This document shows, piece after piece, positions 1-64,000 of a stretch of 64,000 bases of DNA; position 1 is the first letter of the stretch; each line of letters opens with the position of its first letter. The DNA is from Macrostomum lignano (lineage: Eukaryota), in assembly GCA_002269645.1 (NCBI GenBank), contig NIVC01000763.1:62001-126000 (forward strand), read 5' to 3'. The notes beneath the pieces were generated by a model, which ran no database searches, had not been told where the DNA came from, and saw only the letters and a list, made by a program, of their open reading frames with translations. The position numbers were made by a program, and so were the translations under genes.

Positions 1-344
1 GTTCAGGATTAGAAAGAGCATTAGGTTCAGTATTACAACGGGATTAGGTTCAGCATTAGAATAACACTAGCAATCTAGCGCGGCCCCCCTTCGGGGCGCC
101 CAATAAGAAAGGAGCAAAAATAGTTCACGGAAAACAATAAAAAAGCACAGTTTCTTAAACACCAATTCCTTCTTCACTTTTAAAAATCACCTTAGCTTGT
201 ATTCGGGTAAAATTGTCACGGACAAAGATGTTTAAAAAGTGAAAGAATCACTTTTTCTCTAAAATTAACAAACAGACAACGAAATATAGCTTCCCCTAAA
301 TAGAAAATATTCCCAAGACAGCAAGCACCCCCCTCCAAAAGTAA

Positions 345-610
345 ACAACCGCAGATAGCAAGCATCCTCTAATGCTCATAGCAAGCATCACCCCAGATAG
401 CAAGCATCTGCAGATAGCAAGCACCCCCCAGATATTATCGAAGCATCCACATTAATAGCAAGCATCCTGCAGATAGCAAGAATCCCTAAATAGCAAGCAT
501 CCCTGGATAGAAAGAATCCCATACATGCAGCCAGTACCCCCCTCCCAAATAGCAAGTATCCCCCCTCGAGAGCAAGCATCCTCCAGATAGCAAGCATCCG
601 CGAGACAGCA
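345..610. repeat. Degenerate 18-bp minisatellite (GATAGCAAGCATCCCCCA)
   Basis: Repeated GATAGCAAGCATCC units; same family as 10970-11520. Confidence 0.85.
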
Positions 611-699
611 AGTAGCTAGTGCAAATGTTACCTCCGCTAATGCAATAATCGCTTTCTCAGGTTGTGCAACAATCCACGTCTCAGTGAGCGCAATAATCT

Positions 700-1590
700 C
701 TTTTAGACAGCGCAATAATCAGCTTCTCAGCTAGTGCAATAATCCTTTACTAATCAAGTCCAAAAATCGATGTCTCAGCTAGTGCAATAGCCCTTTCTAA
801 TCTAGTGCAATAATCCTTGGCTTATCGAGTGCAATAATCATTGGCTTATCAAGTGCAATAATCCTTGGTTTATCAAGCGCAGTAATCCTTGGCTTATCAA
901 GTGCAATAATCCTTGGTGTATCAAATGCAATAATCTTTGGCTTATCAAGTGCAACAATCTTTGGTTTATCAAGCGCAGTAATCTTTGGCTTATCAAGTGC
1001 CAAGCTTATCAAGCGCAGTAATCCTTTGTTTGCCAAGCGCAGTAATCCTTGGTTTATCAAGTGCAGTAAGCCTTGGTCTATCAAGTGCAGTAATCGTTGG
1101 TCTATCAGGTGCAGAAATCATTGGTTTATCAAGTGCAGTAATTCTTGGTATATAAACTGCAGTAATCCTTGGTCTAACAAGTGCAGTAAGTCTTGGTTTA
1201 TCAAGTGCAGTAATCCTTGGTTTATCAAGTGCAATAAACCTTGGTTTATCAAGCGCAGTAATCTTTGGCTTATCAAGTGCAATAATCCTTGGTTTATCAA
1301 GCGCAGTAATCCTTGGCTTATCGAGTGCAATAATCCTTGGCTTATCAAGTGCAATAATCCTTGGCTTATCAAGTGCAATAATCCTTGGCTTATCAAGTGC
1401 AATAATCCTTGGTTTATCAAGTGCAGTAATCCTTGGCCTATCAAGTGCAATAATCCTTGGTTTATCAAGTGCAATAATCCTTGGTTTATCAAGTGCAATA
1501 ATCCTTGGTTTATCAAGTGCAGTGATCCTTGGCCTATCAAGTGCAATAATCCTTGGTTTATCAAGTGCAATAATCCTTGGTTTACAATCC
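700..1590. repeat. 24-bp minisatellite (TCAAGTGCAATAATCCTTGGTTTA)
   Basis: Direct tandem units, visible as an 8-aa periodicity (LDKPRIIA / KCNNPWFI) in three frames. Confidence 0.95.
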
Positions 1591-1670
1591 ATAACCTAGG
1601 TCTTTTTAATTAGTTTTTTAATAAAAGCTTTCAATAAAAAATTTATGCTACTTTTATTCTTTTATACACT

Positions 1671-1740
1671 ACTAAGATTCGAACCCAGGTAGCTGCATTA
1701 TCAGTCCAGTTTGTTTACATCTAGGCTAGCTCTCATTGAA
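1671..1740 (-). other. tRNA-derived (Pol III A/B-box) module inside H1
   Basis: Minus strand reads TAGCCTAGATGTAAAC...CTGGACTGATAATGCAG...CTGGGTTCGAATCTTAG, with a B-box GGTTCGAAT and a T-arm. There is no acceptor stem, so it is not a functional tRNA. Confidence 0.7.
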
Positions 1741-2263
1741 ATTATAAATGAATTTGTAGCACTTATAATTCAACACTCACACCAAGTCAATTGAGTAAAA
1801 GTTACACGAGGCAGTTATGACATAATCAATTTCTTAGGCAAGTCAGTACCAGTGTCTATGAAAGTTAACAATATGGTTACGTAATATAAATTCAGTACTA
1901 CGCTATGCTTTCACACTCAAAGCTGTGACGCAATTCAATTGAGTGTCAAATTCAGCCAGTACACAGATGATAAATAAAGTGTATTGTGATGCAATCTATT
2001 TCAGAATCAGAATTCAACCAGTCAGTTTTTCTGCTAGCATTCTTACAATGCATTTCAAGTCGAAAGAGCTGCTTGACCTTTGCAAAAAAGCATGTTTTTC
2101 GAATATTTAATCTCTTTAATATTGAGCAATTTCTTAGCCAAGATGCATGTACCGTCACGGAAAAATTTCTGATCGAACAGTGCAAGTTCGAACAAAATCG
2201 GTCCAGCCATTTTTTGTCTAATCGATCACATAGACACAGACAGACCATTTTTAGTATATACGA

Positions 2264-3784
2264 GTGGAACTCCTCCTTCGGAGGAGAAAGGGGAAGAACT
2301 CCCATCACCGGAATTCCATTCCCTGAAATATCCATCAACTGACATTCCATGTCTTGAACCCTATCTTCCAAATCGTCTCCAAATTCTTTACAAAACCTTT
2401 CAAAGACCATAGCTCAAAGACTCTCAAGTCTCTCATATCTCCTCTCTCCTCTCTTCACTGATATCGTGACTCTCTTCTCTCTCCTCTCTCTCATCTCATC
2501 TCTACCCCTACTCCCTTATTTGTCTCTTCTCCCTCGTCTTTCGTCTGTACCCTCTTCTGTCTCCTGTCTCCTGTCTCTTATCTCTCCCTCTTCTCTCCTC
2601 TCCTGTATGTCATCTCTAATCTCTCCTCTCTCATATCTACTCTCTTTTCTCTCCCATTGGAAGAACTCCTATCACCAGAATTCAATTCCCTGAACTTCAT
2701 TAGCTGAATTCCATGACCCGAGTTCCATCATCCAAGTCCTCTCCGAAGACAAAAGATCCTCTCCGTGAAACTGGACTCAATCGAAATTTACTTCGTCAGA
2801 CAGAACTCAACTCTCAGGATTCAGTGGCTAGGGTTAGGGTTAGGGTTAGAGTTACACACAGCTGCGTGTTGAAAGGCACCAATAATAAAAAATTGAACTA
2901 TTTAAAGCAACAGATTGAGCAATCGATTTCTCAGTCAGCCAGTATCAGTCTCAGTTCAAGTTAGCAAAATGATTGCGCAATTTAAATCAACCATCCAATA
3001 CACAGCGACCGCCCCCCCCTTCCAATACGCAGTGGCAAGTAGACGTTGAACCCCCCAACTTTATCTCTGACCTGTCGCAAAAATAAGTACAATCTTTGCA
3101 AAAGTATGGAAATCGTTTTTTGAATGCTGTATTTTTAGTTATTATCATATTTAAAGCAAACAACTTATATCCCCGAACTCAGCGCTGCAAGCTCTTTCCA
3201 GCAATAAAAGTCTCGTCTCTCAAAGTTCAAAAATCGAGCAACAGTTAGCGTTTGAAACTTTCTGATTTAAAGCATTGAAATATCGAGTGTACGTTCACTG
3301 CCTGCAGCAGAGGGAGGCTCGCAAGTTTATTCATTGAATTTAACTGTCCAAAACTACACAGGGCAGCCTATTGAAAATCAGAACACAAATCGTTGCGCAA
3401 TTGTCTATCTATACAATCAGCCAGTGAGCTAGGGTCCGATTGTACACACGCAGCCACTGAGAATGCGACCATCCCCCCACTGGAGAGAAAATACACTGTA
3501 GAGATAGGAGACAGTTGTGGCGCAATCACTCAAAATTCATGCAAATTTTCAGCTCCAAGCAGAAAGAGGGGACAATTAAGATTATCAAAGGTCAAGACCA
3601 CCGTTTTCTGCTTTTTTAGGGATCTTAAAATGTAAAAATACAATATTAAAATAGCCTAAAGCCATCCTCGGTAAATTTGCAGTTTTCCAATATAAGTTTC
3701 AACGCTGAGTTGCAAGTATTCTAGGAGGAGTTATGCAACAGACAAACAAACACACAAACATCGCACCAACTTTAGTATATACGA
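2264..3784 (-). mobile_element. Helitron-like element H2
   Basis: 3' perfect hairpin CTCCTCC-GAA-GGAGGAG (2271-2287) followed by ...CTCG-T. Internal CT-rich tract and (TTAGGG)3. The 5' end has a (GTTT)n tract and TATATACTAAAGTTGGTGCG. Near-duplicate of H3. Confidence 0.6.
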
Positions 3785-5011
3785 GGCCAACTCCTCCTTC
3801 GGAGAAGAAAGGGGAAGAACTCCAATCAGCGGAATTCCATTCCCTGAACTCCATCAGCGGAATCCCATTTTCCAACACCTCTCCGCGCAACAGAAATCGT
3901 CTCCGTGAAACTGAACACTATCGAAATCCTCTCCGTGAAACTGAACACCATCGAAATATTCTCCGCGAAATAGAAATCCTCTCCGTGAAACTGGACTAAA
4001 TCGAAATTTCTACGTCAAATAGCCCAGCTCTCAGAATTCATTGGTTAGGGTTAGGGTTAGGGTTAGAGCTACACACAGCTGCGTGTTGAACGGCGCCGTA
4101 AAAACATTGAACCAATTAAATTGCGCAACTTATTTCTCAGGCAGTCAGTATCAGCCTCAGTTAAAGTTAACACAAAGATTGCGCAATCTAAATCAACCCT
4201 CCAATACACAGCAACCGACCCCCCTTCCAATACGCAGTGCAGCTAGAAATTGAACCCCCCCACCAACTATTGGGGGGTCGGTCGAACCCCCATTGAACTC
4301 CAAAATGAGAACAATCTTTGCAGAAAGCTAAAAGTATGAAAATCTTTTCTTGAATGCTGTGAATTTAATTTTCATATTTAAAGCAAAAAACTTATATCCC
4401 CGAACTCAGCGCTGCAAGCTCTTTCCAGCAATAAAAGTCTCGTCTCTCAAAGTTAAAAAATCGAGCAACAGTTAGCGTTTGAAACTTTCTGATTTTAAGC
4501 ATTGAAATATCGAGTGTACCTTCACTGCCTGCTAAAGATGCTCGCGAGTTTATGCATTAAAATGCACTGAATTTCACTGTGCAAAAAATACACAGGGCTT
4601 CCTGTTAAAAAACAGAACACAAATAGTTGCGCAATTGTCTATAAAGTCAGCCAGTGAGCCAGGGTCCGATTGTACACACGCCGCCAATGAGAACGCGCCC
4701 ATTCCCCCACAGGAGAGAAAATGCACTGGCGACATAGGAAAAAGTTGTGGCGTAATCACTCAAAATTTATGCCAATTTTCAGCTCCGAGCAGAAAAAGTG
4801 TCCAGAGAAGGTTAGGAAATCAGATTTCTGCTTTTTTAGGGATCTTAAAATTAAAAAATGAAAGATTAAAACAGCCTAAAGCCGATTCCGGAAAATTTGC
4901 AGTATTCCCATATAAGTTTCAACGCTGAGTTGCACGTAGTCTAGGAGGAGATATCCTACAAACAAACAGACAAACAAACAAACAAACAACGCACCAACTT
5001 TAGTATTAAGA
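3785..5011 (-). mobile_element. Helitron-like element H3
   Basis: Same 3' hairpin type as H2 (3791-3807), (TTAGGG)3 and a long shared core. 5' end TCTTAATACTAAAGTTGGTGCG-(TTTG)n at 5011. Confidence 0.65.
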
Positions 5012-6109
5012 CAGAGGAGGAGGAGGAGGAAGGAAGGAGGACTAGCAATCTACGCCCACCGTTGGGGAGCCAAAGAAATGCAATACACGTTTTTTTAATA
5101 AGCTACATGTATCCTTGAAATCTTAAAAAATATCCTGTCAAACCTTGTAAGCCTTGACATGTCAGTAATTCCCCCCCCCCCACAAGCTTTAACATATCAA
5201 CTTCCCCCTTGACATCTCAGCAATGCCCCCAATAAGCCTTGGAAATCTAAAAATATCTGTCAACCTTCTAACCCTAACCCTAGCCTAACCCTAACCCTAA
5301 CCCTAACCTAACATTGAAATTTCAGTAATTCTCTCTAAGAGTCATTATAGCACTACTACAGCATTATAGCGATTCCCTGCAAGCCTCGACATCGTAGGGA
5401 TTCCCAAATGAATCTCTTAACTTCGACATGAAGCTTCTTTTGTTTTTTACATTACACTTTTTTTATCAGCGATCCCTCCCCTGAGGAGGCATCAAATAAT
5501 GTAATAAAAAAGTTTTCAATAAACTACATGTAGCTTCTGACTTTAGCCTTGAAATCTAATTTATACCCCCGTGAGCCTTGACATCTCAGCTATTCCCCCC
5601 GTAAGCCTTAACATGTCAGCGATGGCCCCCATAAACCTTGAAATCTAAAAAATCCTCTGTTAACCTTGAAACCCGATAAAATATAACCCTCAACCCACAC
5701 CTGACCTAAACCTAACTTTAACCCAACCTAAAGCCTTGAAATCTCAGCAACTCTTCTCCCCTAAGCCTTGACATTTTAGTGATTCCTTCTTTAAGAATCA
5801 CAGCACTATAACGATTTCCACCAAGCTTTGACATCGTAGCCATTCCCAAATGAATCTTTTAACTTGAACATGACTTTTCTTTTATGTATACGTAGTGCTA
5901 CTTTTATTTTTTACATGACTCTGCTTCTATCAGCGCCCCCCCACCGTGGCGAGCCAACAAAGAATGCAATAAAAAAATTGAGTAAAGTACATTAACCTTG
6001 AAGTAGCTTCTGACTTTTGCTTTGACATCTAGAAACCCCCCTCCCGTAATCTCAGTTATTCTTTGAGAGCCTTTACGTCTCAGTTTTTCTCCCCAGCACA
6101 GCATTATAG

Positions 6110-9100
6110 CTGCATTTATTTTTACATGACACCCTTCATGTCTGACATGACGCTTCTTTTATTCTACCATGATGCTTCTTGATTTTTTAAATGACACTTT
6201 CATTAGTTTTTAAATGAGGCTCCTATGATTTTTTCATGACGCTTCTATGATTTTTACATGACGCTTCTACGATTTTTTACATGACGCTTCTATGATTTTT
6301 TTAATGACGCTTCTATGATTTTTACATGACGCTTCTGTGATTTTTTACATGACGCTTCTATGTTTTTTTACATGACGCTTCTATGATTGTTTACACGACG
6401 CTTCTATAATTTTTTACATTACGCTTCTATGATTGTTTACATGACGCTTCTTTTGATTTTTACATGACGCTTCGATAATTTTTTACATGACGCTTCTTTT
6501 GATTTTTACATGACGCTTCTATGATTTTTATATGACGCTTCTACGATTTTTTACATGACGCTTCTATGATTTTTTACATGACGCTTCTATGATTTTTTTA
6601 ATGACGCTTCTATGATTTTTAAATGACGCTTCTACGATTTTTTACGTGACGCTTCTATGATTGTTTACATGACGCTTCTATGATTGTTTACATGACGCTT
6701 CTATGTTTTTTTACATGACGCTTCTATGATTGTTTACACGACGCTTCTATGATTTTTTACATGACGCTTCTATGATTGTTTACATGACGCTTCTTTTGAA
6801 TTTTACATGACGCTTCTTTTATTCTTCCATGACGCTTCTATAATTGTTTACACGACGCTTCTATGACTTTTTACGTGACGCTTCTATGATTGTTTACATG
6901 ACGCTTCTTTTGATTTTTACATGACGCTTCTTTTATTCTTCCATGACGCTTCTATGATTTCTTAAATGACACTTCCATTAGTTTTTATATAAGGCTTCTA
7001 TGATTTTTTACATGACGCTTCTATGATTGTTTACATGACGCTTCTATGATTTTTTACATGACGCTTATATGATTTTTTACATGACGCTTCGATAATTTTT
7101 TACATGACGCTTCTATGATTGTTTACATGACGCTTCTTTGATTCTCTACATGACGCTTCTATGATTTTTTACATGACGCTTCTATGACTTTTTACATGAC
7201 GCTTCTATGATTTTTTACATGAAGCTTTTATGATTGTTTACATGACGCTTCTATGATTGCTTACATGACGCTTCTATGATTTTTACATGACGCTTCTATG
7301 ATTGTTTACATGACGCTTCTATGATTTTTTACATGACGCTTCCATGATTTTTTACATGACGCTTTTATGGTTGCTTACATGACGCTTCTATGATTTTTAC
7401 ATGACGCTTCTACGATTTTTTACATGACGCTTCTCTTATTTTTTACATGACGCTTCTATGATATTTTAAATGACGCTTCTATGATTTTTACATGACGCTT
7501 CTATAATTTTTTACATGGCGCTTCTATGATTGTTTACACGACGCTTCTATGACTTTTTACATGACGCTTCTATGATTGTTCACATGACGCTTCTTTTGAT
7601 TTTTACATGACGCTTCTTTTATTCTTTCATGACGCTTCTATGATTTCTTAAATGACACTTCATTAGTTTTTATATAAGGCTTCTATGATTGTTTACATGA
7701 CGCTTCTATGATTTTTTACAGGACGCTTCTATGATTTTTTACATGACGCTTCGATAATTTTTTACATGACGCTTCTATAATTGTTTACACGACGCTTCTA
7801 TGACTTTTTACGTGACGCTTCTATGATTGTTTACATGACGCTTCTTTTGATTTTTACATGACGCTTCTTTTATTCTTCCATGACGCTTCTATGATTTCTT
7901 AAATGACACTTCCATTAGTTTTTATATAAGGCTTCTATGATTTTTTACATGACGCTTCTATGATTGTTTACATGACGCTTCTATGATTTTTTACATGACG
8001 CTTATATGATTTTTTACATGACGCTTCGATAATTTTTTACATGACGCTTCTATGATTGTTTACATGACGCTTCTTTGATTCTCTACATGACGCTTCTATG
8101 ATTTTTTACATGACGCTTCTATGACTTTTTACATGACGCTTCTATGATTTTTTACATGAAGCTTTTATGATTGTTTACATGACGCTTCTATGATTGCTTA
8201 CATGACGCTTCTATGATTTTTACATGACGCTTCTATGATTGTTTACATGACGCTTCTATGATTTTTTACATGACGCTTCCATGATTTTTTACATGACGCT
8301 TTTATGGTTGCTTACATGACGCTTCTATGATTTTTACATGACGCTTCTACGATTTTTTACATGACGCTTCTCTTATTTTTTACATGACGCTTCTATGATA
8401 TTTTAAATGACGCTTCTATGATTTTTACATGACGCTTCTATAATTTTTTACATGGCGCTTCTATGATTGTTTACACGACGCTTCTATGACTTTTTACATG
8501 ACGCTTCTATGATTGTTCACATGACGCTTCTTTTGATTTTTACATGACGCTTCTTTTATTCTTCCATGACGCTTCTATGATTTCTTAAATGACACTTCAT
8601 TAGTTTTTATATAAGGCTTCTATGATTGTTTACATGACGCTTCTATGATTTTTTACAGGACGCTTCTATGATTTTTTACATGACGCTTCGATAATTTTTT
8701 ACATGACGCTTCTATAATTGTTTACACGACGCTTCTATGACTTTTTACGTGACGCTTCTATGATTGTTTACATGACGCTTCTTTTGATTTTTACATGACG
8801 CTTCTTTTATTCTTCCATGACGCTTCTATGATTTCTTAAATGACACTTCCATTAGTTTTTATATAAGGCTTCTATGATTTTTTACATGACGCTTCTATGA
8901 TTGTTTACATGACGCTTCTATGATTTTTTACATGACGCTTATATGATTTTTTACATGACGCTTCGATAATTTTTTACATGACGCTTCTATGATTGTTTAC
9001 ATGACGCTTCTTTGATTCTCTTTATGACGCTTCTATGATTTTTTACATGACGCTTCTATGACTTTTTACATGACGCTTCTATGATTTTTTACATGAAGCT

Positions 9101-10220
9101 TTTATGATTGTTTACATGACGCTTCTATGATTGCTTACATGACGCTTCTATGATTTTTACATGACGCTTCTATGATTGTTTACATGACGCTTCTATGATT
9201 TTTTACATGACGCTTCCATGATTTTTTACATGACGCTATTATGGTTGCTTACATGACGCTTCTATGATTTTTACATGACGCTTCTACGATTTTTTACATG
9301 ACGCTTCTCTTATTTTTTACATGACGCTTCTATGATATTTTAAATGACGCTTCTATGATTTTTACATGACGCTTCTATAATTTTTTACATGGCGCTTCTA
9401 TGATTGTTTACACGACGCTTCTATGACTTTTTACATGACGCTTCTATGATTGTTCACATGACGCTTCTTTTGATTTTTACATGACGCTTCTTTTATTCTT
9501 CCATGACGCTTCTATGATTTCTTAAATGACACTTCTATTAGTTTTTATATAAGGCTTCTATGATTTTTTACATGACGCTTCTATGATTGTTTACATGACG
9601 CTTCTATGATTTTTTACAGGACGCTTCTATGATTTTTTACATGATGCTTCAATAATTTCTACATGACGCTTCTATAATTGTTTACATGACGCTTCTTTGA
9701 TTCTCTACATGACGCTTCTATGATTTTTTACATGACGCTTCTATGATTGTTTTTAATGACGCTTCTATGATTTTTTACATGACGCTTCTACGATTTTTTA
9801 CATGACGCTTCTGCGATTTTTTACACGACGCTTCTATGATTGTTTACATGACGCTTCTATGATTTTTACATGACGCTTCTATGATTGTTTACATGACGCT
9901 TCTACGATTTTTTTTACATGACGCTTCTATGATTTTTACATGACGCTTCTATGATTTTTTAAATGACGCTTCTTTGATTTTTTACATGACGCTTCTATGA
10001 TTTTTTAAATGACGCTTCTATGATTTTTACACGACGCTTCTATGATTTTTACATGACGCTTCTACGATTTTTTACATGACGCTTCTATGATTTTTACATG
10101 ACGCTTCTATGATTGTTCACATGACGCTTCTATGATTTTTACATGACGCTTCTATGATTGTTTACATGACGCTTCTACGATTTTTTACATGACGCTTCTA
10201 TGATTTTTACAGGACGCTTC
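6110..10220. repeat. 22-24-bp satellite (ACATGACGCTTCTATGATTTTTT) with a 937-bp higher-order repeat
   Basis: Roughly 180 tandem units. The variant marker AAATGACACTT falls at 6964, 7650, 7901, 8587, 8838 and 9524 (alternating 686/251-bp spacing). Confidence 0.95.
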
Positions 10221-10284
10221 TTTTTAAAAAGTCTTTTAGTTTTCCAGACGTTGAAAAGCTTTAATCAAAAAAATTATACTCTAT

Positions 10285-10345
10285 GAAAATTCGAACCATC
10301 GTCTCTGCATTAAGCAGTTCAGTTTGTTCACCTCTAGGCTAGTTC
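10285..10345 (-). other. Degenerate tRNA-derived module inside H4
   Basis: Minus strand TAGCCTAGAGGTGAACAAACTGAACTGCTTAATGCAG...GGTTCGAATT, homologous to 1671-1740 and 13871-13935. Confidence 0.6.
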
Positions 10346-10969
10346 TTATCGTTTTGATAACATCAAATTTTGCACTTATATAATTCAACACTTTAAAATC
10401 CAAGCAGTTATGACATAATCAATATCCAGTCAGTCAGTATCAGTTAACAATATGGTTACGCAATCTAAATCAAGTCTGGTGCTACGCTTCCACACTGCAT
10501 TTTCAATTCAAGTCGGAGTTACAATTCAGTTATGATGCAATCTATTTCAGAATCAGAATTCAACCAGTCAGTTTTTTCTCTAGCATTCTTACAATGCATT
10601 TCAAGTCGAAAAGTTTGCTTGACCTTTGCAAAAAAGCATGTTTTTCGAATATTTAATGCCTTTAGCATCGAGCAATTTCTTAGCCACGATGCATGTACAG
10701 TCACGGGAAAATTTCTGATCGAACAGTGCAAGTTCGAACAAAATCGATCCAGCCATTTTTTCTCTAATCTATCACATATATATATATATATATATATAGA
10801 CATCACATTTTTAGTATATAGGACTAGCAATCTTCGCCCCCCGATGGGGGACATCTGGATAGAATCTCTGTTCTCTACAAGTAACAAAAAGACAGCCAAA
10901 AAATCCTTCACAAAGACAACAGACAAACTGCTCAAATGAAGTGAATTGCAATAAGAAATCTTCCCAAGA

Positions 10970-11520
10970 CCACAAGCATCCCCCAGATAGCAAGCATTCC
11001 CCAGATAGCAAGCATCCCTCAAATAGCAAGCATCCCCCAGATAGCAAGCATCCCCCAGATAGCAAGCATCCCCCAGATAGCAAACATCCCCCAGATAGCA
11101 AGCATTCCCCAGATAGCAAGCATTCCCCAGATAGCAAACATTCCCCAGATAGCAAGCATTCCCCAGATAGCAAGCATCCCTCAGATAGCAAGCATACCCC
11201 AAATAGCAAGCATCCCTCAGATAGCAAGCATCCCTCAGATAGCAAGCATCCCCCAGATAGCAAGCATCACTCAGATAGCAAGCATCCCTCAGATAGCAAG
11301 CATCCACCAGATAGCAAGCATCCCCCAGATAGCAAGCATCACTCAGATAGCAAGCATCCCTCAGATAGCAAGCATCCACCAGATAGCAAGCATCCCTCAG
11401 ATAGCAAGCATCCCCCAAATTGCAAGCATCGCCCAGATAGCAAGCATCCCCAGAAAGCAAGCATCCTCCAAATAGCAAGCATCCCCCAGATAGATAGCAT
11501 CCCCAAATAGCAACCATCCA
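10970..11520. repeat. 18-bp minisatellite (GATAGCAAGCATCCCCCA)
   Basis: About 30 tandem units; source of the DSKHPP / DACYLG pseudo-ORFs. Confidence 0.95.
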
Positions 11521-11619
11521 CCAGACAATAAGTAGCTAGAGCGACAATTTCCTTAGCTTTATAGTGGCTCCTTTAAATTGGCATGGCGCTTTATACCTTT
11601 ACATTTGAAATTGTATATC

Positions 11620-13800
11620 TTGAATGTTTGACATGGTGGCTCTTTTATGTTTGACATAGTGGCTCTTCTATGTTTGACATGGTGGCTCTTCTATGTTTGA
11701 CATGGTGGCTCTTTTATGTTTGACATGGTGGCTCTTTTATGTTTGACATGGTGGCTCTTTTATGTTTGACATGGTGGCTCTTTTATGTTTGACATGGTGG
11801 CTCTTTTATGTTTGACATAGTGGCTCTTCTATGTTTGACATGGTGGCTTTTTTATGTTTGACATAGTGGCTCTTCTATGTTTGACATGGTGGCTTTTTTA
11901 GGTTTGACATGGTGGCTCTTTTATGTTTGACATGTTGGCTTTTTAATGTTCGACATGTTGGCTTTTTAATGTTCGACATGGTGGCTCTTTAATGTTCGAC
12001 ATGGTGGCTTTTTAATGTTCGACATGGTGGCTCTTTTAGGTTTGAAATGGTGGCTCCTTAATTTTCGAAATGGTGGCTCTTTTATGTTCGACATGGTGGC
12101 TCTTTAATGTTCGACATGGTGGCTCTTTAATGTTCTTAATGGTGTCTGTTTTATGTTTGACATGGTGGCTCTTTATTGTTCGACATGGTGGCTCTTTAAT
12201 TTTTAACATGGTAACTCTTTTATGTTTGATATGGTGGCTCTTTTATGTTCGACATGGTGGCTCTTTAATGTTCGACATGGTGGCTCTTTAATGTTTGATA
12301 AGGTGGCTCTTTAATGTTCGACATGGTGGCTTTTTAATGTTTGACATGGTGGCTCTTTAATGTTCTTAATGGTGGCTCTTTAATGTTTGACATGGTGGCT
12401 TTTTAATTTTTGAAATGGTGGCTGTTTTATGTTCGACATGGTGGCTCTTTAATTTTTAACATGGTGACTCTTTTATGTTCGATATGGTGGCTCTTTTATG
12501 TTTGACATAGTGGCTCCTTTAGGTTTGAAATGGTGGCTCTTAAATGTTTAACATTGTGGCTCTTTAATTTTCGAAATGGTGGCTCCTTAATTTTCGAAAT
12601 GGTGGCTCTTTTATGTTTGACATGGTGGCTCTTTAATGTTCGACATGGTGGCTCTTTAATGTTCGACATGGTGGCTCTTTAATGTTCTTAATGGTGTCTG
12701 TTTTATGTTCGACATGGTGGCTCTTTAATGTTCGACATGGTGGCTCCTTTAGGTTTGAAATGGTGGCTCTTTAATGTTTGACATTGTGGCTCTTTAATAT
12801 TTGACAAGGTGGCTCTTTAATGTTCGACATGGTGGCTCCTTAATTTTCGAAATGGTGGCTCCTTAATTTTCGAAATGGTGGCTGTTTTATGTTTGACATG
12901 GTGGCTCTTTAATGTTCGACATGGTGGCTCTTTAATGTTCGACATGGTGGCTCTTTAATGTTCTTAATAGTGTCTGTTTTATGTTCGACATGGTGCCTCT
13001 TTAATTTTTAACATAGTAACTCTTTTACATGTATGTTTGATATGGTGGCTCTTTTATGTTTCACATGGTGGCTCTTTAATGTTCGACATGGTGGCTCCTT
13101 TAGGTTTGAAATTTTGGCTCTTTAATGTTTGACATTGTGGCTCTTTAATGTTTGACATGGTGGCTTTTTAATGTTCGACATGGTGGCTCTTTTAGCTTTG
13201 AAACGGTGGCTCTTTAATGTTTGACATGGTGACTCTTTAATGTTTGACATGGTGGCTCTTGTATGTTCGACATGGTGGCTCCTTTAGGTTTGAAATGGTG
13301 GCTCTTTAATGTTTGACATTGTGGCTTTTTAATGTTTGACATGGTGGCTTCTTAATGTTTGACATGGTGGCTCTTTTAGGTTTGAAATGGTGGCTCTTTA
13401 ATATTTGACATGGTGGCTCTTTAATGTTTGACATGGTGGCTCTTTTAGATTTGAAATGGTGGGTCTTTAATGCTTGACAGTGTGGCTCTTTAATGTTTGA
13501 CATGGCTGCTCTTTAATGTTCGATATGGTGGCTCTTTAATGTTTGACATGGTAACTCTTTTATGTTTGATATGGTGGCTCTTTTATGTTCAACATGGTGG
13601 CTCTTTAATGTTTGACATGGTGGCTTTTGAATGTTCGACATGGTGGCTCTTTAATGTTTGACATGGTGGCTCTTTTAGGTTTGAAATGGTGGCTCTTTAA
13701 TGTTCGACATGGTAGCTCTTTAATGTTCGACATGGTAGCTCTTTTATGTTTGACATGGTAACTCTTTTATGTTCGATATGTTGGCTCTTCTATGTTTGAC
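11620..13800. repeat. 23-bp minisatellite (GACATGGTGGCTCTTTTATGTTT)
   Basis: About 95 tandem units with ATGGTGGCT conserved. Confidence 0.95.
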
Positions 13801-13870
13801 ATTGCGCTTCTTTGATGTTTAGCAGTTTTGTTGTGTTTTTAAGGTGTTTTAATAAAAAAAATCTTTTTGC

Positions 13871-13935
13871 ACTACTGAGATTCGAACCCAGGTCGCTACA
13901 TTAGCATTCCAGTCTGTTCGCATCAGGGCTATCTC
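13871..13935 (-). other. tRNA-derived module inside H5
   Basis: Minus strand TAGCCCTGATGCG (A-box-like), anticodon-arm-like CTGGA-ATGCTAA-TGTAG, T-arm CTGGG-TTCGAAT-CTCAG, followed within ~20 nt by a T-run (plus 13855-13861). Confidence 0.7.
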
Positions 13936-14949
13936 TTTTCAATTGGAGAACATGAATTGTGGCCCTTATAATTCAATTCTTACAGCAAGTCAATTGGAGT
14001 AAAAAGTTATGACATAATCAATTTCTCAGTCAGCCAGTATCAGTCTCAATTTAAGTTAGCAATATGGTTACGCAATTTCAATCAAGTCGTGTGTGCATTT
14101 CTTCGGCACTGTTTTCAACTTGTTGTGATGCAATCTTTAGCACAATCGGAATTCAGTCAGTCAGTTTTTTCTCTAGCATTCTTACAATGCATTTCAAGTC
14201 GAAAATTTGGCTTGACCTTTGCAAAAAAGCATGTTTTTCGAATATTTAATCCCTTTAACATTGAGCAATTTCTTAGCCAGGATGCATGTACCGTGCCAGG
14301 AAAATTTCTGATCAAATGGTGCAAGTTTGAAGAAAATCGGTTGAGCCAATTTTTCTGAAATCTATCGCATACCGACATAGACATCACATTTTTAGTATAT
14401 AGGACTAGCCATTTAGCCCCCCGCTGGGGAGCCCTAAAATGACACCAATTGGTTTTTATTTTGACACAAGAGTAACCTTACTATATTTATCCAAAATGTT
14501 GATTTCCTAATGGAGAAAAAGAAATCAAGAAATAATCAAGAAATCAAGAAATACCTTTTCTCATTTTGGCAAAAATAAATTGCCATGAATCAGAACTTTC
14601 ATCAGCCAAAAAAAGTTTCCTTCATCAGCCCAAAACCCTTTTCCAATCAGCAAATAGTGCTGATCCTTTCAAGCACAAACTCTTAGTGCATATCGTCGCT
14701 GGCCGGGGCATATTCTTATCCGCAGCAAATATGCAAATCATTGACGGCCTTAGACCCTCTCTTTTAATTAGCCTAAATCAAAGAATGAAACCTTTAATAA
14801 ATGCGCTGGTATTTCCTATTAGCGGAAATCAGCATCACTTGTGTGTACTATTTCATTATCTGAATTACATGAGCTACTTCAGCCGTACTACCTGACTATC
14901 TGACAATCGCCCAACAACCTAACACCCCCAACAATTCAGCCATCGTCCA

Positions 14950-17040
14950 TGAGCCTTGTCATCTTAGCAATTCCCCCAGTAAGCCTTGACATCTCAGCAA
15001 TTCCCCCAGTAAGCCTTGAAATCTCAGCAATTCCCCCAGTAAGCCTTGACAAGAATTGCTAAGAATTGCTAAGAATACTTAGCTAACAATTGCTAATACT
15101 TGCTAAGAATTGCTGAGAAGCCTTGAGATCTCAGCAATTCCCCCAGTAAGCATTGACATCTCAGCGATTCTCCCAGTAAGCCTTGAAATCTTAGCAATTC
15201 CCCCAGAAAGAATTCACATCTTAGCAATTGCCGCAGTAAGCCTTGAAATCTCTGCAATTCCCCCAGTAAGCCTTAACATCTCAGCAATTCCCCCAATAAG
15301 CCTTGACATCTGAGGAATTCCCCCAGTAAGCCTTGAAATCTAAGCATTTCCCCAGTAAGCCTTGAAATCTCAGCATTCCCCCAGAAAGCCTTCACATTTT
15401 AGCAATTCCCAGTAAGACTTGACATCTCAGCAGTTCCCCCATTAAGCATCGACATCGCAGCAATTAAACTCGAGCCTTGACATCTACGCAGTTCTCTCAG
15501 CTGAGTAAGCCTTGACATCCCAACAACCCAACTCCCCTCCCCAAGAATTCAGCAATCCCCTTATGAGCCTTGATATCTCAGCAATTTCTTCATGAGCCTT
15601 GTCAACTCAGCGATTCCATCCATGAGCTTTGATATCTTAGCAACTCCCATCTTAGCAAGTCTTTAGTTGATGGCAAGTGCTTGGTTGATGGTTAACAGAA
15701 TGGTTATTCTATGATTGAACCAAAACTGACCCTAAGCCCCTAACCCTAACCCATAAGTGAGTCTTGGCATGTTAGCAATCTCCCCCGTGAGCCTTGAGCC
15801 TGAGCATTTAAGTAACTTCCTCATAAGCTTTGAAATATAAATTTCACCGAAAGCCTTGAACTGTCAGCAATTCCCGAAGAGCCAAAGCATATAACTAATT
15901 CGCCCCTTTAATCTTAGAAATTCCTTAATGAATCATTTATGATTGACACGACGATGGTTCTATAATTGAACTCAAACCCTAACGCTTAACCTGCAGCCGA
16001 GTCACAGCATTTCAGCAACTCCTTCTCAGCCCAAGAATTTCAGCAATTCCCCAATGAGCTTTTACAATCATAGCAATTTTCCCATGAGCATGAAAATTTA
16101 GCGACTAACCTTTTGATATCTTGGCACTTTCACATGAGTCTTATGGTTGAAAACTAACCCTGCCAAGTCACAGCATTTCAGCAATTCCCACTGTAAACCA
16201 CAGCATTTCAACAAATACCCAATGAACCTTGACATTTCCTGAATTTCAGCTATTCGCTTTAGGAGCCTTTGAAATCTCAGTCATTCCCCCGTGAACCTTA
16301 GCATCTCAGCAATACCCAAGAGTCACAGCCTACAGCATTACAGGGATCCCCCCTGAGCTTTGAAATCTCAGCTATTCCCCAATGAGCCTTGATATCTCAG
16401 CAACTCCTATTTGAGCCACAAAATTTCGGCAATATGAGCAGGTACTGCAATCACAACAATCCCCCTGAGCATTGAGCCACATTATAAGTCGGATATCCCC
16501 CCACGAGCCTTTACAACTTAGCAATTCCCTAATGAGTATTTAATGTTAGACAGGCCTATTCATTTATATGGTTTACGTCTTACTCTTACCCTAACAATGT
16601 CGGCAATTCCCTCAAGAGCCACAGCATTCCAGAAATTATTTCCATGAACCTTGACAGCAAATAATTTTAATGAGCCTTGATACCTCAGAAATTTCTCAAA
16701 TGGAATTTGAAATCAAAGCAATTCTGCCCAGAATTACATCAGTATAGGAATTTCCCTCTGAGACTTGACAAGACATCTCAGAATTTCTCTCATGGGCCTT
16801 GATCTGGCCCATGGCCCAGTAAGCCTTGAAATCTCAATAATTCCCCAGTAAGCCTTGACATCTCAGAAATTCCCTCATTAAGATCGAAATCGCAGCAATT
16901 GAACTTAAGCTTTGAAATCAAAGCAATTCTCCCTAGAATCACATCATTATAGCAATTACCGCTGAGCCTTGAGATCTTAGAAATTCTCCCATGAGTCTTG
17001 ATATCACAGAAATTTTCCATACCAGCCCTGACATCTTAGC
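14950..17040. repeat. Degenerate 30-bp minisatellite (GTAAGCCTTGACATCTCAGCAATTCCCCCA)
   Basis: Clear tandem units at 14975-15450, decaying rightwards; related units at 5140-5830. Confidence 0.85.
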
Positions 17041-17164
17041 AATTCACATTGAGTATTTTATTCTCGACAGACCGCTTCTTTTATGGTTGACATGATGATT
17101 CTTTTGTCGCTTTTTCTTGTGTTGAGTTTTCTTCTGTTGAAAATAGCATTTATTAAAAACTTAC

Positions 17165-17352
17165 AATGGTTTACCATCACTTTAGCAATGGTTTACCATC
17201 ACTTTAGCGATGGTTCACCAGCAGTTTAGCAATGGTTCACCAGCAGTTTAGCAATGATTCACCAGCAGTTTAGCAATGGTTCACCAGCAGTTTAGCAATG
17301 GTTCACCAGCAGTTTAGCAATGATTCACCAGCAGTTTAGCAATGGTTCACCG
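17165..17352. repeat. 22-bp minisatellite (ATGGTTCACCAGCAGTTTAGCA) x~8
   Basis: Direct tandem units. Confidence 0.9.
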
Positions 17353-18439
17353 GCACTGTTCCGCAAAATCTGGGAGCAGATGGCTACTGATCTCCATATG
17401 CTTCTCAATAATCGAAGCCATTTGAAATGTTTGCAACTTGCAGTTTAAATTTTATTTGCAATTCTCTTGCATATTTATTACTTCATTGTACGTCAGATTA
17501 GCACTGCTCACCCAGATTAGACCCTTTGCAAATTAGCACTTACAGCAGATTAGCACTGCTCTAGAAGGCTAACGCAGCCCCAGCAAAAGTATCTTTAAAT
17601 TTAAGTGTTTAACATCCCCATGAATCTGCATAGGATGCAATCATTATTGTCACAGGTCACAAAGATAAATTTGCTGCTTCAATGCAGGCTCGAACTGCTG
17701 ACATCAAAGCATTCTATTTGCTTCTGCTTGATACTGCCTGCCTACTGCGGCTATTGTGCCTATTGACATGTGGTCGAAATAATCTAGTTTAGCAACTTCA
17801 GCCGTTTGAAGTTAACCCCCGGAAATCGGCATTTATCCCCACAACAACCTGAAATTATCCCTTCATCTAATCCCGCAAAAAGACTGCAGTTATTTCTTAG
17901 CAGCCTGCATTTATCATCCACTTTGCATTCTACAACTTTTATTAAAATTAAGCATGTATACCCTCAGGGGCAATAAAATTGTCCCCTTAGCAAAAAATAT
18001 TTCACTTAGCAGGCCGCAGTAATCCCCTAAACAACTTGCACTTAATCTTTCACAGTTAATATCCACTCAAAACTCAATAGTTATAGTTATTAGCCTCAGA
18101 AGTCTGCCATTATCCTCCAATTAGTCCGCAGTTTTCCCTCTCAGCAGTCTGCAGCTATACGCTCATACGTCTGGAAGAACTACCTCAGCAGTTTGCAGTT
18201 GTTTCCCCTTTGCAATCTGCAATGATCCCTTCGACAGTCTGCAGTTCCCCTCAGCAGTCTGCAGTCATTTCATTTTAGTCTACAACTGTACCATTAACGA
18301 TTTTCATTCATTCTCTCAGCAGCCTGCAGTTCTCCTCTCGGCCGGCTCCTCAGTCTCCTCTGCAAACTGCAATTTGCTCAGCATTTTACGGCTCACTAAT
18401 AAATTTTCCATACATATCGGCAGTCTTACAAAACTCAGC

Positions 18440-19380
18440 ATTTAACAATACCTTCAGCAGTTTTTTTCAGAATCGTCTGCAGTTTAGCAATTTCATACTT
18501 TCATGGAGCTAGGCAATATACCCATTGATGGGATCAGTACGCTCGTAATACATGTACTCGAAGCAGTTTTTACAAATCAAATTTGCTTATCGACTTGTGC
18601 CAAACAGCAAAAATACATGTAGTTCATTAAGTGTGCCTTGTTAATTAAGCATAAAAGTTTCAATTAGTCGAAGCACAAGCTAAAATAAATAATTAGTTCA
18701 ATTTTAATTGTCCGCTGCGAGGCAGACTCTAACCTGGGACCTTACGCCTATCCTAAACCTGGTCCTAGTGCCTACAGTGCGGCTACTCCGCCTATTGATC
18801 GGAGGGCGATAAAATCAGCCATATATGCTTTGGCACTGCAGTCAAATACACAGCAGTGATAGGCTGCTCAGTGCACGGTTTGCATGCAGGCAGAGCCAAT
18901 GCGCAGTTAAGTGAAATCTATAAATTAGATTTAAGTCTGGAAAGTCTTGAAAAGCTCAGCATTTTGCAGCATTGTCTGCAGTTTAGTAATTTCGTACTTT
19001 CATGGAGCTAGGCAGTACTCATTGATGGGATCAGTAATACACGAAGCAGTTTTTTAAAATCAAATTTGGTAAGTGGCTTGTGCCAAGTAGCAAAAATTAA
19101 TTTGCATTAATAAAAAAATGTTGGAATTAAAATTAATAAAAATATGTTATATTCAGTCGAGTCACACGCTACAAATGAATGAATTAATTTGTTTTAATTA
19201 TCCACCGAGTAGGTGGACTCGAACCTGGGACCTTACGCCTAGCCTAAACCTAGTCCTAGTGCCTACACTGCGGCTATTCCGCCTACTGATGGAAGGGCGC
19301 AAAAATCAGCCATATATGCTTCGACATTGCAGTCAAATACATAGCAGTGTTAGGCTGCTCAGTGTGCACAGGTTTGGTTC
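18440..19380 (-). repeat. ~500-bp tandem duplication, each copy with a tRNA-like/SINE head
   Basis: Homologous blocks start at ~18477 and ~18976. Minus-strand heads TAGCCGCAGTGTAGG...CCAGGTTCGAGTCC at ~19200-19290, and a degenerate copy at ~18715-18810. Confidence 0.7.
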
Positions 19381-20147
19381 TGACGGAGCCATTCAGCCAG
19401 GGTCAGAAGATTGCACACACAGCCACTGAGCAGTTAAATGCTTGCGCAATGCTTGGCACAGTGCGTCCACCTAAAAAGCTCAGAGTCAGTTTTTAGCGAG
19501 AATATGCAGAACGCAGTTGTGGCGCAATTATAATTAGAATGAAAATTCAGCCAGTCAAGAATTCATCCTTGCTTGGCCTTTCATTAAAAGCATTCGAAAA
19601 GCTCGTTTTTCGAATATTTAATACCTTTAACATTAAAGCACCTACAAGAAATTTTAACTGTCTTCTTTTCAGACAATTTTGAATGTTTTGGCGAAAACGC
19701 GATCAAAATTGGTCAAGAATTGCAGTCTGTAGAGCGTTTTACATGGACATAGATTAGAGTTTTAGAATATGCCCAGCATTCAGAGTAATTTTATTTTTGA
19801 CCCCTGGTATGGTTGCGCAATTTAAATAAAGTAATTATCTGGGCAGTGGGGCTCACTGAGTTTTCTGATCAGTTGGCTCTGGCGCAATCATTAAAATTGG
19901 CTGTGAAATTCTCTCGCTGCGAGCAGGTTGATAAAAAATACATTGAAGTCGCCCATTGAAAACTGTTTTTCGAATATTTAATCCCTTTAGCATTGAAGCA
20001 GATACAAGAAATTTTAACCATACAATCCCAGGCTGATTAGAAATCTTTTGGCGAAAACGCGATCAAAATCGGTCGAGAATTGCAGTCTCTAGAGCGTTAT
20101 GGACATTCAAGCAAGCATACAAACCTTAGAGATTTAGTATATTTAGA

Positions 20148-21222
20148 CTAGCTAATTAGAGCTGGCTGCCAGCAGCCAGAAGAATTTTTTTATTGCCCCC
20201 CTTTAAGTGGAGCGGAGTGAGTTTTCTTATCAGTTGGCTCTGGCGCAATCAATTAAAATTGGCAGTGAAGTTTCTGGCTGATAAAATTTGCATTGAAAAA
20301 GGCCATTTAAAACAGTTTTTCGAATATTTAATCCCTTTAGCATTGAAGCAGATTAAAGAAATTTTAACCGTCTTCTTTCCAGACAATTTTGAATCTTTTG
20401 GCGAAAACGCGATCAAAATCGGTGAAGAATTGCAGTCTCTAGAGCGTTATGGACATTCATTCAAACATACAAACCTTAGAGATTTAGTATATTTAGATAG
20501 ATAGAAGACTAGCTAATTAGAGCTGGCTGCCAGCAGCCAGAATAATTTTTTTATTGCCCCCCTTTAAGTGGAGCGGAGTGAGTTTTCTTATCAGTTGGCT
20601 CTGGCGCAATCAATTAAAATTGGCAGTGAAGTTTCTGGCTGATAAAATTTGCATTGAAAAAGGCCATTTAAAACAGTTTTTCGAATATTTAATCCCTTTA
20701 GCATTGAAGCAGATTAAAGAAATTTTAACCGTCTTCTTTCCAGACAATTTTGAATCTTTTGGCGAAAACGCGATCAAAATCGGTGAAGAATTGCAGTCTC
20801 TAGAGCGTTATGGACATTCATTCATTCAAGCATACAAACCTTAGAGATTTAGTATATTTAGATTAGATAGAAGATAGACTAGCTAATTAGAGCTGGCTGC
20901 CAGCAGCCAGAATAATTTGTATTGCCCCCCTCTAAGTGGGGCCCAGTGAGTTTTCTTATCAGTTGGCTCTGGCGCAATCAATTAAAAATGACTGTGAAGT
21001 TTCTCGCTGATAAAATTTGCATTGAAAAAGCCCATTTAAAACAGTTTTTCGAATATTTAATCCCTTTAGCATTGAAGCAGATACAAGAAATTTTAACTGT
21101 CTTCTTTCCAGACAATTTTGAATCTTTTGGCGAAAACGCGATGAAAATTGGTGAAGAATTGCAGTCTCTAGAGCGTTATGGACATTCAAACATACAAACC
21201 TTAGAGATTTAGTATATTTAGA
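20148..21222 (-). mobile_element. Three tandem ~350-bp mini-Helitrons (20148-20497, 20509-20862, 20879-21222)
   Basis: Each begins TCTAAATATACTAAATC and ends with the perfect hairpin CTGGCTGC-TG-GCAGCCAG, 10 nt, then CTAG|T. These are canonical Helitron termini. Confidence 0.9.
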
Positions 21223-21224
21223 TA

Positions 21225-21450
21225 GAAGATTAGAAGATTTAGAAGATTATTAGATTAGATTATTAGATAGAAGATAGATAGATTAAAAGGGCATTAGGTT
21301 TCGTATTAGAAGGCTATTAGGTTCAGTATATATTAGAAGGGCATTAGGTTCCGTATCAGAAGGGCATTAGGTTCAGTATATATTAGAAGGGCATTAGAAA
21401 GGCATTAGGTCTAGGATTAGAACAGCATTAGGTTTAGGATTAGATTCTAA
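21225..21450. repeat. Degenerate intronic minisatellite (TTAGAAGGGCATTAGGTTCAGTAT); same family at 1-66
   Basis: GCATTAGGTTC units on both sides of the Helitron train. Confidence 0.75.
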
Positions 21451-21534
21451 CACTGAAATTATATTCAGTGTTAAACGTATTAAAAGTTGATATAATAGAG
21501 CCCCAAGCTCTATCGCAGCCATTAGTTTACGTAC

Positions 21535-22556
<1,022 letters not shown>

Positions 22557-23493
22557 TTAACAGGAGGAATCCAATTTTTCAACAGTGCATTAGCACTGTT
22601 ATGACTACTAGACAATAAAGTACAGTTCTATGTTATTTTTAGAGACTAACAACAGGTTGTATGCATGAATGTTTTTAATTTTTAATTTTAATGTTGAGTA
22701 AAGTTATTTGACTAAATCAATAAAAATAATAAATTGACAACCAACTGAAATTATCAATTTCTTCTATTGAGCAAAAAAATTGCATAGAGCATTTAAAAAA
22801 GAATTAGAAAGGAAAATACTTTTCACAAAAAATAAAATTCAAAATATATATCTAGTTTTTATTGGCACAATAAAAAAACCATCATATTTCTGGCCACATA
22901 TGTTTTATTCTTAGTCTTAGACAATCTTGGTATCTATTAAAATATGGAATCTGCAGTAGAATGGTAAAATTCAAAATGAACTATGGATTCTACTAGCTTG
23001 GAATAAAATGCAAAATATGATAATGAAAAATCATAATTTTTGGATTTGATACTAATAGGCCTACATGTTCTAATTCTAAATAATTATTTAGAATATATCT
23101 ATAACTAGGCCTATAGCAATATAACCATATCACATGAAAAAGATAAATCTATCAATCAAAGCTTATATTATAGGGGGCTGACTTCTAGTCAATCCGGCAA
23201 TAAGACAATCTGAAGACAGATTATTGCATTGTAGATTTTATCAATTTTAGATATAAAAAAATTAACATGAATATAGTTTTTAATTTTACATTAATTTTAA
23301 TTTTACATTACAATTTTACATTTATATATAGAGCATTCTCTTTAGGATAGCCAGTATCTTTCTTTAAATAAAACCTATACACTATGGCTATTCTTCTGAT
23401 ATAATTTGAGGTGTAATAATGTATCTAATTATAAAACTATAGGGCAACCTTTAGTGAAAATAAAGAATGTATCAATTTAATAGTTTCTTATTT

Positions 23494-24499
23494 GGCAGTG
23501 CTTATTTAGCCGGCACCGGCCAAATAAGTTTGCTACTATTTAGCCAGCAGTCCTACCCCACTGCTGGTCAAATAAGCCTATCACTATTTAGCTGGCAATC
23601 CTAGCCCCTAATGGCCATGCCGGTCAAATAAGCCAATCACTGCTGGTCACTATTTGACCGGCAGTGGGGAGGACTCAGTAGGACTGACAGCTAAATAGTG
23701 ACGGGCTTATTTGACTGGCAGTGGAGCAGGACTGCCGGCTAAATAGTGATAGGCTTATTTGACCGGCAGTGGAGCAGGACTGCTGGCTAATTTTTTTTAT
23801 TAGAGGCAGGGGGGTTGTATGCACCCTGGCGCACTTTAAGTGACATTGGCACACAACTGGCGAGAGGCATTACTGCTCATTTCGCCGACTCCCCTGAGTA
23901 GGCACACAAGCGCACGGATATGTACGCAGGCACACACGCACACAAGAATGTACAGTGGCCCTAACTTTATATTATCATTAGGCATGTACACTTCACTACG
24001 CCTTGGGGAGTTGGCTTTCAATGATGTTAATTGCTTGAGCAGAGCCAAGCCAAGATTCCAATTCAGCCCCAAATTAATGTGACTGCACTTGGAATTGAGC
24101 CTGAGTTGCTGGCACACCAGAGCCTGTGCTAGACTGCTAGGCTATGGCCCCTCTCTGCCAGCTAAATAGTGACAAGCTTATTTGACTGGTAGTAGAGCAG
24201 GACTGCCAGCTAAATAGTGACGAGCTTATTTGACTGGTAGTGGAGTAGGACTGCTGGCTAAATAGTGATAGGCTTATTTGACTGGCAGTGGAGTAGGACT
24301 GCTGGCTAAATAGTGACAGGCTTATTTGACTGGCAGTGGAGCAGGACTGCCAGCTAAATAGTGACGGGCTTATTTGACTGGCAGTGGAGTAGGACTGCTG
24401 GCTAAATAGTGACAGGCTTATTTGACTGGCAGTGGAGCAGGACTGCCAGCTAAATAGTGACGGGCTTATTTGACTGGTGCCAGCTAAATAAGCACTGCC
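23494..24499. mobile_element. Mutator/Merlin-type MITE with 24-bp TIRs, 9-bp TSD and internal 48-bp repeats
   Basis: TIR GGCAGTGCTTATTTAGC(C/T)GGCACC at both ends. TSD TTCTTATTT at 23485-23493 and 24500-24508. Confidence 0.85.
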
Positions 24500-24957
24500 T
24501 TCTTATTTTTTCAATCATTATATAATTTATCAACATTACAAAAAAGAGCTATTGAAATCCCTACATTTTAAACTAACTAAATTCTAATCTTCTAAACTAT
24601 TTTTTGTATATATTATTAAAAATAATTAATTATTATTATTATTACCAATAATAGCTAGTATAAGAATAATCACAATAAAAACTAATATTTTTAAATGTCA
24701 ATTGCTGATTTACATGTAATGCCTTTTTATATATACTAACCGTATTGCTGGATTGACTGTTACCATTTTGACTATCACTAGATTAACTAGATATCTAGGG
24801 AGCCTAGAGTAGAGCCAAAATAATCTATACATATAAATAATATATTAGGCCTATTCTATTCCCAATGACACTAGAAAACTAGATTTGGCAAAAGTGACAA
24901 AAATTGAACCTGTAATAGGAGAGAACAAGCAGGGGGGTAATTAGGGCCTAGGGAGTA

Positions 24958-27272
24958 TCTCTAACTATAAAAATCAAAACTCTGTGTGTCTGTCTGTGTA
25001 CAAATTACTTCGCTATAGACTCCCAAACTGCTCAACCAAATTACACCAAACTTTGCACCCACCCTAAATTCACTATGGAAAGTGTCATAGGCTACCTTAA
25101 AATTTCCTAAATTTGAGTCTTCCTACCTAAAAGTGCAAAAAACTGCTCAAAATGCACGATTTTTTTCACTAAATGCTCCATAGCGCCGCTCCACTTCTAT
25201 CAATCATCTTCAAATTTGACACACTCAATCTTCAACTATTTTGACACAATCGTGTAAAATTTCAAGTCTTAGAGTTAATCCTGAACGGCGCTGTGCACTT
25301 TTAAAGTTAGGCTGTTTTTTCAGCATAGCAACCACCCCAACCTCCATCTGCCTGCCTCTCTTTCCCGATCCTGATCTGGGCCCAGATGTGTAAAAGGGGT
25401 TTCAAAATTGAATAACTTTTGGCTGCCATAAGTTTGCTCCACGTGAAGCGATTGACTTCAAATTTGACACAATTCTTTATTGACTCATTCTCTGTCTAAT
25501 TGTAAAGTCTCAACTCTGTATCTCAATCAGAACAGAAACTGTAGGCATGTGAAGTCTGTCTGCTTTTTTTGTTGTTTGCCGCTTATCCAACTCATTCCCC
25601 TAGACGAAGGATCAGGCGATAGGGCTCAATGTACATAGCGAATGTACAGTGTTTTGGAATAACTTTTTAACAGCCTTCTCTGTACCCCCACGCGTGGAGA
25701 GGCGTAGAGAGGAGAGAGTTTAGCGAGAGATTCAAACTGTCCTCTGTATAGACAAGTCGCAGCAGTTAAACAAGGATTTCAAATCAAGGCGATGTGGGAG
25801 GGTTTGTAAAAATAGCGAAAAATTAATGAATAACTGATTACAATGCAATCCTATTATCCTACTAAATTAGTTACACCATGAAAATTTTAACATTAAGATT
25901 CGCATAAGGTACTTTAAAATTTAAATGGCCTCCTAAGAAATGCGTATTGTCTTGGTTGTTATACTGCTGCAGACTGTGGTAGTGGAGCTGGAGAATGGAG
26001 ATACACAAATTCCTCTCAGGACTGCTAATTGGCCAGAAAGATGACATGATTAAAGCATGAGAAATGATAAAAACCATGATAGTACTATGTCCCATGATAG
26101 TACTTTCGAAGCAGGGATCGGCAGATTTTTATCTCAAAGGCCAGATGAAGAATCCAGCTCATGGCTGCGGGCCAGATGAGAATGAAAAGGAAAAGGAATA
26201 GACTATTAGAGAGGGAGGAGGGGCGAGAGGGGGATAAGAGAAAAGATAGAAGATAATAGGAGAGACGAGGGGGTTGAGGAGAGAGCAGAGAATATGGGAT
26301 GAAGAAGCGAGAGGAGGGGAGAGAGAAGGGAGAGGAAATAGTAGAGGTGAAAAGATGGAGAGAGAAGAGGGGAGAGATAAGACAGAATCGATCAGAGAGG
26401 AGAGTAGAGAAGAGTGAGAACAGATGAGAGAACAGATGAGAGAGGATCGAGAGGAGAGATTTGAAAGGATAGAGAAGAGAGGAGATAAGAGGGGGAGAGA
26501 GGGGGAGAGAGAGGAGTGAGAAGAGGAGATAAGAGATAAGAGATAAGAGAGAGAGAGAGAGTTGAGAAAGAAGAGAGGAGAAAGGAGAGATGATAGAGTA
26601 AAGGGAAGAGGAGGAGAGAGGAAAGAGATGAGATTGTAGAGATGAGACAGATGAAAGGAGAGATGAGAGAGTAAAGATGAGAGATTAAAAAGGTGAGAGG
26701 AGAGTGCAGAGAGATGAGAGAAGATAATAGAGGAGAGAGTATAGAAGAGGGAAGAGAAAAGAAGAGAGGAGTCAGAAGAGGGGAAAGAAAAAGAGTACAC
26801 AGGAAAGAGGAGAGTAAAGATGACAGAAGAGCGAGGGGGGTGAGAGAGCAAAGATGAGAGTGAACAGACGAAGGAGAGATGAGAAGTGAGATAAGAGAGA
26901 TAAAGGAGGAGAGAGTGGAGAGAGAAGAGAGAAGACAAGAGAGGGAGAGAGTATAGAGGGGGGAAGAGAAGAGAAGAGAAGAGGAGAAAGGAGAAAGGAA
27001 AGAGAGGAGTCAGAAGAGGTGAAAGAAAAGAGTACAGAGGAGATAAGTGAGAGAACGTAAAAGAGAGTAAAGATGAGAGGGCAGAGATCAGGGTGAACAG
27101 ACGAGAGACGGGAGAGTAGAGAGAACAGAGGAGAGATAAGAGAGAAGAGATTACAGAGACTAGAGAAAAGAGGAGAGACAGGGAGAGAGAAGTGAGTGAG
27201 GAGAGAGAAGAGGAAAGAGGAGAATGAAGAGGGGAGAGAGTAGAGAGGAGAAGAGAGATGGGAGAGGAGAGA

Positions 27273-27337
<65 letters not shown>

Positions 27338-27742
27338 GAGAGCAGAGCAGAGAGAAAAGAGGGAGAGAGGAGAGGAGAAAGAGAAGAAAGGGGAGATGAG
27401 GGACGAGAGAGAAGAGAGGAAATAGAAGAGAAGATACAAGTTGCAATCAATCCAAGGTACGTATGGAGAGTCAGAGGCAGAGACCAGAGTTTGCCAATAC
27501 ATGTTTTAGAGTCAGATGGACATTTCTCGACATTCTGCGCAGCACATACCCCAGCCAACAATATCAAATGTTTGCCTCAAATCCTAATTTTATACGAATG
27601 TACTCCATTTTATGTTTACTCTATCCTACTAACCATTAACAAGTTTTTGTTTGAGTATGGCCTCAGATCTCAGAGCACATGCACAAATATTTCCTGGAAT
27701 CAGAATTCCCCGGGTTCAAAATCCACGGGTTTCAACAGCTTT
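24958..27742 (+). mobile_element. Non-autonomous Helitron family B, copy 1 (GA-rich passenger)
   Basis: A|TCTCTAACTATAAAAATC...(TGTC)n 5' end; 3' CCCCGGGTTCAAAATCCACGGGTTTCAACAGCTTT. Homologous along its length to 47506-50019 and 50020-52969. Confidence 0.8.
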
Positions 27743-28827
27743 TTATATTATATAAATATAGGAGGTCTAAGGTAATAAGGTTGTTGAAGTTGTTCATATA
27801 TATTGGTAGGCCTAGGCCCTAGGGGCCTATCGCTATGCAATTGATTTTAGCAAACTCTTTTGCCATTACTAAAATAATAGAAAAAAATAAAAGCAATGTT
27901 TTCTAGTTTTACTAGGCCAACTTAAGGCTTTTTAGGCCTAGTTTAAATTGCTGATCAATGAGAAGTTAGGCTCTTTATACATAGTAAATAAATTTGCTTT
28001 GTCTAAGAATATAGATATAACTAAGGTAGCAAGGGCAGCTAGAAAAGTAATGGGGTAAGCTAGCATATAGGCCTAGCCTAGACTTTACTGGTATCAATTT
28101 ATTATGACCTCCTTGACCAGTTGACCTTAGTCTTGACATTTGCCTGGCACTTTACCATTAATTTTAAGTTTTACAGAGCAACTAATTCTGTATTAACATG
28201 TATTCTATTCTGACTTAGCTTGCCTATTGCCTAACTTGCCTACAGTTCTATTAATTAAAGACATTCTGCTTTCTCTCTTTTTCTCTTCCTAGAAAATCTT
28301 ATAGGCCTAGGTTATGTAGATAGGCCTATGACTAGTTTCCTTGAAAATATGATTTAAAAATCCCATGCGCTCATAAATAGCCTAAATTAAATTGTTGAAG
28401 CAGTCAGTCTTTTATGTCTAATGAGACAAAAAACTTTTTTGCTTATAAAATATTGTTGCTTATTGTTCCAAATCGCTTTGTTCTGTCTAGGTACCTTCTA
28501 CGGCCTAACTTTCGGTTTTCTAAGAATCAGTGAGGCGAGGCGAGGCGTTATTAATAACACAGAATCTTGAATCAACGCGTTAATAGTAATAAGACAGCTC
28601 GGTAAGGGAAGAAATTGATTCGTTAGGCTAACCACAAAAAATTAAACGGCGGTATCAGTGGTATTGCTATTAGGCCAATATTTTTTTGTATAAGGCTTAG
28701 CTCTCTCTTAGAATAGAAATATAAAAATAACGAAACACATATAACAAACTCAGGTTAAGTCCGGAGTCCGAGACTAGGCCTAGCTAGACTAATAGTCATT
28801 ATTTTATTTCTAATCTAAGCAATCACC

Positions 28828-31800
28828 ATGGCAATGCAATGGATTCCATTGGAATCAAATCCTGAGGTAGGCTTAATTGCTATTGAATTATAATTTTCAT
28901 TATTTTTTTAAATTAGGAATTTAGGAAAATGTTCCACTTTTTCAATAGGCATATTATTCAATAGCCTGTTGGCCACATAGGCCTATCCCCTAAGCCTATG
29001 GGGTAGCAAGTAAATTTGCCAAAAGTTGATTCACCAAAAGTCAATTCACCAAGGCAAAAGCAAGTTGTTTCATTGAAAATTGTTTTGCTAAATAAATAAA
29101 TAACAAACAAATAAATAAAATGAACAAATATTGAAATATATTAATACAGAGATGAAATGTTAAGTGCTAACAGTGCTGGGCGTTAACTAGTTAATTGTTT
29201 AACTAGTTAATTAACTAGTTAAATTTTTTTAAAAATCGTTAAATTTTCGTTAAATTTTTTATGTATTAACTAGTTAACAAAAATCGTTAATTTTTTTCTG
29301 TATGTTAAAGTTAAATGACAAAAGTTAATAATTCCGGGAAATGGAGTTCCCCGGGTTCAAAATCCGCGGGTTTCAACAGCTTGTATGCCATTAAAAAGTA
29401 AAATTAATACATACATAAAATAACTTCGCCTTTCTAAGCATTATTTAATGCGTCACAAACTATTACATGTATATATTTCAGTTAGGGCCTACAAGTTATA
29501 ATGTATAGAATATTCCGGAAGATTCTGGAATCTTCAACTATTATCTATTGATATTCTACCCAAGGACTACTAGAAGTTATCGTTGTACATAGGGATGTCG
29601 TCGATTCCCCGGGGAATTTTCTTATTGGGGACCCGGGGAATTTACTGTCATTCCCCAGGGACCCCGTGGACCCCGGGGAAAAAATAAGTAAAAAATGGCG
29701 AATAACTTAGAATCTTTATAAGTCACTAAGTGGCATTTTTTTAACTTTGATTAAAGCTTTGGATGGACTACATGTTCAAGGCGCAAGGGTAAAAACTTTA
29801 AGCAATGTTTGTTTAATTCTGGTAGAACAGCACGCTTGATAATGAGAAGTAAAAGAAAGGAGATTGCGAGCATTTTCATTAGAACGACATGTTTCGCCTA
29901 ACTTTAGGCATCATCGGGCGGGTTGGAATTTATTTAATTTAAGTCAAAACGTAGAGTATAAATACATTTCAGTGGCAGATAGTCAGTGATGCACAAGATT
30001 GTAATAACAAAACACGGGGGGAGTCAACAGATCAAAACCGAGACAGACAGAGAAAACGTAGAGTATAAATACATTTCAGTGGCAGATAGTCAGTGATGCA
30101 CAAGATTGTAATAACAAAACACGGGGGGAGTCAACAGATTGTTACAGTAACAGTAACACTGTAACAATACAGTAACAGATTGTTATTACAATCTTGTGCA
30201 TCACTGACTATCTGCCACTGAAATGTATTTATACTCTACGTTTTGACTTAAATTAAATAAATTCCAATCTGCCCGATGATGCCTAAAGTTAGGCGAAACA
30301 TGTCGTTCTAATGAAAATGCTCGCAATCTCCTTTCTTTTAATGTTTGTTTAAAACTGTATTTGACAACATGGCATCACCAAATCGTGTGCGCACCTTTAT
30401 CAGAAAGGGTCCAGACTCCGGAGGCGGAAAATGCATACTCAGCAGCTGCACTCGTGGGAGGATAATTAATGAATGAGACTGTTTTTATAACCGAAATTTT
30501 AATTTCTTGCAGATACATGTAAATCACCATTTTGTCTTGTCTAATACGGAGTATTTTGTTATTGTATGACACCCCCCTATGCATCAGTGACTGACGCAGG
30601 ATATGGCGCTGTGCCTGCGTCAAATGTGTCAAGCCGTCAACGCAGACCAACACAATAGTCAGTAAGGCTTCTTTTTCCTGACGGGTTTCTACGCTCGTAC
30701 GTTCAATTTGCTTGATTGAAAGACTCATAGTGAAAAAAACATTCAAACGGGTCGCTAATTTCATAAGACCGAAATTTCACAACGCCGAAAATTCTGCATG
30801 CAATACAATCCTTATTGTAAAGTTTTTCTACGATGTGAAATTTCAGTCTTACGAGTATGAAGTTTCGGTCTTGTGAAGTATGGTGTTTCGGCGTTGTGAA
30901 ATTTTGGTCTTATGAACCCCCCCCCCCATTCAAATGTGTGTTGTGTTTGAAATAATACATTGAAATAAGCAGTTTTGCGGTAAAAAAAGCATAGACAGAG
31001 TTTCAATCAGCTTTCTGTGAATGATTTTCTTATTTAAATGGCAAAAATTTAGTTAAAAATGCTTTTTTTCTCCCCGGGGTCCCCGGTCTAATGCCCAGGG
31101 GAGTATTCCCCGACAAGCTCCCCAGGGCGCCGCGACCTGGCCACAGCCGCGCCGCGCCGACCTGAAATTTAAAAAACACGCCGAACACATGTCCGGGAAA
31201 ATGTCACTTTTTCCATTAGGGAATTATTAACTTTAACTTTTAACTTTTCAGAAGTTAAATTTTGGGCAAAAGTTAAATAATTAACTAGTTATAGTTAATT
31301 TTTTTGGAGCAATTAAATTAACTTTTTAACTTTTAACGAGTTAAAAAAATTGATTAACTTGCCCAGCACTGAGTGCTAAAATATGAAATGTTTAAATAGG
31401 CCTAAGGAAAAATTTAGAATGTTGAATATTGAATATTAAAATATAGATGTTAAGATTTTTCCAAGACCCCATCCATGTCTCGCACCATGTTGAGGTGGCT
31501 ACAAGCCAGGTTGTGGATGGTATGCATGTACGCCGGAACTTTTCCCGCGTACAAAACGGCCATCCTAAGTCCTTGGCGTACACAATCGGCGTACACAACC
31601 CCTGGCGCACTTTGTTGGCGTACACTATTGGCGTACACAAGTAACACAGCCACGCATACTTTTTTGGCGTACAAATTTTGGTGAATAAATTCATGCCGTG
31701 CATGGAAATTGTAATGTAAATTAATGTTTTTACGTAAAGTAAAGGAAAATTTATATCGTCAGTGATAAACTTTTTGCTTATTTTAAGTTAAAAAAAATAA

Positions 31801-34580
31801 AATTTGTGTAAAATTTTGCTGAAAGTAATAATTTTGCATAATATTTTTTGTAGGTATTATTTAAGTTTGTTTAAATTGAAAATATTCGTAATATTTTAAA
31901 GACACTTTTCATACCAAAGCCTTTCCTAGAAAACTCTACTCGTGAAAACCGAATGACCTTTTTTTAGGAATTTTTGGTGTACATTTTAGTGCAACTTTTT
32001 GTTTTTGGCGTACACTGGCGTACAAAGTCCTTGACGCCCGAATTTTTTCTGGCGTACACGGGTACATGATCTGCACACTGGGCTACAAGTATGCAAAAGC
32101 TACTGTGTAGTTTGACTGCCAGCCTAGCACTCAGCTCGGTTGAGAATCTATTGCGCCAGGCAGTGGCACTTAGCAGGTCAACTTTTAGGCTGGTAGTTGT
32201 GGTATTCGTGCCTTTTTTTTGCACTGGTTGCCTTCTTGTTATGCAGTTGCCTTGCATCTTCTTACAGAGTATTACCAATAGGTGATTGACTGTCCAGTGC
32301 TCAACACCTGGTAATTGGATTCCACAAATGCATACATTCCATCAACAACAAGGATGTCCTTTCCTCGCTTCAATCCTCCTTCGAAAATTTCAAATTCTGG
32401 TATGGCTAATGATGATTGTCTTTCTGGGGGATTGCATCGCAAAGTAATACAATGTTGTCAACTGCGTCATTGAAGTCAGCATCCAGAGCTTCTGCTGCCA
32501 AGTCATTATTGAAGTCATCAGCTCCAGCTTTTGCTGCCAAGTCCTTGTTGAAGTCATCAATGTCAACTCCAGCTGCAGCTGGAGCTTCTACCACCAAGTC
32601 CTCATTGAAGTAATCGGTGTCAACTCCAGTTGCAGCTGGAGCTTCTGCTACCAAGTCGTTGTTGAAGCCATTGTCCAACATGGATTGCAAAATAACTGGA
32701 TAGTCTCCTATCCTTATGTTAGGTGTCAATGGTGGCCAAATGCATATCCTTCTCTTCTTGCTAGGTGGGTGTTGTAATGGGCTTTAGCTAAAGTATCCCT
32801 GGCTAGTGTTATTGTCTTGGTCTTGATCTCAACCACAAGAGTGGCAGTTTGGAGGCCTATACTGCTGAGCAAGCTGGTAATCAATTACTACTGTTATTAT
32901 TATATTAAAACAGTAAATATAACTTCAAACAAATTCTGAATCTTTAAAACCAGGTGCTAAACAAATATGCTCATAATCTTGGCCTGCCATCCAACTGGAA
33001 CTTCATTGATGTGTTCTCACTGGACTCAGATGTGCTCGCTATGGTGCCCCAGCCAGTTGCTGGCCTGGTTTTTATTTATCCAATCACGCCCGAGTCCGAG
33101 GCTGAACCATTTGGAGAGCAGCTGGAGAAGTCGGACGATGTGTACTTTATGAAGCAGACTGTTAGCAATGCCTGCGGCACTGTGGCCATGCTGCACACCA
33201 TTGGCAATAGCTTGGAAAAATTGAAGCTAAAAGGTAGAAAATCCTTTTCTTTATTTAATGCAAAATAGAAAGTTTTCAAGCGGCAATTGTTTATCAACTA
33301 ATCTTCTTTTGCAGAGGGTTCCTCTCTGTTGAATTTCTTCAACAAGTCCTCGGGTGCGAGCTGCACACCGGAGACCCGGGCCAAGCTCATGGCCGAGGAC
33401 GAGGTGAGTTGCGGCGTAGATTGAGAAGTTGCGGGAAATAATTTGACGATATCACGCTTATCCATTGAGAATTGCCCTCAATACCCGAGGAGTATCGCCC
33501 TTAATCCCAAAAGAAAATCGCCCTCAATTCCCATAGAGAATCGCCTTTTATCTTCATAAAGAATCGCCCTCAATCCCCATAAAGAGTCACCCTCAATCCC
33601 CATAGAGAATCGCCCTCAATCTATACAGAATCGCACTCAGTCCATAGAGAATCGCCCTCAGTCCATAGAGAATCACGCTCAGCCCACTGAGAATCACCCT
33701 CAGCCCATTAAGAATCACTCTCAGCCCATTGAGAATCACCCTCAGCCCATTGAGAATCGCCCTCAGTCCATAGAGAGTCGCCCTCAATCCATAGAGAATC
33801 GCCCTCAGCCCATAGAGAATCGTCCTCCGCCCATAGAGAATCGCCCTCAGCCCATAGAAAATCGCTCTCAGCCCATAGAGAATCGCCCTCATAATTCATA
33901 GAGAATCGCCCTCATAATCCATAGAGAATCGCCCTCATAATCCATAGAGAATCGCCCTCATAATCCATAGAGAATCGCCCTCATAATCCATAGAGAATCG
34001 CCCTCAGCCCATAGAGAATCCCCTCAGGCCATAGAGAATCCCCTCAGCCCATAGAGAATCCCCTCAGGCCATAGAGAATCCCCTCAGCCCATAGAGAATC
34101 CCCTCATCCAAAGAGAATCACCTTCAGCCCATAGAGAATCCCCTCAGGCCATAGAGAATCCCCTCAGGCCATAGAGAATCCCCTCAGGCCATAGAGAATC
34201 CCCTCAGGCCATAGAGAATCCCCTCAGCCCATAGAGAATCCCCTCATCCAAAGAGAATCACCTTCAGCCCATAGAGAATCGCCCACCCTCTGCAGACGCT
34301 GACCTCGGCCCACGAGGAGGCGGCAGGCGAGGGCCAGACGGAGACCCCCAGCCGGGACACTTGCACCAATCTGCACTTTGTGGCCCTGCTTCACCGCTCC
34401 GGCCAGCTGTGGGAAATGGACGGCAGACGGAACGGCCCCATCTGTCACGGGGCCACCACCGAAGACCAATTCCTTCTTGACAGCGCCAAAGTTATGCAAA
34501 AGTACATCGACCGGCAGGGAAAAGACGACGTTCATTTTAGCGTCATCGCCCTGGCGGAAGGAGAATCAATGTTTTCTTAA
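28828..34580 (+). CDS. UCHL3: Ubiquitin C-terminal hydrolase, UCH-L1/L3 family (peptidase C12), 230 aa; exons 28828-28866, 32954-33233, 33315-33403, 34296-34580
   Basis: MAMQWIPLESNPE|VLNKY; catalytic Gln/Cys in MKQTVSNACGT; His in NLHFVAL; Asp in WEMDGR. All junctions are GT-AG and in frame (693 nt). L1 versus L3 orthology is not resolved. Confidence 0.93.
29333..29383 (+). mobile_element. Solo 3' terminus of Helitron family B
   Basis: TTCCCCGGGTTCAAAATCCGCGGGTTTCAACAGCTTG|T, identical to the ends at 50019 and 52969. Confidence 0.8.
29886..29917 (-). ncRNA. Minimal type-I hammerhead ribozyme-like motif (variant core)
   Basis: Reverse complement is CCGATGA-T-GCCTAAAGTTAGGC-GAAA-CATG-TC. Confidence 0.55.
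30273..30304 (+). ncRNA. Minimal type-I hammerhead ribozyme-like motif (variant core)
   Basis: CCGAUGA (canonical CUGAUGA), stem II GCCUAA/UUAGGC, GAAA, palindromic stem III ACAUGU, putative GUC cleavage triplet. Stem I is weak. Confidence 0.55.
30760..30916. mobile_element. Small fold-back MITE
   Basis: TTCATAAGACCGAAATTTCACAACGCCGAAA versus TTTCGGCGTTGTGAAATTTTGGTCTTATGAA (31-bp inverted repeat, 1 mismatch). Confidence 0.65.
31527..32066. mobile_element. MITE-like element with multiple GCGTACAC motifs in inverted arms
   Basis: Repeated GGCGTACAC/A motifs in both arms around an AT-rich centre; termini approximate. Confidence 0.45.
32070..32900 (-). pseudogene. Decayed FLYWCH zinc-finger-containing ORF, probably a Mutator-type transposase relic
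   Basis: Minus strand AIPEFEIFEGGLKRGKDILVVDGMYAFVESNYQVLSTGQSITYW*YSVRRCKATA*QEGNQ..HNYQP resembles FLYWCH spacing, with stops and frameshifts. It is preceded by an acidic linker (ORF 32406-32729). Confidence 0.5.
33470..34285. repeat. 21-bp minisatellite (GAGAATCGCCCTCAGCCCATA) filling UCH intron 3
   Basis: Tandem units running up to the acceptor at 34294-34295. Confidence 0.95.
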
Positions 34581-34759
34581 ACTGGGCGTCTTCTTGTCAA
34601 ACGGAAATTGTTAAAGATTATGCATGACCTGCTTTGTCCAGATCTGTAATACGGTGATTCCATGTCAGTAAACTGCATTGCTTTGTTCAAACCTCCAAGG
34701 GAATAAGTCAGAAAGTTTTACACTTGCAAATTCTAAGAGAACTATCTTCGGATATTTTT

Positions 34760-35775
34760 ACGGAATTGCCCACAGACCAGTTGAGAAATCGCCCTCAGAC
34801 ACCGCTTGTGAAATCGCCCTCAGACACCAGTTGAGAAATCGCCCTCAGACACCAGTTGAGAAATCGCCCTCAGACACCAGTTGAGAAATCGCCCTCAGAC
34901 ACCAGTTGAGAAATCGCCCTCAGACACCGCTTGTGAAATCGCCCTCAGACACCAGTTGAGAAATCGCCCTCAGACACCAGTTGAGAAATCGCCCTCAGAC
35001 ACCAGTTGAGAAATCGCCCTCAGACACCAGTTGAGAAATCGCCCACAGACACCAGTTGAGAAATCGCCCTCAGACACCAGTTGAGAAATCGCCCTCAGAC
35101 ACCAGTTGAGAAATTGCCCACAGACACCAGTTGAGAAATCGCCCTCAGACACCAGTTGAGAAATCGCCCACAGACACCAGTTGAGAAATCGCCCTCAGAC
35201 ACCAGTTGAGAAATCGCCCTCAGACACCAGTTGAGAAATCGCCCACAGACACCCGTTGAGAAATCGCCCTCAGACACCAGTTGAGAAATCGCCCACAGAC
35301 ACCCGTTGAGAAATCGCCCTCAGACACCAGTTGAGAAATCGCCCTCAGACACCAGTTGAGAAATTGCCCACAGACACCAGTTGAGAAATCGCCCTCAGAC
35401 ACCAGTTGAGAAATCGCCCACAGACACCAGTTGAGAAATCGCCCACAGACACCAGTTGAGAAATCGCCCTCAGACACCAGTTGAGAAATCGCCCTCAGAC
35501 ACCAGTTGAGAAATCGCCCACAGACACCCGTTGAGAAATCGCCCTCAGACACCAGTGTAGAAATCGCCCTCAGACACCAGTTGAGAAATCGCCCTCAGAC
35601 ACCAGTTGAGAAATCGCCCACAGACACCACTTGAGAAATCGCCCTCAGACACCAGTTGAGAAATCGCTCACAGACACCAGTTGAGAAATCGCCCACAGAC
35701 ACCAGTTGAGAAATCGCCCTCAGACACCAGTGTAGAAATCGCCCTCAGACCGCTTGAGAAATCGCCCTCAGACAC
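34760..35775. repeat. 25-bp minisatellite (ACCAGTTGAGAAATCGCCCTCAGAC) x~40
   Basis: Near-perfect tandem units. Confidence 0.97.
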
Positions 35776-36149
35776 CTGTCTCATTTCAAGGCTTCCTATT
35801 AAAAAGGCCTCTTTAAAACTTGAAATCTTTTCTTTAAATCAATTTCTTTTTTCATTCGCCAATATAATCCAGACATGCCCTTTCAAGTGCTGCTGCAACA
35901 ATTGGAGCTGACTAAATAATGCATTAGTCTAACGATATCTGTCATATATTGAAATTCTATTCTTTGTGTTGTGACCGCTCTACAATTGCCAGTTTGAAAT
36001 ATATATACAAGCTTTAAATTAATGTTCTTTTGCTGAGAACTATCGCTATTCATTCATTTGCTTCTTTTTAAAAGAACATATTTCTTGGACAATTGAGATT
36101 ATTTTTATTTGATGCCAAGCTTGATAAGTAACGTCTGCATGACCTATTT

Positions 36150-36640
36150 TACAGATCGCTTACACACCCATTCAGAATCGCTTACAGACCCCATTCAGAA
36201 TCGCTTACAGACCCCATTCAGAATCGCTTACAGACCCCATTCAGAATCGCTTACAGACCCCATTCAGAATCGCTTACAGACCCCATTCAGAATCGCTTAC
36301 AGACCCCATTCAGAATCGCTTACAGACCCCATTCAGAATCGCTTACAGACCCCATTCAGAATCGCTTACAGACCCCATTCAGAATCGCTTACAGACCCCA
36401 TTCAGAATCGCTTACACGCATTCATTCAGAATCGCTTACACACCCATTCAGAATCGCTTACACACCCATTCAGAATCGCTTACACACCCATTCAGAATCG
36501 CTTACACACCCATTCAGAATCGCTTACACACCCATTCAGAATCGCTTACACACCCATTCAGAATCGCTTACAGACCCATTCAGAATCGCTTACACACCCA
36601 TTCAGAATCGCTTACAGACCCCATTCAGAATCGCTTGCAC
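36150..36640. repeat. 23-bp minisatellite (CATTCAGAATCGCTTACAGACCC) x~21
   Basis: Near-perfect tandem units. Confidence 0.97.
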
Positions 36641-36949
36641 ACTTCTGAATATCTGGATCTGGAAATCTCCGGCTCTCTCTCTGACTGCACCTCTGCTACC
36701 TCATCATTCACTTGTCGAAGGCCTCAGCAAAGGATGAGGGGGCAGGGGGTCCGTGACCGTGACCCCCTCCCAACCAGTCTTCATCTGCTGTTCAGTGTCA
36801 CACCTGCAAACTAATTATCCATTAGTCACTATTCAATTATTCAGTTTAAAGTAATGTAATTATCTATATTTAATAGATTAGCATCAGATAATTAGCAGGT
36901 CAAATAGACACATCCGAGCTAAATAGTGTTGAGTGAACTACGAGTATAT

Positions 36950-37790
36950 GTTTAGTATCTGTGGTTTAAGCTCGAGTGAGTCAGAGTCGAGTTGGGGTTC
37001 GTTGTCTAAGTCTGAGTCTAAGTCTAAGCCTAAGTCTAAGCCTAAGTCTAAGTCTAAGCCTAAGTCTGAGTGAGTCAGAATCGAGTCTGAGTTGAGTCTG
37101 ACGTCTGAGTGAGTCAGAATCGGAGTCAGAGTCGAATCGGTGTTGAGCCCGAGGTCTGAGAGAGTCAGAGTTGAGCCCAAGGTCTGAGAGAGTCAGAGTT
37201 GAGCCCGAGGTCTGAGAGAGTCAGAGTTGAGCCCGAGGTCTGAGAGAGTCAGAGTTGAGCCCGAGGTCTGAGAGAGTCAGAGTTGAGCTTGAGGTCTGAG
37301 AGAGTCAGAGTTGAGCTTGAGGTCTGAGAGAGTCAGAGTTGAGCCCGAGGTCTGAGAGAGTCAGAGTTGAGCCCGAGGTCTGAGAGAGTCAGAGTTGAGC
37401 CCGAGGTCTGAGAGAGTCAGAGTTGAGCTTGAGGTCTGAGAGAGTCAGAGTTGAGCCCGAGGTCTGAGAGAGTCAGAGTTGAGTCCGAGGTCTGGGTGAG
37501 TCAGAGTCGAGTCGGAGTTGAGTTTGAGGTCTCAGTGAGTCAGAGTCGAGTCGGAGCTGAGTTTGAGGTCTCAGTGAGTCAGAGTCGAGTCGGAGTTGAG
37601 TTTGAGGTCTCAGTGAGTCAGAGTCGAGTCGGAGCTGAGTTTGAGGTCTCAGTGAGTCAGAGTCGAGTCGGAGTTGAGTTTGAGGTCTCAGTGAGTCAGA
37701 GTCGAGTCGGAGCTGAGTTTGAGGTCTCAGTGAGTCAGAGTCGAGTCGGAGTTGAGCCTGAGTCCAAGTCTGAGTGTAAATTGAGTACAC
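36950..37790. repeat. Compound minisatellite: 6-bp, 28-bp (GAGCCCGAGGTCTGAGAGAGTCAGAGTT) and 39-bp units
   Basis: Successive arrays sharing GAGTC/CTGAG motifs. Confidence 0.9.
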
Positions 37791-37989
37791 ACACGAGTCG
37801 ATTCTAAGTCATAACCGATTACCGGTTCTATCAATTTGGTCTTCTGTTCATGCAGTTTATTAGACACATTCACGACAGCCAAACGGTTAAACAATCTTCA
37901 TACCTGTAGTCAGCGATGCTTTTGGTATTTAATATTCAAAACGTGAATTTGCAGCAGTAACTACCTGCACTCTATTCAGCTGTTATGAA

Positions 37990-39121
37990 ATGGCGCAATC
38001 CGACAACGAACCAATTGTAATTGTGATTGACAGCCAGCCTGCTGATGATAATGAAGATCAGCTTATTAAGGCTGCGGCTTCGGGTCAACGCTCAGTGAAG
38101 TCGTGTAGCTGCCAGATCGACCATAGACGGTTCTGCGATCAGCTGATGGACGCACTTGACTATTCGGATGAAGAGTGCCAGATGGAAGATGCTGTTGATG
38201 GTGGAGGTGCTTGCGAAGCTGCTGCCTGTGATGAGGCAGCTGATGCGATCGATCAGCCCATAGAGATGCCAGGTATCAGATGGGTTGGGGAAGCGGGGAG
38301 TAGATTTGGGAATAGGGATCTTGGCCGCTAACCCCGTCAAGGGGCCGTCGCCCCCTCTTTCCCAAGACCCTGCAGCCGCTGTCGAGTCCGAGCTGATTCC
38401 TCTGGCCGACGCCCTCGCCCAGCTGCCGTCCTGGCCCGACCTGCCCGACCAGCGCCTGACCGCCGCCATCCTGCCATCGCTCGGTCGGGCGTTTTTCGAC
38501 TGTCGCCGCCACTCGCTGCCGCTTGACCGCCGCACCTCCGAGCTGCTCAGCGGCCTGGCTGCCGCTCGGCCCATCTGCCTCGCCGCCGGCCTCCTGCCCG
38601 CGGCGGCCGCCTCCGCTGCCGACGTGTGTCGCGTCAGCGTCGTCGGCGCCAGCGGCAACTGCGGAGCGGCCGCCGCGCTCCTCTGCGACCTGGCCACCGC
38701 GGCTGGCGCCATGCCGCAGCTGCTCGCCGCCCTGTGCCGCCAGCCGCCGCCGATGACCATCAACGACTTTGCCAGCTTTGAAGCCGGCTGGCTTCGACTG
38801 CTGCTCGCCTGTCTGGAAGGCGCCGAAGATGAGACGCCGACGCCGCGTCTTAGCGAGGATCTTCACCGTCTGCTAGTCGACCTGCGGCCTCGGTACGGTG
38901 CTGACGAACGGCTTCGACGAAGCGTCCCGCTGGCCAGGGCGCTGATGTCGCTGGCTGTCCAGCCGCGCTGGCTGCGTCTGCTCGACTCCCCGGCCAAGCG
39001 GCTGCTGCTGGCCGAGTTTTTGACCGAGAATTGCAGCCTGCTGCGCCGGAAGCTGGCCGGACTGCCGGCCAAGCTGCTGCCGGATGGAGGCGGCGCTGAG
39101 CTGACTGGGGTGAAGGTTTGA
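37990..39121 (+). CDS. Uncharacterised protein; predicted exons 37990-38272 and 38376-~39118 (may continue via further exons)
   Basis: Acidic first exon ending CCA G|GTATCA; phase-1 acceptor after a pyrimidine tract (CCCTGCAG|CC). GC-rich coding-like second exon encoding Leu/Ala-rich, helical-looking sequence. No family recognised. Confidence 0.6.
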
Positions 39122-39149
39122 GGACATTGTTGAGCTTGTGTGAGTAGGG

Positions 39150-39390
39150 GGTTGTTAAGTCTGAGTCCATTCTGAGTTGAATCAGTCCATTCTGAGTTGA
39201 ATCTGAGTCGATTCTGAGTTGAATCTGAGTCGATTCTGAGTTGAATCTGAGTCCATTCTGAGTTGAATCTGAGTCGATTCTGAGTTGAATCTGAGTCGAT
39301 TCTGAGTTGAATCTGATTCGATTCTAAGTTGAATCTGAGTCGATTCTGAGTTGAATCTGATTCGATTCTGAGTTGAATCTGAGTCGAGTC
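39150..39390. repeat. 22-bp minisatellite (CTGAGTTGAATCTGAGTCGATT)
   Basis: About 10 tandem units directly after the GC-rich exon. Confidence 0.95.
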
Positions 39391-40262
39391 TAAGTTTTTG
39401 AGTTCTAACAATTAGCTAATAATTTTAATACAATTATTTAATGGTCTGATTAAATTTTACACATTTTGCATTTCGCCAATTTGCGAATAACATATTGGAT
39501 TATGTCAAAACAGCTTCAAATTGTTAGCATTTCTTGTATAATTGGTTAATAAATTATTTAAAATTTAAGCATTTTTTAAATTATATTCTTGAATCAATCA
39601 GTTGTTTCAATTGTTTTTTTTATTTAATGGAACGTTGTTTTACCAGCATAAAAGACAGAGAATATCGCAAATAACTGTTTTTAAAGGGAAATTTAGACAA
39701 CTTTCTGAAATCCAGGACAAAGAAAAAATGAGGGAAATATTTCAAAGTTATTCTGCTTTTAAAGGAATGCAGAATTGGAAATGGAAAAAATTCAATAATT
39801 ATAACGACACTTCTGAAGGTATCTATCGATTCTTAGAGACTTAATTTTTTAAATTCCTAGAAACTATTTACGCTTACTAACTACTTGTATGAGTGACAGA
39901 CAGTAAAGCCCTGTGGGTATTCTGTGGGTATTCTGTGGGTATTCTGGACACAGAACTCTATTTCTACGCTTTCTGCTGGTTTTTAATGGAATTATCCATC
40001 TGATTTATAACGCGTAGAATGACCTTTCTGGCCACAGACATTGCGTTGACACTGTAATTTAAATGAGAAGTCTACTTTAAACTCTTCAGACTTATATTGA
40101 TAGTCTATAGCTACCATGTCGATACTCTTCATTCTTCAATTTTCAGACTGTACTTTCTAGATTGAATTTATGACAACATTCGGCAGAAAAAAGCAAACGT
40201 ACGACCAATAAAGGTACACTTGGACCAGCTACAAAGAAAAAGATGCAAGCATACGGCTGAAT

Positions 40263-41726
40263 TTAAGGTATGGACAGCTGCAGCAGTGACGACAGCTTTG
40301 ATGAAGGCATCGCGTTTGACTGCCTCAGCAGCAAATCCAGCGTCACTTCAGCCTCACTCTTCGGAGCGTTCGAATCCGTCTTTGTAAGTTGAACGTTCAG
40401 CTGGCGTCGGTAGCGTGCCTGAGCAGATGCTGCAGGGTTTGAAGCTTTTGCAACAAGTCTGCTTCCATGCCCTCTGCCCCTGCTCCTGCTTCTCCTGCTG
40501 GAGTGACAGCGGCAACGACAGCAGTATCTGCGACGACTTCTCCGACAAGTACCACGACGTTTCTCCTTGAAATCTTCTCTGGGTGGCGATCTCGATCTCC
40601 GGAATTCGTCCTCTAAAGTTCTTCCACGAGTTGCTGTTCTAGTTAGAGGCGTTGCATGCTTGCTGCGTCCGTCTTTTGATTTCATTGCCTCGCTAGATCC
40701 GCTGTCTATAGACATGGAGCTGGTGCGGTTGTTGCTGCTGGATCTGGAAGCCGGAGACTGACGTGATCTGTCTCTGGAGTACGTTTTGTCACCTGACGGT
40801 GGTGATAATCTGTCTCGAAATCTGATTGATCTCTCCATGGATCTATCTGTGGATGATGTTGAACTATCGCGACAACTATCCCTGTATGATGATGCTCTTT
40901 CATAAGATGTGTCACGGGTTCTGTCACTAGATGCTGACCATCTTTTTCTATATGTATCCCTAGATGACGATCTGTCGCAAGATGTGCTCGTACATCTTGA
41001 CTGCTCACGGGTTCGTTCTCGGGAGTGCAGATGTCTGCTTGATTGCAATCTTTTGAGGAAGCGTCTCCTCCGAACTGACGTTCGGTTCGTTGACCTTGAC
41101 GATTCGCTTGTTGATCCAGAATATTTGCCGCTGAAGCTGTTTTTAGAACTCGATCTGTGACTGAGAGTCTGGCTGTCTCCGCTAAAGCTGTCTTTGGAGA
41201 CCGATGGGGTTCTTCGAAATCTGCGTCGATGCCCAGCGTGAACACTTCGATCCGATGATCTTCCGGTCGACCTGCTTCGAGACTTTTTGCGACGCACAAC
41301 GCTACCTCGGGCGTGATCTCGCGATCCTTCCGAATCGCTTGATAGACTGCTCGAACTTTGCTGCGAGTAATCGTCGTTGCTTTGGCAGGGCTGCTTTTTC
41401 ATTTCGATACTTTTTGGATGTACTGCTGCCAGTGCAGACTTGCTTTGCTGGCTGACTCTGTTTGAGCTGCTCTGAGGAGAATATTTGACTTCAGAGCATT
41501 GACTAGTAGCTGCGCTGTTGCTGTCTGATCGGGAAGCTGCGGTCCCGACGGCTAGCTCGGTATAGTTAGAGCAGTTTTTGGAAGTAGTTGCTTCAAGCTT
41601 TATTGGTTGCTCGAACAGAGTTAAATCCTCTGTTGCAGCTCTAGCAGTGCTAAGTTTGTTAAAGACTACACCGCGATCAAGTAATCCTTTGTCAGCTGCC
41701 GCCTTCCATTGATCAAGAGCTGCCAT
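40263..41726 (-). CDS. Arg/Ser-rich low-complexity ORF, 487 aa, function unknown
   Basis: Long uninterrupted, non-tandem ORF in an AT-rich setting, with an RS/SR-rich central region. Start, splicing and origin (host or TE) are unresolved. Confidence 0.5.
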   Translation of the reverse strand: MAALDQWKAAADKGLLDRGVVFNKLSTARAATEDLTLFEQPIKLEATTSKNCSNYTELAVGTAASRSDSNSAATSQCSEVKYSPQSSSNRVSQQSKSALAAVHPKSIEMKKQPCQSNDDYSQQSSSSLSSDSEGSRDHARGSVVRRKKSRSRSTGRSSDRSVHAGHRRRFRRTPSVSKDSFSGDSQTLSHRSSSKNSFSGKYSGSTSESSRSTNRTSVRRRRFLKRLQSSRHLHSRERTREQSRCTSTSCDRSSSRDTYRKRWSASSDRTRDTSYERASSYRDSCRDSSTSSTDRSMERSIRFRDRLSPPSGDKTYSRDRSRQSPASRSSSNNRTSSMSIDSGSSEAMKSKDGRSKHATPLTRTATRGRTLEDEFRRSRSPPREDFKEKRRGTCRRSRRRYCCRCRCHSSRRSRSRGRGHGSRLVAKASNPAASAQARYRRQLNVQLTKTDSNAPKSEAEVTLDLLLRQSNAMPSSKLSSLLQLSIP

Positions 41727-44576
41727 GCCAACGGTTTTGCTCGTTCTTCGAAAGCTAGAACGTTTTCACTTTAACTTACGCTTGTACGTAACACGGGACT
41801 GCCTGAACTATACGCTCAGAAACTAACTGAAAAAACAGAGTCTACTCATGCCTTGTATAAGTTTTTTAGTCTATTCTTGGATTCGATTGGTTCGTAGAAT
41901 TTCCCTTTTTTCTGGTTATTCTTTAAAATAAAACGAGTCCAAAAAAGAAAATTTTACATTGCATATGAAAGCCAATTACATGTATACTTTGTACTAGAGT
42001 GTAATGGTTGCATGTAAATGTACTAATTTTATGGTCTTTCAATGGATAGCAATGAGCTCTGAATTCAAAGTCTAAAATAACCGTAGAGGGAACTTGAGCA
42101 AAGAGGCCAGACATTCATATGCTTGTAGCAACAAGAGCGTTAAACCGGGGTGTGGGTGGGGACAGTGGGGGGCATGTCCCTCCCAGTAAAAAAAGCTATG
42201 GGGACAGACCAACAATACAAGCTTTGTACGTATCTCCCGCTCCACCTTTGTGACCCGTTATGGAAATCCAATAATTTTGCTTCAGGGCGCCAAAAATAGC
42301 GCATTCGGCGCCAAAATGAAGGCATGCGGTGCCAACTGCTGACAACACCGAAAATACTGGAATTTAGTTATATAGAATTCCTGGCTTTTCCCCCCACAAT
42401 AAAATCTATGGTGACGCCCCTGTGAATTGTAGCCATGCATATATTTGTACAAGGACATTTACTCTCGTACATGTGTTACAATATTAATGCATTGTACGAC
42501 GAGTGCGGATGGTTTTTATAATGCAGATCATCCGAATCGTGACAACTTTAAATTACCTAACCCTCTGTTGCTATAAACCCATGCACAAAGCAAATTACCG
42601 CAATACGATAATTGCTGCACTAAATGCATGCACATACCAGCAGTTTTATTAGCTACTGCTGCAGTTACTTGGTGTTCATGCTTCGAAAAATTTCATATAA
42701 AAATCTTGAATTAGTTATAAGGACGTCAAACCGAAGACTTCATTAACTCAGTTGTTATATGCGCAAATTACTTTTATGCTCGTGTGCATAAATATTCTGA
42801 TCTCAATTAAAATTTACATGCAAGTCAAGTAGGTACGTGCGCTGCTTGAAAACGGCAACTTACATGTAATTAAGAAACTGATCGCCATGCGCAAGTCCAA
42901 CACAGCAATAAAAGTCGGTAACCCCTAATAAATAAACGTCAAGACTTCCAGATGTTTGTTAAGAACTTGAGTGTATTTATTGTGGGCTGCAAGGTGAAAA
43001 AAATTAAATAGTTCATTAGTTCCTTGTAAAATTAAACCACAAGTACAGAAATTAATGCAGTACTCGAGCAAAATTCACCAAGAGTCAAATGAGCAAACCA
43101 TGCAAAACTGAGACATCATGGTCTAAAAAATTTGTAGTAGCTTCTACGTGTATAAATTGCAAATGCAACACTTCAACATACGAAACAGTACACGAGATTG
43201 CAACTTTTCATGCTTCGAATCTGATAAGCTGAAGCTGCTGCTCATGTGTGATTCTTAAAAACTGCTTCACCGGAAAATGATTAAAGCTAAACAAAAATAT
43301 TTCAGTTTCTTCTCGTTTAACAATTTTTACTATTACATTTTAATGAAATCCTTAATAAAACAGCTGCCAAAAAAGTTTATTGCCTTTTACTCTTCTACTA
43401 TTATTTATATACACAAGTTTATTACACGTTTTTAACTGTCGTGTTAACACGTGTCAAATTAATTAAATGCATATTTTAATTTTTTGTTTCAGTTTCGTTT
43501 TTACAAAAATCACTGCCGTAACTATCACATTGTCTTCAGGCATTACAGCTGAAGACAAATCAAAAGAGGAAGTTGTATTTTATGGCTTTGGATTACATGC
43601 AAATATGCATTTATTCTTATTAATTGTTTGTTTACTTAGTTATATCATTATATATATGTAATGGTACTGACTAACTAATAGGCATAGGTATGACATTCAG
43701 ACATCACATGACAATGACATGAGCATTAAAAAAACTTTGGTAAATAACAGTCCTAGAATTAAGAATTCCTGCAATCCTAGTGCTCTACAAATACAATCAT
43801 AGGTTCATCAACAACTCCTAAAAATATTGGGTTCAAAAACTTAAAGTAGGCCCTAAATCAAATGAAGTTTAAAAATTTATCCATTGTATTTAGTAACAAC
43901 AACAAGTAAGTAATTTTTCTTAGGCATAGTGTATGCCTATATTTATAAGCAACATAGGCTTAGTCCAGAATCTAGATCATGCTTGGTATATTAATAATAT
44001 AGGCCTAGGCCTACTAGAATGTAGCAAATGTCCCAGACCAAATTTATACATGCATAGGCCTACCAATACCAAAAAAATAGCCAGGAGGGGAGATTGTATA
44101 CCAATAGACCAGGAAGGTGAGGGGAGATTGTGCATCTTTCATAAGCAATCATATATAATATGCATATATACTAGTATACTATGATATATATACTGCATAG
44201 CAATCCTATAATATATCACTACAAATAAACTACTATATATTTTTTTCATTTGCATAGGCTACCTCCTAACCTCCTATTGCATAGGAGTTTTTAAAATGCA
44301 TCCCAGAAAATTCTGGCATAGGCTTAAATAACATCTTTTGGTTTCTAGAGTATGGTAGGCCCTATAAGCTTAATCTATAATTGAAATAGTGCCTAACCAA
44401 AAATATACTAGTTTGTTTATATAGAGTCTATTGTAATGATTAAAACTTTTTAGGCTTTTTTTTCCTAAGAGTATTATAATTGGCTATTATTATTATTATT
44501 TTGAGTCATACATAGGTTTAGCAAAACCCTATCCCATAGTTAATATGACCTTTGTCATAAAAAATTCTAGCATATA

Positions 44577-46292
44577 CAGTGGTACACAATAAATTAAGAC
44601 CAAACCAACTAACACAAATTTGAACTTTTAACTTTATAACCTATACAGATTGCGGGAGCATGTTGATCTAATCAGATATAGATAACCAAGGTATCAATCA
44701 ATTAAATCAGTGATGTGTTGGGTCACTACACGCAATTGAGTATACTTAATTGGAGTCCCTTGTCTCACTTTCGAATTTGATAAGTCACACAATTATAAGA
44801 CCATTTAATTAATTGGGCTATAAGGTGCTACAAAAGTGTCCCCGCTAATTCTAAAAGTCTAAAACATCTAATTAAATACTATTCTAAGCAAAAAGTTATC
44901 TCGAACTCTTCAAAAATAGGAAAAGGCAGAGCTCCATTGCCTGATTCATGTAGGAAAATCAAGGCCCTGTTTGACCAAGGAGTTTCCAAGTATGCCATAG
45001 CCATGCAGCTAAGAAAGTAAAAAATGTCTGCCTAGCAAGCCTTCAAGCCCCTTAGTAGCACTGGCAGCATAGGTTGTACCCCAAGACTTAGCAGGGCACT
45101 GAAAACTAACCTCCAACTGGATTGCCACATTGTGCGAATGCCCAAGTCCAACCATTGGCTCATTGCTATGGACATCAGCCATGAACTTTGGTATCTAGTG
45201 GTGTTCAGCTGCACCCCATGACTGTCTGCCAATGGTAGCTGTTGGTCTACATGGCCACATTGCTAGGAAGAGGCCATTTATCTCCAACAAGAACTAGAAG
45301 TGGCATTTGAACTGGGCAAAGCAGCATGCAAGCTGGACACCTCAGGACTAGGCCAAGACCATCAGGAGTGACGAGAGCAAATTTTTCTGCACTGGTTCTG
45401 ATGGCTGCTAGTATGTGCACCACTGAGCTGATGAGGAATTTGATCCCAGATGCACTGTTGGTACCATGAAGCATGGAGGTAACAATGTCATAGTATGGGC
45501 TATGTTCTCCAGAGCTAGACCTAGGCCAATAACTTGTATTGAAGGCATCATGGACAGTCAGAAGTACTGTGACATCCTTAGCAGCCACCTACCAAAGGCA
45601 GCAGATGCGCCGCTAGTGAGTCTAGTACACAGCTGGCAGTTTCAGCTAGACAACAATCCAAAGCACACCTTCAAGGTTTTGAAGGTATGGCTTGCTAATA
45701 ACAACATCCACACCATAGACTAGCTAGCACATTCACCAGACCTCAATCCGATTGAGAATCTGTGGAACTAGGTCAAGTGGGACATCTAGAGGCAGCAACC
45801 AGCTTCTATTGGTCAGCTATACTGTGTCATTAAAGACTCGTGGGCTTCTATCGCAGAAGAAGTGTGCCAGGAGCTAGTGGACAGTATGCCTAGGCAGTGC
45901 AATGCTGTGATTTAGTCAAAAAGACATGCTACAAAGTATTAGAGTAGATAGTTTGGTATTAGTAATGTAGTGATGTTTGCTTTATTTATTTCCCTAGTAT
46001 TTATCTATGGTCTTATTTCAATGTTAAACCTAAAACTTGTTGATCTATGTTGTCATTTTTTCTAGCAGACTTTTGATACTATCGATACCAACTAGCTGGC
46101 TTTGATTTAAAGAAGTTTTGAGCCTTTTGAACTTAAACCTGCTGGAAATTGAACAAAAATACCATACAAATAACAAAAATTAATATTCCTACAAGCTTCA
46201 CTTCCAATTTAGTACTTGAATTTAGCTTAAAGACCAGTATGGCAAAGATAAAATAATTTTACTTAGTAGTCTTAATTCATTGTATGCCATAG
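44577..46292 (+). mobile_element. Decayed Tc1-family transposon (DD34E), IR-DR type ends
   Basis: TA|CAGTGGTACACAATAAATTAAGAC left end and degenerate GTCTTAATTCATTGTATGCCATAG|TA right end. Transposase remnants RSDESKF, QLDNNPKHT and HSPDLNPIENLW carry stops and frameshifts. Confidence 0.88.
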
Positions 46293-47505
46293 TATAAGGG
46301 TTCCCTTGCATACTTAGTATATATTCATAGTATACATTGATATAGCTAGGTCTAGCGTATGCAGCATACAACTTTGCTTGTTTAAGTCAAAGTAATGTTT
46401 AATAGTTAGGCCTACTAAAAAGTTTTCATTTGTCTCTTTAACTTGTATTTTTTATGTTTCAATTCAAAATAGGCTTATTTTAGAATTTTTTTAAGACCAT
46501 TTGTTAATCCCAAAATTTGTACAAAAATATTAAGAAAATAAGGCAAAAAAATAAAATAAAAAGAATAGATATGACTAACAAATAATGTATAACAAGAAAA
46601 TGTTTGTCAAGCATTTTTAAAAGTATTTACATATAGCTTAACATTATAATAGTGATTTATTCAGTAGGGCCTAGAGGTTTCTAAATGGATTTTAAAAACC
46701 TCTAGGTCCCTAAAAGATCCCTAGGACAAATCAGTCCTAGGGATCCACAAAATTTAAATGATAGTTAAAAGCAACATGATTCACAAGTTATTTATAGGCT
46801 TGCTAGCTGTTGGTTAAAATGTATGTCCTAGCAAATACATAGACCTAGCAAATTAGGATAGGCAGCATGGTCACAATTATGTAGTCCTCAATAGCTACTA
46901 TCATACATTATCTTGTGCTTTATTCTACTATCCCAAGAGCTTACTGGTCAGTCACTAGGAAATTTCCTATTCTAGGAATATAGCATAAGATTATTGATTA
47001 GGTGATATTTAAAAAAAACTATATACAAAAAGCCTGATTTTGCATGACAAGGTTTTGTTATTGTTAATAGTAGAAAAATCATAACCATAGGACAAAAAAA
47101 GATAAAAAATAGCTATAAGTATAGTCTATAGGATAATAAAAATGTTTGTTATAATAATTTATTGAATATGTTTATTAAAGAGCTCAAATTGTATAAAACA
47201 ATTCATGCCAACTTCAATGTCAATTTACTAAGTGCTTTTTTATTCCTGAAGATATAGCTCTTGGCTCCTGGATATAGAATTCTAGTATTTTTTATTTGGT
47301 ATAATTTTATTAGAAAACTAATTACAAGTTAACTAAAATTGTGTCCTTAGATAGAAAATAGTTCCAGTTTTTATTGCAGTTGAACAATAAAGTTCATGAT
47401 GCTAAATCTTAGATATATATTATTGCATCTAAAGTTTTGCTTTTGCTAAAGAAAAATTTCCTTGTCCACTTAATACAAGGGTTGTGTCATAATTTCACTG
47501 ACAAA

Positions 47506-47528
47506 TCTCTAACTATAAAAATCAAAAC

Positions 47529-47561
<33 letters not shown>

Positions 47562-49410
47562 GTGTGGACAATTTTGATCGCTATGGACTCCCAAACCGCT
47601 CAACCAAATGACACCAAATTTTACACCCACCCTAAACTCACTACGGAGAATGTCTTAGGCTACCTTTAAATTTCCTAAATTTGAGTCTTCCTACCTAAAA
47701 GTGCAAAAAACTGCTCAAAATGCGCGATTTTTTTACTAAAGCCTCCTTAGCGCCGCTCCACTTCTACCGATCCTCTTCAAATTTGACACAATCAATTTTC
47801 AACTATTTTGACACAATCGTGTAAAATTTCGAGCCTCAAAGTTAATCCTGAACGGCGCTGTGCACTTTTAAATTTTGGCTGTTTTTTTCAGCGAGACAGC
47901 CACCCCAACCTCCGCCCGCCTGCCTCTTTCCCGATCTGGGCAAAGGGTGTAAATGGGTTTTAAAATGACTAACTTTCGGCTGCCATAAGTTTGCTCCACG
48001 TGAAGCGATTGACTTCTAACTTAACACAATTCTTCTTTGATTCATTCTCTGTCTAAATGTAAAGTCTCAACTCTGTAACTCAATCAGAACAGAAACTGTA
48101 AGCATGTAAAGTTTGTCTGCTTTTTCTGTTGTTTGTGCCACTCACTCACTCATTCCCCATGAAGACGAAGGGTCCGGCGATAGGACTGAATGTACATAGC
48201 AAATGTACAGTGTTTTGGAATAACTTTATTTATAGCCTTCTCTGCACCCCGAGAGTGGAGAGGCTACGTTTAGCCATAACAGTTTAGTGAGAAATTCTAA
48301 CCACTGCCCTCTGTATAGGCAAACTCTGCAGCAGTTTAACAGTGGATGGCAATGGCAAATCAAGGTAATTCAGCATGGTTTGTAAAAGCGAAAGATTTAT
48401 GAAAAAGCGATGCAATGCAATACAACCCTACTAAATTAGACACACCATGGAAATTTATGTTTTCTCTTAAAGGTACTTTAAAATTTAAATGGTCTCCTAA
48501 GAAATGCGTATTTCCTTGGTTGTTAGACCGATGAAGACTGCAGTGGAGCTGAAGATACACAAATTCCTTTCAGGGCTGCAAATTGGCAAGAAAGATGACG
48601 TGATCAAAGCATGAGAACAACCATGAGAGTACTACATCCCACAAACTGGCTTTCCAAGCAGGGATGGGCATACTTTTACCTCAAAGGCCAGATAAAGAAT
48701 CCAGCTCATAGCTGAGGGGCAGATGAAAGTGGAAAGAAGAACGAATAGACGATTCGAAGAGAGGAGAGGCGACAGAGCGGATAAAAGAAAAGATAAAAGA
48801 TAATAGGAGAGATAAGGGGGTGAGGACGATGAGAGAGAGGGGAGAAGAGGGGAGAGAGGAAAAGCGAGAGGAGAGATGAGAGATGAGAGAGCAGAGAGCT
48901 GCAGATGAGAGGAGAGAGGAGACAGCAGAGAGGAAACAGGTGAAAGAAGAGATGAGAGAGTAAAGGGAAGAGAGAAGAGATAAAGATACATCTCTACATC
49001 TCTAAGGTTTTAGAGATGAGAGAAGTGGAAGGAGAGATGAGAAATGAGAGATGAGAGATAACGGAGAGAGGAGAGTGGAGTGAGAGAAGAGAGGGAGACA
49101 GAGTATAGAAAAGGGAAGAGAAGAAAAAAGAAGAAAGGAGAAAGGAAAGTGAGGAGTCAAAAGAGGGGAAAGAAAAGAGTACAGAGGAGAGAGGTGAGAG
49201 AATATATAAGACAGAGATGCCAGATTAAAGAGGGGGATGAGAGAGCAGAGACGAGAGTGAACAGATAAAAAATGGGAGAGTAGAGAGAACAGAGGAGAGG
49301 TTACAGAGACGAGAGGAGAGAGGAGAGACAAAGGTAGAGAAGTGAGTGAGAAGAGAGGAGAGGAAAGAGGAGAATGGAGAGGGGAGAGAGTAGAGAGAGG
49401 AGGGGAGATA

Positions 49411-49467
<57 letters not shown>

Positions 49468-49490
49468 AGCAGAGAGAAATGAGAAGAGAT

Positions 49491-49588
<98 letters not shown>

Positions 49589-50019
49589 AGGGGGAGCAGA
49601 GAGAAATGAGAAGAGATAAGAGAGAAAAGATAAAAGAAGAGAAAGGAAAGATGAGAGAGCAAAAACGAGAGAGAAAAGAGGTAAGGGAAGAGACGAGAGA
49701 AGAGAGGAGAGAGTAGAGAGTAGAGGAGAGAGTTAAGAGAAGAGAGAAAAGAATAGAAAGGAGAATGAAGATCAGAGAGAAGACGGGGTGAGAGGAGAGA
49801 GAAGAGGAGAGAGGAGAGGAGAGAGAAAAGAAGAGACAAGAGATGAGATAAGAGAGAATGAAGAGAAGAGAGATGAGGGAAGATACGAGAGAAGAGGGGA
49901 GAGAGGAGAGAGGAGAGACGAGGGACGAGAGAGATGGCCTTAGATTTCAGAATACATGCAAAAGTAGTTCCGGGTATTGGAATTCCCCGGGTTCAAAATC
50001 CGCGGGTTTCAACAGCTTG
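47506..50019 (+). mobile_element. Helitron family B, copy 2
   Basis: A|TCTCTAACTATAAAAATC...CAACAGCTTG, fused directly to copy 3; has an internal deletion near 49930. Confidence 0.85.
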
Positions 50020-52096
50020 TCTCTAACTATAAAAATCAAAACTCTGTCTGTGTGTCTGTCTGTCTGTCTGTCTGTGTGTCTGTGGACAATTTTGATCGCT
50101 ATGGACTCCCAAACCACTCAACCAACTAACACCAAATTTTACACCCACCCTAAACTCACTACGGAGAATGTCTTAGGCTATCTTTTAATTTCCTAAATTT
50201 GAGTCTTCCTACCTAAAAGTGCAAAAAACTGCTCAAAATTCGCGATTTTTTTACTAAATCCTCCATAGCGCCGCTCCACTTCTACCGATTTATTTCAAAT
50301 TTGACACAGGCAATTTTCAACTATTTTGGCACAATCGTGTAAAATTTCGAGCCTCAAAGTTAATCCTGAGCGGTGCTGTGCACTTTTAAAATTAGGCTGT
50401 TTTTTTAGCGTAGCAACCACCCCAACCTCCGCCCGCCTGCCTCTCTTTCGCGATCTGGGCCCAGATGTGTAAAAGGGGTTTCAAAATTGACTAACTTTCA
50501 GCTGCCATAAGTTTGCTCCACGTAAAGCGATTGACTTCAAACTTGACACAATTCTTCATTAACTCATTCTCTGTCTAAATGTAAAGTTTCAACTCTGTAA
50601 CTCAACCGAAAAAGAAACTGTAGGCATGTGAAGTTTGTCTGCTTTTTCTGTTGTTTGTGGCGCTCAACTCACTCATTCCCGCAGTCCAGACGAAGGGTCA
50701 GGCGATAGGACTGAATGTACATAGCAAATGTACAGTGTTTTGGAATAACTTTTTAATAGCCTTCTCTGTACCCTGAGAGTGGAGAGGCTACGTTTAGCCA
50801 TAACAGTTTAGTGAGAAATTCTAACCACTGCCCTCTGTATAGGCAAACTCTGCAGCAGTTTAACAGTGGATGGCAATTGGCAAATCGAGGCAATCCAGCA
50901 TGGTTTGTAAAAGCGAAATATTTATGAAAAGGCGATGCGATGCAATCAAATACAACCCTACTAAATTAGGCACACCATGGAAATTTTAAGTTTCTCTTAA
51001 AGTACTTTGAAATTTAAATGGCCTAAGAAATGCGTATTTCCTTGGTTGTTAGACTGATGCAGACTGCAGTGGAGCTGAAGATTCACAAATTCCTTTCAGG
51101 GCTGCAAATTGGCAAGAAAGATGACGTGATCAAAGCATGAGAATAACGATGAGAGTACTACGTCCCACAAACTGGCTTTCGAAGCAGGGATCGGCAGACT
51201 TTTACTTCAAAAGCCAGATAAAGAATCCAACTTATGTGCGGGCCAGATGAGAGTGGAAAGGAGAAGGAATAGACTATTAGAAGAGAGGAGAGGCGAGACG
51301 GGGATAAGAGAAAACATGGAAGATAAGAGGAGAGACAAGTGGTGAGGAGAGAGCAGAGAATAAGGGAGGAAGAAGCGAGAGGAGGGGAGAAAGGAGGGAG
51401 AGGAAAGAGTAAAGGTGAGAAGAGGAGAGATATGAGACAGAGGATCGATGAGAGGAGAGTAGAGAAGAGTGAGAAGAGAGTAGAGATGAGAGAGCAGAAA
51501 GAAGATGACAGAGGGTCAAGAGGAGAGGAGAGATTAGAGAGGAGAGAGTAGAAAGGATAGAAAAGAGAGGAGATAAGAGAGGGAGAGAAGGGGTGAGAAG
51601 AGAAGAGATAGAGATAAGATAGGGGTGTAAGAAGAGGGGAGAAAGGAGAGATGAGAGAGTAAAGGGAAGAGGAGGAAAGAGGAAAGAGATGAGATTGTAG
51701 AGATGAGACAGATGAAAGGAGAGATGAGAGAGTAAAGATGAGAGATGAAAAAGGTGAGAGGAGAGTGCAGAGAGACGAGAGAAGATAATAGAGGAGAGAG
51801 AGTATAGAAGAGGGAAGAGAAAAGAAGAGAGGAGGAAGGAAAGAGAGGAGTCAGAAGAGGTGAAAGAGAAGAGCACAGAGGAGATAAGTGAGAGAACGTA
51901 AGAGAGTAAAGATGACAGATGAGATAGCAGAGATGAGGGTGAACAGACGAGAGATGGGAGAGTAGAGAGAACAGAGGAGAGATAAGAGAGAAGAGATTAC
52001 AGTGACTAGAGGAGAGAGGAGAGACAGGGAGAGAGAAGAGGAAATAGGAGAATGAAGAGGGGAGAGAGTAGAGGAGAAGAGAGATGGGAGAGGAGA

Positions 52097-52183
<87 letters not shown>

Positions 52184-52969
52184 GAGAGAGAGCGCAGAGC
52201 AGAGAGAAACGAGAAGAGATAAGAGAGAAAAGATAAAATAAGAGAAAGGAGAGATAAAAACGCAGACAAGAGAGAAGAGAGGTGAGGGAAGAGACGAGTG
52301 ACGAGGGGAGAGAGAAGAGATAAAACAAGAAAAGAGATGAGAGGAAAGAGAGAGAGGAAAGAGGTGAGAGAAGAGACGAGAGAAGAGGGGAGAGAGGAGA
52401 GAGAGAGGAAAGAGGAGAGAGGAGAGAGTTAAGAGAAGAGAGAAAAAGAATAGAGAGGAGAAGGAAGAGACAAGAGAAGAGGGGGAGAGAGGAGAGAGGA
52501 GAGGAGAGAGAAAACGAAAAGTAGAGAGGAGACAGGAGAGAGGAGAGAGGAGAGAAGAGAGAAGAGACAAGAGATAAGAGAGATGAAAGAGAAGAGGGAA
52601 GATATGAGAGAAGAGAGAGGAGAGACGAGGGACGAGAGAGAAGAGAGGAAACAGAAGAGACGATAGAAATTTTAAAGGATCCAAGGGACATAGGGAGAGT
52701 TAGGGAGAGGCCAGAGTTTGCCAATACATGTTTTAGAGTCAGACAGACATTGCCTGACATTCTGTGAAGTAACCCAGCCAACAATATCAATGTTTGCCTC
52801 AAACCCTAATTTTACACGAATGTGCTCCACGTACTTTATGTCTACCTCTATCCTACTAACTATTAACAAGTTTTTGTTTGTGTATGGCCTTAGATTTCAG
52901 AATACATGCATAAGTAGTTCCGAGGATTGGAATTCCCCGGGTTCAAAATCCGCGGGTTTCAACAGCTTG
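50020..52969 (+). mobile_element. Helitron family B, copy 3
   Basis: TCTCTAACTATAAAAATC...CCGCGGGTTTCAACAGCTTG|T. Confidence 0.85.
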
Positions 52970-53783
52970 TACTACATAAACAAGTAAAATATGAACTCTT
53001 AATAATCAATGCCACACTTGCTGATGCCCTGGGCAAAGACACTTCACAACTACTGGTTGATTGCAGAGCCAAGAGCAGGAAGGCTTTCATAGCAGTGACC
53101 ACGAAGTGGCTCTTTCATTTTAGGAAACAACCAGTACTATTCACTGGGGGCCAGGTCAGGAGAATAGGCAGGGTGAGGCAGAAGCTCAAAGCCTAGTCTC
53201 TTGATGCTGTCCAGAGTTGCATTGCAAGTATGTGGCCTGGCATTGTCATGTTGCAGCACTATGCCCCTATAGCGATCATTCCACGGCGCTCACTCTTGAT
53301 CTTTTCATGCAGCCGCTCCATGATTTCACAGTAACACTGAGCATTGATGGTTCTTCCTTCCGGTAGCCATTCAATTAGCAAGATGCCTTCTCTGTCCCAA
53401 AAGACTGTTGCCGTGCGCTTCCCAGCAGACTGTACAGTCTTGGCCTTGACAAGTGAGGCTTTATCATGTGCCTTCCTTGTGCTACTCTGCTGCTTGGTCT
53501 CTGGTTCATGCTCGTAGTAGTGAAACGATGATTCATCACCAGTCACTAGGCGACCAAGAAAGTCAGGCTCGTTTCGATAAGCATTCGGAAGTTGGTTGCA
53601 GATATGGGCTCTCTCCAGCAGCTGGGCCTGTGTCAGGAGTTTGGGGCCCATCGAGCAACAACTCGTGTCATGTTGAGATGATTAGCAATGCTGCGATAAA
53701 TGCTCTTCATGGGTTATCTCCAGTCTATAATCTTCAAGTTGCCGAAGGGTCACGCGACGATCATTGTAACACGATTGCAATGT

Positions 53784-55789
53784 CGAAGAGCGTGCATTAA
53801 ATCCTATAGTCTATGGTCACTCCGCATCTCGCGCCAACGAAAAAGCGTACATTAAATTCTCATTTATTAACGATGTCGTAGTATTTCGCAGAAACGGAAT
53901 ATAGGATTCAATACTTGGTTTTGAGTTCTTAAATGCCAATTGCGTCCCCTGCGCGGCCAGTTTGCGCAAATCGTCCTCCTCCAGGGCTTCAAAATGTTTA
54001 GATCTACCACCTGCATTGATGAAACTACGAGCCAGTGCTTTCAAGGTCGCATTGGCATTAGAGAAACTCTCTGGAAATGATATTCATTCGCCTGGTCTTT
54101 ATCAGATGTCGGTACAATGCCGCTCGCATACAAATCAGAGTAGACGGTGCCAGAAGGTTGCCGTCACGCTTCCTGAAGGTTCCATAGAACAACTGTAGTG
54201 CAGAAGCAATGGCCTCAGCGGAATCGGTTTGCAGATCGACACGGGCCTGAAAAGTTACGACGTTCAAAAGCAACACAAGCATTGACGAAAAGACCTAGAA
54301 AATCTGAATTCAAAGTGTACAGCAATCAACCTCGGGATGTTCATCCATGAACATTTTCAGTTTTTTTACATAACATTCGGTTTGCTGTCAGCTAGTGGCG
54401 TTCTCTGCTGAGCGTTCTAACTCGAAAATCGCAGCCTCCAGCCTGTTTAAATCAGGCTCGGTGCTCATCAGCTCCTCCAGCATGGCGTCATTGATATCTT
54501 CGGGCAAAGCATAGTTGTTGTCCAGCGGTCCATTATCAAGCTCCTCCTGCATCCGATCGCGAGCATGTTGTTCGAGTGTTTTATCCAACCTGACAGAGTA
54601 CAGGCCGCTAACCATCTCGTTGGGAAATCTTTTGTAATCGATCATATGAATGATTTTAGACTGTAGCTCCATAATTTGACTCTTGGGTTTGACCACAGAT
54701 TCTATAAACACTAGATGGCTCACTCTCCATTCCTTCAGTGGAGGCCAAATTCTCACTGTCTATGGTTGGAATCCCTCGCTCGCGAGACTTATAAGAACAG
54801 CTGTCTGCCATACACTTAATTAAGCTAAACAGACCTCGATTTCCTCAATAAAAACCAGAGTTTGACACAAAGCAGTTTTTCAACAGTGGAAGCATAGTTA
54901 GATGCATTGTTTCGAGCATGTTATTAGCGTACTAAACTCCTGTAAGTACTCATCGTTGCTTCATAGTTGTGCACTTCTTCCTACCCACTCGTATCTCTGT
55001 TTTCACTTTTTTTGAATAATGGGTGTCACTTTCTTACTGCATACGCTGTTGCGAGTTGCCAGGGCAAATTATGAACTTTATTTGTTCAATGCTTAATGTT
55101 TTCGCCTCGAAAGTGCCGAAATTTCGCTATAAATTTTGATTCAACAAATTTGGAGGCTTCCAGTTTTACCCAGCCACCTCCACAAATGATGGCACCAGGT
55201 TGTGAAAATCTGAAGGCAGTAGGATTTTCCAATCAGAATTTATGCGACAATTATCGGCACTTTAAAACAAAGGCATATCGTAAAGAAGTCTCTTAAAGTG
55301 CCGAAATTGTGGTATAACGTGTGACAAGCAGGTCCTATTGACGTCAGCTTTTCACAGTATGCTGCTTTTATCTAAACGAAGGACAGTGTGAAATTTGAGA
55401 CATTTTCGATTTTTCTATCAAACGTTATGGCAAAAAGTTCGGCAATTTTGAGGTAAATGCCTCGCTTTCACTTCCCATAGCTAGAAGAATAGAACAAAGT
55501 AGAAGAGTTTAGAACACATTAAAAGCCTGTGTTTAACACTAGGGCTAAAAATAGCGATTCCAACCATAGACGATCTGTTTGGGAGCAAGATTTTTCGCTG
55601 AGTGAGCCATCTAGTGTTTATAGAATCTGTGGGTTTGACTTGACTTGATTTTCTGTTCCCTGGTCACTCAATATAACACGAAAAAGCGTGCATTAAATGC
55701 ATAGTCTATGGTCGAGACCCCAGAATTGAATCGCTGTTACAATACTACTCAATACTTCGTTTTGAGTGCTTAAATGTCTAGGTCACGAG
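53784..55789 (-). mobile_element. Crypton-like (tyrosine recombinase) insert with a broken recombinase N-terminal region (~53817-54757)
   Basis: ELERSAENAT..., LQLFYGTFRKRDGNLLAPSTLICMRAALYRHL...IISREF...HFEALEEDDLRKL resembles the Crypton/DUF3504-associated core-binding region. No TIRs; flanked by TGT on both sides; catalytic R-H-R-Y region not found. Confidence 0.65.
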
Positions 55790-57094
55790 TGTGCGAAGCA
55801 CGCGCTGGATGTTTTTATCCGAGATAGACGTTGGTGGAGCACCTGAGCGAGAAGCATCATCTACAGTCTCCCAGCTAGCCTCGAAGCGCTGGACCCACTT
55901 TGATACAGTTCGTTTGGATGGTGCATGTTCGCGCCAAATATTTGTTGCATTTCACGAAGGAAGTCGATCTGCTTCTTTTGTTGTTTCCACAGTGGCCAAA
56001 TGATAGTACGCTTTGAAAATCCACTTTTCTCCATGGTGGCTTAAGATGGTGGTATGAAAGATACAGGATTTTCTGTCTTATATTAAAGCTAGAATAAAGA
56101 TTTTCCATAGACAACTGTCATGAGCCTTAGAGCCCTAGACTAAAATATCAACTCAAATATAGAAATAAGGGAGAAACTAGAGATATTTTTGAGCAGATGT
56201 ATGACACGACTCTCGTAGGTTAATTCTAATAATGGAGTTTGATAAGCTCCAAAGTATTAAACAGTTGTAAGCGCATGTCTGGCAGAGTCATTCAGTGCAT
56301 TCAAATCTTCAGCATACTTCTGAGAAAGGAAAATTGCCACTTTTTTAAAGTTCACATGAGGCTACTACAAAAACTATTGCATTAAAAAGTTATGACATTC
56401 AAATGAGCTGTGGAGACTATTCATCAGCTTTTAAAATGGAATCAATATTATCAAAATCAGTTGGAGCAAACTGAATTTATATTTAAGCATGCCCAGCTTC
56501 TTACTATGAGTAGTTTAGCCTACAGTTCTAATAACATTCTCTGATTATTTAAACTATAGATATTGTGAAGCCGAACTCACTAATACTCGTACCTTAGAAT
56601 TAGATTGTTGGCCAAGCTAATCCTTGTATATTTTGTTCATTGTCTTCGCGGAGTTCTTTGCGGATAGAATTTCTCTATGCTCTATAATCAAGCCAATAGG
56701 ATTTGGTTGGGGATTTTGGGTAGAAAATTTGCGTCGGGTGTGGAGCTTTGAGAATCGGCACACTTGTCAGGAGAGAACCTACACTGAAGCTCTACTACAT
56801 ACTGGTATAGATTCTAGATTTTTTGGGGGTGAAGGGACTTAGGAAATGTCATATTCAAGCCTCAGCTAGCGCACGCACTGGGTACGCCAGTATTTTATTT
56901 TCATTACTCAATGCCAGCCCTCCTCTTTGCCACGCGTTCACTCTACTGTACGGATCCTTTTTGTGACACTCACCCTCACCGTCTGTTAATATTGCAGATC
57001 TAGCATTGGCACTGACTGTATTATAAATTTTATTCAAGCACTGCTGACCCAACGCAAATTTTGCAAAATCTAGACGAGTTAATTTGATAACATC

Positions 57095-60000
57095 ATGTGT
57101 GGTAAGTTGGTTATAATACGTTTCCTAATGTCATGTCACAACATTTAAGTCCTCTCCCCAAGGACCCTCCAGGTCACGCAGCAGCTCAGTCTTCCAGAAT
57201 CTCAAAGTCACGTCACAGTGCAGTCTGTCTTCCTGAATCTCAAGGTCACGTCACAGTAGTCTTCTATAATCTCAAGGTCACGTCAAAGTAGTCTGTCTTC
57301 CAGAATCTTAAGGTCATGTCACAGTAAAGTCTGTCTTCAAGAATCTCAAGGTCACATCACAGTACAGTCTGTCTTCTTGAATCTCAAGGTCACATCATAG
57401 TACAGTCTGTCTTCAAGAATCTCAAGGTCACATCACAGTACAGTCTGTCTTCAAGAATCCCAAGGTCACATCACAGTACAGTCTGTCTTCAAGAATCTCA
57501 AGGTCACATCACGGTACAGTCTGTCTTCAAGAATCTCAAGGTCACATCACGGTACAGTCTGTCTTCAAGAATCTCAAGGTCACATCACGGTACAGTCTGT
57601 CTTCAAGAATCAGTCTTATTCTAACCTGTAAGAATGCCTACAGTTTAACCTATTAATAACAATGCTATTCGTCAACATCACAGGAATATTTGCCTACTTA
57701 AACTACCTGAGCCCGGCAACACGCGAGGCTGTACTGAAGATCCTCATCAACGGTCTGAAACGGCTGGAATATCGAGGCTATGACTCGGCCGGGGTTGGCG
57801 TAGATGGAGACGAGCCGAAAAGTGTGGTGGTGTTTCGCGAAAAGGTTCGAATAGGTGCAATCTAACTGAACTAACTTGGCCTTTTCGACATGGTTACGTA
57901 AATTTAGATTTAATAAATAATAATAATAGTTGATTACACCTGCCTCAATTGGGCAGATGTGCAACCGACAGCTCAGCCGCAGCTATTGCGCGGCGCATCT
58001 GAAGGCTGCGTACGGCTGTTCAGTCCATGGGCTGGGGGGTCGCCACACACCCTCAGATACCCCAGCTAATGCTGGCACCCATTTTACAGCTGGGTGAACT
58101 GAAGCAATGCAGACTTAAGTGGTCTTGCTCAAGGACACAAATTGTACCAGTAGGATTGGGAATCGAACCCCCGACCTTCAAGTCGCGAGTCCGACGCTCT
58201 AGCCACTAGGCTACAGCCCCTGCTAGATTTAAAAGATTTTAGAACCCACTTGTACACACGCTCACGCCATGGGATAATTCGCATTTTATCACCATTTGTT
58301 GCCTTCAAATGTCTGCTTTCACTTAGGGCAAGGTGGCCAACTTAGAAGAGGAGGTGCAGCGCTGCACCCTGAACATGGCCAAGCAGCTGGAGACCCACGT
58401 GGGAATCGCGCACACCCGCTGGGCCACCCACGGACCTCCCTGCCGGGTCAACGCCCACCCTCAGCGATCCGACGAGGCCAACACCTTCCTGCTGGTGCAC
58501 AATGGCATCATCACCAACTATAAGGACATCAAAGAGCTTCTGACCGCTCGCGGTTTCACTTTTGAAAGCGAAACTGACACAGAAGTGATTGTTAAACTGA
58601 TTAAGCACCTGAGCGACACTTATCCCGATATGGGATTTCGCGAACTAGTTGAAACCGCCGTGCAACAGATTGTAAGTCTATTACTCGTAGTTTATTAGTT
58701 AATCTGACTACTGCTAGTAAAAAGTAGTGTTTGAATAAATCAGTACTGTGCTCTCCCTGCGACTTGCTTAGGCCTTAGGCTTCATCTTGGCAACCACCTC
58801 CAACCTAGCAACTAACATTCACCTTAGCATCCAGCCCAAATCTTCATGTAAATACCAATTTTACCCTAGCAACCAAAATTTATCCTAGCAATTGAAATTC
58901 CCCTTATCAACCAGCCCTAACCTAGTAATTAAGCTTACCCTAGCAACCAGCTTAAACCTAGCAACCAACCACAGTCTACATGTAGCAATCAACCTTAACC
59001 TAGCAACCGACATTCGCCTTAGCAACCAGCTCCAACCTAGTAATCAACCTTAACCTAGCAACCGACATTCACCTTAGCAACCATCTCCAACCTAGTAATC
59101 AACCTTACCCTAGCAACCGACATTCACCTTAGCAACCATCTCCAACCTAGTAATCAACCTTACCCTAGCAACTGAAATTCACCCTAGCAACCAACATTCC
59201 CTTAGCAACCCACCCCGATACCTTAGCAACCAAAATTCCGCTAGCAACCCAGCCAAATCCCAATCCGCTCTCCTCCCAACCGATCGCAGGAGGGCGCATT
59301 CGCCACGGTGGTGAAGTCCAGCAAATTTCCTGGCGAAGTTGTGGCCACCAGACGCGGCTCGCCCCTGGTGATTGGCATTAAAAGCAGCACCAGGCTGACC
59401 ACGGATCACATCCCGATCTTCTTCTCCAAAGGTAAGCGGCAATTAACCAAACAAGTCTTCTTTAGTCTCTCTATAGAGTGCTAGAGGGCGAGGCCCTCTA
59501 AACTTAATACAATAAAAGCAATGCCTCTTCTCTCTTTGCGTCATTATAAAATTTCGTGTACTGCCTTTGCCAAGCTTTTCATTCCCAGATTTGCTGTTTT
59601 AATTGAGAAAAGGAGAAAAAAGTTACAAAAATCTTGTGCGCCCTACTAACAGTAGCTTTTCTCATGTGAAAATCGAAAAAAATATGAAAAGTAAACAACA
59701 TTGCGCAGGTAGCGGAACCGAATCGCGCAGTGACAGTGCGGAGTTTGTGAAAGGTTGCTCTCTCTCTCTCTCTCTCTATTCCGCCTGTACATGTACTCGT
59801 AGCTCGAACTATCGTCAAATCGCAGTGTTTGGGTTCCGGCTTAATACCTTTTTTGTTTTTTATTCTTATTCCCACACCACTAATCGACTATATTTATTAC
59901 TAGTCTTGATTTTTTGCCTGTTATAGGGAGTTCAATTTTTGCATTTTGGATTGCTAATCTAGCCAGCATCACTGATGAAGGAATAGAATGGATTGCTAAT

Positions 60001-63000
60001 GTAGCCAGCATCACTGATGAAGGAATAGAATGGATTGCTAATGTAGCCAGCATCACTGATGAAGGAATAGAATGGATTGCTAATCTAGCCAGCATCACTG
60101 ATGAAGGAATAGAATGGATTGCTAATCTAGCCAGCATCACTGATGAAGGAATAGAATGGATTGCTAATCTAGCCAGCATCACTGATGAAGGAATAGAATG
60201 GATTGCTAATCTAGCCAACATCACTAATGAAGGAATAGAATGGATTGCTAATCTAGCCAGCATCCCTGATGAAGCAATAGAATGGATTGCTAATGTAGCC
60301 AGCATCACTGATGAAGGAATAGAATGGATTGCTAATCTAGCCAGCATCACTGATGAAGGAATAGAATGGATTGCTAATCTAGCCAGCATCACTGATGAAG
60401 GAATAGAATGGATTGCTAATCTAGCCAGCATCACTGATGAAGGAATAGAATGGATTGCTAATCTAGCCAACATCACTGATGAAGGAATAGAATGGATTGC
60501 TAATCTAGCCAGCATCACTGATGAAGGAATAGAATGGATTGCTAATCTAGCCAGCATCACTGATGAAGGAATAGAATGGATTGCTAATCTAGCCAGCATC
60601 ACTGATGAAGGAATAGAATGGATTGCTAATCTAGCCAACATCACTGATGAAGGAATAGAATGGATTGCTAATCTAGCCAGCATCACTGATGAAGGAATAG
60701 AATGGATTGCTAATCTAGCCAGCATCACTGATGAAGGAATAGAATGGATTGCTAATCTAGCCAGCATCACTGATGAAGGAATAGAATGGATTGCTAATCT
60801 AGCCAGCATCACTGATGAAGGAATAGAATGGATTGCTAATCTAGCCAGCATCACTGATGAAGGAATAGAATGGATTGCTAATCTAGCCAACATCACTGAT
60901 GAAGGAATAGAATGGATTGCTAATCTAGCCAGCATCACTGATGAAGGAATAGAATGGATTGCTAATCTAGCCTGCATCACTGATGAAGGAATAGAATGGA
61001 TTGCTAATCTAGCCAGCATCACTGATGAAGGAATAGAATGGATTGCTAATCTAGCCAGCATCACTGATGAAGGAATAGAATGGATTGCTAATCTAGCCAG
61101 CATCACTGATGAAGGAATAGAATGGATTGCTAATCTAGCCAGCATCACTGATGAAGGAATAGAATGGATTGCTAATCTAGCCAACATCACTGATGAAGGA
61201 ATAGAATGGATTGCTAATCTAGCCAGCATCACTGATGAAGGAATAGAACGGATTGCTAATCTAGCCAGCATCACTGATGAAGGAATAGAATGGATTGCTA
61301 ATCTAGCCAGCATCACTGATGAAGGAATAGAATGGATTGCTAATCTAGCCAGCATCACTGATGAAGGAATAGAATGGATTGCTAATCTAGCCAGCATCAC
61401 TGATGAAGGAATAGAATGGATTGCTAATCTAGCCAACATCACTGATGAAGGAATAGAATGGATTGCTAATCTAGCCAGCATCACTGATGAAGGAATAGAA
61501 TGGATTGCTAATCTAGCCTGCATCACTGATGAAGGAATAGAATGGATTGCTAATCTAGCCAGCATCACTGATGAAGGAATAGAATGGATTGCTAATCTAG
61601 CCAGCATCACTGATGAAGGAATAGAATGGATTGCTAATCTAGCCAGCATCACTGATGAAGGAATAGAATGGATTGCTAATCTAGCCAACATCACTGATGA
61701 AGGAATAGAATGGATTGCTAATCTAGCCAGCATCACTGATGAAGGAATAGAATGGATTGCTAATCTAGCCAGCATCACTGATGAAGGAATAGAATGGATT
61801 GCTAATCTAGCCAACATCACTGATGAAGGAATAGAATGGATTGCTAATCTAGCCAGCATCACTGATGAAGGAATAGAATGGATTGCTAATCTAGCCAGCA
61901 TCACTGATGAAGGAATAGAATGGATTGCTAATCTAGCCAGCATCACTGATGAAGGAATAGAATGGATTGCTAATCTAGCCAGCATCACTGATGAAGGAAT
62001 AGAATGGATTGCTAATCTAGCCAGCATCACTGATGAAGGAATAGAATGGATTGCTAATGTAGCCAACATCACTGATGAAGGAATAGAATGGATTGCTAAT
62101 CTAGCCAACATCACTGATGAAGGAATAGAATGGATTGCTAATCTAGCCAGCATCACTGATGAAGGAATAGAATGGATTGCTAATCTAGCCAGCATCACTG
62201 ATGAAGGAATAGAATGGATTGCTAATCTAGCCAGCATCACTGATGAAGGAATAGAATGGATTGCTAATCTAGCCAACATCACTGATGAAGGAATAGAATG
62301 GATTGCTAATCTAGCCAGCATCACTGATGAAGGAATAGAATGGATTGCTAATCTAGCCAGCATCACTGATGAAGGAATAGAATGGATTGCTAATCTAGCC
62401 AGCATCACTGATGAAGGAATAGAATGGATTGCTAATGTAGCCAACATCACTGATGAAGGAATAGAATGGATTGCTAATCTAGCCAACATCACTGATGAAG
62501 GAATAGAATGGATTGCTAATCTAGCCAGCATCACTGATGAAGGAATAGAATGGATTGCTAATCTAGCCAGCATCACTGATGAAGGAATAGAATGGATTGC
62601 TAATCTAGCCAGCATCACTGATGAAGGAATAGAATGGATTGCTAATCTAGCCAACATCACTGATGAAGGAATAGAATGGATTGCTAATCTAGCCAGCATC
62701 ACTGATGAAGGAATAGAATGGATTGCTAATCTAGCCAGCATCACTGATGAAGGAATAGAATGGATTGCTAATCTAGCCAGCATCACTGATGAAGGAATAG
62801 AATGGATTGCTAATCTAGCCAGCATCACTGATGAAGGAATAGAATGGATTGCTAATCAAGCCAGCATCACTGATGAAGGAATAGAATGGATTGCTAATCT
62901 AGCCAGCATCACTGATGAAGGAATAGAATGGATTGCTAATCTAGCCAGCATCACTGATGAAGGAATAGGTTGCTTAATTAGCAGTGATAAGTAATTAAAA

Positions 63001-63729
63001 GCACGTATGTTACTTTTCTAATTATCTATTTACATGCCATTTGAATTCGTACGCATGCGGTGACTGGGTGATGATTAAATAGTTAGCTCCGACATCTGGC
63101 TCCTTTTTCATATCAAAGTCATCATTCTTTATTGCACAGCGAATTTTGTTCATGCCACCTGGTCTGGCCGTCCCCCTGCTCTCTGCTTGGCATCTTGTTT
63201 TTTTATTTGACACTTTCCAATGCAACTTAATCACTTGCTGACTTGCTACAGTTCCAACATCAGTTTCTGGACCAGCCTCCCAGATCCTCAGTTGCTGGGC
63301 CAGCCTTCCAGATCCTCAGTTGCTGGGCCAGCCTTCCAGATCCTCAGTTGCTAGGCCAGCCTCTCAGATCCTCAGTTGCTGGGCCAGCCTCCCAGATCCT
63401 CAGTTGCTGGGCCAGTCTCGCAACCCCCAGACATCCTATAAATTAATTTATTGACCACTGCTTCTGCACTTACATCAGGTAGGCCCCAATGCTTCAGCTT
63501 GAAGGAACCAAGAGCACCCTTACTTCCTTCTCCGCCCCAGAATCCCGCGGCCAGTCCTACTACCCAGCCGCCATGGAGGGCAGCCGGATGCTTGTCGGTC
63601 GCGAGAACTCCACCACGGAGCTGCACTCGCTGGAGCCGCAGATCGAATACTTTCTAGCCTCGGATGCCAGCGCTATTATTGAGCACACCAACCAGGTCAT
63701 CTACCTGGAGGATGACGACGTTGCCTGTA
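57095..63729 (+). CDS. GFPT1: Glutamine:fructose-6-phosphate amidotransferase, N-terminal glutaminase domain; exons 57095-57101, 57684-57844, 58327-58671, 59290-59431, 63541-63729 (continues beyond the window)
   Basis: MCG|IFAYLNY...[14 protein letters not shown]...EK|GKV...[11 protein letters not shown]...NAHPQ...VHNGIITNY...[13 protein letters not shown]...|EGAF...TRRGSPL...[27 protein letters not shown]. All junctions are GT-AG and phase-consistent; paralogue identity is not resolved. Confidence 0.95.
57170..57610. repeat. 38-bp minisatellite (AGAATCTCAAGGTCACATCACAGTACAGTCTGTCTTCA) in GFAT intron 1
   Basis: About 11 tandem units. Confidence 0.95.
57912..58217 (-). mobile_element. tRNA-derived SINE with CORE-like central domain, antisense in GFAT intron 2
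   Basis: Head TAGCCTAGTGGCTAGAGCGTCGGACTCGCG...GGGTTCGATTCCC; body TGTGTCCTTGAGCAAGACCACTTAA...CAGTTCACCCAGCTGTAAAATGGG; (TTA)n-like tail near 57912-57927. Confidence 0.8.
58790..59250. repeat. Degenerate CTAGCAACC minisatellite in GFAT intron 3
   Basis: CTAGCAACC recurs about every 20 bp. Confidence 0.85.
59947..62968. repeat. 42-bp minisatellite x72 (TGGATTGCTAATCTAGCCAGCATCACTGATGAAGGAATAGAA) in GFAT intron 4
   Basis: 3022 bp of near-identical units; one stop-free frame on each strand. Confidence 0.98.
63260..63430. repeat. ~28-bp minisatellite (CAGATCCTCAGTTGCTGGGCCAGCCTCC) in GFAT intron 4
   Basis: About 5-6 tandem units. Confidence 0.9.
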
Positions 63730-63809
63730 GTGAGTAATTAATCATTTAATTTGCTTTTTTTCTTTAATCAGCTCAATCAAATTACTGATCGTAGCTCAAT
63801 GACCTAATG

Positions 63810-64000
63810 ACCTCAGTTGAATGACCCAATGACCTTTGATGAATGACCCGATGATCTTAGATGAATGACCCAATGACCTTTGATGAATGACCCAATGACC
63901 TTTGATGAATGACCCGATGATCTTAGATAAATGACCCAATGACCTTTGATGAATGACCCGATGATCTTAGATGAATTACCCAATGACCTTTGATGAATGA
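63810..64000. repeat. 22-bp minisatellite (GATGAATGACCCAATGACCTTT) in GFAT intron 5
   Basis: Tandem units running to the window end. Confidence 0.9.

What the first reader, a model, noticed from the sequence alone, without database searches (positions are those of the whole stretch)
29852..30339. Inverted pair of minimal hammerhead-ribozyme motifs (CCGAUGA core variant) inside a host intron
Seen: identical 32-nt motifs on both strands with stem II GCCUAA/UUAGGC, GAAA, palindromic ACAUGU and GUC, in the arms of a ~160-bp inverted repeat. Established: Penelope-like pseudo-LTRs carry minimal type-I hammerheads with palindromic stem III that act as dimers, and inverted pLTR arrangements occur. 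Inference: the UCH pre-mRNA contains one sense motif and can fold a long dsRNA hairpin. The U4-to-C change, extra U after A9 and weak stem I may inactivate it or define a variant class.
Basis: partly seen in the sequence, partly recalled or inferred. Interest (0 to 1): 0.7.

Follow-up and report, generated by a model that had tools for sequence, protein, structure and literature searches.

The report
Dead Penelope retrotransposon remnant in intron
A 0.5-kb insertion in the first intron of a ubiquitin hydrolase gene is two short, back-to-back end fragments of a Penelope-like retrotransposon, each with that family's miniature hammerhead ribozyme motif; the motif carries a probably disabling base change, so this is an ordinary transposon relic.

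Summary
An identical 32-nt motif, CCGAUGA-U-GCCUAA-AG-UUAGGC-GAAA-CAUG-UC, lies at 30273-30304 (+) and 29886-29917 (-), inside 161-nt inverted arms that differ at 2 bases.

The element has the published anatomy of a Penelope-like element (PLE) insertion:
- two 5'-truncated copies joined head to head;
- a 13-bp target-site duplication (AATGTTTGTTTAA);
- a 33-nt "tail" on one arm only;
- a palindrome at the junction;
- the motif 36 nt from each 3' end.

It sits in intron 1 (28868-32953) of a UCH-L gene.

A metagenome scan that left position 4, helix I and helix II free returned more than 120 contigs carrying the same ribozyme architecture:
- 137 of 138 motifs have U4.
- All 167 motifs found with a looser descriptor have the "extra" base after A9, so that base is normal for the class.
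- Helices I and II covary.
- Neighbouring pairs are head to head 34:4.
- 8 of 13 pairs show an 11-14 bp duplication plus a 30-40 nt one-sided tail.

The window motif departs from the class only in U4-to-C and a 2-bp helix I. It is most likely inactive. No copies of its own family could be retrieved, so whether C4 is family-wide is untested. This is a new member of a known kind, of low interest.

The parts
29804..29816 (.). Left copy of the target-site duplication, AATGTTTGTTTAA
   Evidence: Exact 13-nt direct repeat of 30340-30352. In the 28-33 kb region this is the only place where a 13-mer abutting one end recurs at the matching offset.
29817..29849 (-). 33-nt 'tail': a 3' extension present on the left copy only (TTCTGGTAGAACAGCACGCTTGATAATGAGAAG on the + strand)
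   Evidence: It lies between the left duplication copy and the left arm and has no counterpart on the right. It matches the 30-40 bp one-sided tail of PLE insertions (PMC8557442, PMC3846280). Tails of 30-40 nt were measured in 8 metagenomic head-to-head pairs.
29850..30032 (-). Left pLTR-derived copy (sense on the minus strand); 29850-30010 pairs with the right arm
   Evidence: Inverted repeat I1, 161 nt, 99% complementary.
29886..29917 (-). Hammerhead-like motif of the left copy (CCGAUGA-U-helix II-GAAA-CAUG-UC); the predicted cleavage site is 36 nt from the arm end
   Evidence: The class covariance model gives 32.1 bits, E = 3e-8.
29946..30139 (.). Internal 107-nt tandem duplication, 1.8 copies: 87-nt block 29946-30032 = 30053-30139 (100% identical), separated by the 20-nt spacer CAAAACCGAGACAGACAGAG (30033-30052)
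30138..30168 (.). Palindrome at the head-to-head junction: ATTGTTACAGT / ACTGTAACAAT with a 9-nt loop, inside the GTAACA-rich centre 30140-30179. An 11-nt direct repeat ACAGATTGTTA lies at 30134-30144 and 30175-30185.
   Evidence: Junction palindromes are described for inverted PLE copies (PMC3846280).
30180..30340 (+). Right pLTR-derived copy (sense on the plus strand), 5'-truncated to 161 nt, without a tail
   Evidence: Base 30340 is shared with the first base of the right duplication copy.
30273..30304 (+). Hammerhead-like motif of the right copy, sense to the UCH pre-mRNA; the predicted cleavage site follows C30304, 36 nt from the arm end
   Evidence: The class covariance model gives 35.1 bits, E = 3e-9.
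30340..30352 (.). Right copy of the target-site duplication, AATGTTTGTTTAA
28868..32953 (+). Intron 1 of the UCH-L (ubiquitin C-terminal hydrolase L1/L3-like) gene, which hosts the insertion. Exon 1 is 28829-28867; exon 2 starts at 32954.
   Evidence: tblastn with human UCHL3 and the splice-site sequences.

Best explanation
[quoted passage not shown] It consists of two 5'-truncated copies of the element's 3' end (pLTR sequence), joined head to head and inserted together into intron 1 of a UCH-L gene.

Shown here:
- a 13-bp target-site duplication;
- a 33-nt tail on only one of the two 3' ends;
- a palindromic junction;
- in each copy, 36 nt from its 3' end, a motif with the architecture of the PLE minimal type-I hammerhead: unpaired base after A9, G10.1-C11.1, 6-bp helix II, GAAA, palindromic ACAUGU helix III and a GUC site.

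Inferred:
- The insertion was made by target-primed reverse transcription by a PLE RT/GIY-YIG enzyme supplied from elsewhere in the genome. Both arms were copied from one template, which explains why they share the same core change.
- The ribozyme is not functional at this locus. It has C instead of the conserved U4 of the CUGA turn, and only a 2-bp helix I. It also lacks a second sense copy to dimerise with. In any transcript spanning the element, the sense motif would be locked in a 161-bp duplex with the antisense arm.

The only likely activity is passive. The UCH pre-mRNA carries a long intronic hairpin that could be a substrate for dsRNA-processing enzymes.
For: Anatomy in the window:
- Inverted arms of 161 nt, 99% complementary.
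- TSD AATGTTTGTTTAA at 29804-16 and 30340-52, with a 33-nt tail on the left arm only.
- Junction palindrome.
- The motifs read outward, so the two copies are head to head.

Literature:
- PLE insertions form pLTRs, often with an adjacent inverted 5'-truncated copy. A 30-40 bp tail is often present at one end only, and hammerhead motifs lie in the pLTRs (PMC8557442).
- A 31-bp tail at the 3' end of one inverted pLTR, 8-10 bp TSDs, junction palindromes and a predominance of head-to-head arrangements are described in PMC3846280.
- PLE hammerheads have an unpaired base between 9 and 10.1, a long helix II, a short helix I and a palindromic helix III. They occur as dual motifs on opposite strands 100-700 bp apart (PMC4209133).

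Independent sequence evidence:
- The pattern CYGATGANG-N12-CGAAACATGTC found 138 motifs in 120 metagenome contigs; 137 have U4 and 1 has C4.
- Helices I and II were not specified by the pattern, yet they covary. 80.6% of cells are paired against at most 43% for slid controls, the covariation score is 0.575 against at most 0.197, and 0 of 500 shuffles reach the observed values.
- A covariance model built without the window sequences scores the window motifs 35.1 and 32.1 bits; the next best hit in the window scores 12 bits.
- In those contigs neighbouring motifs are -/+ (head to head) 34 times and +/- 4 times.
- 8 of 13 pairs have an 11-14 bp TSD with one copy 30-40 nt longer than the other. 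The window gives 13 bp, and 69 versus 35 nt.

Inactivity:
- All single and double mutants of the CUGA turn other than the C3-G8 swap had low activity in comprehensive mutagenesis (PMC9901934).
- Single PLE minimal hammerheads showed no detectable cleavage in vitro even with a canonical core (PMC4209133).
- The hairpin folds at -309.5 kcal/mol.
Against: - No RT or GIY-YIG coding sequence was found in the window or next to the metagenomic copies. The link from this motif class to PLE enzymes therefore rests on the literature and on the insertion anatomy, not on a linked ORF.
- No other copy of the window's own family was found in the window or in any searchable collection. It is not shown that the arm sequence is repetitive in its genome, that the tail is element sequence, or what base the family consensus has at position 4.
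- No empty site was available to prove the TSD.
- The metagenomic families share no sequence with the window outside the roughly 32-nt motif.
- The core and helix III columns of the class model are circular, because the search pattern was derived from the window motif.
- A 2-bp helix I is also reported for the active Drosophila virilis Penelope (PMC4209133), so a weak helix I alone does not prove decay.
Confidence: 0.8

Rival explanations
1. It is a miniature inverted-repeat or foldback DNA transposon with long terminal inverted repeats. The hammerhead-like string in its arms is a chance resemblance.
For: The element is small (491 bp) and has no coding capacity, with long near-perfect inverted arms. 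The arms begin TA...TA, so a TA duplication of the Tc1/mariner type cannot be excluded by eye. Tc1 and mariner transposase fragments exist elsewhere in the window. No copies or PLE ORFs were recovered.
Against: - The 13-bp direct repeat abuts the right arm but lies 33 nt outside the left arm. A cut-and-paste transposon does not produce that asymmetry, whereas it is typical of PLE insertions (PMC8557442).
- The motif matches the PLE class in features that were free in the search: the bulged U, the C2.1/G1.1 pair and a fully paired helix II. It scores 35 bits, against 12 bits for the best other site in 128 kb.
- About 0.04 relaxed-descriptor hits are expected per 64 kb, which scales to about 3e-4 in an element this size.
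- The same motif, position, orientation, TSD and tail combination recurs in unrelated families.
Confidence: 0.07
2. CCGAUGA defines a functional hammerhead variant. C4 is tolerated or compensated in this family, and the ribozyme still processes PLE transcripts, or has been co-opted in the UCH intron.
For: Both arms carry C4, while their only two differences lie just upstream of it. The template that transposed therefore already had C4. PLE hammerheads tolerate one other core change, the U3-A8 covariation (PMC4209133). Everything else in the motif is intact.
Against: - Only 1 of 138 motifs (pattern search) and 1 of 167 (relaxed descriptor) have C4, and that one sits inside a family that otherwise has U4.
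- Mutations in the CUGA turn gave low activity with no rescue by second mutations, except the C3/G8 swap (PMC9901934).
- Helix I has 2 bp, against a covarying helix of about 4 bp in the class.
- Both arms sharing C4 is expected if they were copied from one RNA. PLEs without canonical hammerheads still proliferate (PMC8557442), so transposition does not require an active ribozyme.
- At this locus the two motifs are on opposite strands, so no sense dimer can form.
Confidence: 0.05
3. The element is, or has become, a hairpin-RNA locus. The 161-bp intronic stem is processed into endo-siRNAs or miRNA-like RNAs, or is edited, and this function is what matters.
For: It forms a very stable hairpin, -309.5 kcal/mol with z = -33.8. 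It is transcribed as part of UCH intron 1 if the gene is expressed. Weak sub-threshold matches to miRNA precursor models appear. Small-RNA profiles that switch polarity across inverted PLE structures have been reported in rotifers (PMC3846280).
Against: - The Rfam matches are to plant miRNA families and fall far below their gathering scores (58.5 vs 211; 31.1 vs 64). They are what any long hairpin gives, and the metagenomic contig L051 gives similar matches.
- There is no conservation or expression evidence.
- This reading is a by-product of the PLE origin rather than an alternative to it.
Confidence: 0.05
4. It is a metazoan non-LTR retrozyme, a tandem hammerhead repeat that yields circular RNAs.
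For: It has a type-I hammerhead-like motif with a palindromic helix III, in a short non-coding repeat. Retrozymes have been proposed to derive from PLE pLTRs (bioRxiv 10.64898/2026.07.22.740005, abstract; PMC7229834, abstract).
Against: Retrozymes are direct head-to-tail repeats, so that two sense ribozymes can excise a unit. Here the two motifs are on opposite strands, and no direct second copy exists in the window. The TSD-plus-tail anatomy is that of a PLE insertion.
Confidence: 0.02

Closest known systems
Inverted (head-to-head) pseudo-LTR pairs of endonuclease-containing Penelope-like elements, as described for Penelope/Poseidon/Neptune-type PLEs and Adineta vaga Pen families (PMC8557442, PMC3846280)
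   Same: Two copies joined 5' to 5' with their 3' ends outward; a target-site duplication; a 30-40 nt tail at one end only; a palindrome at the junction; a hammerhead motif near the 3' end of each copy.
   Different: Both copies are truncated to under 350 nt, so there is no ORF, no direct pLTR and no internal sequence. The TSD of 13 bp is somewhat longer than the 8-10 bp quoted for A. vaga, though it lies within the 11-14 bp seen in the metagenomic pairs. There is an internal 107-nt tandem duplication in one copy.
Minimal type-I hammerhead ribozymes of metazoan PLEs (Cervera and de la Pena 2014, PMC4209133), the subclass with a small palindromic helix III reported in Drosophila, rotifers, shrimps and mosquitoes
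   Same: CNGAUGA box; unpaired base between A9 and G10.1; G10.1-C11.1; 6-bp helix II; GAAA; palindromic ACAUGU; GUC cleavage triplet; no loop-loop tertiary contacts; dual motifs on opposite strands a few hundred bp apart.
   Different: C instead of the conserved U at position 4, and a helix I of only 2 bp (C-G, G.U). Most class members found here have a covarying helix of about 4 bp.
HHR-bearing short repeat families in JGI metagenome contigs L001-L120 (host DNA of unidentified, probably arthropod, origin)
   Same: Identical core, bulge and helix III layout; the motif 57-95 nt from the copy end; head-to-head pairs with 11-14 bp TSDs and 30-40 nt one-sided tails.
   Different: No sequence similarity to the window outside the motif. 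They have a canonical U4 and different helix I and helix II sequences.
Metazoan non-LTR retrozymes (PMC7229834)
   Same: Short non-coding repeats carrying type-I hammerheads with a weak helix III that needs dimerisation.
   Different: Retrozymes are direct tandem repeats that give circular RNAs. This is an inverted pair with a TSD and a tail.

Membership tests
Penelope-like element insertion (pLTR-derived) | Hammerhead motif within the pLTR, near the 3' end, in the sense orientation of the element | tested here: met
   The motif lies 36 nt from each arm's outer end and reads outward. One core base deviates.
Penelope-like element insertion (pLTR-derived) | Adjacent inverted 5'-truncated copy, head to head | tested here: met
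   161-nt inverted arms with the sense strands diverging from the centre. The same -/+ order is seen in 34 of 38 opposite-strand neighbour pairs in related loci.
Penelope-like element insertion (pLTR-derived) | 30-40 bp extension (tail) present at only one end | tested here: met
   33 nt (29817-29849) lie between the left TSD copy and the left arm, with none on the right. That the tail is element-derived could not be checked without other family copies.
Penelope-like element insertion (pLTR-derived) | Target-site duplication flanking the whole unit | tested here: met
   A 13-bp exact repeat, AATGTTTGTTTAA. No empty site was available for confirmation.
Penelope-like element insertion (pLTR-derived) | Single ORF encoding a reverse transcriptase plus a GIY-YIG endonuclease | tested here: not met
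   No such ORF or motif exists in the window (ORF list; motif scan). The element is therefore not an autonomous PLE. It is filed only as a truncated, PLE-derived insertion.
Penelope-like element insertion (pLTR-derived) | Other copies of the same pLTR in the genome, some attached to a PLE ORF | not testable with these tools
   The host genome is not in the searchable collections. There were no hits in the window, the metagenome, the viral or the GTDB scans.
Hammerhead ribozyme (PLE minimal type I) | Conserved core C3 U4 G5 A6 N7 G8 A9 | tested here: not met
   The window has CCGAUGA, with C at position 4, in both copies. Related motifs have U4 in 137 of 138 cases.
Hammerhead ribozyme (PLE minimal type I) | G12 A13 A14, the A15.1-U16.1 pair, and H17 at the cleavage site | tested here: met
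   GAAA...U-C is present.
Hammerhead ribozyme (PLE minimal type I) | Helix II closed by G10.1-C11.1, 5-8 bp long | tested here: met
   GCCUAA/UUAGGC, with 6 of 6 pairs formed. Helix II covaries across the class.
Hammerhead ribozyme (PLE minimal type I) | Unpaired nucleotide between A9 and G10.1 | tested here: met
   A U is present. The bulge is found in 167 of 167 class motifs (PMC4209133).
Hammerhead ribozyme (PLE minimal type I) | Palindromic helix III / loop 3 that allows dimer formation | tested here: met
   ACAUGU, the same as in 157 of 167 class motifs.
Hammerhead ribozyme (PLE minimal type I) | Helix I of about 4-5 bp | tested here: not met
   Only C-G and G.U pairs form, followed by two mismatches, in both arms. 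A 2-bp helix I is, however, reported for D. virilis Penelope (PMC4209133).
Hammerhead ribozyme (PLE minimal type I) | Self-cleavage at the H17 site | not testable with these tools
   This needs in vitro transcription.
Hammerhead ribozyme (Rfam families) | Match to an Rfam hammerhead covariance model | tested here: inconclusive
   There was no hammerhead hit at gathering score or at E<=10. Canonical-core class members in L051, L053, L059 and L079 also gave none, so the models do not cover this minimal class.
MITE / TIR DNA transposon | Short TSD of fixed length directly abutting both terminal inverted repeats | tested here: not met
   The flanks GAGAAG|...|ATGTTT are not a direct repeat. Only a palindromic TA inside the arms is possible. 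The real 13-bp repeat is offset by 33 nt on one side.
Metazoan non-LTR retrozyme | Direct head-to-tail repeats, each with a sense hammerhead | tested here: not met
   The two motifs are on opposite strands, and there is no further copy in the window.

The most novel reading that the evidence does not exclude
The CCGAUGA core is not a dead copy but the fixed state of a whole PLE family in this host. Either the hammerhead tolerates C4 in the minimal, dimeric, bulge-containing context, or a PLE lineage proliferates with a catalytically silent hammerhead fold kept for another role, such as RT recognition of the 3' end. In addition, the intronic 161-bp hairpin may feed the host's small-RNA pathway against that family.
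Probability: 0.06. Interest if true: 0.55.

Novelty: new member of a known kind. Interest (0 to 1): 0.2.

Why it matters
By itself it matters little. It is one more truncated Penelope-like insertion with a decayed ribozyme motif. Such motifs number in the thousands in some animal genomes (about 2,000 to 9,000 reported; PMC4209133).

It has three modest uses:
- It is a clean, compact example of the full PLE insertion signature (head-to-head copies, TSD, one-sided tail, junction palindrome) in under 550 bp, which is handy for annotation pipelines that would otherwise call it a MITE or a miRNA-like hairpin.
- The metagenome survey gives unbiased numbers for this hammerhead subclass: U4 in 137 of 138 motifs, the bulge in 167 of 167, head-to-head 34:4, and TSDs of 11-14 bp with tails of 30-40 nt.
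- The insertion places a perfect 161-bp inverted repeat in a housekeeping-gene intron. That is a potential source of dsRNA and a possible hazard for assembly or replication.

Tried and rejected
1. Rfam at gathering score and at E<=10 gave no hammerhead hit. The only matches were sub-threshold plant and animal miRNA models driven by the hairpin. A control showed that Rfam also misses canonical members of this minimal class, so the result was discarded as uninformative.
2. A search for family copies in the window (blastn, word size 7) found none.
3. Exact family-specific patterns found nothing in viral contigs, metagenome contigs or GTDB genomes.
4. An attempt to identify the host, or to fetch an orthologous empty site through proteins, failed. 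The UCH exon found no homologue in the word-indexed collection, and two window ORFs are not on record. The ARF6-like gene could not be reconstructed because its last exon was not found.
5. A literature full-text search for the motif strings returned only primers.
6. RNAcofold of two sense copies gave an extended intermolecular duplex, not a hammerhead dimer. Minimum-free-energy folding cannot represent the core, so this was set aside. The isolated 71-nt monomer shows no unusual stability, z = 0.13.
7. A search for RT/GIY-YIG ORFs or motifs next to the metagenomic hammerheads found nothing convincing. One 649-aa ORF in L105 is unrelated in position. The apparent 'ORFs' containing QPTNAHIISHK are translations of the reverse complement of the pLTR itself.
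8. Upstream similarity among metagenomic copies extends only about 250-400 nt, so no full-length element could be assembled from them.
9. An 18-bp imperfect TSD (AATGTTTGTTTAAWWCTG) was considered. The 13-bp exact core is preferred, because two adjacent mismatches are unlikely in an element whose arms differ at only 2 of 161 positions.
Full report
OBSERVATION

The string CCGATGATGCCTAAAGTTAGGCGAAACATGTC occurs at 30273-30304 on the plus strand and at 29886-29917 on the minus strand. It occurs nowhere else in the window, even with 3 mismatches allowed, and none is expected by chance. The two copies sit in inverted arms 29850-30010 and 30180-30340, which are 161 nt long and 99% complementary. 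The only two differences are at 29920/29922 = 30270/30268, just 5' of the motif. As RNA the region folds into a single hairpin of -309.5 kcal/mol, z = -33.8.

A relaxed minimal-hammerhead descriptor finds only these two sites in the window, against 0.04 hits per dinucleotide shuffle. I wrote that descriptor after seeing the motif, so the number is only indicative.

GENE CONTEXT

A UCH-L1/L3-like gene lies on the plus strand.
- Exon 1 is 28829-28867 (ATGGCAATGCAATGGATTCCATTGGAATCAAATCCTGAG|gtaggc).
- Exon 2 begins at 32954 after aaccag.
- Further exons lie at about 33.3 kb and 34.3-34.6 kb.

The element is therefore inside intron 1 (28868-32953).

- A 13-nt exact direct repeat, AATGTTTGTTTAA, lies at 29804-29816 and 30340-30352. 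The right copy abuts the right arm. The left copy is separated from the left arm by 33 nt (29817-29849).
- Within 28-33 kb this is the only position where a 13-mer abutting one end recurs at the corresponding offset.
- Inside the element, an 87-nt block of the left copy is duplicated perfectly (29946-30032 = 30053-30139), with a 20-nt spacer between the two blocks.
- The 40-nt centre contains an 11-bp-stem palindrome, 30138-30148 / 30158-30168.
- Both motifs read outward, so the two copies are joined 5' to 5' with their 3' ends at the flanks.

COMPARISON WITH WHAT IS PUBLISHED ON PLEs

According to Craig et al. 2021 (PMC8557442):
- PLE insertions are heavily 5'-truncated.
- They often have an inverted 5'-truncated copy next to the pLTR.
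- They often have a 30-40 bp tail at one end only.
- Hammerhead motifs are typically located within the pLTRs.

Arkhipova et al. [quoted passage not shown]

Cervera and de la Pena 2014 (PMC4209133) define the PLE hammerheads by these features:
- a conserved G10.1-C11.1 pair;
- a long helix II (6-8 bp);
- a short helix I (4-5 bp; 2 bp in D. virilis);
- a palindromic helix III or loop 3.

They also note dual motifs on opposite strands 100-700 bp apart.

Every one of these features is present in the window element.

INDEPENDENT TEST WITH RELATED SEQUENCES

No copy of the window's own family could be found in the viral, metagenome or GTDB collections. I therefore used the last metagenome scan for a class-level pattern, CYGATGANG-N12-CGAAACATGTC. 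This pattern leaves four things free: position 4 (C or T), the bulged base, the inner helix II, and all of helix I.

The results were as follows.
- Position 4 is U in 137 motifs and C in 1. The single C4 copy (L091) belongs to a family whose other members have U4.
- On 96 distinct sequences, helix I and helix II form standard pairs in 80.6% of cells, against at most 43% when the 3' partners are slid. The covariation score is 0.575 against at most 0.197, and 0 of 500 shuffles reach the observed values. This is a real, structured hammerhead class.
- A covariance model built without the window sequences scores the two window motifs 35.1 and 32.1 bits (E about 3e-9 and 3e-8). The next best site in the window scores 12 bits. 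Class members score about 45-68 bits. The core and helix III columns are circular by construction. The bulge, the closing pair of helix I and the pairing of helix II are not.
- With the looser descriptor, 167 motifs were found in the contigs. All have the bulged base, 154 have a canonical CUGANGA core, and 157 have ACAUGU.
- Neighbouring motifs on opposite strands are ordered -/+ (head to head) 34 times and +/- 4 times, with spacings of 93-705 nt. The window pair is -/+ with a spacing of 387 nt.
- In the largest family, copies end either 61 nt after GUC or about 32 nt further on, with the extension TGAGGAAGATGCACGGTCAAACAACCCTCAA.
- In 8 of 13 head-to-head pairs the flanks share an 11-14 bp direct repeat, and one copy is 30-40 nt longer than the other. 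The window gives a 13-bp repeat, and 69 versus 35 nt past GUC.

The window element thus reproduces, feature by feature, an insertion signature that recurs in unrelated families carrying the same ribozyme class.

WHAT IS NOT SHOWN

- No RT or GIY-YIG coding sequence is linked, either in the window or in the contigs. Similarity among the metagenomic copies extends only about 250-400 nt upstream of the motif.
- The assignment to PLEs therefore rests on the literature link between this ribozyme class and PLEs, plus the insertion anatomy.
- Repetitiveness of the arm sequence in its own genome, the element origin of the tail, and the empty site could not be tested.

IS THE RIBOZYME ALIVE?

Probably not, for four reasons.
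1. U4 belongs to the CUGA uridine turn. In comprehensive single and double mutagenesis of a hammerhead, all changes in this turn gave low activity, and only the C3/G8 swap was rescued (PMC9901934). In the unbiased sample here, C4 occurs once in 138 motifs.
2. Helix I has two pairs (C-G and G.U) followed by mismatches in both arms. The class has a covarying helix of about 4 bp.
3. PLE minimal hammerheads with canonical cores show no detectable cleavage as single motifs, and only weak cleavage as dimers (PMC4209133). Here the two motifs are on opposite strands, so no transcript contains two sense copies.
4. Any transcript spanning the element would bury the sense motif in a 161-bp duplex.

That both arms carry C4 is expected if both were copied from one template during integration. 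It shows only that the template already had C4. This is compatible with the published view that PLE proliferation does not depend on a canonical hammerhead (PMC8557442).

Whether C4 is fixed in the family remains open. I give that reading about 5%.

RIVALS

- A MITE or foldback element with a chance motif is unlikely. The duplication is offset by 33 nt on one side, and the motif agrees with the class in features that were not searched for.
- A retrozyme is excluded by the inverted rather than direct arrangement.
- A hairpin-RNA function is possible only as a by-product. The sub-threshold Rfam miRNA matches are what any long hairpin gives, and contig L051 produces similar ones.
- Rfam's silence on hammerheads carries no weight, because canonical members of the class are also missed.

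VERDICT

This is a solo, head-to-head pair of 5'-truncated Penelope-like pLTR copies in UCH-L intron 1. It has a 13-bp TSD and a 33-nt tail, and it carries a PLE-class minimal hammerhead motif that is most likely inactivated (U4C, weak helix I). It is a new member of a known kind.

The A9 bulge is normal for the class, and the 'variant class' idea has no support.

Noticed in passing
window 29181-29700 and 31040-31350: The PLE fragment appears nested in the remains of an older inverted-repeat element. TTAACTAGTTAA-rich and CCCCGGGG-containing segments on the left (29181-29300, 29600-29690) have inverted counterparts on the right (31062-31086, 31271-31351). Examples are I7 (25 nt, 88%) and I9 (21 nt, 95%).
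   Followed up: partly
window 30734-30942: A cluster of short inverted and direct repeats built on TCATAAGACCGAAATTTCACAACGCCGAAAA (I3, I4, I12, D3), about 400 bp to the right of the element. It looks like another small foldback or MITE-like repeat.
   Followed up: no
window 59947-62968; also 6145-10221, 11618-13820, 34776-35776, 33461-34284: The window is unusually rich in long minisatellites with 18-48 nt periods. The largest are 72 copies of a 42-nt unit at 98% identity and 178 copies of a 23-nt unit. There are also long degenerate AG/GA tracts at 26.3-27.4 kb and 49.3-52.7 kb. The 42-nt unit contains CACTGATGAAGG, which gives weak hits (9-12 bits) to the hammerhead class model that are not meaningful.
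   Followed up: partly
window 21530-22556 (-): Two exons of an ARF6-like small GTPase ([28 protein letters not shown]... and [18 protein letters not shown]...). The expected last exon, coding for roughly the last 45 residues, was not found in the window by tblastn or motif search. The gene may be truncated, or its last exon may be diverged.
   Followed up: partly
window 53259-53651 (-) and 45427-45720 (+): Fragments of a mariner-like transposase (...WDREGILLIEWLPEGRTINA...) and of a Tc1-like transposase (...GTMKHGGNNVIVWAMFS...). DNA transposons of the TA-duplicating kind therefore do exist in this genome.
   Followed up: no
window 58333-58698 (+); 37933-39118 (+); 40263-41726 (-): An exon of a glutamine-fructose-6-phosphate aminotransferase-like gene (...[11 protein letters not shown]...). 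Also a GC-rich block (46-51% GC at 36-42 kb) with long overlapping ORFs on both strands, and a 487-aa Ser/Arg-rich ORF. None was characterised further.
   Followed up: no
L104 (whole contig); L064 and L073: L104 is a perfect palindrome around a head-to-head hammerhead pair (its two 2837-nt halves are 100% identical in reverse complement), which is probably an assembly artefact of the inverted structure. L064 and L073 carry the same insertion locus at 100% identity from two different metagenomes.
   Followed up: no
L001-L120 generally: In 481 kb from 100 of these contigs, the class model finds 239 hammerhead motifs, about one per 2 kb. This is an extreme density of short hammerhead-bearing repeats in whatever host genome contaminates these samples.
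   Followed up: partly
window 29955-29975, 30062-30082 and the complementary site in the right arm: Each pLTR copy contains TATAAATA followed about 4 nt later by TTCAGTG (an arthropod-type initiator-like TCAGT). The sequence reads antisense to the hammerhead. Bidirectional TATA and initiator-like motifs in pLTRs were noted for rotifer PLEs (PMC3846280).
   Followed up: no
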